A stretch of 64,000 bases of DNA from contig NC_047024.1 of the NCBI RefSeq assembly GCF_902652985.1, positions 36,456,001-36,520,000 on the forward strand, read 5' to 3'. Both the position numbers and the translations under genes were made by a program. Positions within the stretch are counted from its first letter, which is position 1. The number at the start of each line of letters is the position of its first letter. Below are positions 1 through 64,000 of this stretch, piece after piece. Below the pieces are notes generated by a model. It worked only from the letters and a program-made list of their open reading frames with translations. It did not search any database and had not been told where the DNA came from. The stretch is from Pecten maximus. Its lineage: Eukaryota.

Positions 1-3000
1 GGATTATAATTCTACTTCACACAATCATTTGCTCTGTTTTGAATTTGTTATCAGCAATGATAAAAAAATGTCAGGCCTGTCTCCTCTTCTCTTTATTTTG
101 AATCGGTTGCCTTTTGTGGAAATCTGAAGTGAGGAATGGGGATTATCCAGGTACATGTTCGTGGAAAATCTCTAGGTTTACATTTAATTTGTCACGAAAT
201 TCCCACCAGATCATAAGTTTGCCATGGTAGGTATTCCGTTATATTCAAAAGTTGATACATTGATAAGATTAGTGTATGAGATTGTGTGTTTTATCAGGGA
301 TTCTTCAGATTCCATCTGCAATGTGATAGCTGTATTGAGGTAAGACTGTCAATTCTGATAGGTGTAGGATAGGCAAGACAAGCTATCTATAGAAAACACA
401 CCTTATCAGGTACGTCTGGTGTACATGGCTCGGGTTTAATTTTCTATTCATTCAACGGGGAAGTTTACAAAACATTAATGTGAAACTGAATATATATGGT
501 TTGACTAAAGTAGGTGTTCATAGGTACCTTTATGAATTTCACTTACTTGATTCTAGAATAACTATATGCAAACATTTTTATATGTATAGGGAAGTAATTC
601 AATTTTTTTAATTGAGAAAAAATACAATTACTTTGAAATGTAAGTATCAAATGCAATTTGTTGATAGTTATAAGGTCATAAGGAAGTTGAGACATTTTAA
701 AAAGTATCTATGTTTATATCTATAATGAAGCGGAGAAATAAAGGGAAATTAGAGACAAGGAAGGGTGTGTATAGCCTTTACCTGATATATAATAAAAATA
801 TGTAATTGTTACACGGAAGTTTTAAAAAGTAATTATCAAATTTAAGATATACAGATGTGTGTACCAAGTATTGTTACAGAGTTTGGTTTGAGATGAAATC
901 AGAATTAGCTTCTAATTTAGAAATCAAATGGCTTTATTTGACGTACATCATTACCATGGTAATGAAATAAAAATTTAAAGATTTCTATGGGGTATGATAT
1001 AATATTTCTCAGGAATTATGTAATATTGGAATCAGACATGATGGATTCTGATAACAAACCTATCTTTGCCTATATTGATGTTGACACTGGGTAAATATGC
1101 CGCTTTTTCCTTTGACGAATAAATTGTACATGTTGGTATAGCTTAGTATTGGTTGCCGTGGTGTCAGACAGGTGAGGCCTTTGTATTGACCTTACTCCCT
1201 AACGGGCCCCACACAGGTAGGGCTAGGTAAGCCGACGTTTGGCGTACCTGTATATAATTGTATATAATTGTCTTTCATTTCCTGTGTATATGCCTTACAG
1301 GACTCAAGTGTTGACATACAATGTACATCCGGTGGCTAATACATTCATATTTCAAATGTTAGCGTTAGGGTTGACATACTTTTCCTATATGTTAATACAA
1401 GCAGATTATCAACAATCAACTTGAAAAGAAAGAAAGAAATAATAAAAGAATGAGAAAACTTAGGTATTGCACGTGACCACTGGGTCACTTTTGTAACAAT
1501 GGTAGAGCTACGGCAACCTATCCTTTTAAATACAGCTCTGATAAGCACCCAATCGAAAGGCAATAGGTGAAGAAGTAGAGTAAATAGATCTATATATATA
1601 GCGTGTTGTCAGGTAAGATAAAACAGGACACATTTAAATCAGTCAAATTATACCTAGGTATCATTTTATAGGTAGATCTCTGTTATGAATATTTATACCT
1701 GTCCTGATTGGCTGTTGGTATTGCGCACGCCACTTATCTGATAGAATCATTCAGCATGATGCTTCCATAGGCTGCGGTGCTGGTAAGTATCAATATACAA
1801 CTGTATATACTGCTACCAGTCCGAGCATACAACTACATCATCATCATCATCATCACATCATTACTAGCACGCGTCAAAGTTTACCCATTAGAAATTTGTC
1901 TATTTGGATTACAGAATTAACATTTATGGGAAAACAAAAAGCTAGTAAGTTGATTCTTTGAATTCTCATTGAATCCAATTTGACAAGATTTTGTAGTTAC
2001 AACAAGTATATATGTTAATGAATTAACAGAACAGCCTGCAAACAGATTGCAAAATTGAGAGAAATTACATTATTTTTTGGAATAAAAACTATGAGTGACT
2101 TTGTGAGTGCCACTGAATGGATAGGAGCTAGTATGACCCTGGTTGTTGCTTGCTAACGCTTTAATACCTGAGTCAAAGTGCCCAACAAAAGATGTGTTGC
2201 AATGATGAAATCAAGTAATTAACTTGTTGTTTGGACTTGTAACTTCAGATTTTTGGGGATTGTATTGAACAAAATGTTGAAACTGTTGTAACAACTCAGT
2301 ATTGTTTGTCGGCTAATACCGAAACATTTATACATTTATGCTTTGGGACTTGCCTGTTTTGAAAACTTTGAAAAATTATTGATTTCTGTTGAGCTGTGTG
2401 ATAAGGGGGTTGTTCCATAGACTTGTATGTATGAGGAGGTCGACGCTGGTACTTGTAGGGAGCAGATGGAAGGCGATGCATCAGGAGGAGAAGGAGGCTA
2501 AACTAACGGGTAAGTTTGATGTTGATCTGAAGGAAAGAGAAGGAGGGCAGAGGTGTTCCTTCTTATGTAATTTTCATTGATTATGAAATCATGTCTTGAG
2601 AAATCATACTAAGGTTTCATGTGATGTTACACAAACAGATTGTAATTGTAACATGTGGATGATCTGAACCGTTATCGTAAGTCTTGGATTGTTACTTAGT
2701 CTGTAACCGTAATTTGTAGATACCTAGGAGAGTATATGTGTTCAGGTGTGACCATTGTGTCTATGTTCTTGTGATTAGTTGGATGTAATGGTGATTGGGC
2801 GTCACGCAAACTGGACACTGACAGTAACGATGGTTTACTGGAGGTATGGAGGGACACTGATTGAACTGCCATGATGTAATATAAGGATAGCGATTACCAC
2901 GGCACCAGAGGCCCATGGTTTAGGCGGTCGGGTAAGAAGTGGAGTTTGATATCTCTATTGATTTTACTTGGTCAAGGCGGGTAAACCATTATTTGGGTAT

Positions 3001-6000
3001 GATCACCACATCCATTTTACTAAGATTGTAGGAGTATACCCCGCTGGCCAAGAGTCCTACTGCCATCCAGCATTGATCATCTGTCAAATCATCGAATATA
3101 TATCTATTGTCCGGTTCAGAATCAGTAGTAGGCTTTGTTTGTTTTAAAATAAGAAATCACTTGGAGGATTTGTTGTTATCTTTACTTTCATTAAAAAGAA
3201 TCGACTGATATGAGCTAGGATGTATCGCATATTCTTCGTGTTTATACAGGCAATATGTCAGACTCTGAAATTTAAGTTTGTCTTATATCTTAATGTTCCT
3301 TTATAAAAATATCTTCTACTTGAAAACTTCAGTTTAACTTACACTGTTTAAATATCTTGTTATTAAGATATCCTTTTTGAGAAGTTACCCAACAGAATTT
3401 ACCTGAATTTTGAAGATTTTTGACAGGTTTACTTCTTTGGAAATTTACTGCTAATGTTTTTTAAGTTCAGAAAGAATAATTAATTTCTTACTTTGATCTT
3501 TTAATGTTAAGGGATGTTTAAATGTCTCCTGTAAGAAATGTAGATTTTAAAATCTGATCTATACATTTTGATTTTTTTCTTTTAGATATTACTTTCAGTA
3601 GCAAATAATAACTTCCAAATAAAATTTTTAGTTGCAAGAATTTTTTTATTTCAAATTTGATAAAATTTTAAAGACTTCTGCTTTAAGAATTAATCAGTTG
3701 CTTTTATAGCATTTGACATTTCTAAGTTCTGCTATAAACATTCTCACAAAAACAAAATTGGACGAGGCAATGTATGCTGAAATTGAACTAACAAGTATTT
3801 TCTGTTTCATTTATATGGAGATATTAAATCTACATTGTGAAATCTATATGGTATGAAACTGATTTGACCATTGGACTCAAGGAAAATAGTAATATGAATC
3901 TGTGTTTAGTTTGTTATAAATATTCAAAATCTGTGGGAAATGTCCTTGTTTTTTAACATTTTAAATATTTCATAATTCATGATAGAAATTGTTTACTTTT
4001 GAAAATCCTGGATAGAGGAGAATTTTGTATTATTGAATTTGTTAAAATCATAGTTAAAAATTTTGTAGTATTTTATGTGTTAAAATCAAAGCTGTACAGT
4101 TCCAGAGATGTGTTGGACATGTCGGAATGAAACGTGTTGAAATTAAATTTACTTTTAAAATTCCAGTTTTACATTTGACATTTAAAATATAAGGTGAATT
4201 TGTAAGTGAAGATCTGATGCTGAAGGTAGTATAGTGTAAAGCTGTTAGGTGTATCAGTTTCTCCGGGGATTTGTAAAATGTTTTTTGGTCAATTTGACCT
4301 ATCATTTTCATTGTTAGGTTGTCATCTGTCTTGCATTTGTTGTCCCCATGGCGATGATGTGCCATTGTCATGTGTAGTCATGGGACAGATTACTCATGAG
4401 AAGTAACAGAACCCAGACTACTGATAAGTGCATCTTTACTCATTCAGTTTTAACGTTTCTCTGATAAACTCATGAATACCAATGGAGTTGGAGCCGAGTT
4501 TAGGGAATTTTATTCATCAAACCAGGCAGAGTTTGAAGGTACTATTAAATTTCAAACAACAAAAGACCTTTCACTTGAGACGAAATTCAAGTGCAATGGA
4601 AATATGTGAAGGGGACATATATGTAAGATTCCATTGAGCTGTGGCAAGAATGTGTAGCCTGAAGATCGAAAAATGGCCATGCGTTGTCGCGGCAACCTAC
4701 AGCGGAAGAGAACAAAAGCACTTTAGCCATGTATGTCATGGTATATATACTGACAGAGTCGAGGAATCAACTTCAATTACCCTGACCATTCTCCTCTGGA
4801 TTATTCCCAAGGTCCTCAAAAGGTTAAATGTTAGGGCTGCACAAAGGTCCTTGACAATCAGGATGCCACTGGTGAATGGTAGGGAGGGTGAGATGGTCAG
4901 TCATTGTTGCATTCTGCTCTGCGGGGAGGGTTTCTTTGGAAGTTTGACCCCTCCAAACCAAAGGTCAACATAAAGGTCAGCAGACAAGAAGACAGACAGA
5001 GCTGTCTTCTCACAATGGGCATCCTCTTGTTATGAAAATTGTGTAATCGCTCCGGACACTGGTGTTCTTATGGTCACTCTGTTGTCACAGCTGGTCAGTG
5101 CGGGGTTACTTGACAATGTCTAAAGTTCATTACCTTCCAGTTGACTTTTTAAGCTTACTAGTGGTCAGGTTGTTAGTGAGGCCCGCTGGACATATATATG
5201 GTAATTAGAATTGTGTTTCATACTGCTTTTAGAAAATAAATTCCAACAAATTTGTTACAGTCACCGATTTCTATAGAGCCTCCTTAGGATATAATGAGAT
5301 TGGTCAGTTACAAAGATGAAGATTAAGCTGTCAAATAGCTCAATGGAAACCTTTCCTTTACAGTTTCAAATACTTTGAAAAATAGCCTCATTTAAATTTA
5401 AATTCTAAAATACTTCACAGATGGGCAGTTATCAGACACCCATAATGTGATCTAGTGACTTGTCGTTAAGTACGATATAAAGCATTGTAGTTCAGAGTTA
5501 ATTGATATCAGCAAAATAATTTATCGCTGTAACAGGTACTAAAATGATTAAAATTTATGTTACCATTTTTGAGTTACTTCCTTGCAGTTGGAAAATTAGA
5601 ATCTAAACTTAACAGACTGAAAATCAATATTTTCATCAAAACAATTACAAAATAGGAAAGAGGAGAATTGAGAATGTAAGCAATTATTCTTCTAAATATT
5701 CCGATTCTTCACCTGCATTTCTAATTAAAAGCATTCGTTTTGATTATAAAACATAAAAACAGCCATTTCTACTGATCATTAATAGTGAAGGTTACGGAAC
5801 TGCTTTCAGAAATTACATAATAATTTTTCAAATTTTTGCTTGTTTCTCACCTTGGTTGGAGCATTTATTATTAAGAAACAGGTTGGTCAGAAACAAAATT
5901 ATGAAATATTACATAATATCATGTGTTACTAACGACATTTATCATGTGAAATACCTCACACATCAGAGGATTTCTTCATTTTTCTCTCTGTACAAATTTG

Positions 6001-8961
6001 ATATAACCTCTGCGTAAATTATGTGTATTTAAATTGAGCCCATCTGAAGTAAAATCTCTGCATCACGAAATCTTTCGATTTGAGATGCTTTCGAGTAATG
6101 CAAGGTTAAACTTGCATGTTATGATTTATCCTTTTGTGCAATCTGTGTTTGAGAATACCATTCATTAGCTTGCCATATCTTCGTGTGATGACCCATACAT
6201 TTGGAGTTTCTATCGTGGGTCAGTTACCATGTGAATAACCTCCGTCAATTTGCATTTAATTGTTCGATAACATTTTTCACAATTTACAAAGTTCTGTTGA
6301 TCCATGGATTAGAAGAATTTTTCTGTTTCATTGTTCCATAACAGGTTGTAAATTTTCGGAGCATTTTGAATAGTTTTATTTCAACATATTTTGTCGTATC
6401 ACTTCAGATTTTGTTATTAACAATAAATCTGGAAAGAGCGAAAAAATTAAAATATCAAAATTCTTTTAAGCTATGACATGAAAACCTATTGAATTACAAC
6501 ATTACGTGTTAGCCTTAAGTAGCCCTCCTTGTGGACTCAGATTTATAAATATAGGTTCTAGTGGTTGCCATGGCGTCAAAATGACATCAGTAATCATGGC
6601 TGTCAGAATAATGTAGGTGTTTCTATGACAATGGACGCATGATTTAATGTGGAATTTGATTCTAAGACAGATATGGCGGGCAATACATTATATAATTATA
6701 AACTTGGCATCATCAACTGTCATAATTGTAAGGAGTTGGCTGATGACGTATGCACATGCAACGTTACCTAAAACCCCTTACATGCAGTAACCATGGCAGC
6801 AATAACCACAGACACTTCACACTTGGTTTGAATCTGGTTACCATGGTTGCTATGCCTAAGTGGCTGCCTACTGGGCGGGATCATTTTGGGGATGACTGTT
6901 GGACCCTCTTTTCCCTGTACTATCCTACTTCGCTATGTTTTTCTTCTAAGACAATTGAGAAAGTGATAATAAACCGGGCCTGTATTGCATCATTTCAGTG
7001 TTTTAATGTGTTTCAGAGTTGATATAAAATCTGACGTAGAGGACGGCTGTCGATAGGGCTTTCATTGGAGCTCTGACACTCACCAGCTTTACCTTATTTA
7101 ACCCCACACAGTTACACCCCAGAATTCCGCAATAGAACTATTTATTTACCCAGTAAATTGATCTATCAAGGACGTGTTTTTTTTTTTTTCTTAACAAAGT
7201 GAGTACAAGTCCGATTAAAACAACAGTACTCATCGGGTAATTAAGGGTTATGGACAAAGCTATTGACAGATTGGAGTGTGCTGAGATTTGGCATTCACTG
7301 TAATAATCACTTTGTGACGATCAGTTATGACAAGATTTATAAACCTGAAGATGTTGTGTTATTGGGCCAGTTACATCACCTACTGTTGTTTAGTAGGATT
7401 CTTACCATTAGCTTGTGCATCTCCTGCACATCAATAAAAGGCTGGTAACTTGGAAGTGCTTGTGCCGCGGTGCGTGGGGCTTCTCCACTGCACAGCTATG
7501 TCCCCAGGATGTGGTAGCTGTTGTGCATACTAATACTAAGGACTCCTGGCTCCCTTGTCTTCCCTTGCATAAATCTCTGCTCCATGTCATGTAGTTAGGG
7601 TGTCACATTTCATAGATTTTAAAATATTTTTTAATGTGATGATTGAGAGCAATACCAATCTGCTCCAGTGAAGATTTTTAGGATGGGGAGAATGCCTGGG
7701 AGTGTTAGGCAATTTGAATGTGATTCCTCTCCGATCCAGTGAGAAGTTTTGAGTTAGGTAAAGTACCTGAGGGTGGAAGGTGACTAGAGTGTGATGCCAG
7801 AGCCTGGATGAGGACTTGGGGGATGGAGGGACTATCTGATAGTGCTAGACAATTCGGTTGTGGTGACAGTTCCAGGATGGGGACTTGGTATGCTCTTAGA
7901 GTGCCTGGGAATGGTATTCAGTTTGAGATCAAATGTCAGGGGCTAGTACCAGATACTGATAGATAATTTAAGGTTGATGCCAGTCTGCTTGGATGAAGAC
8001 TTGGGGGCTGAATTGGGTACCAGAGAGTGAAAGTTGTTGAATTGTCATCTTTCCATACTTTATGATAAGACAAGGCTCTGCACAAATGACCAATTATCTG
8101 TTGTGGATTTCCTAGGCTGTAATCATGCTGGTAGGTAGGATGACATGTTTTGGCCATAAAATGTGCATTATGGGGTTTAAAAAGAAATCGTAGAAACATT
8201 TCTTTCCAGATTTGTAGCTTATTTGTTGTATTGCTTGGATGGTTAATTAGAAAAATAGTGTCAACGATTTGAAACTTCCTTGTCTACTTTCACTGACATT
8301 TTGTATTATTGCATGTATCCCAGTGGACAGATTGGTTTAATTCTCCTCCGCTGTCACTGAATAGGCGATTCCAGAAATCAAAGGGGATGCTTTTATTTAG
8401 CAGGATGTTTCTAACATGATGTATGACATGATTTTAGTCATAAAATGGTTCAATTAAAATATCTATGTAGTTCAACTATTCATAGTTTACTCAAAAACTA
8501 ATTTATTATCTCTAAAGAATTGATTAGACTTTAAAATCATGATTATTCCAGAATATTTTAGGATTAATTAAGAAGAGTTTTATAGATAGTTATTAATTAA
8601 TTTAATACTGTTAGTGAATTGGCAAAAAAAATTGAAAGAAGTTTAAGGTTCATATTCAGTTTTAAAAAATAAAAAAAGGTTAGGTGGAATTTGAATTTAA
8701 AGATTTGCTTTGAGAATTAATTAACAATATTGATTTGATCAATTACTATAAATAGACTGTTGGTTTTTTGCTCCATGACATCAGAGCTAATTGTGGAACA
8801 CAACCACATCTGAACAAGATGAACTGTCATTGGTGATTGATCAATAGGTCAAAGGTCAAGGCCTCCTCAGCATGACCCCTATGTGTAAATGCTCTGCATG
8901 CATTTCATGTTGCAGAAAGAATACTGGAAGTGATGTTCAGGATAGTTTCTGTGTCTCTGTT

Positions 8962-9700
8962 TGGGTCTATGGGGTATAAGACTGATGGTAGACCGTGAAG
9001 GAGTTTCTGTTTGGGTCTATGGGGTTGAAGACTGATGGTAGACTGAGAAGGGGTGTCTGGTTCTGTGGGGTTGAAGACTGATGGTAGACTGAGGAGGGGT
9101 ATCTGGGTCTGTGGGGTTGAAGACTGATGGTAGACTGTGGAGGGGTGTCTGGGTCTGTGGGGTTGAAGACTGATGGTAGACTGTGGAGGGGTATCTGGGT
9201 CTGTGGGGTTGAAGACTGATGGTAGACTGAGAAGGGGTATCTGGGTCTGTGGGGTTGAAGACTGATGGTAGACTGTGGAGGGGTGTCTGGGTCTGTGGGG
9301 TTGAAGACTGATGGTAGACTGTGGAGGGGTGTCTGGGTCTGTGGGGTTGAAGACTGATGGTAGACTGAGGAGGGGTGTCTGGGTCTGTGGGGTATAAGAC
9401 TGATGGTAGACTGGGGAGGGGTATCTGGGTCTGTGGGGTTGAAGACTGATAGTAGACTGTGGAGGGGTGTCTGGGTCTGTGGGGTTGAAGACTGATGGTA
9501 GACTGAGGAGGGGTGTCTGGGTCTGTGGGGTTGAAGACTGATGGTAGACTGTGGAGGGGTGTCTGGGTCTGTGGGGTTGAAGACTGATGGTAGACTGTGG
9601 AGGGGTCTCTGGGTCTGTGGGGTTGAAGACTGATGGTAGACTGTGGAGGGGTATCTGGGTCTGTGGGGTTGAAGACTGGTGCTAGACTGAGGAGGGGTCT
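8962..9700. repeat. 46-bp G-rich minisatellite, ~16 copies
   Basis: Unit ctgggtctgtggggttgaagactgatggtagactgtggaggggtgt recurs with period 46 (e.g. 9241, 9287). Confidence 0.95.
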
Positions 9701-10937
9701 CTGTTTATTGTAAACAGGTTATCTCCCTAATGTTTATTGTAGGAAATAAATCTGGTGCAGGTTTCTGATCAATCAGTGCAATTTATACCGTTCACAATTT
9801 GATTCAGTGATTTTGAATCTTTCTCTGCACTTTTACAACATTTAAAGTACTCACAGCAGCCTCATTTAAGTGATTGCAACAGAATACAAAATTTGCAGGA
9901 AAATGCAAAAAGAACAGGCAGCCATGAACATTAATCTTGGACTGCAGATGATGAATCCGATGATAATCGATTTGGAATAGCTTCTTTGGAACTATACTAG
10001 GACATGGAGGGAGTAGGGAAGGTATTGATAAATGTATAGCTAGGTCAAGGTCAGAAATACCCAAATATTTAAACCCAAGTTTGTCTGCTTCCAAATAAAA
10101 ACACAAGACATATGATGTTGATCAACTCGCAGACTTCCTGTATTTAATCATGAAATACCAGTAAATCTTGTGTTTTTTTAAAGTTCTCTATAAATACATA
10201 CATTTGTATATCTTATCCCACAGAGGAATATTTTTCTTGTTGCTTTTCAATTCAATATAATCCTGCATGTTTCATAACAGATACAGAAGTTTTGGGACAT
10301 TCTATTCCCAAGTTGGCAATATTTTGAAATTTTTTATTTCTAAATGATAAATATCACATTTCCGTCACTTCTGTACATATGATTACATGGTGATGTCGGT
10401 GGTACCATGAGTATAAGATAGCTCATCCAATAAACATCCATATGGCAAGGGATATACATCATAGAAACCCCATTAAGATTTTATTGAACAAATTTGCATC
10501 ATTCAGTTTGACCTTTGTTTATGCTCTGGGATATTCTGTATAGAAACATTCTGGAACAAAAAACACAAGAATTCAAACCCAGCAGTCATAAAAGCAGGGA
10601 AGTATATTTGATAAGGAGAGCTTGAAGCCATGAAGATTGAAATAGCAATTAATTGTTCAAATCTCCCTGAAGGCTGATGTTCCCTGTATCAATTCAAATT
10701 TAGATGTTATTATTTTACATCTATTTTAAACGGTTTGCAGGGCGATATGTGATATGTATGTTTTGCAACACATAACAGGCATCTAAAAGGCATCTGGGAG
10801 CGCTATTTAAATTTTAGTGTCGTGTATCCCCCCAGGTGCAACGTCGCTAAATCTTGGGGATTTTAACTGATGCAAAAGAACACAGTCTCTGCATTTGGAT
10901 TGCTTTTAGATAATTCGTTACTACAGGTTTTGTCTTT

Positions 10938-11082
10938 CAACCAATCAGTTTCAAGCTTTCAAAATCTGCAAAAACCAATCAAATGCAGATTTAGAACCAT
11001 CTTGCCCAATCGATGTCAATTCCAAGCGTTTGTCCAATTACATTAAGTTGGTTCTACCTGGAATGCATCTCATGCTGTAAGT
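10938..11082 (+). promoter_or_regulatory. Cluster of four CCAAT boxes followed by a splice-donor-like site; possible alternative promoter or non-coding first exon
   Basis: aaccaatcag, aaccaatcaa, gcccaatcg and gtccaatt within ~100 bp, then ct|gtaagt at ~11077. Confidence 0.3.
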
Positions 11083-14000
11083 AACAGAATTTTTCAAAGT
11101 AACATTTTGTAGCACATAGAACTGACTGTACTTCATTAAAGAAGACAAAATATAGCCTGGTAACATTATTTGTATGTTGGGTGCTCTTTGGTGTTTATAT
11201 TGTTATTGATGTGAGTAAAAACTTAACAAACTCACTAAACTGTTGCTTTAGAGAACTAGGATCTTCAGAAGTTTGTTTTTCTCAGTTTTACTGATGCTTA
11301 ATTTTTATTGTGCCAGCATTTAGGAAGATAAAGGATTTTCCTGAATTTTCCCTGGATTCAAACCCTGGTCTCTAACTTTTCAGAAGTTTTCAATGTTAAA
11401 AACCTTTTTATACTTCAAAATTGAGGAAAATTTGTATATATTTAAACGTGCGTAGCAATTTTTTTTTTATAATTAGCAGTGGTGAAAAAAGAAATAAAAC
11501 TATTGGATGTTAGGTAGAAGAATTGCTATTCTGAACATGATATATTGAAAAATAATTTATTGAAAAAAAAATTAACAAATTCATACAGATCAATATTTTC
11601 GAAGAATAATAGATAATGTAAACAGCTTTCATTTGTCTTTCTGCAGAATCTGAAGTTCTGTCTGTAATTTGTAATTGTCATCGACCAATCGGATGTAACA
11701 TTTTTTTTCAGTCGTTATGACAGTGCTAAGGATATAGGCAATTGGTTTTACATGCTCGGCCTAGTACTTTATTCAGATATATTTATAGATGTCATTTTTC
11801 AAAATACGATGTTGATTTCAGTCATTTTATAAAATGTTTCAGAATAATTTGATTCTGGATGGGTATGCCTTGCTAATCAGCCTTATGAAATATCTATGCA
11901 GCCCTATCACCAGGAGCTGTCGTAGGAGATCTGCACACCCATATATACACAAATAGATATTGAGAATTTGTGCACTAGTTGGTAAATGAGATGTAAATTT
12001 GAATCACTGGCTCGCTGATAGTTCGGAACAAAGGAACATAATTCAGCACATTCTGCTAAACTTAATATCACCGTCCTTGCTGTCATTGTAATTCTTCAGA
12101 TATCCGGAGAATTAATAATTCTCAAAATAGGAAATGTCGATAATCCTGAATTTGCACATGTGACTAGATTTGTATAATTTTGTGTATTCTTGGGGAGGTG
12201 GGGGAAATGAGTGTTTTTGTTTTTGATTTTGGATGGGTTGTTTTTGTTTTTGGATGTGGATGAGTGTTTGTAATATTTTTGACCATATATGGACTTGGGC
12301 TGATGAAGAAACAAGAATTGGAATGTCTCTTCAGATTGTTTTCAACTGGCCCCGCAAAACTGTCATAAAAATGGCTCTGCCTCATCACAATTTGCATTTT
12401 CCATTTGCAAAAGATGTGCAAATTGTGATGTACTTAACATGCGCAGGGTTGAGCACGAGATCAAATTAAATTTGTGAAGTATTTATTGGTTTACAGTAAC
12501 ATGCATTTTACTGTCAGCGTTTATTGCCATAGTAACGTGATTGAAATGTAAATGCTATGTGTCAACAATTATTTCTGTTATGAGGGCCCTGGCTTGCACT
12601 TAATTTCTGTGCATTTTCTAGCCATAAGTATCCCCAAGCACAAGTTACTTTCTCAAAAGAGATAAAATTTATTGTCCCCCTTTGTGCTGTTTCCATGCGA
12701 GTATGTTTACTTTTCTGTATCTTTTTTCTCCCTAGTGGAGATTTCTTTGTTGTAGCAATGTGCCAGTCCAACTGTTCTATTCGATTTTGTTTTTATGGCA
12801 CACAACCCATTGAAAAGCCACGCTTATGGTATACGTCCTTTCACTGTAAATGCTTATTGTAAACTATTGTAGTAAGATGATTTTCTATTGTAAAGAAGAA
12901 ATGAGTCATCGAACAATTAATGAGATTCATACGATGATAATGACCCCAGCACTGAAGCGGCAGGTGTTCGCTTATATAAATCAATTTTACTGCTGCATTC
13001 ATACCCCATTGTGATGACGAAATTGATCTCTCGATTAGCCTGGGATTGATAGTTAGATAAAAACCATTTTACATAGGCCCATCTTAATGAAGAGTTATGT
13101 GTGTTCTAACCCAAGGATAACATCCCATTACAATTGTTTTAGTATAAATACATTCAGTGTTATAAACAATATTTTTCCTGGAGTTGTCCATTAGACTTTA
13201 TGAGTTGGGGCACCTGCTAACAATGAAAAACACTAATATGTATGTAAATGTATAATGACAGGTCCACAACTAACCTGATGTAAGAAAACCGTGGCTACAA
13301 TAACCGTTCTATCCCAGCTTTTCTCCATCTCTGTAAACACTGATTAACAAGAACCTTTCTGCTTGACTGTGTAACAAAGAAATGATTGGTTTCTGTATCG
13401 GGGTGCATTCAATACGCCTAATTGGTGTATGTAGGGTATTGTTGACTTGTTCTATATAGTGGGTATTTAAATTTGATTTTTAATCCTCACTATAATTAAA
13501 CATTGATTAATCCACGCTGCCACACACAATACAGCCAGGGTAGGGTTTGCCTTACTGCATCCTGGGTATTTTGTATCTGGCCCAGCATCGGTTGCAGATC
13601 AGCAATTACTGATGGTAGGTCATATTAGATTAACCAATTGCCAACACTGTACCTGTCTGCAAATAAAATTACTGTACTTATCAATGGACGAGATAAGTAC
13701 AATTTATTGGAAAACCGATATTTGGATAAAAATTCTATTCCTCTTGTAATTATTGCCTGTGGTAGTAATCAGTGTTCAAATAGATTAGTTTTTTTGTTGA
13801 TTTTCCATTTTGTTTTGTTGTATTATCAGTTCACTTGGATTATCTTTAATATTTTAATGATGATAAAAGGTTGAATTGAACAGATATTTTGATGAGGATT
13901 GCAAATTAATCGTGAAATTAAAGTCATTAGTTAGGTTATACATTAAAAAATTATGATCAATTAAACATGTTTTGATGAGGCAAGGATTTGTGGATGAAAA

Positions 14001-14560
14001 GCATTTTATTTGTCATTATAGAAATTGCAGAAAACAATTAACTATCATTATGAGGTTTGATGTTGTTTTAAATTCTTAAGACAAATCCATAGCTTTCAAA
14101 TTGTTCCCTAAATCCACTGAATGTTTCTTCATCAATTTTAGAGTCACACAAACTTCGTTTGAAGTGAAGTTGAAAGTCTTGCTACTGAGTTGTTCTGGTC
14201 CCAGAGGTAACCGGTCTCCCAATACATCAATGCTGTTTTAAATCTAATGTTTTGTTAGAATAATCCTGGGTTTAATTAATGATTTCATCCCCTTTGTATG
14301 TGAATTAGTCTGGCGGAAGATGTCCTTCTTAGAGGGATTAGATAAATACAGATAACTAACGTAGATTGACATGTATATCCATACACTGACATACAAACCT
14401 CTTATCAAAAACCCATCGAGATTACTTTCTATGTTACTCTATTGTCTGTTAATTAAAGCTGATTTCCAATCATTGCTTCATTACCATATATATTTGTAGA
14501 TGAACCATAGGGACCTTGTTAGACCAGTGCAGAAAAAATAATGCCAATAAATTTGTTCTT

Positions 14561-14686
14561 TGATATATATATAATAGAAGGAATTGTAACCATGATATAT
14601 ATATAATATAAGGAATTGTAACCATGATATATATATAATATAAGGAATTGTAACCATGATATATATATAATAGAAGGAATTGTAAC
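14561..14686. repeat. 32-bp AT-rich tandem repeat, 4 copies
   Basis: gaattgtaac at 14581, 14613, 14645 and 14677. Confidence 0.9.
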
Positions 14687-16246
14687 AATTCTTTTAACAC
14701 TAACAAGATTGACTTTTGATAAATTGATAACTCAGTTACAGTTTCTTGTTTTAAATAATGAGTTTATAGATATCATAGAACGATTTCCTTTAAAAGCCAC
14801 TGGCAGTTCTATATATTAAGATATTTAACAACTGTTGTAAGGACATTTAGCCTTCAACAACAGACTGACGGAGAAGCTGTTCTGTAGCTACAAGGGGTCC
14901 TCGTACAGCCAGTCATCCTTGGGGAACAGATTTCAAGTATGAGGATGTTACTATAAAAGCTGGGAGGGGATACAGATCCCGCATAAGACTTGCTTTCTTT
15001 TTAACTTTGTCTCAATTGTAACCTACAAAAGACTTGTTATGGCTGTAGAGAGAAATTTTATTGAGGTTTTCAGCTTCATTTTATACACAAATTTCTTTCC
15101 TTTGACAAATAGTACATGAAATTTTGACCCTTTTTATGGTTTTGGAAAATTTACATGATTGGTATCTTGATTACACAGAAGTATTGATCTTGTTTAGTGT
15201 GGGATTGGCTCGACTTATTCAAGGATGAATGGAACTTCAAATTATGTATAACTTTTGTAATCATTATAGTTTCAAAATGTGTTGATTTAATTAAAAAAAA
15301 TGACAATGTAGCTTAAAAGAGAGATTTTATTTATTAGCCATTGGGAAGCAGATGTGATGAAGCTACCGAGTATTGACAGAAATGGCCGTGGCACCGTTGG
15401 TTGTAGTGTCCCACACACACGTACTTAGCTTCCATTGTAGCGTGGTCTGTGTGGACGTGTAGTGTTACATGTACCCTAGTAACAAAGAGTATGTATAAAG
15501 TCTAAGTCGTGGCCATGGAAACAATACATAGAGTGCACAGGAAATGTTTTAAACCAATCGTCAATGGCCATTTCTGCCAGGTGGGCTCCGTTTAGTGACA
15601 CATAAAAATTGTATAGTAGCAACCATTCAAATTATGGCCCATTTAGAAATGTTGTCTTTTCAATTCTTTTGTTCGGGCGATAATAGAGAAATGGATTTGA
15701 ATTTAAAAGGACGCCTATGTTCAAAATTACTCTTCAAATTTTATGTTCCATGTAGGTTGTAGATATAACAGAAATTCTTTTTAAATAGATAATGTCAGCT
15801 GAATGGATTCTTTGATAGGTCGACCATGAGACACAAATAATTCTGTTTATCTTTATGGCAAACATGCTTTCTGTTTACCTATGGTAGGTTTCTATGGTGA
15901 TTTAAAATCTGTATTCAATCACAAACTCAAATATCTAAGAACCAAATATGTTTTGTATACATTGCTGAAATGATTTTCAAATGGAAAGATAAATATTTCA
16001 GCAGTATTTATTTGTGTTACAGAAACTTTACAACTTTTAAAATTAGTTGATTTGCTAAGATAAATATATATATCATATATATTTTTTTGAAATATATAAT
16101 ATAATAAGAAATAAACATTTTCCGTTATCAAGAAGTTATAAAATTGTATGTAACACCTGGTTAGTTTTAATCTGCATGTAGCTAGTTACAACTGGTGATC
16201 ATATTTGGTTAATTGGATCATATTCGGTTGAATTATAGATAGAATT

Positions 16247-19200
16247 TATGACGGGGAGTTATAGTAACATGATGGTGACGACGAGGAGTTATTAAAGTAA
16301 CATGATGGTGAGGACGGGGTGTTATAGTAACATGGTGGTGAGGACGGGGAGTTATTAAAGTAACATGGTGGTGAGGACGGGGTGTTATAGTAACATGATG
16401 GTGAGGACGGAGAGTTATAGTAACGTGATGGTGAGGACGAGGTGTTATAGTAACATGATGGTGAGGACGGGGAGTTATAGTAACGTGGTGGTGAGGACGG
16501 GGTGTTATAGTAACATGATGGTGAGGACGGAGAGTTATAGTAACATGATGGTGAGGACGGGGTGTTATAGTAACATGGTGGTGAGGACGGGGAGTTATAG
16601 TAACGTGATGGTGAGGACGGGGTGTTATAGTAACATGGTGGTGAGGACGGGGAGTTATAGTAACATGGTGGTGAGGACGGGGAGTTATTAAAGTAACATG
16701 GTGGTGAGGACGGGGTGTTATAGTAACATGATGGTGAGGACGGAGAGTTATAGTAACGTGATGGTGAGGACGAGGTGTTATAGTAACATGGTGGTGAGGA
16801 CGAGGTGTTATAGTAACATGATGGTGATGACGGGGTGTTATAGTAACATGGTGGTGAGGACGGGGAGTTATAGTAACATGATGGTGAGGACGGGGAGTTA
16901 TAGTAACATGATGGTGAGGACGGGGAGTTATAGTAACATGGTGGTGAGGATGGGGAGTTATAGTAACATGGTGGTGAGGACGGGGTGTTATAATAACATG
17001 ATGGTAAGGACGGGGAGTTATAGTAACATGGTGGTGAGGACGGGGAGTTATAGTAACATGGTGGTGAGGACGGGGTGTTATAGTAACATGGTGGTGAGGA
17101 CGGGGTGTTATAGTAACATGATGGTGAGGACGGGGTGTTATAGTAACATGATGGTGAGGACGGGGAGTTATTAAAGTAACATGATGGTGAGGACGGGGTG
17201 TTATAGTAACATGGTGGTGAGGACGGGGTGTTATAGTAACATGATGGTGTGGACGGGGTGTTATAGTAACATGATGGTGAGGACAGGGAGTTATTAAAGT
17301 AACATGATGGTGAGGACGGGGTGTTATAGTAACATGGTGGTGAGGACGGGGAGTTATAGAAACATGATGGTGAGGACAGGGTGTTATAGTAACGTGATGG
17401 TGAGGACGGGGAGTTATAGTAACGTGATGATGAGGACGGGGTGTTATAATAACATGATGGTGAGGACGAGGAGTTATAGTAACGTGATGATGAGGACGGG
17501 GAGTTATAGTAACATGGTGGTGAGGACGGGGTGTTATAGTAACATGGTGGTGAGGACGGGGTGTTATAGTAACATGATGGTGAGGACGGGGTGTTATAGT
17601 AACATGGTGGTGAGGACGGGGAGTTATAGTAACATGATGGTGAGGACGGGGTGTTATAGTAACATGGTGGTGAGGACAGGGTGTTATAGTAACATGGTGG
17701 TGAGGACGGGGAGTTATAGTAACATGATGGTGAGGACGGGGTGTTATAGTAACATGGTGGTGAGGACGGGGTGTTATAGTAACATGGTGGTGAGGACGGG
17801 GAGTTATAGTAACATGATGGTGAGGACGGGGAGTTATAGTAACATGATGGTGAGGACGGGGAGTTATAGTAACATGATGGTGAGGACAGGGAGTTATAGT
17901 AACATGGTGGTGAGGACGGGGAGTTATAGTAACATGATGGTGAGGACGGGGAGTTATAGTAACATGGTGGTGAGGACGGGGAGTTATAGTAACATGGTGG
18001 TGAGGACGGGGAGTTATAGTAACATGGTGGTGAGGACGGGGTGTTATAGTAACATGGTGGTGAGGACGGGGAGTTATAGTAACATGATGGTGAGGACGGG
18101 GAGTTATAGTAACATGGTGGTGAGGACGAGGAGTTATAGTAACATGGTGGTGAGGACGGGGAGTTATAGTAACATGATGGTGAGGACGGGGAGTTATAGT
18201 AACATGGTGGTGAGGACGGGGTGTTATAGTAACATGATGGTGAGGACGGGGAGTTATAGTAACGTGATGGTGAGGACGGGGAGTTATAGTAACATGGTGG
18301 TGAGGACGGGGTGTTATAGTAACATGATGGTGAGGACAGGGAGTTATAGTAACATGGTGGTGAGGACGGGGAGTTATAGTAACGTGATGGTGAGGACGGG
18401 GAGTTATAGTAACATGATGGTGAGGACAGGGAGTTATAGTAACATGGTGGTGAGGACGGGGAGTTATAGAAACATGATGGTGAGGACAGGGTGTTATAGT
18501 AACGTGATGGTGAGGACGGGGAGTTATAGTAACGTGATGATGAGGACGGGGTGTTATAATAACATGATGGTGAGGACGAGGAGTTATAGTAACGTGATGA
18601 TGAGGACGGGGAGTTATAGTAACATGGTGGTGAGGACGGGGTGTTATAGTAACATGGTGGTGAGGACGGGGTGTTATAGTAACATGATGGTGAGGACGGG
18701 GTGTTATAGTAACGTGATGGTGAGGACGGGGAGTTATAGTAACATGATGGTGAGGACGGGGTGTTATAGTAACATGGTGGTGAGGACGGGGAGTTATAGT
18801 AACATGATGGTGAGGACGGGGTGTTATAGTAACATGGTGGTGAGGATGGGGAGTTATAGTAACATGGTGGTGAGGACGGGGTGTTATAGTAACATGGTGG
18901 TGAGGACGGGGAGTTATAGTAACATGATGGTGAGGACGGGGAGTTATAGTAACATGATGGTGAGGACGGGGTGTTATAGTAACATGGTGGTGAGGACAGG
19001 GAGTTATAGTAACATGATGGTGAGGACGGGGAGTAAGTTATAGTAACATGTGGTGAGGACGGGGAGTTATAGTAACATGATGGTGAGGACGGGGAGTTAT
19101 AGTAACATGGTGGTGAGGACGGGGTGTTATAGTAACATGGTGGTGAGGACGGGGAGTTATAGTAACATGATGGTGAGGACGGGGAGTTATAGTAACATGG

Positions 19201-20378
19201 TGGTGAGGACGAGGAGTTATAGTAACATGGTGGTGAGGACGGGGAGTTATAGTAACATGATGGTGAGGACGGGGAGTTATAGTAACATGGTGGTGAGGAC
19301 GGGGTGTTATAGTAACATGATGGTGAGGACGGGGAGTTATAGTAACGTGATGGTGAGGACGGGGAGTTATAGTAACATGGTGGTGAGGACGGGGTGTTAT
19401 AGTAACATGATGGTGAGGACGGGGAGTTATAGTAACATGATGGTGAGGACAGGGAGTTATAGTAACATGGTGGTGAGGACGGGGAGTTATAGTAACGTGA
19501 TGGTGAGGACGGGGAGTTATAGTAACATGATGGTGAGGACGGGGAGTTATAGTAACATGGTGGTGAGGACGGGGTGTTATAGTAACATGGTGGTGAGGAC
19601 GGGGAGTTATAGTAACATGGTGGTGAGGACAGGGAGTTATAGTAACATGATGGTGAGGACGGGGAGTTATAGTAACATGATGGTGAGGACGGGGAGTTAT
19701 AGTAACATGATGGTGAGGACGGGGAGTTATAGTAACATGATGGTGAGGACGGGGAGTTATAGTAACGTGATGATGAGGACGGGGTGTTATAGTAACATGG
19801 TGGTGAGGACGGGGAGTTATAGTAACATGGTGGTGAGGACGAGGAGTTATAGTAACGTGATGGTGAGGACGGGGAGTTATAGTAACATGATGGTGAGGAC
19901 GGGGAGTTATAGTAACGTGATGGTGAGGACGGGGAGTTATAGTAACATGGTGGTGAGGACGGGGAGTTATAGTAACATGGTGGTGAGGACGAGGAGTTAT
20001 AGTAACGTGATGGTGAGGACGGGGAGTTATAGTAACATGATGGTGAGGACGAGGAGTTATAGTAACGTGATGGTGAGGAAGGGGAGTTATAGTAACATGA
20101 TGGTGAGGACGGGGAGTTATAGTAACGTGATGGTGAGGAAGGGGAGTTATAGTAACGTGGTGGTGAGGACGGGGAGTTATAGTAACATGGTGGTGAGGAC
20201 GAGGAGTTATAGTAACGTGATGGTGAGGACGGGGTGTTATAGTAACATGGTGGTGAGGACGGGGAGTTATAGTAACATGATGGTGAGGACGGGGAGTTAT
20301 AGTAACATGATGGTGAGGACGGGGAGTTATAGTAACGTGATGGTGAGGAAGGGGAGTTATAGTAACGTAATGGTGGGG
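16247..20378. repeat. 30-bp minisatellite, ~135-140 copies (~4.1 kb)
   Basis: Unit atggtgaggacggggagttatagtaacatg with a few recurrent variants; source of the MVVRTGSYSN ORFs. Confidence 0.98.
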
Positions 20379-23300
20379 ATGAGATGACGGGATGTGATGG
20401 GATGAAGGAGAGGGTAATTATACAGGAAAGATGGAGAATTATATCTAAATATTGATATAAGAGTTAGGATAGGGTAAAGTTCATATAATAAATCTGGGGA
20501 GGGAGAAGAAATAGTTTGTATGATAATGAGTGTGGGGGGGGGGGAGGAGTATTTGATGGAACAGCAAAGTTCGGTGTCAGTCTTGGAGATGTATACCCAG
20601 GCTACTGGATTCCTTTGTGTCTGGCAGTGTTGGACAGGCTATTGTGCCAGGACAGCCTCCCTGTATACTATTGTACACTGTGTGGCTGCTTTGTCACCTC
20701 TGACCCTCCGGCTGTAAGCACAATGGCATTGTTTTCTTAGGCCATGGACTGTTTAAAATCAAATGTTTGAAGAATGATTCAAATACATGATACTTGATGC
20801 TAAATATAATCTTTTGGTTGGCTTCGTATCCGAGACAACCAATTCAAAGATAGGTGCGGTGTTGTTAAGTACTCGTTTAACGGCAGCCGTCCCTACCTAT
20901 AACATATAATCTGCAGATTAAATATACTCCAGAAAATGTCTAGAGAATATGACAGATGTCCATGTTTACATACTTACCAATAAATTCAAACAAAGAGACA
21001 AGCGTGATGTCATATCTCCTCTGGATAAGGCTAGGCTATGTATAGGTAGATGGAGAGAACACTGCTGTTTGTATTGGTCGAGGCGGCCCAGGCCGACATA
21101 TGGCGTTTCCTGGCTATACACACAATGCAGCTCAAGGTAATATACTTTTGCACCTTGTTCCACTTTATGTTACTAGGAAACCAAACAATGACACAAATCT
21201 AGTCATAAAAAACTCGGGTTTTAAATCTGGAGGATGATATATACACAAGATGGTTACACACAGGTAAAAACACAATGCTCTCTGTTCCATTGTTTGATGT
21301 CACTTTATTTCAGTCATTTCCTATATAAAGAATGTAGACACAACAAAGAGTTAAACATTCTATGAAAAAATGCTTTGATGAAATTATATAAACTATATTA
21401 TAAAAGATTACAATTGTGCTATTTAACAGATCTAGGCAAGCAATTAAGACTTAATTTGTCTGACAAAAGAAATTATAAATTATTAATCTATTTTACATTA
21501 TACAGATGGATTTGATTTTCAGCATTGTCAAGGTATTGAACTACTGCTTATATTGAAATATAAGCTCAGTATTGATCTCGGTTGGTTATACATGAATCAT
21601 CCGCTTCATAGTCATTCATGAAAGAACTATAGATGCATTTACAATGTAATGAAACATGAGGTTGTTTTTAAGTGAAGTCACCCACACGTATATATTGTGG
21701 CAGGGTTAGAACCAGATGACGATTCTCTGCGTTCATTGGTAACAAATCCTGGCTGGTCGGTATCCCTTGGGGTTAATAGAGCGGCCTCGGAGGAAACCTG
21801 ACTAAGTCGCACGCATTAAATATAGATCTGTTAGATGTATGTTGCCTGCTATGGGGGCTGATAGCACTATTGATACTAGGTAAACAAAATAATGGTGTCC
21901 AATAAAAAAAACAGATTTGTATAAAATTATAAAATACTCACTTTCTGTTATATAAATATATTGAATTATTACAGAATAAGTGTATGGATGTGATATTTAT
22001 CATTCTCTTGTCTCCACACTTGAATTTGAATGATTTTTGTCTATATGGATTATGTAACTGCACATACCAATATATAATGGCCAATCAGCTGGTTTTGGTA
22101 GATTATATTTCTGTTTACCATGTATTTATCCAACATGGTGATAAAAAAAAATGTATCTGCCAACTTGAGACAATATTGGTGTACAAATGACACATTGATC
22201 GGAGCAGATGACCAAACCATTTATATAGGCTTTGTTGTAAAAAAGTGAATCACACGTACCCAATCTATATGAATCACTGGTATGACTTGGAAACTAGTCA
22301 CTTACAGATCACTTCTATATATGGGCATATTTAATACAAGATGCTAAGGTGCCATATAGTGCAGTAGTTATTTTGAAGATCATTCTTCATAGGTAGCACT
22401 TAAATGCATCTTACAGCTAGTTGTATCTGTAGTTTACGTTAAATTGTCTCTTGGTGACTTTCTTATCTGTACATTGGATTACTAATTCCTTTGGATCATT
22501 TCATTTTCAGTAAGTACTAACTTTCAGAATTGAAATTGTTCCTAATATTTCTCAGTGTTGGTTTGTAATTTTGTTAATATAATTAGACTAAAACTTGTTA
22601 ATATAGAATTCCATTTTTAGGTCCAAAATTTGTTATAGGAGTTAAAAATAATAAGGTTGCACCAAATTTGGGGATTTTTTTAACTTATTTGACAAGTACC
22701 AGTAAGCTGAAATTTGCTTCAAGCTTGTTTTTCTTTAAGTTTTGCTCTATATACTTTATTTTAAATTAATATATTATGTTTTTACTTTATTCATAAATTG
22801 CCAAATATTTAAATGTCCTTGAAATCATGCCATTCTTTGTGACCTTAATAGATTATTTTTAAATCAACCTGCTTTGTAATGCTATTTTATTTGTTTCTAT
22901 TTAGGTAATCTGTTTCCAGGACATGGATGCTGTTGTATTTGTAGTAGTTCTCATGGCTTCATTAGTGAGCGGTCCTCATGAATATTTTAACAAAATTGAG
23001 AATGACTAAACTGACACTGAAGTTGACCGTTTTATGCAGTCATTTACTCGTATTTGATTTTCATTCAAGTACCCCTCTGGTTTCTCTGGAATCAATTAAC
23101 TTTCAATCTCGTGACATAATTATGTGACTTTTGATTACAGGAAAGTTTTTAAATTGTTACATTTATAAGATAAAATTCCATCATGGCTCTATTTGTAATT
23201 TTCTGGATATTGATTTTGATATAAGTATTTAAGATATGTTAATGATTCATTTTATCAGAAAAAGAAATGATCCTTTATTTTCTGCACATCTGATGTTTTT

Positions 23301-23996
23301 TATCTTTCATGTTGACTCATCATATATTTTTTATTCTAGATTAAGGAGTTATTTAAAGATGCTACATGGCCGACAGTGTATACACTGCTTCTCTCAAAAT
23401 GTTTAAAATGACACCATCGAGTAGATCTAATTAAGACCAGCCAATTACAAAAATAATAAAAACCATGAAAAGTCATAATAAGGCTGAAAGTTACATAGAA
23501 AATATGGAGGCTCTGCACAATCTGCTGGATGCAATAATTATTCAGTCACTTTAAATTTCAAAGATTAGATTAGAAGTCTTTGGAGGGGTGTAATAGCATT
23601 AAGTATGTATAGCCTATTGTTGTTTTCAATCAGTCATAATTACTCTTTGAGACGTAGCACCTTTGAATAAGAATTATTCGAAACTATAACAGCATATAAT
23701 ATCATCCCTACTACAGATAAGTGATAATAAATAAAAATAAAAATTGGACAACACATCTTTTCATCTCTGAAGAATCGCCAAGATGTGACGAAAGTGTTAA
23801 GAAATGTTTTTCTTTTTCTTACATATTTGTATAGACAAGATATTTCTGTGACTGCATGATGTGCTGATAAATTTCTGAAATGTACATCGTTTTGTGTTTG
23901 GTTTGACTTGGTTAACTTATATGGAATTTCCCATTGTATCTTTACAGAAATGAATGAACGCGGAGGATCACAACCTGTTGACTATGTCTCATTATA

Positions 23997-25692
23997 ATGG
24001 AAATTGAGCCATTCTCCTTCATCAGAAGTCCTGCAAAAGGTGATTTAGAGACATTTTCGTGCATCAGAAACCAAAGTGATTTGGAGAAGTTTTCCTACAT
24101 ACGAAGCCCTCCAGAAACGTTTTCGATACCTTGTGTGCCTGTGAGATCCGAGCCCAGCCCCTCTCGTCCACCGCAATCTAGTCAGAGATTTTCCACCCCC
24201 AATATGGTGGTGGATCTTCAGTCTCAGAACCCCTGTGTGGTTACTGCAGATCCATCTGTGCAGTCGTCGCCACATGACTACAAGCTTCTTCCCCAGGAAG
24301 TGTCTCCGCGAACTGCATCGCATGACTACAAACTTCTGCAGCAAGACATATCACCCCGTTCTGCGTCACATGACTACAACAAACCATTGTTGACTGACGT
24401 TTCCCCAAGGTCAAATGACTCCTACAAACCATGTCCCCAGGACATTTCCCCAAGGTCAAATTTGAGTGAATGTAACAAACGCCAGCAGCAGCAAGAACAG
24501 TTCTCCCCAAAGGGAGGCTCCCTTGAGTATGAACACAATCGTAACCTATCCCTACGCACTTCTTCTCATGACTACCGTCTTTTGCCACCAGAGGGCATGA
24601 TGACACCAAGTCCTGATAACCCACCCTCCATTGACCACTCTGACATCCCTCAAAATGAAGTATTATCTTTAAAAGGCATGAACACTCCTAAAAATAGCCC
24701 CCCACAGCTGTCTCCGAAACAGCTTGACTTGGACCATGGGCGGTTTGATTGTGGTCCAAAACAAATGGATTATGATAATATGGATCAAAACAGCGGATCA
24801 GACCAATCTCCGTGTCAGACTCCAGAGAAGCATCGGTCCCGGCGTAAGCAAACTATTGAAGACATTGTGCGCCGAATGAAAGGATCAGAAAACGGTTACT
24901 ATAGTGACAGTGAAGAAGAGGAGGAAGATGATGGGGAGGACACTCTGAATGGATCTATTTCCATGGATATGCACAATGGTGACCCAAAACTGGGTGATAG
25001 TATGTGCGGTATGAGGTGTGGGCAGGATGAAGTGGATGGGGCTCCTATGCAGATATCAGGCCTTAAGGCTAGCGACAAAGACAGGCAACCTTGTATTAAC
25101 AATGGGTCCGCAGGCAGTGGAACCATGGGAAACGGTCTGGATGGAATGTCCTATAAAAACGGCAGCATTTCCTTAGATACAGAGAACATCCAACCAGACC
25201 ATATGCGACAAATGGAAAATGGCAAGGACAACAAAGATGGTTGTGAAAATAAAGATATGTCACCTGAACGACAACAGATCAATGCTATCATGGACAAAGT
25301 AGCTGAGATCACAGGAGGGAACAAATCGCAAGACTTCAACACTCCCAAACAGAACGGAAACTGGTTTCACGGAGCATTCAATAGCCTTCCTTTGTTTCCC
25401 TTTCCTCCTAGTCCCTTGGAACATCATCTCAATCCAAACTTTCTTCCGATGTTTGACGGCAAATTTCCTTCGTCACAAGAGGTTGAGAAAGATTATCTCA
25501 AATGTCAATTTTGTGAAAGGACATTCCGACGCCAAAAGAACTTAGAAAACCATATCGAGAACACTCACCACGGGAAGACCACAGCAAGAAGAAAATCATC
25601 AGATAGCAATGACATGTATTTCAAATGTACACATTGCCCCTATACCACCAAGCATCAGAGTAACCTGTACGTCCATCTTCGCATACATACTG
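23997..25692 (+). CDS. C2H2 zinc-finger transcription factor, first coding exon (two C2H2 fingers)
   Basis: Acceptor tttacag| at 23947; long non-repetitive ORF; fingers CQFCERTFRRQKNLENHIENTH and CTHCPYTTKHQSNLYVHLRIH; donor G|GTAAGT after 25692 splits the HTG|ERPY linker. Confidence 0.9.
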
Positions 25693-27866
25693 GTAAGTGC
25701 TTGATAGTACAATGTCTGCCAAGGTCAACCTGTATAAATTACCCTGCATATCATAGGTTACATGTCTTGATGAATTGTGTCTATTCTTTCTTATACACAT
25801 ACAAGAAACATTGTTTTGACTATGTAACACAATGTGCTGTAAAATCAAATTTCTTCAAGGTAACGAAGGCATCGGACTTAAGGCAGAGGTAACTTTTTAA
25901 GCAATATGTAAAAGTGATTTCAACTGATCCATCGATAGAAAAATATTTTGACACAATTAGCATTTACCTTGCTAAAAACAATTAGTTACTAATTTCAGTA
26001 TCCTGATCAAGTTCATTAACCTCGGGGAATAATCAAGCTAATTAATCTTGAGGAAATTTATGTTGATAAAATTGTTTGTGAGTTTCAATGTCCTTGGAAC
26101 TGCTAAAGTAAAAAAAAAATTGTCCAGGGATTACATTAATTACCTTCAGCACCTGTTTTAATGGTTCCAAGTCAAAGATGAGGTTAAAATAAGGTGTGAT
26201 ACAGATACTTCACCAATCTTCAGTCCGTGTGTCCTTATCTAGACTAAATTTTTTCTTTTAAACAGCTGACAGAATTTTGAAAACCTTCAGAAATGTTTTA
26301 ATTCTTCATAAAATAATGAAAAGTTAGTTAGTTAATCTAAAGATTTTTTCCCAAGTGGGTTTACTGGCCAAGGAATTTCCTTTTTTCTTTTGGTTTTCAT
26401 TTTGATCAGTAAAAAGCAGTGTGGTTTGAAATTAATAGTCGTTAAGAATTGGATATGAAACTGAGGCTTCCTGCTATTGGGTCCTCAAGATGATGATTAA
26501 ACATCATTCATAACAGAATTGTTCAAATGACCCAACTCAATATTCACATTTGTTGGTGCAAAAATATTGTATTTTGTTGTAATTTCAAAAAGCTAACCTA
26601 AAATTTCAAAACAGAATACAAATTTATAAAATTAACTAAATTTTAGTGAAAATATTATAGCTTGATTTATATTTGTTGTCAATTCAACTTAAAAAATTGA
26701 TTAACAATTTTAAATTCATTTAAATCGTCATATATGTCAGTTTCTAGAAAATAAATTAGAAAACTTAAATTGTGTATGGATTGAATGGGAAAAACTTGTC
26801 TGTTTTATGAAACTTGTGGAACTCTGCAGAAGTCTGATCACATGTTTCTGATTACGTAAGATTGCAGGAATTTAATGGTGGCAAAAACTACCCATGTTTA
26901 ACCGGTATTGTTTTCATTCTATTATTCTGTAACATATTGATCCTCGTATGATCACTGTTCGTACAAGTCTAAGGAAAGATAACTCTTGCATGTTACATCT
27001 CTGGGCTTATTATTCAGTAATTACACTGGTCTGAAATTCAATCGAAGGAAATGTGACAGACTTTAATTGCTCTTGAGTTTGGAAGATTGCCAAGCCGGTT
27101 TTTCTCAAACTCTGCAGCTACTCTAAAACATTTTAATTACAGTGGTGCATTTCTCAGTGTTTGATAAAAGTTGTGTTTAGTGATGGAGGTTTTGGGGTGG
27201 ATTGATATTCACAACCATAGTTTTGTGTCATTTGATTGAAATGCAGATGTTGAAATATGGTTGTTTCACTTGTTAGACAAGCTAAGACACCCTCTATAAG
27301 TAAAGTAATTAAACAGCTTGCAGTGTTTGATGTCACGGAGATTGATCATGTGACTAAGAAACAGACCCTAACTAAAAGCCAAGAATCCATCACCCCTGCT
27401 AACCCTAATGTTCTCGGTGCTCCTCTGCCGGGTTTGTGTGCAGAGAAACTATTGTTTGTAGGTTCAACAATGGAACTACAGCGGATTGCAGCCTTGCGGA
27501 ATTGTTTTTACACCACTGCTGCAGTGCCTGAAAACGCAGTGTGCATCACTTGCAGGTTTTCATTAAAACATGTCAATTTTAAGTTGGCTTCTTTAGACCT
27601 CTGTATCTCCTGATAGTTAATTTGCACTTACGAAGCTTGTGCTTCCTGAACAACAGAGTACCCTTAAAATGTCCATGGAGAGATTGAGTCAGGTATTTGA
27701 CTGTCGCTTCCTTCTTCTGTGAACTGTTATTTCCCATCAGAGCCTCCAGATAGTACAGTTGAATGTGCCAATACACAGATGACATAATTGTTTTGTAAGG
27801 TGTTGTATTTTCCAGCATGTTTGTTTCCTTGATTAAATGGTGTGGGACTTGTACCTTAAGGTGTTA

Positions 27867-28228
27867 TACTATCAGTCACCAATTCACTGTAATTCTATCG
27901 AGTCAACTTGACATTAGCTCATGACTTTACTATCAGTCACCAATTCACTGTAATTCCGTCGAGTCAACTTGACCTTAGCTCATGACTTTACTATCAGTCA
28001 CCAATTCAATGTAATTCTGTCGAGTCAACTTGACATTAGCTCATGACTTTACTATCAGTCACCAATTCACTGTAATTCCGTCGAGTCAACTTGACCTTAG
28101 CTCATGACTTTACTATCAGTCACCAATTCAATGTAATTCTGTCGAGTCAACTTGACATTAGCTCATGACTTTACTATCAGTCACCAATTCACTGTTATTC
28201 CGTCGAGTCAACTTGACCTTAGCTCATG
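27867..28228. repeat. 61-bp intronic tandem repeat, 6 copies
   Basis: atcagtcaccaattca at 27871, 27932 and onward; gacatt/gacctt variants alternate. Confidence 0.95.
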
Positions 28229-28596
28229 TCTTTGGCAGATAGTGAAAAATGCAGGATTTAAAATTAAAAAATAATTTTTTGAAACTAAAATATGTGAAAA
28301 TAATGCTTCACATTAAATAATAACATCTTTATACATTCCAATAGGATAACTATACTTTAAAATTGTAAGATCTTTTCCTTGGTGACCCATTAAACATCAT
28401 TTCACCCTTTATTTTGGAGGAATTTGTCTAGATATTTGATCATTGAATGATGGAGGCACTATATTCTTACACTTTGTTGAAACATTAAGTGACTACTACT
28501 GTCACTCTGAGCTGTTAAATGTTTACAAAGTGCAGACGAACTTAACTGTGTAGTGTTGTATTACATCTAGCTGATTGTGTATTTCTTATGTTACAG

Positions 28597-29660
28597 GAGA
28601 GAGACCGTATATCTGTGGAGCCTGTGGGGTCCAGTACAGCCAGAGTCACAGTCTAAAGAGTCACATCATCAACAAACATGATGGAATCATGTCGTATTAC
28701 ATCAAGGAGAAGCGTAACCGTTCCCCACGAGGTATGGGCTACTTGACCCAGGTCATACCCGACATGTACAAGATCTCCCCACAGCAATCCATGATGCCAC
28801 ACAATGTTCACAGTAACCATGGAAACCAACAACAGTCACTCCTGATGCCACAACACAACATTCCAATGCCACCACATCCACATGTCATGACTTCAATGCA
28901 TCCACAAGTCATGACCTCGCCCAACCACCAAGGTCAAGGTCAGCCAATGACTTCTCCCATGCAGAAGATGATGATGTCTCCACAACAGCAACAGCAACAG
29001 CAGCAGCAGCAACAACAACAACAGCAACAACAAATGGGAAGCCACCTCCAACAGGAGAATCGTCCCACCCACATAGGAGGGGAGCGTAATCAGCAGTCCC
29101 ATCCTCACAATATGCAGCAGAAATCTAGTCCCAACTACTATGCCAATGGGTTTCCATCACCTAACTTTCAGAACAACTTTCCACCACAGTTCAAGGTGCA
29201 CCAGCAAGTGGCACCGGTGGTGGAGGAACAGCCACTGCCACTGGTTACGAACACTACCACCAAGTCTCAGATGCCACTACAGGAAATTCGCAACAACCAG
29301 ATGGAGGAGAGCGGCATGAACAACCATGGTGCTATTGATCTCAGCAAGAAGGGCATGCCAAGTCACACTCTCCGTGACAATGGTCATCTTGAGGCTCTCA
29401 AGGCTCTGGAGATGTCAGGACTGGGGGAACGCCCAGAAAAAGATCATAAGTGCACAGAGAAGGGCACCGGAGAATGTGCTAATTGTGTTCATGAGTCTAA
29501 ACTCCGTACACTAAGACTAAATGTGGTCCGTATGCTCAGTATTCTGGTCCCAAATCTGAATTTCGAGGAGAAGGGAATCAGCGCTGATGGTGACTCGGTG
29601 GATGAACTCCTACATGATGTCATAGAAAGCAATATGCAGGAGGAGGAGATGAGTGAGTGA
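28597..29660 (+). CDS. C2H2 zinc-finger transcription factor, last coding exon (third finger, polyQ, C-terminal helical segment); spliced CDS 2760 nt, 919 aa
   Basis: Acceptor ttacag| at 28596; phase-1 join restores the TGERPY linker; finger CGACGVQYSQSHSLKSHIINKH; Q17 at 28983-29033; TGA at 29658-29660. Confidence 0.92.
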
Positions 29661-32655
29661 GGTCAAGGTCAGGTCAAGGTCACTAATATTTGGTAGTACC
29701 TTGTCAGCTATTTTGGGAGGATGTTCTATCAGTCTGTCTCTTTGTGGATGTGCCATATCATCGGACTTCTTCTTTGACCCATTTACATGTGACCACCTTA
29801 TAGATGGACAACTACTTATACCAAAGTCATATGATGATTATTCAAAGTCACAAAAATGTCTAGGGGTCACACAGATCACAAGCAAGGGTGTTCTGAAGCC
29901 GGTATTGTTACACCACAATTTAATATAATCAGTGATTATCTAATAATGAAAGTGATGATTGGCAGAATCATCTCAATATGTCAAACATATCAACCTGCCT
30001 GAAAGCTTATCATCTATTCATTACAAACCAAGAAACCAAGAATGCAATGGGTCAACTCTGGCGTCGTTTGACTGACACTTTCTCTATGGGAATTAAAATC
30101 AACACATCCATTTTCTAGCTTTCCTTTGAAACTTATATACATTTTATTCCTTCGTCACAAACATTATCGCCAAAATTGCACTTTTTTTTTTCTGCATGAC
30201 ATGGTTTATGTTATTTAGAATTCATACTTCTTAAATAGCTTTTTTTTTTTCATCATTTGTCTTTTTGAAAGCTCATTTCACTACTGGTCAATGAAACAAT
30301 GCCAATGTTGTCCCAAAGAGCACAAAGTGTTCAAAAACAAATATATGCCTTTTCCAAAGACTTTGAATAGTTCACAAATCAACTTTTTACTCATGTTTTG
30401 TCAAACCACCTGACACCAGCATTTCTCATAACAGCCTGCAGGAACTGCGGCAGTGACGTTCTGTGTTTGTTGTTTAATTGCATCTGGTCAAAGACCGCTC
30501 TACCATTCCTATTCATTATAATTCTACTTTTCACATTTTTTGTGTGAAATATAAACATTTATATATTATACGATATATTGCTGGTGCGTGGTACCACAGA
30601 TGTTGATTCTATTTTTGTTGGCATATAATGATAACAATTGATACGGACCACTGCTTGGACCACTTTGATGCAGACAATGGGATATGCAGCGTTGTTACCA
30701 TAGAGGAAACTGTACCATGGTGTATAGTGTGTAAGGTTTGTGTGAGGAGCTGCAAATTTCTCCGTGGCAAGGCAGTGTTTTTGATGTCACAGAGGTCACA
30801 TGGAGGTCACCAATGGATCGTAAACTTCTGTATATGGATTTTTTTGATTTTGAGAAAAATTCCATCACATTACCTGGTTGTGATAAGTGTAGTTTATGCA
30901 TGTATTTTAATGTGTAGAAGGCCCTCCCTACGTATATCATACTGTGGTTCTCAGCAGTGTAAATAAGGCCATTTCTATATATTATACTGTGGTCCTCAGC
31001 AGCTGTGTGCTGTGAACTTTACATTAATGGTACATCTAATCATGTTTTTTTTTCAGTTGAATCTCTATGATGGTAAACTTTCTGAACATGTTTTGATTAA
31101 TAATACCTTTCAGCAATTCAATATTTGAATTGCCTTGAATATTGGTCAGTGAAGAACAAAACAGATTTTGCACTTAAAATTGAATGCCTATTTAAGGTTT
31201 TTAGAAAGCTGTACTACATTTGTTTTTTCCGATGTAAATCCACTAGGCCGGGCTATGTCAAGTATTACGTTTTGTTTTCAGATCCTGCTAACTCGACCAA
31301 CTTATCCTAAATTACAAAACAAAATCAGCCCGTATAAAATAATGAAAATCGTGCTCTACTCTCACTTCTACTCATTTCCTTATATAAAGAGCTCAAAATA
31401 TGAAAATAATTCCCCTTTTTCTTGGTCAGTGAAACCCTCCTACCATGATGTATAAAAATTGAAACAAGAAGATATACTTGACATGGCTTGTTCAGTCATT
31501 GATGATTTGAATTCTTGGAATAGATTGCCAAAGACCCATTGTTAGAAATTTTTTTGAAGTGTTTGTTAAGTAGTTAAGATTTCTGTACTGAATATTCCAT
31601 AATATTAACAGAAATCTGTTACATTTGTTGTTTTGAATAATTAAAGAAAGATAACTCTTCCATTTTGTTTAGTAGCATCCCACCAAGACATTCACAATGT
31701 CGAAACTTCCATTTATTTGCTGTGATAACTTGCTGTATGATTCACTTCTCAGTGAATTCTACATCAAATTATCGCCTACATGATCAACACTCTGATGTTG
31801 TTTTGATCAAATCCATTTTATTGAATCTTATGTATATCATTTTTGATCTCAATTTTTTTTTTAGATGACGGTGCAAACATTTTTGTTAAAGACTAGAAAT
31901 GAGAAATATTTTAATCTGTTGATTTTTTGTACCATATCAAAATACAATTTGTCTCGCATGCCAAAGTGTAGAGCAAAATGGCTAACTTTTGAGTTTACAT
32001 GTAATGATTGTTGTTATTTAAGAATGTTTTTTGCAAAGTGCAAAATCTGTTTGCTTCCAAAATGATTGCTAGTGCTATTGTTGTTTATAAGTGGTATGTC
32101 TGTTGAGTCTGTGTTAAATGTTAGGTCCCTTGATGGGCACATGTTTAGATCTCCATTGTTGTATCTGTGTATGTCATCTATGTATATTTTGTAAACTAAC
32201 ACAAATTAATTGAGCTCTTGTCAAAATATATGTAGATTTTACAACAAAAACAGTTTTAAAAAAATGCAAAAAATATGTTATTTTTTGTATCTGTTAGACC
32301 AAGAGGAGAGAGAGAGAGAGAGGAGAAGGGAAAAAAAAACAAAAAAAAAAGGATTGAAGAAATTTTAAATAATCAAATGTTAAATTGTGTTACTGATGTT
32401 TAAATGATACATTCCATGCAGTACTGCATTATATGTTTTTTTGTAGAGTGGTGTCATCATCTGTTTCACAGTATATCTTGTCTTATCACTGCTGATCAAT
32501 ATCAGTAATAATATACTGCTGTATCCATTTTCTAAATTTTATTTTCAAAACCATTTAATATCAAATATCTTACAATCTGTTGTTGCAAAACTTTGTCTTT
32601 TTCATTTTAATTAATGTATTATCTACCTTTGTTGGTATATATATGCCAGTTCATA

Positions 32656-34224
32656 TGTACAGGTAACCATTCCTCTGTACAGGTAACTGTTCCCTTTAAC
32701 AGTTTACCATTCCTCTGTACAGGTAACTGTTCCCTTTAACAGTTACCATTCCTCTGTACAGTCAACTGTTCCCTAAACAGTTTACCATTCCTCTGTACAG
32801 GTAACTGTTCCCTTTAACAGTTTACCATTCCTCTGTACAGGTAACTGTTCCCTTTAACAGTTTACCATTCCTCTGTACAGGTAACTGTTCCCTTTAACAG
32901 TTTACCATTCCTCTGTACAGGTAACTGTTCCCTTGAATAGTTTACCATTCCTCTGTACAGGTAACTGTTCCCTTTAACAGTTTACCATTCCTCTGTACAG
33001 GTAACTGTTCCCTTTAACAGTTTACCATTCCTCTGTACAGGTAACTGTTCCCTTTAACAGTTTACCATTCCTCTGTACAGGTAACTGTTCCCTTTAACAG
33101 TTTACCATTCCTCTGTACAGGTAACTGTTCCCTTTAACAGTTTACCATTCCTCTGTACAGGTAACTGTTCCCTTTAACAGTTTACCATTCCTCTGTACAG
33201 GTAACTTTTCCCTTTAACAGTTTACCATTCCTCTGTACAAGTAACTGTTCCCTTTAACAGTTTACCATTCCTCTGTACAGGTAACTGTTCCCTTTAACAA
33301 TTTACCATTCCTCTGTACAGGTAACTGTTCCCTTTAACAGTTTACCATTCCTCTGTACAGGTAACTGTTCCCTTTAACAGTTTACCATTCCTCTGTACAG
33401 GTAACTGTTCCCTTGAACAGTTTACCATTCCTCTGTACAGGTAACTGTTCCCTTTAACAATTTACCATTCCTCTGTACAGGTAACTGTTCCCTTTAATAG
33501 TTTACCATTCCTCTGTACAGGTAACTGTTCCCTTTAACAGTTTACGATTCCTCTGTACAGGTAACTGTTCCCTTTAACAGTTTACCATTCCTCTGTACAG
33601 GTAACTGTTCCCTTTAATAGTTTACCATTCCTCTGTACAGGTAACTGTTCCCTTTAACAGTTTACCATTTCTCTGTACAGGTAACTGTTCCCTTAAATAG
33701 TTGACCATTCCTCTGTACAGGTAACTGTTCCCTTTAACAGTTTACCATTCCTCTGTACAGGTAACTGTTCCCTTTAATAGTTTACCATTCCTCTGTACAG
33801 GTAACTTTTCCCTTTAACAGTTTACCATTCCTCTGTACAGGTAACTGTTCCCTTCAATAGTTTACCATTCCTCTGTACAGGTAACTGTTCCCTTTAATAG
33901 TTTACCATTCCTCTGTACAGGTAACTGTTCCCTTTAACAGTTTACCATTCCTCATGTACAGGTAACTGTTCCCTTTAACAGTTTACCATTCCTCTGTACA
34001 GGTAACTGTTCCCTTGAATAGTTTACCATTCCTCTGTACAGGTAACTGTTCCCTTTAACAGTTTACCATTCCTCTGTACAGGTAACTGTTCCCTTTAACA
34101 ATTTACCATTCCTCTGTACGGGTAACTGTTCCCTTTAACAATTTACCATTCCTCTGTACAGGTAACTGTTCCCTTTAACAGTTTACCATTCCGCTGTACA
34201 GGTAACTGTTCCCTTTAACAGGTA
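32656..34224. repeat. 40-bp minisatellite (diverged 20-bp dimer), ~39 copies
   Basis: Unit tttaccattcctctgtacaggtaactgttccctttaacag. Confidence 0.98.
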
Positions 34225-37200
34225 TCTTATTCCCAGACAGGTAACCATATTGCTTCTTTAAACATAACAAAGCTAACAAGTTTTAAGGTGTAAGTCTTAT
34301 TTTATCAATTTTCTTCCTTGCATCAAATGCTCCTATTATATTGAATAATAATTTAAATTTGTCCATATTTTTTCCAAGCAACTTTTCTGGGCATAAAATG
34401 CTCATAGGTTTGATACACATTATTATTTCAAGCAGTCACCAGATTGAGTGTGATTGTCAATAAACAATCCACTTTCAGATAATTCTGCCATCAGTATTGA
34501 TGAGTACAGAATTATTTGTATCAATTTCACTTTATGCAGTAAGTGCCTCATGAACATGATTTAAGCTAAATGTTTCAATAAAATGCATATTTTGTTAAAG
34601 AGTTGTTAGCTCAAGTTCAACAGATACAGAATTTACTAAACGTTTGGAGCCAAAACGATGTATTTTCCTGGGAATGATCATATGCTATATTTGTTTTTTT
34701 CATAGTTTCTTTCATTGTTTACATGTATGTATTAAACACAATTTTATTCTTTCCACGAAAATAACAAAATTTAAAAGCCCTTTTAACCTTTCCATTGTCC
34801 TCCCCTAATGGTTCCCTACCTGATGTAACCCCACTGTGAAATAGACACAGGTTTTGCAACATCGGATTAGACTTAATTGATTTCTGATATTTCAGTTGTG
34901 AAGATCAATCTTGCACTCTTTGCTCTAATTCATGTGAGTATTTTACGGATATAACAATGTTTGCCTTATTATTATTACGATATACAACATTATCATCATT
35001 CCATTTCAAGGGTGGAGATATTTTACTGCGTTGGACATTGTGTTACCTGTATATTTTGTGACATGTTTTGGTTATTTAACATTGATCTTCAAACATAAGA
35101 ATAGGCAGCAAGCGGATCCTGACCATTATCTAGGTGCTTTATACAAAGAGTTGTTTCCCCTTGTTTTTCTTAACAACATAAACACATTCCTTTCCCTATT
35201 TACGGTGCTATACGTATGTAAGTTTCTGTTTTTATGCAAATGAAAGACCGCAAAATAACATGAGATCCAATGTCTATAAGGAATTTATCCTTGGAACATT
35301 TTTCAGCAAAGAGTTTTTTCTTCTTAAATTCTGATTTCAACTATTTTGAAAATATACAAGCTATGTATTGACAGGATTATGTAGCATCAGTTTTAACAGT
35401 TTTCTTTAAGATAATATTACATATTTGTGAAGGTCATTTGACCTTTTTAGATTTTAGTACGACTATTTTAGTGAGTAAATTATGTCCTTTTGGTTTCCCT
35501 GGGGACTGAACGACCTTGACATGTGACATTGTCACTCCATAACTACGAGACTCCATAACTACGAGACTTACAGTTGTTCAGTAAGAGGCAGCATACCACA
35601 CTTCATGTATATTCAGTATTCTCACTGATACAGAAATTCAGTATTCAATGATTTTTAACAGACATCCGATGAAAAACATTTCTTTTTCAAAATAGACATC
35701 ATTTATTTTCTATATAAAAAACATGTTTCAACTTCTATTCATTGACTGTTAAATGTTCATTTTTCGGATTGAAATTTTACATGCATTGGTGAGATCTTTT
35801 TTGTGACTTTAGTCGCCAGGGAAACTTGTTTGGAGGGATATGTTTACCTGTGTATAAATATTTTACTATGATAAAGAGAAAAAAGCCTGCCAGATATGAT
35901 ATGCATTTAAGATTGTTGATGATAATGTGCACTTTTTTGTATGTGTTCCACCTGTGTTTGAGGCATTAGAGTGCCCCGGACGCTCTAGTATGTAAGCTGC
36001 TGACGTTGTGTAATCCAGTATTAATTCATTTGATGATGTTCGAGAGTTTGATCATCAACATTACTTTCCTTTGTTAACTCACTCTAACAGATCTATTGTC
36101 GAGACCTGGTCTTTTTTTTTTAAATCCACTTGCATCCTGCACCTTGGTCGGAGGTCTGTTCAATATGAGAATTTTTTTCATGAAGATTTTTCAATTCTTC
36201 CGCCATGTTTTGCTACCTATCATAATTATATCAATTGCAATCATCCTACTTAATAATGATATAGAGATGTGTTCTTTCTCCCAGTGTTCTATGAATGTGT
36301 TCCTGAGGTGTTCATGACAGTTGTTCTCTAGTCCCATAATTAAGAACATCTTATCTTCGACTGCCATTGTTTTGGAATGTGACCATTTTTATTCTTGTTG
36401 ATGTCTATTTTGTTATTTTTATTTTTTTTAACAACTTTTTTTTTATTCAGTTTTACTCCGGTTGTGTTCTGTGTACATAATTTGTGACTTGTTTTTGTTA
36501 TTCTATAACCAAATGTGTTCAAAAGGTTGAAAATGAGATATAAATGTGTTCTGTTTAGGGGTTTTGTCACCAGTGAAGAAATTTAGAACTGTTGTCTGTA
36601 CAAAAGAAGGGAATGTTTTTGGAAATGCTTTTGAGATAATGAGTGCTATTACATATTGAAAAAGATACATCTAACAATGAATTGAACATCTTAGCTAAAT
36701 ATTGACGTAAATATTTGAGTATGGGGTTTATTCTATATGAAAATGATGCATGATTAAATATTGCTATCATATATGATGGACGTTTCCCAATGGATGTCTA
36801 ATCTTCCCACCTACAGTAGAGTTACTTGCCCCTGAGTGCTAAGTACTTGGTGAGAACAGAATCTGAATGTCTGACTTTGAACATGTATATATTTATCTAT
36901 TCTAGTTTTTTTACTTCATCTCATTAGTTTCCATTTAAATCAAGATGTTTTCAAACTTAAGAAGATCAGAATTTCAGATGCCCTTAATAAATTGTTACTT
37001 TTTTTAACCAAGGGAAAATATATTATGAATATGTATTGCATTTTCATTACCAACCACAGCCTTTCTTTCTTAAAGATTCTGAAAGATTTTATCTGAACAC
37101 ATTTGATTAATATGAACTTAATTTTCACATGAACTTTTTCAAAGAAATTTTAAGTTTTGAAATCAACATAGCATTAAGTGAAAACATCTTCATTTCCTCT

Positions 37201-40200
37201 CTTGTCAACATCCTTCATTTTATAGGTAGTTGTAGTATTCATTTCACTAAGGCAACTAAGACAGTATCTGTCTCCTTGTAACCATGGTGATCTCACCTAC
37301 CATATATGGTCGTGTGTGGTGCCATGATCTAGTCAACTGTAGCCTGGACTAGGAACCTAAGGGAGACAACCCACGGAACCTAAGGGAGACAACCAATGTA
37401 ATCACATACATTAAACATATGTAAAGTGCTGTTATTTATAGTGGAATATTTGTTTTCCTATTCTTAATCTTTCATTTCTTATGGAATTGTTAAAAAAAAG
37501 TTGCCTGCATGTTTAGGTGCAGAAGCTACTATTGGCAGCCATGTATGTAATGTCGTATGCACAGTGGATGGTTGTTGTGTCTTCTCATATGATAAAAAAA
37601 AAATCATGTTTCCAAATACAGATAAAAGATCTGTTTTGAGTTAGATAACCAGCATTATGTGTATGCTGTACATCTTTTTATATTTTCTAAGTGCTGGTTA
37701 TTCCCTGATCGTCCCCTTAGCTTATTTTCACTAAGCTATTAAAACTCAACACCATGCAGCAACTCTCTCCCGTCCCTGTATAGAAATACTCTTTAAAATC
37801 TTGCCTTCAAAAGGCGGTAGTGTCCGATATAGTTTCGGCAAGTTTGTAGATTGTTTTGTAGGACTTTCCGAAGGTCTCCCCTGTATTCTTTGTCTAAACA
37901 TAAATCTGTGATCCAGATCACCAACCATTTTAGATATTTTTTTGAAAGTTTTTCATTTTATAGTTAGTGATCTGGTACTTATTCAAATGAAATATAAGAT
38001 TAAAAATTCTAAGATGATGAAGAATGTGTGATAGGAAAAGAATTGATATCATTTGTAGATTCAGACCAATACTTAGATGTAGACTACTTATCTGTCAAAT
38101 CTAGAACAAATCTTTTTTATTCTGATTTCTGTATTTTTTCAATTATGTTGAGAATCTCATTAAAAATGGGAATTTGCATACTCAAATGTAAATGGCTAAA
38201 GTATAAATAGAATCTGAGGTTGTATACAACATTTGGACATACATGGTCCAGGTGTGATTTTGCCAAGACTGGTTGGTCCATGTGCTCTTTAGTTGAGGTG
38301 TTTTCCCTTAAAGACCAACACTAATCTAGAGTGGTAAACTTGATACTAAGGACATCCCGTCCATAAATCAACTAATTTAATTGTGTCAAGTCACAATAAA
38401 TGCTTCAGTAAATGAATTGTTGAGAAATACTGTGTTTCCTTTTACCTATATAGCTGTAAGCCTATCTTTGGTGTACTGAACTAGTACTGAACTACTACCC
38501 AGCCATAGTAACTCCTAAGGGAGGTCACTCTTTGTAGATACAATTGGATGTGTGAATGCAATGATGAAATAGTTTTGTGATTTAATTGCAAACGGATGGT
38601 GTTGTGTATACACTTACTATGGTATAAGTGCTATTATTAATATGGCATATTTTTTAATTATATATATTATATATTATGTATGACTGTATGTAATTATGGC
38701 CCTTATATAAACATCCATCAGTGTCAAACATATTGAGGAATTTGATTCCCTTCTCTCAAGAACCTCTTTTGAAGAAGAGCAATTTCTATGTTATTACAAT
38801 CCAGGTAACGTTATAGTTTATTCTTTGATGTTTGATATCGCATATCAAGAAATTAAACATTTCACCTGCCAGAAAATCAGTTCAGAAGAATTCCAACAAT
38901 AGAGATCATTTTAGAAACTTGAAGTTGCTAAATTGAAAGTGCAAGATTGCCAGCTGATGACCAATGAGGTGTTGAGAGAAGAGAAACATGTTCTCTGACA
39001 CTTGGCCTTTGTGTATGTAGCATATAGAGCTTCCCAGTGACCGTGTATTTTGTATACATAGGTATAATGTCTTGATTCCAACTATTTATTATTAAATACT
39101 TTTTAAATATGTGTTTAAACTAAGACTGATGAACCTAAACCAAAGAAATTCTAGGGTTTTTACCCCAGTACCAATTATATACTTGTAAAATGTCTTCCCA
39201 CCGTCTCCTACTTATGTTGTGTGTCGTGCTACCAGCTTAACTAAATGTATTCATTAGGACTACAAAACTCGTTGTTGTTGACTATATATTGCTGTGGCCA
39301 TTTTATCGGTCGTGGGGCAGTGACACTTTGTTTGACCACCCATGTATGTGTTCAGCTATATATCTGCTGGCATAATTCTTTTTTTTTTTTCTTTTTTTTT
39401 TTTGTGACCAAACTTTAGTCACAAATTTATCTTTTACTGCCATTTTATGTATGTGTTCAATATTAAGATACAAATTGTTTGCTGTCAGCTGGCTTTTTTA
39501 CAAGCAGATATTTGTTTATAATGCCCTTAGTTACGTTATGATTTACAGTTGGATAATTATCAGTTTCCTGATCAGATAGGAAACCTGACATTCCTTTGTT
39601 CTTCCAACCTGTTTGTAAACCTGTTGTTATGCAACAAAGTCTTGCAATTTGTTTATTAAATGCGTAGTATACTAGGTAGTGTATAAAAAGATACTGTTTC
39701 CTGAAATGAAGACTGATTTGTATATTCTGCATCAGACAGTTTGCTAACAGATGTTTGGCTTGAAGGATAATAACACCATCTAAGACAATTTAACTCGATT
39801 TAGTGAGAAGTTTTAACCTTTTAAGCAAGTGTTTATGACAACTACCAAACCTGTAAAATAATGAAATAATTATATTTTTATGAAAACAAATTGATATTAT
39901 TGGTCTTTATTTTGTCCAAAAGATAAAATTGACAAAAAAACATCACTGAACTGGTTTTAGAATACTAATTGATGTAATATGTAATTGGTGCCTGAGCTAT
40001 TTGAATATGAAGAAAGCTAAATGATTGAACTATGCCATGAACTCGCATGTCTTGATGTTTAGTATATGCAAACCTTGTGTTGGTATGTGGCGGTCCTGGG
40101 ACCAGAGTACAGTTATCTTTGCCTTAGGAAGTTTCTCTCTTTCCATACATGTTTTGGCATATTATTAGTGTACTATTTATTATCTCTACGAGGAAATTTT

Positions 40201-40300
40201 GTCCATCTCCAATACATTCCATACATGTGTATAAAGTTATAGTATTTTTGAGAATTTGTTATCAGATTATATATGTTGATGTAACATATCGTGTACTGTT

Positions 40301-40430
40301 GAGAGCCACTGTTGCTTAGTGGAGAGCCACTATCGCTAAGGTAGAGAGCCACTGTTGCTAAGGTGGAGAGCCACTGTTGCTAAGGTGGAGAGCCACTGTT
40401 GCTCAGTGGAGAACCACTTGCCAAGGTGGA
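40301..40430. repeat. ~22-bp tandem repeat, ~6 copies
   Basis: gagagccactgttgctaaggtg and variants. Confidence 0.85.
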
Positions 40431-41354
40431 TAAGTCAGTTGCTTGGAATAAGTGCCATATTCATTTGATGAGAAAGAAAGGGGTTCAACTCAATAGCTTT
40501 AAAATTATTTTAAAGTTCTATAAAGATTCGGATTCCATTTTGATTCGTTTATCCAGTTTCATTATTTATTTTAAAAGGTTATAATGTAAGAGTTGTCCCC
40601 CTTCATGCTAAGTGTGCTCCAGATGGAGAAATTATAAGTTTTGAAAAACAAACACAAAAGCTTCCATTTTGAGAAATGAAAAGAATGCAAATTATTGTTT
40701 CAAAATATACCATGTTTATTATGTCTATTGTGCTCACTTAAATATCATTTTTGTAAACAAGTTTTTGTTGTCGCTTCTACCTCAGTTGCATGTGGTAGGT
40801 TTGTAGGCAGAGTTCAGATACACAGCCGAACCACTGCCTTACCTAAGTTCAATTATGTTCTCATTTTTATAGTATTGAACAGCATTTCCTTATTTTTACA
40901 ATATTATGAAACTTAAAGGTCGCTAACAAAACAAAAAGTGACTGGTTTGTACATGTCCACTACAAAAGATGTGACTCCTTTTAAGCCCAGCGAAGAGTTT
41001 TTGTCCCTGTAAACTGTAGTATTAGATATATTGTGTCTTTAGAGTGCTTACTGTGGTTTTGTATGTTATTGCGAAATGAATGCGCATGTCCATTGTTTTA
41101 GAAGTCTACTTATTGTAGCGTAGCAAACTAAAATAAAGCAATAATTAAGATATTTATCGTTATTGTGATATTTTCTCTCAATTTATGGTAAACCATAGCA
41201 TATGGACAGAACACTTGTAGTATTTCTGACTAGGCATATACAAGTGATCTTTATCTCCTTGGAGAATAAAGGTTTGACTAGACATTGGAGATTGATCTTT
41301 AATCCTAAGATAAGTAACATTTCTGACGGACTTAAATGATTGACATTGAAAACC

Positions 41355-41720
41355 AGGAGAGTGACATTTCTGACCATACAGACGAGATTGACCTTTAACC
41401 CTTGGAAAGTAATATTTCTGACCATACAGACGAGATTGACCTTTAACCCTATAGCTAGGAGAGTATAACATTTCTGATCATACGGACCGGATTGACCTTT
41501 AACCCAAGGAGAGTATAACATTTCTGACCATGCAGACGAGATTGACCTTTAACCCTAGGAGAGTATGACATTTCTGACCATACAGACGGGATTGACCTTT
41601 AACCCTAGGAGAGTAACATTTCTGATCATACGAACCGGATTGACCTTTAACCCTAGGAGAGAAGCATTTCTGACAATGCAGACGAAATTGACTTTTAACC
41701 CCAAAGGAGTAATAGTTCTG
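41355..41720. repeat. Diverged ~52-56-bp tandem repeat, ~7 copies
   Basis: Recurrent acatttctgaccatacagacgagattgacctttaaccc core; explains the overlapping short ORFs here. Confidence 0.85.
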
Positions 41721-42874
41721 AACACGCAGACGAGATGGGCCATGTCTATGTGTTGTCTTTAACTCTAAGGCTAACATGTACATGTACCTCATGATCGTTC
41801 CATTCCAAAAGGAAAGTATAGACCGAGGTGGTGTATCGTTGTTATCCTCTCGGTCTGCTGCCCCTCGTATTCCGAATAGAACACAGACGAATGACATATG
41901 AACAACATAAATATCAAAGTCCTTCCAGACTTTGTGAGATAATGATGTTTATAAAGAATATGAACAATTTAACAACCCATTTTGTAAGGCTGCTTGAAAA
42001 GGGCGTCCTGATGCTATATATACATTAATGCATAATAAAATGTGGCACGATTTGACGTTATCGTCTAAACATGACACGCGTTATATGAAGGTGTACCGAT
42101 AACAACTGTTAGCTTGATTCCGTCAACACATGGGGATCACTATATGTTCCGCTATGTCAGAAGATGTGTGTATTTTGTAAAAGTTACGAAAAACACGAAA
42201 AATGTATTTAAAAACTTAAAGGTCATTTCAAGGTCTCAATGTAACTCTGTGCCAGGTTTGGTTGGAATAAGCTTAACTTAGTGCAAGGTGTTCCGAACGG
42301 TATGCACCTTCTGCTTTGTTCACTATTTAACTTAGAGCAAAAACAGTCCGGTTTCTAGGCATCCTTAATCCGCAGGTGCTTTTTTGACGACACCCGCCAT
42401 GGAAATCTTAATCGAGTCACATTAGTCCTTACGGATGACAATGTCTTGTTATCATACTATACCCAGGATGGTGGAAACGGAACCACTACACGCAACACAC
42501 ATCTAACACGTCTTCTTGTTCTGGAAATAGAGCAGTTCGAAACTTTCCCCCATTGGTTCACATACATGCAGTGTGCATCTGTGGAAACCGTTTTTGGTTT
42601 TTTTTTTGTTTTTTTTTTGTTTTTTGTTGGTTTTTTGTCAGTATTCGAAATAGATCACGTCTAACTATATATCAAGTTGGTTAATTGAGCACAATGTTTA
42701 CGGTGACGAAAAAAACGCCATAGTCCTGTCTTTGCGACTTCTCGTCGAAGGAAATTGAATTAATGTAAACGACCCGACCATCTCGTGTCAGTTTTAGTGC
42801 TGAAATAATGACATTCGTGTATGATAACTGATGCAAACGGTGCCATTGCTTTGAGTCGCCATGATCAAAAACAG

Positions 42875-43885
42875 TTATGCAGATTTCACAAAACTTTTGA
42901 CGAATCCATTTACATACAGGTATCTTACAAACAGCAGAATGAACACTACAAAACAAGTTTTCTTGAAGAGTTGGATCCAGCCGTCGTAAAGCCCCTCCAT
43001 TTCCCCATCGCCTGACCTTCTCGTTTTCATCGGGAAATAGGTATGCTCTTTCACTGTCTCAATGGCGCGCTTTGCGCCCTTCCATGCGCCGGGACCATTG
43101 AGGCGCCACTGTGTAGGCGTAGCTGGACCGAAGTATATCTTGTACCACAGTTTTGGGTCAGAGAAGAAGTATTTCAATAAATCTGGTTTACATCCGATCA
43201 TTGAAGCCAGTCTGTCCATGTACTGGATTGAGTAAATCTGCAGGCTGTATCTTGGAGAGTCGATGAAGTTACGTGTGATGAAAGCCTTACGTTTCTCCAC
43301 GAGTTCGAGTCGTTGAGAGGCACTGGGTAGCTCACATTTCCCGCTAAATACTCTTGTTATACACCTGGCTTGCATTTCTAATATCGGTGGCAGCGCACCA
43401 AACGGTTGAACCAAGCCAACAACACCAAGTGTGCACGGGTTTAAATTTGTAGGAAACACAAGCTCGTACAAGTATGGAAAATGGCCGTCAACTTTGATTA
43501 TGTCATCGTCTAGAATTGGAAAGTCGAAATTGAACCCAGTTGCCAGGATGACGACATCAATGTTCTTCAGTTCTGTACCATCTTCAAATTTGGCGCCGTC
43601 GGTTGTGAACTCCTTCACGTTACACTTGATGTTGATGGTACCGAGTAAGATCCTGTTGGGAAGGTCGTCACTTATTGTCAGGGCACTTGCGTCAAAGCGT
43701 TTGTTCGGTGAGAGGCCATAGTTGGCATGGTTGTAGCGTCGGTTTAGGCGATGGAAGAACATTGGCCGCATAAGAGTCCATGGTAGTTTCATGGAAAACC
43801 GGTTGAGGGCGAGATGGTCAAAAGGAACGCCGTGGTCAGCTGCTCTCTGGATCACATAGGTCCCGCGCCGACTGGACATGTAAAC
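42875..43885 (-). CDS. FMO: Flavin-containing monooxygenase (dimethylaniline monooxygenase family), coding exon 2
   Basis: Acceptor cag| before 43885; VYMSSRRG, VILATGF (FATGY-type motif), EMQAR, FGPATPTQWRLNGPG; hydrophobic C-terminal membrane anchor; TAA stop. Confidence 0.95.
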   Translation of the reverse strand, partial: VYMSSRRGTYVIQRAADHGVPFDHLALNRFSMKLPWTLMRPMFFHRLNRRYNHANYGLSPNKRFDASALTISDDLPNRILLGTINIKCNVKEFTTDGAKFEDGTELKNIDVVILATGFNFDFPILDDDIIKVDGHFPYLYELVFPTNLNPCTLGVVGLVQPFGALPPILEMQARCITRVFSGKCELPSASQRLELVEKRKAFITRNFIDSPRYSLQIYSIQYMDRLASMIGCKPDLLKYFFSDPKLWYKIYFGPATPTQWRLNGPGAWKGAKRAIETVKEHTYFPMKTRRSGDGEMEGLYDGWIQLFKKTCFVVFILLFVRYLYVNGFVKSFVKSA

Positions 43886-44088
43886 CTGCATAGAAAGTCA
43901 ACAGCAGAAAATTAATGGAACACTGACAAGTCGATGAAAGTAACCATGGAGACACGAGAATCATAATCATACGCGTGATGATTTTATAGAAAATACTATT
44001 TCTGATTATAACTGATAAACTGAATTTGTAGTACTCCCTTTATTTATTTCTGCATTAATTATCACAAAGGGAACCAGTTCCTAAGTAT

Positions 44089-44923
44089 CAGTCTAAGGCC
44101 GGTAAAACCATATACAGAGCCAGTGTAAGGCCGGGATAACCATATACAGAGCCAGTCTGAGGCCGGGATAACCATATACAGGGCCAGTCTGAGGCCGGGA
44201 TAACCATATACAGAGCCAGTCTGAGACCGGGATAACCATATACAGGGCCAGTCTGAGACCGGGATAACCATATACAGAGCCAGTCTGAGACCGGTAAAAC
44301 CATATACAGAGCCAGTCTGAGACCGGGATAACCATATACAGGGCCAGTCTGAGACCGGTAAAACCATATACAGAGCCAGTCTGAGGCCGGGATAACCATA
44401 TACAGAGCCAGTCTGAGACCGGTATAACCATATACAGGGCCAGTCTGAGGCCGGGATAACCATATACAGAGCCAGTCTGAGACCGTTAAAACCATATACA
44501 GGGCCAGTCTGAGGCCGGGATAACCATATACAGAGCCAGTCTGAGACCGTTAAAACCATATACAGGGCCAGTCTGAGACCGGTAAAACCATATACAGAGC
44601 CAGTCTGAGGCCGGGATAACCATATACAGGGCCAGTCTGAGGCCGGGATAACCATATAAAGGGCCAGTCTGGGGCCGGGATAACCATATACAGGGCCAGT
44701 CTGAGGCCGGGATAACCATATACAGAGCCAGTCTGAGACCGGTAAAACCATATACAGAGCCAGTCTGAGACCGGTAAAACCATATACAGAGCCAGTCTGA
44801 GGCCTGTAAAACCATATACAGAGCCAGTCTGAGGCCGGTAAAACCATATACAGAGCCAGTCTGAGACCGGTAAAACCATATACAGAGCCAGTCTGAGGCC
44901 GGGATAACCATATACAGGGCCAG
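44089..44923. repeat. 32-bp minisatellite, ~26 copies, filling most of the FMO intron
   Basis: ccatatacag at 44108, 44140 and 44172; unit ccagtctgaggccgggataaccatatacagag. Confidence 0.97.
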
Positions 44924-44929
44924 ACTTAC

Positions 44930-45556
44930 GTGTTCGGCATGACGACTCAGTTCGCAGGCAACGTCCGATCCCGAATTACCAATCCCCACCACCAGGATTC
45001 TCTTCCCTTCGAACCCCCGGAAGTCCTTGTAGTCGTGGGTGTGCATGACCTTGCCCTTGAACTTGTCCAGTCCGGCCATTGTTGGCATGTGTGGTATATG
45101 AAGGTGTCCATTACACACAATAACATAATTCGTCCTCAATTTTCGCGACTTTCCCGATTCTAAATTCTTGACTACCGTTACCCAGCTTCCAGTCTTGTCG
45201 AAGTCGTCAGCTTTCTTAACGTTATCTACACTATGGCTGAAGTTGATATGCTTTCTCAAATTGAAGTTGTCTGCGTAAAGTTGGAGGTATTTTTTGAAGT
45301 GTTTGTGCCCCATAAAGTTTGGGAACTCCTTTGGGATTGGAAAGTCACTGTAACACGTCATCTCCTTACTGGTGTTGATACTACAGGAGTTGTATAGGCT
45401 TGGGTCGCCATCTTTTGACCACTTATGATAATTCCACAGTCCACCGACGTCCGTATCCTTCTCGAAGCATATTGGTTCCATTCCTTCGTCCAGACAGTGC
45501 TTGACCGCCGCCAATCCGGAAACTCCGGCCCCTACCACCAGCACAGTCTTAGTCAT
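44930..45556 (-). CDS. FMO: Flavin-containing monooxygenase, coding exon 1 (209 codons; full protein 545 aa)
   Basis: FAD motif GAGVSG, GGLWNY, FMO signature FKGKVMHTHDYK, NADPH motif GIGNSG; donor CAC|GTAAGT at 44929; acceptor ttctccctag| immediately before the ATG implies an upstream non-coding exon. Confidence 0.95.
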
Positions 45557-47785
45557 CTAGGGAGAACAAACCACGTGTGTTAAGTAATCTGGAAGGTTTA
45601 CCTAATGTTTAAGTTATGTCAAGCATAGCCAAGCTTACAGACACTCACATTTTATATGAGATTTAGGAAACGAGCCTACGATCTTTTTGTCATCTCCTAG
45701 CAACCATCTTACGAACTAAAAATTAAAAAAATTAACGATGACTTTCCTCAATCCCTCGTGAAATGGAAACGACGGAAACAAATATAAGATTCTGTTGATG
45801 ATGTAGCGATTTGTTGCTAAATTAAAATGTTTGTCCACAGAGCTGCGTCTTTATATCAACTTTAAACGCCAGATCTATATCATAATATTTATACTGGTTC
45901 ATATTGATGTAAGTTTCATGTAAGATAATATATTTCATTACCGTCAGCGTGTTTGGTTAAAATAAACAACCACTTTTGAAACACCGCTAAAGTGCTCGAG
46001 GTTATGATCATAACTCGCAATGGTCAAACAGCCAATAACATTTACGGTTTAATGAATGTCATTTCTACTTATATATAGTATATATATAATATTATTGAAG
46101 ACCTTACACAACTCAGAGAAGAACTTTGCTTGTAAAAGTAAATTAGTGACACTTAGATTCGCATTGTTTGGTTGCAGTAAGAAAATAATTATTTTCAATT
46201 TGCCATTTATATAGTGTGATTTGTTTCGGATATTCTTCAGAAACCAAGCGAGTAAAAGGATAAAATCAATGGAACACCTCTTTTATAATCTCCAAATGAA
46301 TAAAACACAATGATAGCATCCCGAAATCTACACAAGGCTGAACATTGACAATGGAGTCCAAATATTTTTCGAAAAAAAAACTATGTTATGCTTCCAAATG
46401 AATAGAAAATTAAAAGCATACCTTGAAAGCCCTTTAAGACGGCCAGGATCCAGATGATTACATACAGTATATACCTGTGGCTGTAACACCTGGTCACACC
46501 TGTATAGAGCTTTATCTGTTCACCTATATACACGGGATAAAGGTGATAGCATGGTTATGTAATAGTTTTGTGACTTACAATAAATTGGAGGATAGTGTGT
46601 TAATATACCGTCTAAATACCAATACAAAGTTCACGACCTAGACAAAAGGCCGTACTGTAAATACTATTGATGCTGTAGACTGACTATGTTCCTGTTAAGT
46701 TATAGACAGATATAACCGGCATACTCCCCAACAACCTGGTACGAAAAGGAATAGAAAGCAGAACTTTGGTCGACGTCCCCACGGGTGTGTCGTTGAAGGC
46801 TGGGAAGAGGCTGTTGCATTGAGCCTGGCGGGAGTTGTCACGTTGGCGCCACCACAACTGCGATAACGCGTTATGGCCGAAATCAGCCACCATAGGTTCA
46901 GTACGCAGTGTTGTGATAATTGTTGTCCACTGATATAGATATCAATGTCCAATCCATGTGTTTCGTAAGTGTCCGGATATAAAACAAGGGGTCAAGGTGG
47001 TGACTTTAGTTGGTCAATTGTTTTGAAGATGAGAAAGTAGGTTAATTAAGCATCCACAAACGTACAGCTTTACACTTACAGACAAGTCTTTATAGTCTTT
47101 AATAACATATTCATACTCACGGGACTATTCCTTATCATTGGTGTTACAGTTTACGTTCCGGATGATTTGTATGTGCATTGTGTTAAGTAACTAATATTGA
47201 GTACGGTCAGTGCATGTCTTTTACATTGATTTCAATACGTTTCCCCAGTATTACATAGTAATTAATATTACTTTATCACGTTGCGAAATCGAAAGATATG
47301 GTCGGTGTTGAGGTTTCACAATTCACAGAGCAAAACTGTCAAGATTGAAATTTCGATCAAACAGAAAAAACAGAGCCCAAGATATGATTTGTATCTTGTT
47401 AATATATCATCGAATTGGGACAACTTCTCAACACTGTTTACTTAAGAACTTAGCAAACGTGGTCTGATGGTTAAAACAACGAATGAAGGTCGTTCATGGA
47501 TATTCATATCTAACCAATATCAGTAAAACCCTTGACCTCATCTTGTTTCATTTGGAAGCAAAAGCATTGACGGTTTATACCGTCCTATAATAACATACAG
47601 GGCAGCTAACACTATCTTACCAGACCAGAAGTTTGTTTTAATCCCAATAATCATGATATATAGATCTCAGTTAGATGTCTACCTGGCTGGAAAATAAAAG
47701 CTCTTTTGTACAACACAGTAAAATCAATAGAGGGCATCACCAGAGTGTATTTATTAGGGTATTCGTAGTTAAAAGAAACATTTGT

Positions 47786-48988
47786 TCAAATATCGCGTTG
47801 AATGATATAATATTGAAATATCCCGGTTCTGTCGGTGGAGACACCTACCGACTGAATTAAACTAAAGTTCGACAACCTCCTGAAATTGGACGAGGATAGC
47901 AGAACAGGCGTATGACCAAAAACGATTATGAATCCTTTCTCTCGGACTGTAGGCAGTATCGCGGTCAAAAGAACCTCCGCGTCAGCGGAAGTGACGACTT
48001 CTGAGTTCAGAAAGCGGATGAAGCAAGCATCAGCAGTTCCGGTAAGTATTTTAGGAAACAAGGCGTTTTCACAGTACACTTCATCGACCCGTTCTCTGGA
48101 AAAGTCGGCCATTTGTTGACTTAAATCCTGGCCTATTGTGTAACTTTCCGGAAATGCTTCCTTCAGTGTGGACAAAAACACCCCTGTGGAACAAGCTGGA
48201 TCATAGAACCTTCCAGCTGACATGTCTATAGTTTCCAGGAATTGAATAGTGTATTGTCGGAGACGCTCTTCTCCACAACTTAACATGGTATCGTACACGT
48301 TATCAACTGCCCACCCTTCCGCGGGGGAACAAAGCTCCTTCCTGTCGGGTTCTCTAAGGAGCGGGAATGGACAACGTATTTCTACGCTGGAAGAATCTCC
48401 TGCCATGATATCAGAAAAAAGCTTGAGTTTCTCGGAGTTCGTTAACGGGAAATAGGTGATTTGTACTTCATTCTCTGTGACGCGTTCATCACAAAACAGA
48501 CCTAGGACCATATCGGCAGTCACCAAGCTGCAATGGAGTTCAGGTATTTTCCCGGCGATCCAGTAATCGGACAGAATCTTCCTTCCAACTAATCTCCGAA
48601 TGCCAGATAGTCCACCGTATATTCCAACGTCAAGGAAAAATATACTTTGAGGAAAATCACAAAACTTTTCATTAATACGCCTCGTGTCTCTTTCCACGAC
48701 ATTTCCCCACAGAATAATCTTGACTGTAGTTGTACCCGGGGAGATCTTGTTGTCTTCGTACCTTTTGAGTTCGTTTAGGATGAGAGTCAGACATTTCCTG
48801 TCGAATGGTTGGGAGGAAGCCTTACTCAACGTTTCCTGTAGAATGGTCTTCCCGGAATCCCATTCCCCAGACGACAGGAGCTTCCTCGCCATGAGAAAGT
48901 CCTTCCTAATTTCCGGGTCGTGAACATCTTTGAATATACCATCGTAGCTTGTGATGGCGTCCGTTCGGAGATTTGAGTCGTCTGCCAT
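47786..48988 (-). CDS. Class I SAM-dependent transferase, Nat/isonocardicin-synthase-like (putative 3-amino-3-carboxypropyl transferase), intronless CDS, 400 aa
   Basis: SAM motif I YDPACSTG, GQDLSQQM, RFLNSEV, VFGHTPVLL, FQYY; AATAAA (47755-47750) ~30 nt after the stop. The SAM fold is well supported; the Nat assignment comes from recalled motifs, not a search. Confidence 0.8.
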   Translation of the reverse strand: MADDSNLRTDAITSYDGIFKDVHDPEIRKDFLMARKLLSSGEWDSGKTILQETLSKASSQPFDRKCLTLILNELKRYEDNKISPGTTTVKIILWGNVVERDTRRINEKFCDFPQSIFFLDVGIYGGLSGIRRLVGRKILSDYWIAGKIPELHCSLVTADMVLGLFCDERVTENEVQITYFPLTNSEKLKLFSDIMAGDSSSVEIRCPFPLLREPDRKELCSPAEGWAVDNVYDTMLSCGEERLRQYTIQFLETIDMSAGRFYDPACSTGVFLSTLKEAFPESYTIGQDLSQQMADFSRERVDEVYCENALFPKILTGTADACFIRFLNSEVVTSADAEVLLTAILPTVREKGFIIVFGHTPVLLSSSNFRRLSNFSLIQSVGVSTDRTGIFQYYIIQRDI

Positions 48989-49361
48989 GTTGAATGTTAG
49001 TTAAATTATGTGTCAGTATTGTAGGTACTCTGAGCACAATAAGAGTGTGTGGTGCTGCTATCTGTTGACCACCAGGAACATTCCCACACATTACCGTCTA
49101 TAGACACGCCTTACGTAGCCGTTATCACAGTCTGTGGTATAAATGTACTAAATGTGTTTAAAAAATAAATAAACGGGATATTTTGACACTCATCTGGATA
49201 TTTTTGTCACATCTGTCTAATTATAGATTACTATATAATATCGATAAGATCTCAGCTGTTTTGAATCCACTAGATTCTAACATTTTATGGACCCTACCAT
49301 ATGAGCTTATGGACACGAGTGTGATTTTTATTCGTGACATATACGGTATATAAGAGTTTAA

Positions 49362-49478
49362 AACAGCCTCGCAGTAACCTCAGATAATCTATAGTCTATT
49401 TGGTGTATGGTTATGTCAATAACAGCCTCGCAGTAACCTCAGATAATCTATAGTCTATTTGGTGTATGGTTATGTCAA
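49362..49478. repeat. Direct tandem duplication, 2 x 59 bp
   Basis: aacagcctcgcagtaacctcagataatc... at 49362 and 49421. Confidence 0.9.
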
Positions 49479-49748
49479 AAGAGGGCGTGTGCTTTTATAA
49501 ACTGTGCCAAAGTGTTATGTAAAACAGATGGTTTCTACTACACAGAATCTTATGACTATTAGATATTCTCATGACAGATTAACTTCCACCAAAATGTTTT
49601 TTACATTAATAGCTATATCGCAACCTTCAAACAAAATGGTGAGTGATTTTGTTTATGATATGTATATTGATGTTGTCATCGTCCGAAAAAAAAACCATTT
49701 TACCTCTGACGGTCATTGAAGTTATCCAATCACCGAGTGCTGCGTAAA

Positions 49749-51140
49749 AAAACACGTGTACGATATTCCTCTCATTAGTCCGGACATACAAAACCACATG
49801 TACGACTCCTCTAATTAGTCCGGACTTACAAAACCACATGTACGATTCCTCTCATTAGTCCGGACTTACAAAACCACATGTACGATTCCTCTCATTAGTC
49901 CGGACTTACAAAACCACACGTACGATTCCTCGAATTAGTCCGGACATACAAAACCACATGTACGTTTCTTCTCATTAGTCTGGACTTACAAAATCACATG
50001 CATGATTCTTCTAATTAGTCCGGACTTACAAATCAACATGTACGTTTCTTCTCATTAGTCTGGACTTACAAAACCACACGTACGATTCCTGTAGTCAGTC
50101 CGGACTTACAAAACCACATGCACGATTCCTCTCATTAGTCCGGACTTACAAAACCACACGTACGATTCCTCGAATTAGTCCGGACATACAAAACCACATG
50201 TACGTTTCTTCTCATTAGTCTGGACTTACAAAATCACATGTATGATTCTTCTAATTAGTCCGGACTTACAAATCAACATGTACGTTTCTTCTCATTAGTC
50301 TGGACTTACAAAACCACACGTACGATTCCTGTAGTCAGTCCGGACTTACAAAACCACATGCACGATTCCTCTCATTAGTCCGGACTTACAAAACCACATG
50401 TACGATTCCTCTCATTAGTCCGGACTTACAAAACCACACGTACGATTCCTCGAATTAGTCCGGACATACAAAACCACATGTACGTTTCTTCTCATTAGTC
50501 TGGACTTACAAAATCACATGTATGATTCTTCTAATTAGTCCGGACTTACAAATCAACATGTACGTTTCTTCTCATTAGTCTGGACTTACAAAACCACACG
50601 TACGATTCCTGTAGTCAGTCCGGACTTACAAAACCACATGCACGATTCCTCTCATTAGTCCGGACTTACAAAACCACATGTACGATTCCTCTCATTAGTC
50701 CGGACTTACAAAACCACATGTACAATTCCTCTCATTAGTCCGGACTTACAAAACCACATGTACGATTCCTCTCATTAGTCTGGACTTACAAAATCAAACG
50801 TACGATTGCTCTCATTAGTCCGGACTTACAAGACCACATGTACGATTCCTCTCATTAGTCCGGACTTACAAAACCACCTGTACGATTCCTCTCATTAGTC
50901 CGGACTTACAAAACCACATGTACGATTCCTCTCATTAGTCCGGACTTACAAAACCACATGTACGATTCCTGTAGTCAGTCCGGACTTACAAAACCACATG
51001 TACGATTCCTCTCATTAGTCCGGGTATACAAAATCAAACGTACGATTCCTCTCATCAGTCCGGACTTACAAAACCACATGCACGATTCCTCTCATTAGTC
51101 CGGACTTACAAAAACACATGTACGATTCCTCTCTAGTTCG
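49749..51140. repeat. 40-bp minisatellite, ~35 copies, with higher-order structure
   Basis: Unit tacgattcctctcattagtccggacttacaaaaccacatg. Confidence 0.97.
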
Positions 51141-51844
51141 TACACACAAAACGTCGTGTATCATTCCTTTTGCCAGTTTGAAAGTACAAACCACATGTAC
51201 GATATTGCTCTTGTCAGTCCAAACGTCCTTTGAATTATACAGCGATACTCATCATTGCTGTGCTCATAAAGTGATGTCCCCCTTTTATCACTGGTTGTAG
51301 TCCATCTGAACAGGTTTTATTGAAAAGCATTGTAGAGTACATTGTGTCTGTATTATGATAAGGTGGCCTGCATCTGTTACATCTATTGGAGTATCGATAT
51401 GATAATAAACCAGTTTTTGGTAAGTTACAGCTGTAGATTCCGTTAAAATGTTATATTACTTTGTACGCCAATCATTGATTAAAATATCTCGTGATAGGTT
51501 TTTTGATATACATGTACATGTATAGGTTGTATAGGTCATTTTAGAAAACACCAAACAGAATCCATTACCTGTGTTTAAGTATGGCCAATTCATTTACCCA
51601 GAGCAGTATGATGGCATGACTTCAGGAAGTGCTCGTCAGCAACGGTAACCGCTTAGAGGGACGTTTAGTGGAAACGACATAGAGGTTTGATCAGAGGTCC
51701 TGATGTATTTTGAAAATATATTAGAGTTCAATTCGTGGATTGAAGAATGATCTACATGTATGTGGGTATTACTGAGTACTTTGTGGAACTAGGCTGAGTG
51801 TGGACGCCATCTTGTGTTTGAAGGATTAAAAAATGGAGGTTTGA

Positions 51845-54800
51845 TTTTTTTTTTATTTAAACATATTTCATTTGTATCAATATATACAAGAGGATTGGGC
51901 ACAAGTTTTCAAACTTATATGAAGCCCTTTCCTAATTATCATGATTTTTTACAATTTTTATACAAGATGACATGACATTTGAAATATTAACAATTATATT
52001 TGGGGAGAAAGAGAGAGAGAGAGGGAGAGACTGAGAGAGAGAGAGAGAAACAGAGAGACAGAGAGACAGAGAGAGAGGTATTACGATTCGAATTTATTCA
52101 AATATTCAATTGATAAATTTAGTTTAATTATTTACTAAGCAAACAAACAAATCCGATTTCGATAGCAGAAGATTAAACTGTTCGCTGCACAAAAACACAC
52201 TGCTATTTCTAATGTTCGTTATATCCTGTTCCATGGTAAGCTTTCTCCGTTCGATCCATTGCCTTCTGGAAAAAATATTCGTTTCTCTTGCGCTATCGGA
52301 ATCGGAAGAGACTTTATAAATACATTTTTTTTAACTGTCAATATATATATGTATGTATAATATTTCACAATACTGATTAAGAAAAGAGAAAACGGGGAAT
52401 TAAAATCTTCTTGAGTCAAGAATGTATTTCTGAGTGATTTGGCTTATCATAAAATTATCTTCAATGGATAAATCATTGTTTCCATATAATAATAGTTGCA
52501 GGTCTAGTGGCATGAAATTGTTTAGATTTCGGAACAATTCGATTCTCTGTTCAAAGTAATTTTGACAAATAAAGAAGTAGTGGTATGCATCCTCAATAGG
52601 ATGTCCACACTGACAATGGCGATAATCAATAAGATGTGATTGGAAAAGGTCATTTTTTAGAATACTACATTTGTTTCTTAATCGCGCATGCAATATATTA
52701 GATTTTCTATTTCCAACTGAGTAATGGGTAGGTACTTGTGTTCTATTTGAGATCGATTTTTTAAATACTGAATATGAAATACTATGTCTAATCTCTAGAT
52801 CTGAAGTCTGAAATTCGGTAGAGAGTAATTATTTGCATCACGTAGGTTATAATGTGAGTTTTCAGATACCAAGGGAGGTAATAAAGTGGATAAGTAATTA
52901 GGAGTGAGTTGGTTAGTAATTTTATAGAATAGTTGTAGTTTTCTTCTAGAACGACGATTTACAAGAGGTTCTAATCCACTTTCAGAGTATAATGAGAGCC
53001 TGCTAGCAAAGGAAGGTGATCCGGTAATTATTCTTGCAATTTCTAAATTTAATTTTTCCAAATTATCTGCATCACTGAGAGAATATCCATCCCAAACCTC
53101 GCAACAATATTCAAATAAAGGCAGAATATATGACTTGTAAATTTTATACAGAGTTTGTCTATTTAAGATATATTTGAGCTTTCTGAGAATACTTACTTGT
53201 TTAGATACATTTTTGCATATGCTTTCAATGTGTCGAGACCATTTACAGTTTACATCTAATGTTACGCCTAGGTGTTTGTGGTGATCAACAAATTCTACAT
53301 CTATATTATTAAATCTAATGTCTATAACATGTTCATGTTCATTTTTTGAAATTAGTAAGGCTTCCGTTTTCAGAGGGTTAAATTTCACCAACCAGGTTTC
53401 TGCCCAATTTTGAATTTTTGCTAAGTCATTATTTATTTTAATTTCAATTTCAAATGGTGATCGACCAGAACATAATAAAGAGGTATCATCAGCAAATAAT
53501 TTTGAAAGACTATCGAGATTATCAGATATGTCGTTTATGTAAAGAATAAAAAGTAGTGGGCCCAATACAGATCCTTGTGGCACGCCAGCATTAGTAGTCC
53601 TAACGGAAGATTTACTGTTTCCTACAAAAAACATGCTGTTTCCTGTTACTTACATAATTTTTTAACCAAATTAGAAGTTTCCCATTAATTCCATAATTCG
53701 CTAACTTTACATACAGTCGCTTATGCCACACACGATCGAACGCTTTGGAGATATCACAAAATACTAGACAGGTTGGTTGATTTTTTTCCAAATTTTCACA
53801 TAAGGTATTGTAAATTTCTATCATTTGATGGACGGTAGAATGACCAGATTGGAAACGAGATTGGTATTTATAAATAAGTGAGTTTTCAAGCAAATAGTTA
53901 TTCAAATATTTAACTACTAAACGTTCAAAAACTTTACCGATAGTGCTTAGTAATGAAATAGGCCTATAATTAGAAGAAACGTGTTTATCCCCTTTTTTTG
54001 AATAATGGCATAACTATTGCTAATTTCCAGTGTTCCGGGAAAATACCAGTATCAAGAGAGTATCTAAATATTAATGATAATGGGTAGGCTATAGAAAATG
54101 CTGTATTTTTTAACATATTGTGGCTAATTCCGTCGTGACCTACAGCTTTGTAAAGAGATAAAGATTTAAGTATGTCGGCAATGTCGCTGAGTTGAAAATG
54201 TATGTCTGATATCGTAGCGTCAGTCCTTAGTTCGACCTCTGGCTCGTCAATGTCTGTATCGTCAATGGTAGAAATGGAAACAAAGTAATCATTAAGTATA
54301 TTGGCTTTATCGACGTCTGTCATTACAAGATTTCCGTTTGTATGTACAAGCGGTGGTATAATATTAGCAGTGTCAGAAGTTTTTATTAATCTCCGAACAA
54401 TTTTCCAAAAATTACGTGGATTTGAAGAAGAATAACGATCTAGAATACCATTTATATCCGCATAGAAAAGTTCTTAGTATGTTTTTTAAGATTGTTGACA
54501 TGGTTACGTTGTTTCCGAAAATTCGTCAAATTTTTTACAGAGCGATTTGATTTAAAAACTTTTAAAAGTCTGTCTCTTTTCCTAATTTCTCGGCGAAGGT
54601 CAGAATTAAACCAGGACTTGTCGTTAGGTCTAATTATAACAGTTTTAGTAGGTATGCACTCACTGGCTATGTCCAAATATTTATCAGTAAATTTTTTACA
54701 CATTTCGTCTGGGGAGTGCGTCATAGAGAACAAGTCAACCCAGTCCGTATCGTCTAGTTTGTTATTAAACAGTTCATAATTTGCTTCATTATAACATCTT

Positions 54801-55362
54801 ATAATTCGTTTATACGTCCTTGTAATATTAGTCCCTACTGTTAGTTCTATTGTCGTCGCTTTATGGTCAGACAGGTCATCGTCAATGTCGATTACTTCAG
54901 AAAAGTTATACGTGCACGTGTCCGAGATTAAGATGGGGTCTAGTAGGGTGGAACTCGTGCGCGTCGTGCGCGTAGGTTTGTCGATCGTGTTTGTCATGTT
55001 AAAAGAGTGGATGATATCGTAAACAGCGTGTGTGTTTTCTACAGTTAACATATCAACATTTATATCTACAACTAATATAATATGAGGAGTTTCCTGAATA
55101 GCAGTGTCAACAGAGTTACGTAAATGGTTCCAAAATGCATGTGCGATATTTGGAGGCCTATACAGAGTACACAGAAGATATTTTTTTGATGGAAATTGAA
55201 TCTCTGTCCAAATTACCTCGCCCACTTGAAATTCTAAGTCATCTCTACGCCGGGTGCACAAAATACTGGATGTACATGTATACACGACTATCCCCCCTCC
55301 CGGAGTTCCCCGGTCCTTACGGTATAATTTATAACCACCCAGGAGTATATCAGCGTCATTAA
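51845..55362 (-). mobile_element. CR1-group non-LTR retrotransposon (LINE), decayed; 3' part with most of the APE endonuclease, RT, C-terminal Cys/His motif, 3' UTR and A-tail
   Basis: Frameshifted ORFs: YRKDR..GGG..YRPP..DINVD..SDH (APE); DISKAFDRVWH, GVPQGSVLGPLLF, LFADD (RT); CQCG...HYFFIC; poly(A) at 51845-51854; (GA)n at ~52005-52077 in the UTR. Confidence 0.95.
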
Positions 55363-56098
55363 GGGTAATAGGTAGTGGTGTAACATTGAAAGTTTTAAAA
55401 AATGATAATTTGTTGCATGATTGTATAACATACACATTTTATATATTAAAACGATTGTTAATTGAAGCTGTACACAAATATTAAATGAAATAGTAAAAAA
55501 TATGGTGGGAAATTGAAAATACTTACTTTTTGTGTCTTGAATAGGATTGAAGCATACGAAATTGTAAAGTGTTGCAACTGTGAAAATAAAAAGTTGATAT
55601 TATATTTCAGAGGCTATTAAAACCATAAGGCTATATAAAATATTCAAATAACAAGAAACAATTATAAAACGGTATCAATTTAGGTAACCACATTGTTTCC
55701 AAGTAGCCATTTTTATTTTAATTGAAGGGAAATAACTCTTATGAACTACTTTTTTTAAAATAAGTATGGAGAGTCACGATTGATATAAATTGTCATTGAT
55801 ATAAAATATATTTTACAAGAAGACCAATTTAGCCATAACCTCTTGTGTTATCCTATTGCAAAATTTTTTGTTATACTTTTATTATATTTCTGGTATATTT
55901 CTTCACTATTGTAATACCATACTTAACCATTTCTTTAATACATGTACTATGTAATAATGTCCACATAATTGACAATACAATAGTTTAAAATTGAAACATA
56001 AACATCACAATTATCATGTATAAGGTGTGTTTTTTAAATATGTGTGTCAATTTTAAATCTTGCTTATATTTGTACCTTTACATTCATTGATTTATTAC

Positions 56099-56337
56099 TT
56101 ATAAATCAATGAATTTCACTGCTGAAGCCATGAAGTCACCATAAAGGTTGTCTACTTCATAAGCTTCCTCCTCCCCCTCGTATAACACCTCATACACTGC
56201 ATTCTTTGCGCCGTCTTTTCCTTTCAACACATCCGTCACGCTTCCAGTAACACCACTTTTTAGTGCCACTATCATCAACCACCCACTCATGTAAGATAGT
56301 TCGCCCTACGAACTTCACGTTGGTATTACGTCTTTGT
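56099..56337 (-). pseudogene. Putative terminal exon of the transposon gene encoding a Spin/Ssty (Spindlin)-like Tudor domain; one frameshift
   Basis: Acceptor tttttttattcag|; reads KFVGRTILHEWVVDDSGTKKW /+1/ TGSVTDVLKGKDGAKNAVYEVLYEGEEEAYEVDNLYGDFMASAVKFIDL*. Confidence 0.65.
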
Positions 56338-57744
56338 CTGAATAAAAAAAAAATTAAATGATAATTATGATAACTCTGTTAAAGGGCACATAAACATGCC
56401 ACATTCTGTTAAACAATATGTAAATGTGCAGTGTTGAAATACTTAAAAATACATAAATGTTTAATACGAAAACGTGTTGTACCTTGCACTGCTGTTGGAA
56501 GAGGAAGGACCAGGACTTGCTGGGGAATGCTTGTCACTTCTGTCGCATGTCTTCACCTTGGTATTACGTCTTTGTCTGAATAAAAAAATAATTACAATTA
56601 AAATTATGATAATTATGATAACTCAGGTAAAGGCCATATAAACATGCCACATTCTATTAAACAATATGTAAATGTGCAGTGTTGAAATACTTATAAATAC
56701 ATAAATGTTTAATACGAAACCTTGCACTGCTGTTGGAAGAGGAAGGACCAGGACTTGCTGGGGAATGCTTGTCACTTCTGTCGCATGTCTTCACCTTGGT
56801 ATTACGTCTTTGTCTGAATAAAAAAATAATTACAATTAAAATTATGATAATTATGATAACTCAGGTAAAGGCCATATAAACATGCCACATTCTATTAAAC
56901 AATATGTAAATGTGCAGTGTTGAAATACTTATAAATACATAAATGTTTAATACGAAACCTTGCACTGCTGTTGGAAGAGGAAGGACCAGGACTTGCTGGG
57001 GAATGCTTGTCACTTCTGTCGCATGTCTTCACCTTGGTATTACGTCTTTGTCTGAATAAAAAAATAATTACAATTAAAATTATGATAATTATGATAACTC
57101 AGGTAAAGGCCATATAAACATGCCACATTCTATTAAACAATATGTAAATGTGCAGTGTTGAAATACTTATAAATACATAAATGTTTAATACGAAACCTTG
57201 CACTGCTGTTGGAAGAGGAAGGACCAGGACTTGCTGGGGAATGCTTCTCACTTCTGTCGCATGTCTTCACCTTGGTATTACGTCTTTGTCTGAATAAAAA
57301 AATAATTAAAATTAAAATTATGATAATTATGATAACTCAGGTAATGGCTACATAAACATGGCACATTCTATTAAACAATATGTAAATGTGCAGTGTTCAA
57401 ATACTTATAAATACATAAATGTTTAATACGAAACCTTGCACTGCTGTTGGAAGAGGAAGGACCAGGACTTGCTGGGGAATGCTTGTCACTTCTGTCGCAT
57501 GTCTTCACCTTGGTATTACGTCTTTGTCTGAATAAAAAAATAATTACAATTAAAATTATGATAACTATGATAACTCAGGTAAAGGCCATATAAACATGCC
57601 ACATTCTATTAAACAATATGTAAATGTGCAGTGTTGAAATACTTATAAATACATAAATGTTTAATACGAAACCTTGCACTGCTGTTGGAAGAGGAAGGAC
57701 CAGGACTTGCTGGGGAATGCTTGTCACTTCTGTCGCATGTCTTT
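56322..57744. repeat. 238-bp tandem repeat (~6 units) inside the DNA transposon; each unit is a 93-nt exon-like part plus a 145-nt intron-like part
   Basis: Exon-like starts at 57527, 57289, 57051, 56813 and 56575 (period 238). Confidence 0.95.
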
Positions 57745-58284
57745 TTTTGTCTTGTTGGCCGTCTGGGTTTTCTTCCTTTGCTCTTGATAGTTTCTTTCTT
57801 TTCAAACTGTAAAAAAAGTCAATATATATTATATTATACTGAAAATTATCATCATAAATTTGTTGCAATCAATCTTGTTACATTTTCATGACAGACTTGC
57901 ATTGTATCAATTTAAAACAAAAATAAGTACACTTACCTTACCTATGAATTTCTACTCTTGTCTGAAATTCTTTTCTGTTCCCCATAATCATGAGAAATAT
58001 ATCCAATGCCAAATTATTTTGTTTTTCATTCATGAATATGAAAATGTGTAGCTTACCTTACCTCAATAAATGATACTGGTATATTATACAGGTTCCCTTG
58101 ACAAGTGGTTGTTGGTTACCATATTTATGAAACTTGATGAAATTAATTTACAAACTTTCAAAAGATGGACATTTAGCTAAGTGTTTTTTCTACTTTGTAA
58201 AGTAAGTAACAAGAGTTTCATAAATATGATAACAAACAGTTGATACAGTTTTCTATCGGTAGCTATAATGACTAATAAACCTAC

Positions 58285-61187
58285 CCATAGTCCAGGTTCT
58301 CTAATTCCTGTAGTAGTTTTATGCCTTGGAGATGCCAATTCTGGTAATATGGCTTTAAAGTAAAAACTTTTCAGTTTTGGCAGCATTGTATTGGTCCATA
58401 ATTGTTTGTCGACGTAAATCCTTTCCACGTGAAGTTGGTATGGATTTGTCGAGTGTACAACAAAATCTACCAAAGAGTAGTTTGCTATATTCATTTGTCC
58501 CTGTATCTGGTAGTAGTAGTTGTGGTTTTCTTTTAAGGTAAGTTTTGAATTCACAGTCTCTAAGCAAAATGACTTCATTTCCTTACTTGCTTCATTTAGA
58601 TTTATTGGCTTTTGATGAAGCAAGTTTTTGATCTCAATCAATCCAGTCTCACCATTTTTCTCTGTAACTTTTCCATCTGGACTGGTTGCTAAATATGGGT
58701 GTTCCTTACTGATTACTAACCCTACTGGTTCATGGGTTACAATTTTGTTATGGCTTGTTTTCATGTAATTCTTGTATTCCAATATGGTAATTCCTTCTTC
58801 TCGAATTCCGCGTCTGGTGTAACAATTACTAAATGGTTGCCCATGAACAAGCCTTTCCACAGCTTTAGTAACCGGTTTAGTGGGGTCTTTCTTCGTAATC
58901 AAACCGAAGTTGGACGATGTGATCCTTTTACTTCGTTCGGATTTCCAGACTTGTGATTCTGATTGCGATTTGGTTTCTTTCTCAATAAGAGCTATCTGTT
59001 GGACCGGCAAATCTACATGTTTCTGGAAATAATCCGTACACTTATTGTGAAGTTCTTTTTGCGTAATATCGGATACACATTCAAGGACATCTGGTCCATA
59101 ATCTCTTTTGGCCCTTTTTGATGACGATTGCTTGCCATTTTCTTTTTTATCTCTTTGCTTTATTTTCTGTTTTTTCTTTGGATCTTTTAGTTGAATTCAA
59201 AGCATTCTCCCTACTTTGGTACACTCTTTTGAAGTGGTTTCCTGGTTTGGAGGTTGTGCACTTTTCCCATACAATAGGAGACCACTGTGGACCGAAGTTT
59301 TTCCTTAAACACCCTCCAAAACATCTGGTATTCCATGATCCCATATTACATCTTTTGACGTATTTTCCACCATCAAACTTCGCTCGAATGGACATGAAGG
59401 ATTCCGCAAGGTTGGTACTGAAATTTCCTATCAGTTGACTACTCTTGGCAGCTATCCTGGCAAGCAGACGAGAAATGTCATGCAACATTAATTTGTCAAG
59501 GAATGATGAATAGGGCACGTCACCACGCGACTCTTCCTCTGCTTCCAAGGATGTAGTGTCATGCCATATATATGACAGCTCCTGCAAAATGTTGGTAGTT
59601 TCCAATACATCAGATGGTGATGAAGATGAATTTGAAGATGGAGATGGAGATAAAGGTGCAGCTGAAGTTGAAGGCGAATTTGAAGGCGCAGTTGAAGATG
59701 AAGGCGCGGTTGAAGTAGAAGACGTAGAAGTAAGACATGAAGTTGGATTTTTGGACTTACAAAAATCAGTACAATTTGAGTGATCCCCAAAGATATGGTG
59801 TACTGAATTAATAATGTCATGCTTCAATAGCTTCACTTTCTGATTGTGGCTCATTGTATTGTCATTTGACCTTAGTCTGATGGCACATCTGACTGAACTT
59901 GTAAGACGAACTCTCACACGTTTTGTCAGTTTGTCTTTCCCTTTGTATTGGGGGTTTTCATCAACCAGTTTTTTCAAGATTTGAACGCAGACATTTACAG
60001 ATATGATTAGCACATTCTAATTTAGTAATGTCTCTACCCCAAACCGGCACATTTTCTTGAAGTTTTTGAAAAACAGAACTATCACCATCTGCTATTACCT
60101 TGGTGTATCTGACCCCATGCAAGCTTTCAGCTTTCATAAAACCTTCCAGAATCATATCAGACTCCATGGCTTGTGAGGATTCAGTCCAATTTCTGAAACA
60201 CCGATGAGGTTTTGGAACGGTATTGGATGTGGATGCCATACTGCAAATAGAACAATGCTTGTTCCTAACACCTAAATACAACAGTTTACCGGTCTCTGCC
60301 CCAATTATAACGGCACAACCTCCCATAGCATTGTATGTGTGCTTATGTGTCCTTTTACTCCACCCGCCATCACATATGACAGTAATGCACGGTATCCCAT
60401 TGCTATAACGGCCCTTTTCCATCGCAATCCGCCTTTCTTCTGCTCCGGCCTCTAACAAGTCTTGGGTGGCCACATTCTGCCACATATCTCCAATTTCTTG
60501 CTCAAGTTTACTGAAAGTCTTCTGTGTCATTCCTGGACTATCAAGGGTACCCATCATCTCATTGAGCCTAGACAAACCTCCACCAGTTGCCATGTTGGCC
60601 CACACAGCTCTCATATTAATGTCATAATGGTGACTGGTTGGGGTGTGTAACACGGGGCTAGTTTTGAAATCAAATTTCTTTTTACATCCCTGACATTCCA
60701 CCAATATTTGGCTTGCAAGACCAAATGTAGCAATCTCTTTGACTAAACGAATGGGAGATACATCTTGGGATACTAATCTGCCAGCTTCTTGGCATAGAAC
60801 AGTGTGTTTTGTGATGTCAGCAATGTGAGTTTGCAACATTTGCAAATTGATGAGTCTATATCCTTCATTTGCAACATTAGAAACTCTGGTAAATTTGAAC
60901 TTCAAACTACTCTCACATGATGTCCGGGTTAATTTGTACAAGTCAGACTGACAGTTAGATGTAAACAACAGTGTTCTATTTCTGTGTGGTGTAACATTTT
61001 TGGCTATTTTGTATTTACGCAGAATTCTTTTTCTGAACACCTTCAATATGACTGATAAATTTGATTTGGTATTGACTTTCACTTTGTATGTTTGCTTTCG
61101 TAAACCATATAAAACCTTCCTTTGTGCACCCTTGGATCCTCCTGGAAGTCCAAATCTTTTCTTTTTTGATATTGACTTGTTAGCCAT
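58285..61187 (-). pseudogene. DDE transposase (Kolobok/'Mutator-like' type) fused to a YqaJ/lambda-exonuclease domain; disrupted by two frameshifts and a stop
   Basis: VICDGGWSKR, HCSIC..HRCFRNW, IADGDSS, KLECANH, TNLAES (DDE triad); DYGP linker; RITSSNFG, PYLATSPDG, LIEIK, YYYQIQGQM (YqaJ PD-(D/E)XK); ORFs 59961-61187, 59147-60013 and 58177-59010 lie in three frames; donor TGG|GTAGGT at 58284. Confidence 0.9.
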
Positions 61188-62044
61188 GGCTAATTACATA
61201 GTTGTAACACGCGTACGAAAAACATCTCCCACTACCTCTGTGTGCCTCCATATTTTTTTGTGACGTGTGTCATGCAAATAATTACAACAAAACGTGCATA
61301 AAAATATATTCTATACTCACCTATTTTCATATATAAACATTTAATTTGTTCCAGTGCCTGTGTATTCCAAAAACAATTATGATAAAAAAACATCTTACCT
61401 TCGTAGACGAAGTTCCCCGAATCGTGGAAACTAAGTAAGTTGTGTTCACACTCTTACAATATTTCACAAATTTAACCTATATATTGAAAGATCGGAAAAC
61501 CGGACGATTGTCTATCTGTTGATATGAAATTAAGCTAAAGGATAGCGTATAACAAATAAATGATCAACTTACAAACTCAATGAAAACTAGTTGAACTTCG
61601 AAGCAATGGCAACTACCGGGACCGAATGACTGCTATCCTGTACACAAAACGGATATTGTTACGCATAAAAAAAGGACTGAGCATACAGCAAAAAACATAA
61701 ATTTTCGTCAACCAAACTAAACATACTTATTGTATAACGATTCAAATTGTTGTAGACAAATAAAACGGATACAAATTTAATGCTTAAAATCATGTAAAAG
61801 ATTATTTTACCTACTTTCACTTTGAATATTCCTACGCCGTGTCGACCATCATCCTTGACAAGATTGTTTACATGGATGTCATCCGATATGTTATAAGTGT
61901 GTGTGTAATAAATTAAGCGCCGATGTAAAATTACACACACAGGCAAGTCTGCTTATGATCTGTTTTTACTATATACGGAGTGTTTAGGCTTCGATCGCTC
62001 TTATTTTTTTTATTGCTGATGCAAAATTCAACATGTCTCGTAAT

Positions 62045-62093
62045 CCGCCATTTTACAATTGCTCTTCAATCATGTACTATAAATGTACTTCCG
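62045..62093 (-). promoter_or_regulatory. YY1-like (AAAATGGCGG) and ETS-like (CGGAAGT) motifs; candidate transposase promoter
   Basis: ccgccatttt at 62045-62054 and acttccg at 62087-62093, ~0.9 kb upstream of the transposase ATG and within the element's 5' end. Confidence 0.3.
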
Positions 62094-62422
62094 TTTTTTC
62101 ACATGAAACATGTCACTCCTGTCTGTTTATTATAGCCTTCCAACTGCATCTGATTATATAGTTTGTAAATTTAATCAACATGATATACCAACTTTCAGTG
62201 CCTTACCTGTAAGGTGATTTTCCATTAATTATGTATTTCCTGATAATTTTTGGGACAAAAGATAAGAAAGAAACATATTTTAAAATTTTTAATTTGCCAT
62301 AGATGTCCTTATACAGCATATTTGAAAACACGGGGATACAAGTTCATGATATGTACTATTAGTTGAATTTTAATGACTAAATAAATGACACTCAGTTGCC
62401 ATTTTGAGAGTACATGATACCT

Positions 62423-62650
62423 TTAATAGAAATATCAAGGTGAGTCTCGGAAACACAGACAATATCATAGTCGGACGATACATTTTCTAGTTGTGATAGC
62501 TTATTTCTAAGACTACGGATGTTTAAATGAAAGACAGATATAGAATTACTTTGATCTACAGGGCCTGGGTTTGGGTGTACGTCGTTACATGATAGTAGGA
62601 GAAGTTGTAATATTAGTAGGAAAGAAGAGTTATTGGTTACGCTAGATTAA
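62423..62650 (-). mobile_element. 5' part of the same CR1-group LINE: 2A-like leader and N-terminus of the APE endonuclease (not in the ORF track); true 5' end not determined
   Basis: Manual translation LLILQLLLLSCNDVHPNPGPVDQSNSISVFHLNIRSLRNKLSQLENVSSDYDIVCVSETHLDISI. Confidence 0.9.
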
Positions 62651-63242
62651 ACAACATGGATAGAATGAAATAAATAAGTTAGTGATAAGTTTACTAATGA
62701 CCTGCAACTATTTACAACATCAAATAATTTTAAATGAGAAATAAACTTTCGTGAAAACAAAAAAACAGTGAGTTCTTTGATAGAAGCAACCGATAGCCGC
62801 CCGGTACTGTGCTAAGTCATTACCCATGGTCATCAAATATTACATAGAAAGTTGGGAGGCAGTCGGCAACATCTATCAAAATTAGCATACATGTATAAAA
62901 AGGCAGCCAAAACACTCAGATACATTTACAAGAGACATATAGAAGTAAGTAAAGGAAAGGAGAGAAGAGAGGAGAAATAAGGGATATATTAAATACATAT
63001 TGAAAATAACTCAGAAAAGGGTGTGATAATTCAGATTGACAGCAAATATGAAAAGACTTTAAACAAGAAATATCTTTAAAAAGATAAACGGCATAGTTTT
63101 AATGCTGGTGGTTATAATGCAAAACTACTGGTGAAATAAATTAACGAACTACGATGTAATTAATAAATGCGCAGTTTCAGCACGGATAACAAAATTATAT
63201 CAGTTTGAATCATTTTTGGTGATAATAAGACTGCAAATGTGT

Positions 63243-64000
63243 CATTTCAATTTCAACAAATTTTATTGCAAAAAGCAAAAGGATTTGGCATCAGGCAAAG
63301 CCTATTTTAGCCATCTCCAAACAAATCCGGTATGGTACAATGGTAACAAAACATATAAACAGTAAACAAAATATTATATTAGTGTATCTCCCCAACCCAT
63401 CACACATAGTAGAAAGAATCTAGGCAAATCTTCCAGTTTCAGTTACGTATTCTGATATACATTTTAACAGATATATGTTTGTTTCTTCGTTACAATCATG
63501 ACAACCATGCAATAGGGTTTTAACGTTAAAATGTGAATGGGGAATAATAGGATTACTCACTTGGATTCTGAGTGTTGCTCTTGGTTCATTAAATAATGGA
63601 CATATAAATAAATAATGTTCAGCTGTTTCACTACCGAGGTTGCAAGAACATACTGGAGAATCTCGTAGATGATCACAAAAGAGGTCAGAATTTAGATTGC
63701 TAGCAGAATTTCTGAGCTGGCACAAAATAATATTCATAATTCGCAATCCGTTATTCATAAAAGCTTGTGTTACACCAGATTCCATTGTTTTGATTTGAGA
63801 AAGAAGTGTTTTGAATTGCGTAATAGAATGAACATTAGATAGATCAAAATTTAAAGCAAAGGAATTAAATTCCCTAAAGGTACTAGGGAAAAAGCTGCTG
63901 TAATAACTTGCTGTTCTACATATAGGAGTGTTAAAATTTCTGGTCATTCTTAGTGGATATCTTTCATTTTAAGCGGATATAAAAATGGCTGTACAATTTC
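63243..64000 (-). mobile_element. 3' end of a second, different CR1-group LINE (continues beyond the window)
   Basis: ORF 63420-63947 with SFFPST..F and CSC....ETAEHYLFIC C-terminal motif; AATAAA (63267-63262) and short (TTGAAA)n tail. Confidence 0.85.

What the first reader, a model, noticed from the sequence alone, without database searches (positions are those of the whole stretch)
42875..48988. Co-oriented FMO + Nat-like transferase: candidate two-gene animal biosynthetic cluster
Seen: two small-molecule-modifying enzymes lie head-to-tail on the same strand, 2.2 kb apart, both intron-poor, between a transcription-factor gene and a transposon nest. Known: FMOs N-/S-oxygenate amines; the nocardicin pathway pairs ACP transfer (Nat) with amine-to-oxime oxidation (there by the P450 NocL); siderophore and metallophore pathways also use ACP transfer or N-hydroxylation. 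Inference: the pair may make or modify one metabolite (defence compound, metal chelator, pigment or osmolyte). Adjacency alone may be chance.
Basis: inference. Interest (0 to 1): 0.7.

Follow-up and report, generated by a model that had tools for sequence, protein, structure and literature searches.

The report
Scallop duplicate of bursatellin tailoring genes
These two neighbouring scallop genes are an old second copy of two enzymes from a recently described shellfish pathway; they likely finish a nitrile-bearing small molecule whose first step would be carried out by genes on another chromosome-sized sequence of the same genome.

Summary
A single-exon isonocardicin-synthase-like transferase (47786-48988, minus) lies 2,230 bp upstream of an intact 545-aa FMO (42875-45556, minus). 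The pair belongs to a published pathway: the two genes are act and fmo of the mollusc bursatellin/oxazinin (bur-ox) cluster (PMC11869996), whose mussel ACT adds +101 Da to N-formyl-tyrosinol. The full cluster (Fmt-A-T-R NRPS, P450, ACT, FMO) lies on another contig of this genome, C3. No NRPS or P450 homologue lies in 224 kb around the window. Gene trees show the window pair is a scallop-wide duplicate of act+fmo, kept under purifying selection (dN/dS about 0.1). The C3 act has two frame breaks in this assembly (untested by reads), so the window act may be the working copy. Linkage recurs in 6 of 10 named molluscs. Transcripts were seen for both genes; co-expression is not shown. Likely mechanism: ACT makes the homoserine ether and the FMO turns its amino-acid end into an aldoxime or nitrile. 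The FMO step is untested anywhere. The scan's earlier notes held nothing on this. Verdict: a satellite variant of a known animal pathway, of modest interest.

The parts
47786..48988 (-). act: SAM-dependent aminocarboxypropyltransferase, isonocardicin-synthase-like, 400 aa, single coding exon
   Evidence: ORF; PDB hit; fold; 53-54% identical to Mytilus cluster ACTs; contigs in 3 of 4 runs laid
44930..45556 (-). fmo coding exon 1 (209 codons; FAD motif GAGVSG, FMO motif FKGKVMHTHDY, NADPH motif GIGNSG)
   Evidence: Pfam PF00743 E 2e-78; motifs
43886..44929 (-). fmo coding intron (GT-AG, 1,044 nt), largely a 32-bp tandem array at 44089-44923 (26 copies)
42875..43885 (-). fmo coding exon 2, ending in a hydrophobic C-terminal segment (likely membrane anchor)
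   Evidence: Pfam PF00743 E 1e-87; hydropathy peak at residue 520
45557..46421 (-). fmo 5'UTR intron (865 nt, GT-AG); the acceptor AG lies directly before the ATG
   Evidence: spliced joint 45556-46422 in run X1; intron ends
46422..46466 (-). fmo non-coding first exon (at least about 45 nt; upstream end not determined)
   Evidence: shorter side of the joint in run X1

Best explanation
The pair is an old scallop duplicate of the act and fmo genes of the bursatellin/oxazinin (bur-ox) pathway, lying apart from the main cluster, and it likely carries out two late steps on a tyrosinol that the NRPS on contig C3 would supply. Step 1 (shown for the oyster T-R construct, inferred here): the C3 Fmt-A-T-R NRPS makes N-formyl-tyrosinol. 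Step 2 (shown for mussel ACT, inferred here): the window ACT moves the 3-amino-3-carboxypropyl group of SAM onto the phenol oxygen (+101 Da). Step 3 (untested for any bur-ox FMO): the membrane-anchored FMO N-hydroxylates the new alpha-amino group twice with loss of CO2, giving an aldoxime that ends as the nitrile of bursatellin/oxazinin. The C3 P450 would add the beta-hydroxyl and perhaps dehydrate the oxime. Because the C3 act is frame-broken in this assembly, the window act may be the only intact close ACT.
For: PMC11869996 names act, fmos, p450 and nrps as the cluster, shows ACT activity, predicts FMOs install the nitrile and lists scallops as carriers. The window ACT is 53-54% identical to Mytilus ACTs whose accessions run on with NRPS and FMO accessions; the FMO is 62% identical to a M. 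californianus cluster FMO. In the tree the window FMO groups with the Mytilus cluster FMOs (local support 0.92), apart from the C2 FMO array. The full cluster is on C3: NRPS 5622937-5627934 with Fmt, A, T and R domains, P450 exons, ACT, FMO. One NRPS and one such P450 were found genome-wide; neither in 224 kb around the window. ACT and FMO trees agree on two scallop clades: window type (Argopecten 44-Mb record, Mizuhopecten 676-kb scaffold, Ylistrum ACT) and cluster type. dN/dS window vs C3 is 0.09 (FMO) and 0.13 (ACT), dS 1.2-1.4. The window ACT keeps 84 of 85 columns conserved among 53 close homologues. An animal clade-I FMO that makes an aldoxime from an amino acid is known (millipede ChuaMOxS, PMC12671775, passages).
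Against: No activity was measured for either scallop protein, and the FMO step is a prediction even in the source paper. The main text reports oxazinins from mussels and Manila clams and does not report testing scallops. Co-expression is not shown: ACT contigs appeared in 3 of 4 runs laid, FMO exon 1 in 2 of 4 (one a single 178-nt contig at depth 2), and run X5 had ACT only. The proteins are 22-24% diverged from the C3 copies, so substrate preference may have shifted. Linkage is not universal: in Haliotis asinina the two genes seen lie on different records, and no FMO was seen from the Ylistrum scaffold that holds the window-type ACT. The C3 frame breaks may be assembly errors.
Confidence: 0.75

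Rival explanations
1. The duplicate pair has taken on a new job: it modifies a different phenol (for example tyramine-, octopamine- or dopamine-type or dietary phenols) independently of the NRPS, giving a scallop-specific metabolite.
For: It has stayed apart from the NRPS and P450, alongside the cluster copy, since before Argopecten, Mizuhopecten and this species diverged. Mussel ACT accepts several N-acyl tyrosinols. Mizuhopecten keeps three full-length close ACTs.
Against: Nearly all family-conserved residues are kept (84 of 85), branches are not lengthened, and the C3 act appears broken, which would leave the window copy needed for the standard pathway.
Confidence: 0.13
2. The ACT works in bur-ox, but the FMO does another step (for example beta-oxidation or indole oxidation for oxazinin assembly) or is a general amine/sulfur oxidase carried along by the duplication; the P450 makes the nitrile.
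For: The paper leaves FMO and P450 roles open. In millipedes P450s dehydrate aldoximes to nitriles, and most animal FMOs are broad xenobiotic enzymes. Run X5 held ACT without FMO.
Against: The FMO, not the P450, was duplicated and kept with the ACT, which fits an enzyme acting on the ACT product. It belongs to a distinct clade linked to act across bivalves.
Confidence: 0.1
3. Chance adjacency of two unrelated enzymes.
For: FMOs are a multigene family here (36 matches); linkage was not seen in Haliotis asinina.
Against: The same order and orientation recur at C3; IDs are consecutive or nearly so in 6 of 10 named species; the two gene trees agree; the cluster is published.
Confidence: 0.02

Closest known systems
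bur-ox (bursatellin/oxazinin) cluster of molluscs, Venugopalan and Schmidt 2025, PMC11869996
   Same: Orthologous act (53-54% to Mytilus) next to an fmo of the same clade (62% to M. californianus); the complete nrps-p450-act-fmo cluster is in this genome on C3.
   Different: This locus has only act+fmo, with no NRPS or P450 within 224 kb; it is a second, scallop-specific copy. The main text does not describe such a duplicate; Figure 3 and Table S2 could not be seen and may show it.
Isonocardicin synthase Nat of the nocardicin pathway (PDB 8ZHU/8ZHV)
   Same: Same fold (target TM-score 0.89, 34% identity over about 305 columns) and the same chemistry, ACP transfer from SAM to a phenol.
   Different: The mollusc protein has about 100 extra N-terminal residues with a three-helix segment. 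The acceptor is a tyrosinol, not a beta-lactam. In nocardicin the oxime is made by a P450 on a different amine (recalled, not tested).
Aldoxime-forming FMOs (millipede ChuaMOxS, fern FOS1, Streptomyces SCO7468; PMC12671775)
   Same: Group B FMO motifs and a C-terminal hydrophobic anchor; precedent for amino acid to aldoxime.
   Different: No orthology was tested; the substrate here would be an O-aryl homoserine, not a free aromatic amino acid.

Membership tests
bur-ox cluster (complete locus) | Isonocardicin-synthase-like act gene | tested here: met
bur-ox cluster (complete locus) | Linked fmo of the cluster clade | tested here: met
   groups with Mytilus cluster FMOs, apart from the C2 FMO array
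bur-ox cluster (complete locus) | Fmt-A-T-R NRPS at the locus | tested here: not met
   none in 224 kb; single copy found at C3. The locus is therefore filed as a satellite, not as the cluster
bur-ox cluster (complete locus) | P450 next to act | tested here: not met
   no tblastn hit of five C3 P450 exon frames in 224 kb; one copy, at C3
bur-ox cluster (complete locus) | Bursatellin/oxazinin-type metabolites in the animal | not testable with these tools
   needs LC-MS of scallop tissue
Nat-type aminocarboxypropyltransferases | Nat fold with SAM-binding motif (DPACSTG, GQDLS) and family-invariant residues | tested here: met
   84 of 85 conserved columns kept
Nat-type aminocarboxypropyltransferases | Catalytic residues of Nat defined by structure or mutagenesis | not tested
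   no paper on the Nat structure was found in the library
Nat-type aminocarboxypropyltransferases | ACP rather than methyl transfer to a phenol | not testable with these tools
   shown for the mussel orthologue only
Group B flavin-containing monooxygenases | GxGxxG (FAD), FxGxxxHxxxY, GxGxxG (NADPH), ATGF | tested here: met
   positions 9, 166, 191, 324; PF00743 above cut-off
Aldoxime/nitrile-forming FMOs | Double N-hydroxylation and decarboxylation of an alpha-amino acid | not testable with these tools
   prediction in PMC11869996; precedent in PMC12671775

The most novel reading that the evidence does not exclude
Scallops have split an animal biosynthetic cluster over two chromosomes. An act-fmo module was duplicated out of bur-ox in the scallop ancestor and, in this lineage, has replaced the decayed act of the parent cluster. 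The module stays together because the FMO is the missing nitrile-forming enzyme acting on the ACT product, so this two-gene unit points to a two-enzyme tyrosine cyanoethylation system.
Probability: 0.35. Interest if true: 0.55.

Novelty: new variant of a known kind. Interest (0 to 1): 0.33.

Why it matters
The pathway is already published, so this is not a new cluster. What it adds is evolutionary evidence on an open step: act was duplicated and kept with fmo, without the P450 or NRPS, which points to the FMO as the enzyme acting on the ACT product and supplies a second intact ACT/FMO pair to assay. It is also a clear case of how an animal biosynthetic cluster duplicates and disperses. The role of these compounds in edible bivalves is still unknown.

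Tried and rejected
Pfam and NCBIfam gave the transferase only weak methyltransferase hits below cut-off; 'ordinary methyltransferase' was rejected on the PDB sequence and fold matches. Self-standing two-gene cluster: rejected once the NRPS cluster was found on C3. Recent transposon-carried or segmental copy: not supported; similarity between the window region and the C3 cluster is confined to the three coding blocks (74-82% DNA identity) plus scattered short matches that look like dispersed repeats, and dS exceeds 1. Haplotig artefact: rejected for the same reason and because orthologues of both copies exist in other scallops. Single read-through transcript: no contig bridges the two genes in 4 runs, which proves nothing either way. 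Run X11 and the 14 runs with near-zero word share are no evidence of absence. Whether the C3 act breaks are real remains untested by reads. No cluster-type ACT was seen for Argopecten or Ylistrum, but the window ACT itself is not in that collection, so this absence is weak. Literature searches found no other paper on these genes in scallops; one search found none on the Nat structure. Earlier scan notes: nothing near, nothing by words, one unrelated hit by sequence. No complex prediction was run, since sequential enzymes need not bind.

Full report
Observation. The window is G000:C10:36456001-36520000. Proteins identical to its FMO and to the C3 NRPS are labelled Pecten maximus in the protein collection. 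On the minus strand a 400-aa single-exon ORF (47786-48988) precedes, by 2,230 bp, a 545-aa FMO with coding exons 44930-45556 and 42875-43885. The coding intron is mostly a 32-bp tandem array. A spliced contig adds an 865-nt 5'UTR intron. The FMO has all group B motifs and a hydrophobic C-terminus. The transferase has only sub-threshold Pfam and NCBIfam hits. It matches isonocardicin synthase by sequence (E 9e-39) and by fold (pLDDT 92.7; E 4e-29, next-best fold 2e-8).

What is in print. PMC11869996 was read as parts 1-4 of 5 of the text; figures were not seen and the supplement was unreadable. It describes the mollusc bur-ox cluster: Fmt-A-T-R NRPS, act, p450 and fmos. It shows that an oyster T-R construct reduces N-formyl-tyrosyl thioesters to tyrosinols and that mussel ACT adds +101 Da to the phenol. 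It predicts, without testing, that the P450 and FMOs install the hydroxyl and the nitrile. It states that partial or full machinery occurs in scallop genomes and argues the products are not toxins. PMC12833800 (passages) rediscovers the cluster computationally. PMC12671775 (passages) gives an animal FMO that makes an aldoxime from phenylalanine. Other papers were seen only as search listings.

Own genome. The ACT query found three loci: the window, C3:5.654 Mb (75%, in two frames) and C2:36.81 Mb (39%, open frame). The FMO query gave 36 matches; only C3:5.666 Mb is close (75%, next best scores 41-43%). C3 holds the whole cluster: a 1,666-codon NRPS frame with Formyl_trans_N, AMP-binding, PP-binding and NAD_binding_4 domains, a multi-exon P450 (3 of 4 exon frames scanned hit PF00067), then ACT and, 9,974 bp on, an intact 545-aa FMO in the same order and orientation as in the window. 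One NRPS and one such P450 were found genome-wide; these searches score only the best candidates. Neither has a tblastn hit in 224 kb around the window. The C3 act shows two single-base frame shifts within its first 80 codons, while its main frame keeps 83 of 85 conserved columns. It is either a recent pseudogene or an assembly error; this is untested.

Other species. Linkage was judged from accession order and record length, not from DNA. Both an ACT and a cluster-clade FMO were seen under a name in 10 species. In 6 of 10 they have consecutive or near-consecutive IDs on one record: Mizuhopecten yessoensis (twice: OWF42937/42939 and OWF55694/55693), Ruditapes philippinarum, Potamilus streckersoni, Mytilus coruscus, M. 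edulis and M. galloprovincialis. In 2 of 10 they only share a chromosome-sized record (Argopecten irradians, Pinctada imbricata). In 2 of 10 they lie on different records (Haliotis asinina, Ylistrum balloti). Species in which only one of the two was seen were left out. In Mytilus the NRPS accessions run on with those of act and fmo. In Argopecten the NRPS shares the 71-Mb record with the cluster-type FMO, and the window-type pair is on the 44-Mb record.

Age and selection. FastTree trees were built for 119 ACT rows (unnamed hits under 290 aa dropped) and 66 FMO rows (under 260 aa dropped). Both split scallop sequences into a window-type and a cluster-type clade, with local support 0.93 and 0.86 for ACT and 1.0 and 0.997 for FMO. 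The duplication therefore predates the split of Argopecten, Mizuhopecten and this species. Window versus C3 dN/dS is 0.09 (FMO, 545 codons) and 0.13 (ACT, 325 codons); dS of 1.2-1.4 is near saturation, so these are rough. Outside molluscs and rotifers the named relatives are bacterial, in line with the paper's suggestion of old horizontal transfer; I did not test a donor.

Expression. Ten of 24 listed runs hold part of the stretch. Four were laid, three of them chosen because they hold it. ACT contigs occurred in X1, X5 and X9 (three studies). FMO exon 1 occurred in X1 (spliced) and weakly in X9. X11 had nothing. Contigs show presence only, so co-expression is open.

Mechanism and verdict. The genes are members of the bur-ox ACT and FMO families, but the locus fails two defining features of the complete cluster, so it is filed as a satellite. 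Most likely (0.75) it works in trans with the C3 NRPS: ACT makes the O-homoserine ether of N-formyl-tyrosinol, and the FMO oxidatively decarboxylates it toward the nitrile. Shown here: gene structure, homology, duplication, selection and transcription. Inferred: substrate, FMO chemistry and product. Rivals are a new substrate for the duplicate (0.13), a different FMO role (0.10) and chance (0.02). The pathway is known; the split arrangement is a modest new variant that the unseen supplement may already list. Interest 0.33.

Noticed in passing
G000:C3:5622937-5667207 (L058, L034, L002, L060): Complete bur-ox cluster: NRPS and P450 on the minus strand, ACT and FMO on the plus strand; the NRPS is one uninterrupted 1,666-codon frame.
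   Followed up: yes
G000:C3:5653923-5655122 (L002): The cluster's act has two single-base frame shifts near its start in this assembly; pseudogene or assembly error.
   Followed up: partly
G000:C2:36811816-36813060 (L003): A third, divergent ACT-like gene (39%, open frame, family-invariant residues largely kept) that groups with Patella, Pomacea and Batillaria proteins, with no FMO, P450 or NRPS in 22 kb; a separate old ACT lineage of unknown substrate.
   Followed up: partly
ACT residues about 20-100 (window about 48690-48930): Animal ACTs carry an N-terminal extension with a confidently predicted three-helix segment that Nat lacks.
   Followed up: no
proteins P0059, P0064, P0068, P0074: A separate ACT clade that includes the bdelloid rotifer Rotaria socialis, plus Cardinium endosymbiont homologues elsewhere in the tree; possibly independent transfers.
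   Followed up: no
window 23982-29660 (+): C2H2 zinc-finger gene with two large exons and a polyglutamine tract.
   Followed up: partly
window 52400-64000: Broken LINE-type reverse-transcriptase ORFs around a Mutator-like transposase and a YqaJ-type nuclease ORF.
   Followed up: partly
window 8900-9700, 16200-20500, 41288-41736, 49748-51133: Several tandem arrays that give long spurious open frames.
   Followed up: no
window 47111-48649: One contig joint in run X1 with non-canonical ends and only 21 letters on one side; probably a repeat artefact.
   Followed up: no
G000:C10:36610000-36616000 (L027): Long low-complexity G/C and A/T runs that look like poorly resolved assembly.
   Followed up: no

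What the first reader, a model, noticed from the sequence alone, without database searches (positions are those of the whole stretch)
47786..48988. Bacterial-type Nat/isonocardicin-synthase-like SAM enzyme embedded in an animal genome
Seen: an intact, intronless 400-aa ORF with a eukaryotic AATAAA ~30 nt after the stop. It is flanked by a spliced animal gene and animal repeats, so it is not a contaminant contig. The motif set E-x-x-C-P, GW, DPACSTG, RFLNSEV, FGHTPVL and FQYY matches my recollection of Nat from the Nocardia nocardicin A pathway. Known: Nat transfers the 3-amino-3-carboxypropyl group, not the methyl group, of SAM to a phenolic oxygen. About 100 extra N-terminal residues precede the homologous region. 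Inference: a horizontally acquired, domesticated small-molecule-tailoring enzyme.
Basis: partly seen in the sequence, partly recalled or inferred. Interest (0 to 1): 0.8.

Follow-up and report, generated by a model that had tools for sequence, protein, structure and literature searches.

The report
Scallop bursatellin-pathway aminocarboxypropyl transferase gene
This is a real, expressed scallop gene of bacterial ancestry that most likely moves the amino-acid side chain of SAM onto a tyrosine-derived phenol. The enzyme family and its mollusc pathway were already published and assayed in 2025, so the find is correct but largely known.

Summary
Window 47786-48988 (-) is an intact, intronless 400-aa ORF in Pecten maximus. 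It is transcribed and polyadenylated (AATAAA at 47755-47750, tail at about 47731).

It is a true homologue of isonocardicin synthase NAT (PDB 8zhu, E 9e-39; the predicted model matches with TM 0.89).

It is not new. It is the scallop member of the mollusc aminocarboxypropyltransferase (ACT) of the bursatellin-oxazinin (bur-ox) pathway. A mussel orthologue was assayed in 2025 (Venugopalan & Schmidt, PMC11869996), and that paper already proposed an ancient bacterial origin.

- The window copy belongs to a pectinid duplicate of an ACT->FMO pair.
- The core cluster (FmtATR NRPS, P450, ACT, FMO) lies on another chromosome (C3). Its ACT copy is frameshifted as assembled.
- A third, deeply diverged paralogue lies on C2.
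- The N-terminal helical extension also occurs in rotifer and some bacterial homologues.
- A bdelloid rotifer carries NRPS-P450-ACT in the same order and orientation.
- Many bacterial relatives sit in A-T-R NRPS -> ACT -> beta-hydroxylase operons.

The parts
47786..48988 (-). ACT coding sequence: 400 codons plus stop, single exon. NAT-type aminocarboxypropyltransferase.
   Evidence: ORF. PDB 8zhu at E 9e-39. Fold match TM 0.89. One 1245-nt RNA-Seq contig is colinear over 47777-49021.
48989..49110 (-). Minimum 5' UTR, unspliced. A TTTATA-like element at 49143-49138 lies about 30 nt upstream of the furthest contig end. Its role as a promoter element is inference only.
   Evidence: Contig of run X9 covers 48752-49110 with no joint. 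Sequence read.
47731..47785 (-). 3' UTR with AATAAA at 47755-47750 and the cleavage/poly(A) site at about 47731. An 8-bp indel polymorphism at 47752 leaves an AATAAA intact.
   Evidence: The loose end of 23 T before 47731 in run X10, and the 8-letter deletion in three runs, are. Sequence.
44930..45556 (-). FMO coding exon 1 (residues 1-209, FAD/NADPH-binding part), ending at a GTAAGT donor.
   Evidence: Pfam FMO-like E 5e-79, profile positions 2-211. Splice site. 83% identical to the C3 cluster FMO exon 1.
43886..44929 (-). FMO intron (phase 0, GT...AG).
   Evidence: Donor and acceptor read.
42875..43885 (-). FMO coding exon 2 (336 codons plus stop) with a C-terminal hydrophobic tail.
   Evidence: Pfam FMO-like E 1.6e-88, profile positions 208-529. 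75% identical to the C3 cluster FMO exon 2. That is the closest of all FMO-like sequences in the genome; the next are 43% or less.

Best explanation
The ORF is the Pecten maximus copy of the mollusc aminocarboxypropyltransferase (ACT) of the bursatellin-oxazinin (bur-ox) pathway. It is a class-I methyltransferase-fold enzyme of the NAT/isonocardicin-synthase family.

It binds SAM and, instead of the methyl group, transfers the 3-amino-3-carboxypropyl group to the phenolic oxygen of an N-acyl-tyrosinol. This releases methylthioadenosine and yields an O-homoserine ether.

The co-oriented FMO 2.2 kb downstream is the pathway-specific flavin monooxygenase. It is proposed in the literature to oxidise that side chain towards the nitrile.

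The window holds a duplicated ACT->FMO module that arose within scallops. It sits on a different chromosome from the core cluster (NRPS FmtATR, P450, second ACT, second FMO on C3).

What is shown here: homology, fold, expression, purifying selection, synteny and the duplication history. What is inferred from the assayed mussel orthologue: the substrate and the chemistry.
For: Homology and fold:
- Homology to NAT and a fold match to NAT crystal structures holding a thioadenosine or SAH plus nocardicin G.
- The family motifs are conserved, including D263, A265, C266, G269, D288, R325, F326 and N328, which are invariant over 99 homologues.

Orthology:
- The gene falls inside the bivalve ACT clade, which also holds a sequence whose 90% cluster includes a Crassostrea virginica protein.
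- Its Mizuhopecten orthologue has the same ACT->FMO arrangement.
- Its paralogue on C3 lies between a P450 and an FMO, 26 kb from a 1666-aa Fmt-A-T-R NRPS.
- The matching Mizuhopecten copy shares a contig with the NRPS and a P450.

Literature: the ACT function was assayed for the Mytilus californianus enzyme and the cluster was described (PMC11869996).

Expression: RNA contigs from four studies (one of them a declared RNA-Seq library, the others guessed to be RNA), with a poly(A) tail.

Selection: dN/dS is 0.13 against Mizuhopecten. Six of eight transcript variants are synonymous.
Against: - No enzyme assay exists for this protein.
- This copy is not next to the NRPS or the P450; tblastn with the cluster P450 finds nothing in the window. 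It could therefore serve another substrate.
- Identity to the assayed mussel enzyme was not measured, because no named Mytilus ACT sequence was returned. Other bivalve orthologues are 50-58% identical.
- The residues that decide aminocarboxypropyl versus methyl transfer could not be cited, because the NAT structure paper is not in the held library.
Confidence: 0.82

Rival explanations
1. The duplicated ACT->FMO pair on C10 has taken on a new role. It would still transfer the aminocarboxypropyl group, but to a phenol or other nucleophile that is not the product of the C3 NRPS, making a different metabolite.
For: - The pair is unlinked from the NRPS and P450.
- Both duplicates are kept intact in Mizuhopecten.
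- The mussel ACT accepts several N-acyl tyrosinols (PMC11869996).
- The two ACT copies are about 75% identical at the protein level.
Against: - In P. maximus the in-cluster copy is frameshifted as assembled. That leaves the window copy as the only intact clade-A ACT, which fits replacement rather than a new role.
- Family-invariant residues are unchanged.
- dN/dS is equally low in both copies.
Confidence: 0.13
2. It is an ordinary SAM-dependent methyltransferase that only resembles NAT.
For: Pfam reports only weak Methyltransf_25 and Methyltransf_12 hits. NCBIfam gives weak UbiE- and BioC-like hits.
Against: - Those hits are below the curated cut-offs.
- The match to NAT is about 37 orders of magnitude better than to any methyltransferase of known structure.
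- The NAT match covers the extra N-terminal beta-rich subdomain as well.
- The mussel orthologue transfers aminocarboxypropyl, not methyl.
Confidence: 0.03
3. It is bacterial contamination or a recent, non-functional insertion.
For: The ORF is intronless and has bacterial relatives.
Against: - It lies at 36.5 Mb of a chromosome-scale contig with no N in the window.
- It has spliced animal neighbours.
- The mRNA is polyadenylated and uses a eukaryotic signal.
- Orthologues with the same neighbour exist in an independent scallop assembly.
- Bacterial relatives are only 30-40% identical.
Confidence: 0.01

Closest known systems
McalACT and the other mollusc ACTs of the bur-ox (bursatellin-oxazinin) cluster (Venugopalan & Schmidt, J Am Chem Soc 2025, PMC11869996)
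   Same: - Same protein family and same mollusc clade.
- About 400 aa, intronless, with the same N-terminal extension.
- Adjacent to a bur-ox-type FMO.
- A paralogue sits in a cluster with the Fmt-A-T-R NRPS and a P450.
   Different: - This copy is a scallop-specific duplicate on another chromosome, without the NRPS or P450 nearby.
- Duplicates, the deep second paralogue and rotifer homologues are not mentioned in the paper's main text. Its supplement was not available.
- This copy has not been assayed.
NAT / isonocardicin synthase of Nocardia uniformis (PDB 8zhu, 8zhv)
   Same: - Same fold: TM 0.89 normalised to NAT, 32-34% identity over about 305 columns.
- Shared motifs DxACSTG, GQDLS, R-x-LN, GHTPVL and FQ-x-Y.
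- Both perform O-alkylation of a phenol with the aminocarboxypropyl group of SAM. For NAT this is taken from the literature as cited in PMC11869996.
   Different: - The scallop protein has an extra three-helix N-terminal segment, residues 25-80.
- The presumed substrate is a small tyrosinol, not a peptide beta-lactam.
- It is an animal nuclear gene with a poly(A) signal.
Bacterial A-T-R NRPS -> ACT-homologue -> CmlA-like beta-hydroxylase operons (Streptomyces, Kutzneria, Burkholderia, Xenorhabdus, Rickettsiella and others)
   Same: They pair the same two enzyme types (adenylation-thiolation-reductase NRPS and ACT), together with a beta-hydroxylating enzyme. These bacterial ACTs share a 94-supported (SH-aLRT) group with the animal clade.
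   Different: - The hydroxylase is a diiron CmlA-type enzyme rather than a P450.
- There is no FMO.
- The ACT usually lacks the long N-terminal extension.

Membership tests
NAT/isonocardicin-synthase-type aminocarboxypropyltransferases | Significant sequence homology to NAT across the whole catalytic region | tested here: met
   phmmer gives E 9e-39, query 104-398 against chain 39-325. The next PDB hit is at E 0.36.
NAT/isonocardicin-synthase-type aminocarboxypropyltransferases | NAT fold: a Rossmann-like SAM domain plus an N-terminal beta-rich subdomain | tested here: met
   AF2 model with pLDDT 94.2 and pTM 0.92. Foldseek against 8zhu/8zhv gives E 4.5e-30 and TM 0.89 normalised to the target. 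Other methyltransferases score E 3.5e-08 or worse.
NAT/isonocardicin-synthase-type aminocarboxypropyltransferases | Family-conserved motifs around the SAM site (DPACSTG, GQDLS, RFLNSE, GHTPVL, FQYY) | tested here: met
   All are present. D263, A265, C266, G269, G286, D288, R325, F326 and N328 are invariant in 99 homologues.
NAT/isonocardicin-synthase-type aminocarboxypropyltransferases | Transfers aminocarboxypropyl (methylthioadenosine released) rather than methyl | not testable with these tools
   Shown in vitro only for the Mytilus californianus orthologue (PMC11869996).
Mollusc bur-ox ACT | Falls within the mollusc ACT clade that holds bivalve and abalone sequences | tested here: met
   The mollusc clade has 96-97 SH-aLRT support. 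The window gene lies in the bivalve/Haliotis subclade and pairs with Argopecten at 99. A clade member's 90% cluster includes a Crassostrea virginica 'isonocardicin synthase-like' protein.
Mollusc bur-ox ACT | Adjacent to a bur-ox-type FMO | tested here: met
   The FMO lies 2.2 kb downstream on the same strand. It is 75-83% identical to the C3 cluster FMO, while all other FMOs in the genome are 43% or less. The same arrangement occurs in Mizuhopecten and in another bivalve.
Mollusc bur-ox ACT | Clustered with the Fmt-A-T-R NRPS and the bacteria-like P450 | tested here: not met
   Neither is in the window. Both lie on C3 beside the paralogous ACT copy. The paper itself describes 'partial/full machinery' in different species, so linkage is not strictly defining.
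Mollusc bur-ox ACT | O-aminocarboxypropylates N-formyl-tyrosinol | not testable with these tools
   Needs an enzyme assay.

The most novel reading that the evidence does not exclude
The bacteria-like core of the pathway (A-T-R NRPS plus ACT, perhaps with the P450) entered animals as one block from a bacterial operon of the type A-T-R NRPS -> ACT -> beta-hydroxylase. Bdelloid rotifers and molluscs carry descendants of the same acquisition, or of two acquisitions from close donors.

Support comes from Rotaria socialis, which has NRPS(-), P450(-), ACT(+) within 8 kb in the same order and orientation as the scallop C3 cluster.

Within scallops, the ACT->FMO half was later copied to another chromosome. 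In P. maximus that copy has taken over from a decaying in-cluster ACT.
Probability: 0.4. Interest if true: 0.55.

Novelty: already known. Interest (0 to 1): 0.3.

Why it matters
The central claim is that an animal genome holds a domesticated bacterial Nat-like enzyme which transfers the aminocarboxypropyl group of SAM. That claim is correct, and animal-encoded natural-product pathways are rare. However, it was published with biochemistry in 2025, so this finding mainly confirms that the scan can recover such genes from raw sequence.

The residual value lies in evolutionary detail that is absent from the paper's main text:
- A relocated ACT-FMO duplicate in scallops.
- A possibly decaying in-cluster copy.
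- A second ancient mollusc paralogue. It is the only kind returned here for Patella, which may explain why limpets were reported to have an 'ACT' but no NRPS.
- A homologous three-gene cluster in a bdelloid rotifer.
- Bacterial operons that look like the source.

Together these make the question of block transfer of a biosynthetic cluster into animals testable.

Tried and rejected
- **Family scans.** Pfam and NCBIfam scans of the ORF gave only sub-threshold generic methyltransferase hits. They did not identify the family.
- **5'-UTR intron.** RNA contigs cross the proposed acceptor near 49030 without a joint. Contigs cannot exclude rare isoforms.
- **Odd joint.** One joint, 47111->48649 in run X1, has non-canonical CA..TT ends and only 21 letters on one side. 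I treated it as a chimeric contig.
- **NRPS or P450 in the window.** None was found.
- **Neighbours of the C2 paralogue.** ORFs within about 35 kb either side gave no Pfam hit.
- **Naming unnamed homologues.** Cluster look-ups gave almost no organism names. Identity to the assayed Mytilus ACT was therefore not measured.
- **Exact sequence look-up.** The exact window protein is not in the 15-billion-protein collection. I cannot tell whether that is by design.
- **Missing literature.** The paper's supplement is not held, and the NAT structure paper is not in the library. Published gene lists and catalytic residues could not be checked.
- **Rotifer NRPS.** It is not among the 120 best matches of the scallop NRPS, where bacterial NRPSs score higher. 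The NRPS alone therefore does not support a shared rotifer-mollusc origin.
- **Spliced FMO.** It was searched exon by exon by reference.
- **Not run.** Complex prediction and the search of protein representatives were not needed.

Full report
**1. The observation**

The window carries a single uninterrupted ORF at 47786..48988 on the minus strand. It is 400 aa long and starts with ATG.
The exception is 'E-x-x-C-P', which reads E-L-C-S-P in this copy.
- AATAAA lies at 47755-47750, 30 nt after the stop codon.
- The window has no N.
- The window is G000:C10:36456001-36520000 of a 918,306,378-base assembly in 3983 contigs.
- The genome is Pecten maximus. The NRPS found on contig C3 (length 53,454,838) is 100% identical to an NCBI protein named for that species, on a contig of exactly that length.

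**2. Transcription**

RNA-type runs labelled with the same species, from four studies, hold 53-64% of the sampled words of 47500-49400. Only study P2 is declared RNA-Seq; the other runs are guessed to be RNA. Laid on 46000-51900:
- A declared RNA-Seq run gives one 1245-nt contig colinear with 47777-49021.
- Another run reaches 49110 with no joint.
- One contig ends at 47731 followed by a run of T on the + strand. That is a poly(A) tail 19 nt after the AATAAA.

The mRNA is therefore at least about 1.38 kb, unspliced and polyadenylated at a canonical site.

Eight variants inside the CDS were seen across runs. Six are synonymous, and the two replacements (Q291K, P214S) are at variable positions. 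An 8-bp indel at 47752 preserves an AATAAA.

**3. What the protein is**

Family scans are uninformative: Pfam and NCBIfam give only sub-threshold generic methyltransferase hits.

Against PDB sequences the picture is clear. Isonocardicin synthase 8zhu matches at E 9e-39 over residues 104-398, and the next hit is at E 0.36.

An AlphaFold2 model built on 99 homologues has pLDDT 94 and pTM 0.92.
- It matches the NAT crystal structures 8zhu/8zhv at Foldseek E 4.5e-30 and TM 0.89 normalised to NAT.
- The next folds are ordinary methyltransferases at E 3.5e-08 or worse.
- Residues 25-80 form three helices that NAT lacks.
- The region from about 100 to 400 is the NAT-like core.
- D263, A265, C266, G269, G286, D288, R325, F326 and N328 are invariant over the 99 sequences.

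**4. It is already known**

A full-text search for 'isonocardicin synthase' returns Venugopalan & Schmidt, J Am Chem Soc 2025 (PMC11869996). That paper:
- Describes a mollusc cluster, bur-ox. It comprises a Fmt-A-T-R NRPS, an isonocardicin-synthase homologue named ACT, a bacteria-like P450 and two animal-type FMOs.
- Shows that recombinant Mytilus californianus ACT uses SAM to put an aminocarboxypropyl group on the phenol of N-formyl-L-tyrosinol and analogues.
- States that partial or full machinery occurs in mussels, oysters, clams, scallops, cockles, pen shells and several gastropods.
- Proposes ancient horizontal transfer predating the split of molluscan classes.

NCBI already names the orthologues 'isonocardicin synthase-like'.

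**5. Where this copy sits in the family**

The word-index search finds 118 relatives:
- Scallops at 77-88% identity.
- Other bivalves at 50-62%.
- Haliotis at 51%.
- Patella, Batillaria and Pomacea at 37-39%.
- Rotaria socialis at 38%.
- Bacteria at 32-44%.

In maximum-likelihood trees the molluscs form one group (96-97 SH-aLRT) that splits into two.
- Clade A holds all bivalves plus Haliotis, and includes the window gene.
- Clade B (support 100) holds Patella, Batillaria, Pomacea and a third P. maximus locus on C2. That locus is intact, about 400 aa and 39% identical to the window protein.

[quoted passage not shown] The only Patella sequence returned here is of clade B, which may be the reason. 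This is inference.

**6. Duplication within scallops and the split cluster**

The genome has three ACT loci.

The C3 region carries the following:
- A single 1666-aa ORF with Formyl_trans_N, AMP-binding, PP-binding and NAD_binding_4 domains (5622937-5627934, -).
- P450 exons (about 5647860, -).
- An ACT copy (5653909-5655119, +).
- A two-exon FMO (5665069-5667204, +).

This is the canonical bur-ox cluster.

The window on C10 has only ACT followed 2.2 kb downstream by a two-exon FMO, in the same order and orientation.
- The window FMO is 83% (exon 1) and 75% (exon 2) identical to the C3 FMO.
- No other FMO in the genome exceeds 43%.
- tblastn with the cluster P450 finds nothing in the window.

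The tree places the window gene with Argopecten, Ylistrum and Mizuhopecten copy a (96). The C3 copy groups with Mizuhopecten copy b (84).

Synteny agrees with the tree:
- Mizuhopecten copy a is followed by an FMO.
- Copy b is preceded by a P450 and shares its 312,184-base contig with the NRPS.

The ACT->FMO module was therefore duplicated before Pecten and Mizuhopecten diverged.

As assembled, the P. maximus C3 copy has a +1 shift after codon 4, which gives a stop at codon 20 from the conserved ATG. It also has a -1 shift near codon 88.
- Its 304-codon core still shows dN/dS of about 0.10 against Mizuhopecten copy b.
- The damage is therefore either recent or an assembly error. I could not check reads.
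- If it is real, the window gene is the only intact clade-A ACT in this species.
- The window gene itself has dN/dS 0.13 against its Mizuhopecten orthologue.

**7. How it most likely works**

Shown here: NAT fold, conserved SAM-site motifs, expression, selection, and linkage to the pathway FMO.

Inferred from the assayed orthologue: the enzyme binds SAM and an N-acyl-tyrosinol made by the C3 NRPS. The phenolate attacks the gamma-carbon of the methionine part of SAM. The products are methylthioadenosine and an O-homoserine ether.

The neighbouring FMO carries a C-terminal hydrophobic stretch that may be a membrane anchor. The paper predicts that it oxidises the amino-acid end towards the cyanoethyl ether of bursatellin. 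That step is untested anywhere.

The main rival reading is that the relocated pair works on a different phenol.

**8. Origin**

The N-terminal helical extension is not an animal invention. It aligns between both mollusc clades, the rotifer proteins and several longer metagenomic homologues. One of those lies on a 100-kb contig of dense bacterial-type genes.

A scan of one genome per bacterial species finds 101 loci. They come from Streptomyces, Kutzneria, Pseudomonas, Burkholderia, Xenorhabdus, Bacilli and candidate phyla. They also come from many host-associated lineages: Cardinium, Amoebophilaceae, Chlamydiae, Rickettsiella, Legionellaceae and Francisellaceae.

In the tree:
- Rotifers (support 100) are sister to molluscs with moderate support (87).
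- Both lie in a 94-supported group with actinobacterial, Legionellales-like and Burkholderia/Xenorhabdus sequences.
- The tree is unrooted.

**9. Two further observations made in passing**

(a) In Rotaria socialis the ACT homologue lies within 8 kb of a P450 and an A-T-R NRPS-like gene. The arrangement is NRPS(-), P450(-), ACT(+), which is the order and orientation of the scallop C3 cluster.
- The rotifer NRPS aligns colinearly with scallop FmtATR residues 799-1634 (33% identity, E 2e-130).
- However, it is not among the scallop NRPS's best 120 matches.
- With the rotifer P450 as query, the only non-rotifer matches at E 1e-10 or better are mollusc P450s. Three of them share contig lengths with a Crassostrea ACT-cluster member and with the Mya and Haliotis cracherodii NRPS.
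- The word index may have missed bacterial P450s at similar distance.

(b) The 80 bacterial loci were each fetched with 3-kb flanks.
- 29 have an A-T-R NRPS-like gene immediately upstream of the ACT homologue on the same strand.
- 20 have a CmlA-like diiron beta-hydroxylase immediately downstream.
- 6 have an aldo-keto reductase.
- One is an A-T-R-ACT fusion of 1204 aa.

These operons combine the same chemistry as bur-ox, with a different hydroxylase. They make block transfer of NRPS plus ACT plausible. Neither point appears in the main text of PMC11869996 or of the rotifer paper PMC11258130.

**10. Verdict**

The finding is the known ACT of the bur-ox pathway, in a scallop-specific relocated duplicate.

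Interest is low to moderate. The residual novelty lies in the duplication history, the second paralogue, the rotifer cluster and the bacterial operons.

The spliced FMO was searched exon by exon. The joined protein was not built.

Noticed in passing
G000:C3:5622937-5667204 (loci L007, L009-L011): The canonical bur-ox cluster of this genome. It holds a 1666-aa Fmt-A-T-R NRPS in one exon (-), P450 exons (-), a second ACT copy (+) and a two-exon FMO (+). A further P450 fragment with two stops lies at 5671242-5671484.
   Followed up: yes
G000:C3:5653909-5655119 (L004:1485-2684): The in-cluster ACT copy has a +1 shift after codon 4, which gives a stop at codon 20 from the conserved ATG, and a -1 shift near codon 88. 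The 304-codon core ORF stays open with dN/dS of about 0.1. It is either a recent pseudogene, an N-terminally truncated product, or an assembly error.
   Followed up: partly
G000:C2:36811858-36813060 (L003:1453-2655): A third, intact ACT paralogue, 39% identical to the window protein. It groups with Patella, Batillaria and Pomacea proteins in a separate ancient mollusc clade. ORFs within about 35 kb gave no Pfam hit. Function unknown.
   Followed up: partly
L105 (Rotaria socialis CAJNYU010001116.1) 1239-9251: A bdelloid rotifer carries an A-T-R NRPS-like gene (-), a P450 (-) and an ACT homologue (+) within 8 kb, in the same order and orientation as the scallop cluster. The closest non-rotifer matches of its P450 are mollusc P450s, three of them on contigs whose lengths match those of bur-ox genes.
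   Followed up: partly
L041, L045, L047 and 26 further bacterial loci among L015-L094: Bacterial ACT homologues often sit in operons of the form A-T-R NRPS -> ACT -> CmlA-like beta-hydroxylase (20 loci) or aldo-keto reductase (6 loci). One locus is an A-T-R-ACT fusion. They look like a bacterial counterpart of the animal pathway.
   Followed up: partly
P0250: A hemichordate (Glandiceps talaboti) protein of 1017 aa with A-T-R domains is 43% identical to the scallop NRPS. That is closer than any bacterial hit listed.
   Followed up: no
window 16250-20379 and 8958-9703: A 30-bp minisatellite of 137 copies (4.1 kb, strongly G-rich on the + strand) creates long spurious ORFs with chance Pfam hits. 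There is also a 46-bp repeat of 16 copies.
   Followed up: partly
window 23997-25892, 52795-53634, 59961-61187: A 631-aa ORF with a C2H2 zinc finger, a reverse-transcriptase fragment, and a 408-aa Mutator-like transposase ORF. These are mobile-element content around the gene pair.
   Followed up: no
window 46422-46886: Low-depth RNA contigs lie between ACT and FMO, with loose ends pointing to lower coordinates. This could be a 5'-UTR exon of the FMO, which would make ACT and FMO separate transcription units.
   Followed up: no

Follow-up and report, generated by a model that had tools for sequence, protein, structure and literature searches.

Several mobile elements carry modules that read histones, among them the chromodomains of chromovirus integrases and the PHD finger of RAG2, and these have been proposed or shown to guide the enzyme on chromatin. 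The locus described here resembles them in that a candidate reader module is tied to an integrating enzyme; it differs in fold family and in element class, the module being a Spindlin-type Tudor domain and the enzyme a cut-and-paste transposase. In the available part of their description, Kolobok transposons are defined by TTAA duplications, RR..YY ends and a DDD/E transposase with a C/DxxH signature; KolobokE is set apart by a lambda-exonuclease-like nuclease that follows the transposase (PMC9587614). As for Spindlin1, the accessible portion of the structural account gives F141, W151, Y170 and Y177 as the K4me3 cage, D184 as the residue that grips H3R2, E142 and D189 as anchors of the H3 amino end, and pocket 1 as the reader of methyl-arginine (PMC3967050).

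We analysed a window of 64,000 nucleotides from Pecten maximus (contig NC_047024.1, positions 36,456,001 to 36,520,000); coordinates below are those of the window unless a locus is named. The element under study and its parts are as follows.

55363..62422, minus strand: KolobokE DNA transposon of 7,060 bp, dead copy, with ends common to other copies and TTAA flanks
62423..62426, unstranded: TTAA target-site duplication, 5' side
55359..55362, unstranded: TTAA target-site duplication, 3' side
62409..62422, minus strand: 5' terminus, a short inverted repeat, imperfect, with AGG here and GGG in three other copies
55363..55376, minus strand: 3' terminus, CCC at the end
58285..61187, minus strand: coding exon 1, DDD/E transposase and YqaJ-type PD-(D/E)xK nuclease, ending EPGLW at a GT donor
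57673..57806, minus strand: exon 2 of 134 nt, entered in phase 0 and left in phase 2, coding for a basic linker rich in serine
56481..57743, minus strand: 238-bp tandem array, 5.3 units
57527-57435, 57289-57197, 57051-56959, 56813-56721 and 56575-56483, minus strand: five 93-nt phase-2/2 exons from the array
56076..56337, minus strand: last coding exon, one Spin/Ssty-like Tudor domain, stop codon at 56101-56099; this copy alone has a break of frame near 56250
55363..55577, minus strand: 3' untranslated exon; the intron before it begins 23 nt behind the stop

The transposon sits inside a LINE endonuclease ORF, split into ORFs 62646-62392 and 55438-54452, and the empty-site form is present in DNA contigs of three runs. 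The LINE is itself decayed (52400-55438 and 62392-62646) and retains a reverse transcriptase (PF00078) and an endonuclease-like frame. Elsewhere, the window holds two long minus-strand frames of a flavin monooxygenase gene (PF00743; 42875-45556), plus-strand exons of a C2H2 zinc-finger gene (23982-29660), a 40-bp minisatellite of 28 copies (50004-51133) and a long, G-skewed short-period repeat that gives rise to a spurious 1,405-aa frame (16246-20463).

Besides the TTAA duplication, the element has termini of the form AG/GG...CC (5'-RR, YY-3') and a DDD/E transposase with the C/DxxH signature. Exon 1 matched PF20700 at E 1.8e-71 and, for the YqaJ nuclease, PF09588 at E 5.9e-11, and it retains the catalytic and zinc motifs (60380, 60095, 60017, 59416, 58683 and 58638; DGGW, DGDSS, CANH, NLAES). 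The nuclease behind the transposase is the feature shared with KolobokE, and a sister family with near-identical copies holds both in a single open frame of 968 aa. Judged by its duplication, ends and domains, and by a by-eye likeness to two KolobokE rows in the supplement of PMC9587614, the element is classified as KolobokE. It departs from that family, as far as the available part of the paper describes it, by a spliced C-terminal Spin/Ssty-like domain: the word Tudor does not occur in the paper's main text, nor do Tudor or Spin in its four supplementary files. The present copy is decayed in exon 1 as well, an A run near 59974 being one base too long and eight bases near 59143 being absent, and the five other copies aligned each have private lesions of their own.

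Splicing was read from public-run contigs aligned to copy L021; the four runs are guessed to be RNA or are unlabelled, and resemble two data sets filed twice. A GT-AG joint between exon 2 and the domain exon appears in all four, and another between exon 1 and exon 2 in two of the four, using the GT donor of exon 1. The 3' exon was placed by a loose end at L021:1642, found in four of four runs, which matches 55548-55577. The last coding exon thereby runs 23 bases beyond the stop, to 56076, where it had earlier been given as 56099..56337. In the genomic copies the succession of phase 0, 134 nt and phase 2 keeps transposase and domain in one reading frame. Only one type of contig, from X12/X13, bridges exon 1 and the domain, and an A run of its exon 2 is one base too long, which would throw the domain out of frame; we therefore infer the fusion from these phases instead of seeing it in one contig; that the full transposase-nuclease-domain protein is made is very likely. 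The exon structure is old, as judged from splice sites conserved in sister families about 50% alike: GT directly follows EPGxW in 12 of the 13 loci having the motif, and an identical phase-2 acceptor stands 25 nt ahead of the domain in 6 of the 22 loci with a located domain start, most of the other 16 having failed the strict acceptor rule.

The tandem array, which lies between exon 2 and the domain, duplicates the end of an exon, an intron and the start of the next exon, and represents live intron gain by tandem duplication. Each 93-nt array exon contributes 31 residues in frame, and one of them is spliced on both sides in contigs of X14/X15. The number of domain-type acceptors varies from 0 to 6 among six copies.

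A previous reading of the letters alone (hereafter the sequence-only reading) had joined two minus-strand frames into a Spindlin-like Tudor exon, described as cryptic and hidden by a frameshift. Both frames are present as placed. The frame 56378-56190 translates to ...FVGRTILHEWVVDDSGTKKW and holds the first half of the domain; the frame 56305-56099 translates to TGSVTDV...YEVLYEGEEEAYEVDNLYGDF...FIDL and holds the second. A profile from which the own-family row had been removed matched the former at E 1.7e-7 (profile positions 1-24) and the latter at E 8e-22 (positions 25-73), the next best among the 1,930 frames of the window reaching E 0.46; the Spin/Ssty likeness of the joined frames is thus beyond chance. 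A DNA search of the same genome yielded six further close copies of 97-99% identity, two of which have a common 3' flank and may be one site. The motif KKWYTG is read in a single frame in all six, and likewise in DNA contigs of both public runs that cover 56250. The break is therefore private to the copy in the window. It may be a mutation or an assembly error, given that contigs drop rare variants, that none of those listed spans the junction of this copy, and that the raw-read run X18 gave 0 reads there. A programmed or regulated frameshift that hides the domain has as its sole point in favour that both halves are open around the break; the in-frame copies refute it, the two covering runs and the two breaks already present upstream also speak against it, and we consider it extremely improbable. 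As this copy is dead and broken at two other places, the frameshift carries no biological meaning and "cryptic" is not a property of the domain.

Taken alone, the intact domain gave no Spin-Ssty match in Pfam at E<=10, only weak chromo-like ones, and falls below the PF02513 gathering score of 25 bits; a single-sequence search of the PDB returned chance matches. The proposed comparison with the Spin-Ssty profile thus failed for the single domain and succeeded for a part of its relatives, 19 of 63 of which match PF02513 at E<=0.1 (best 3.1e-7). When the 63 relatives were combined into a profile and compared with the PDB, only Spindlin-4 and Spindlin-1 fell below E 0.1 (3.5e-5 to 2.2e-4). AlphaFold2 predicted for the intact domain a five-stranded Tudor barrel with a short helix at pLDDT 90, in line with the Tudor/SH3-like fold that had been expected. 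With this model, Foldseek placed Spindlins at ranks 1-17 (best E 7.9e-3, TM 0.63; no match at E<=0.001), and VIA-align placed Spindlin-4 residues 109-177 first of 48,161 chains (Z 8.2, rmsd 3.0, 67 aligned), followed by the RDM15 Tudor at Z 7.2 and by non-reader Tudor and KOW folds at Z 5-6. A homotrimer prediction of the domain, run without an alignment, scored 0.00, and Atlas feature matches of 0.87-0.90 serve as leads only. The domain is acidic, with 14 D/E and 7 K/R in 70 residues.

Compared with Spindlin (PF02513; SPIN1, SPIN4) as far as the available part of PMC3967050 describes it, the domain is alike in fold, in its VG..I.H start and in its cage positions, and matches the L..DY helix with D184 and the acidic H3-binding face. 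It is different in having a single domain where Spindlin has three, in scoring below the Pfam cut-off and in being borne by an invertebrate transposon, with tyrosine at the position of W151, without E142 and D189, and with a GxDG insertion. Spindlins are host proteins of three tandem repeats, and here a single domain lies at the end of a transposase gene. The domain is thus Spin/Ssty-like and not a Spindlin; it probably works like a Spindlin repeat.

Alignment with the Spindlin1 residues reported in the available part of PMC3967050 places W18, Y29, Y52 and Y59 at F141, W151, Y170 and Y177, and D67 at D184; equivalents of E142 and D189 are absent from the window domain. The corresponding codons are at 56285 (W18), 56182 (Y52), 56161 (Y59) and 56137 (D67), and that of Y29 is the very codon struck by the break near 56250. 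By this alignment, unbroken copies carry a predicted four-residue aromatic cage. Five aromatics (W, W, Y, Y, Y) had been put forward as cage residues, a list that is partly off, W28 and Y48 lying outside the aligned cage. In the alignment of relatives, whose rows were chosen by likeness to the query, all four positions are aromatic in 38 of 54 (9 of the 63 rows do not cover them), and at least one aromatic is gone in the other 16, mostly at position 59. About 9 of 10 rows retain W18, Y29, Y52 and D67, and W18 is absent from two families of the Pecten maximus genome. Because of the incomplete relatives and these two families, the full cage is not indispensable. The cage residues make it rather probable that the domain binds a methyl mark. 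As to which one, the likeness of D67 to D184 of Spindlin1 suggests H3K4me3, while W18 resembles pocket 1 of Spindlin and suggests methyl-arginine, both by comparison with the available part of that account.

The domain has 61 matches in the genome (42-100% identity), and a transposase or YqaJ nuclease lies upstream in 17 of the 21 loci examined, one of these weakly. Twenty YqaJ loci were examined further: the domain was found in none of the 16 distant ones, which are 31-37% identical and do not match the window transposase, and in two of the four close ones, being absent from the close KolobokE relatives L120 and L122 within about 5.7 kb downstream. At L121:5280-5941, a KolobokE family carries a Spin-like domain in two pieces, apparently split by an intron and without the aromatic at position 59. 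One distant YqaJ element (L113, minus-strand frame 7550-5763) has no Spin domain and a PHD-finger-like motif in its place. Outside this genome there are 126 homologues, most of them ending at or near the C-terminus of the protein; PF20700 and/or YqaJ was present in 11 of the 34 scanned, and those named are from bivalves. A predicted multi-exon gene (P0021, L089:7828 to L025:8166) joins a death-effector-like domain, below cut-off, to a Spin-like exon, and 19.8 kb of its region yielded no match to the transposase or to YqaJ; it is possibly a host capture of the exon, or an artefact of the gene model.

Selection was compared among the 33 of 38 loci that are open, 25 of them distinct. Between families, pooled pS was 0.74 and pN 0.36 (253 of 300 pairs), the frame staying open, and dN/dS was 0.4-0.6 in the 19 measurable pairs. 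Coding conservation, on which the sequence-only reading had staked its proposal, is thus borne out: synonymous sites are saturated, pS being about 0.7 and pN about 0.35. Most private changes within the window family are non-synonymous, as neutral decay would give. The same reading had left open whether the module was captured or native. It is borne by the transposon and, since the splice sites are conserved across families, it is by sequence comparison native to the KolobokE clade and not recently captured.

A similar domain occurs in an unrelated transposon with 7-bp duplications and other inverted ends (L086:596-7756; also L090, L174, L077 and L083), which its signatures suggest to be hAT-like. 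Its open DDE-type frame of 1,036 aa ends in a Spin-Ssty domain that is above the Pfam PF02513 cut-off and keeps the position of D189; the match of this domain to Spindlin repeat 2 has E 6e-10. In sequence it is even closer to Spindlin repeat 2 than the KolobokE domain is, and the two transposon domains are related (HHalign 96.6%). Relatives of the hAT-like element are present in other bivalve records. Among 49 candidates the genome gave nine PF02513 matches, all single domains, and the open frames around them end in that domain. No three-repeat host Spindlin was found among these nine and the 14 matches to the hAT-type domain, which is weak evidence because the genome was searched exon by exon. 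On account of this missing host gene and of the likeness to repeat 2, Spindlins may descend from a transposon module. We consider it conceivable, though rather doubtful, that invertebrate DNA transposons of at least two unrelated superfamilies share a travelling module, the single Spin/Ssty reader, and that vertebrate Spindlins are a domesticated and triplicated form of it.

On balance we favour the view that the last exon of this KolobokE encodes one spliced Tudor domain that binds methyl-lysine or methyl-arginine on histones and tethers the transposition complex, the frameshift being private damage. In such a scheme the spliced protein would carry the reader on a flexible basic linker behind the transposase-nuclease; the reader would bind methylated lysine or arginine on histones, and would hold the complex on methyl-marked nucleosomes while TTAA is sought. 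That this binding steers target capture near TTAA sites is a more tentative idea, to which we give somewhat less than an even chance. CpG observed/expected in the flanks, a proxy that does not tell promoters from other unmethylated DNA, was 0.86 for transposons with the domain (27 flanks) and 0.85 for control transposons without it (26 flanks), so by this measure insertion bias did not differ from controls (P 0.48). The background was 0.72 (240 bins in 20 regions), from which the flanks differ at P 0.02, the bins not being independent. The count left out L026, which is the same site as L024, the 5' flank of L020, where the end is altered, L043, whose end could not be located, and any flank shorter than 400 bases or lacking a clear true end.

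The absence of insertion bias in the flank test fits an alternative in which a methyl mark is still what the domain recognises, yet to regulate the element or evade silencing and not to choose targets; the mark would sit on the chromatin of the element itself, or be the methyl-arginines of host silencing proteins. The cage evidence serves this explanation equally, W18 and the variable position 59 resemble the methyl-arginine-reading pocket 1 of Spindlin, and Piwi proteins carry methyl-arginines that are read by Tudor domains. We regard it as unlikely, given that the domain is fused to the transposase instead of being separate, as would befit a component of the transposition complex. It is also improbable, in our estimate, that the barrel is a non-reader that binds protein or nucleic acid, as does the UvrD/PcrA Tudor, with aromatics that are mainly structural. 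The incomplete cage of 16 of 54 relatives and of two families in the genome would agree with this, as would the Z of 5-6 reached by non-reader Tudor and KOW folds; Spindlin lies above these at Z 8.2, with the RDM15 Tudor next at 7.2, the conservation of W18, Y29, Y52 and D67 in about 9 of 10 rows speaks against it, and the net negative charge disfavours DNA binding. A methyl-reading Tudor domain within the transposition complex remains the reading that we prefer.

Among the literature matches listed, which cover sources other than Repbase reports and subscription journals, none describes a Spin/Ssty or Tudor domain in Kolobok or hAT transposases, and the Spin/Ssty-like domain on a Kolobok transposase is apparently a pairing without an earlier account among them. 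The frameshift is ordinary decay and of no interest in itself; the finding is the domain and its spread over two types of transposon. With both types carrying it, and no three-repeat Spindlin found, the origin of the vertebrate Spindlins becomes directly testable. If the domain does read methyl marks, a cut-and-paste transposon would possess a built-in means of sensing chromatin state, which can be tested with a protein of 78 residues.
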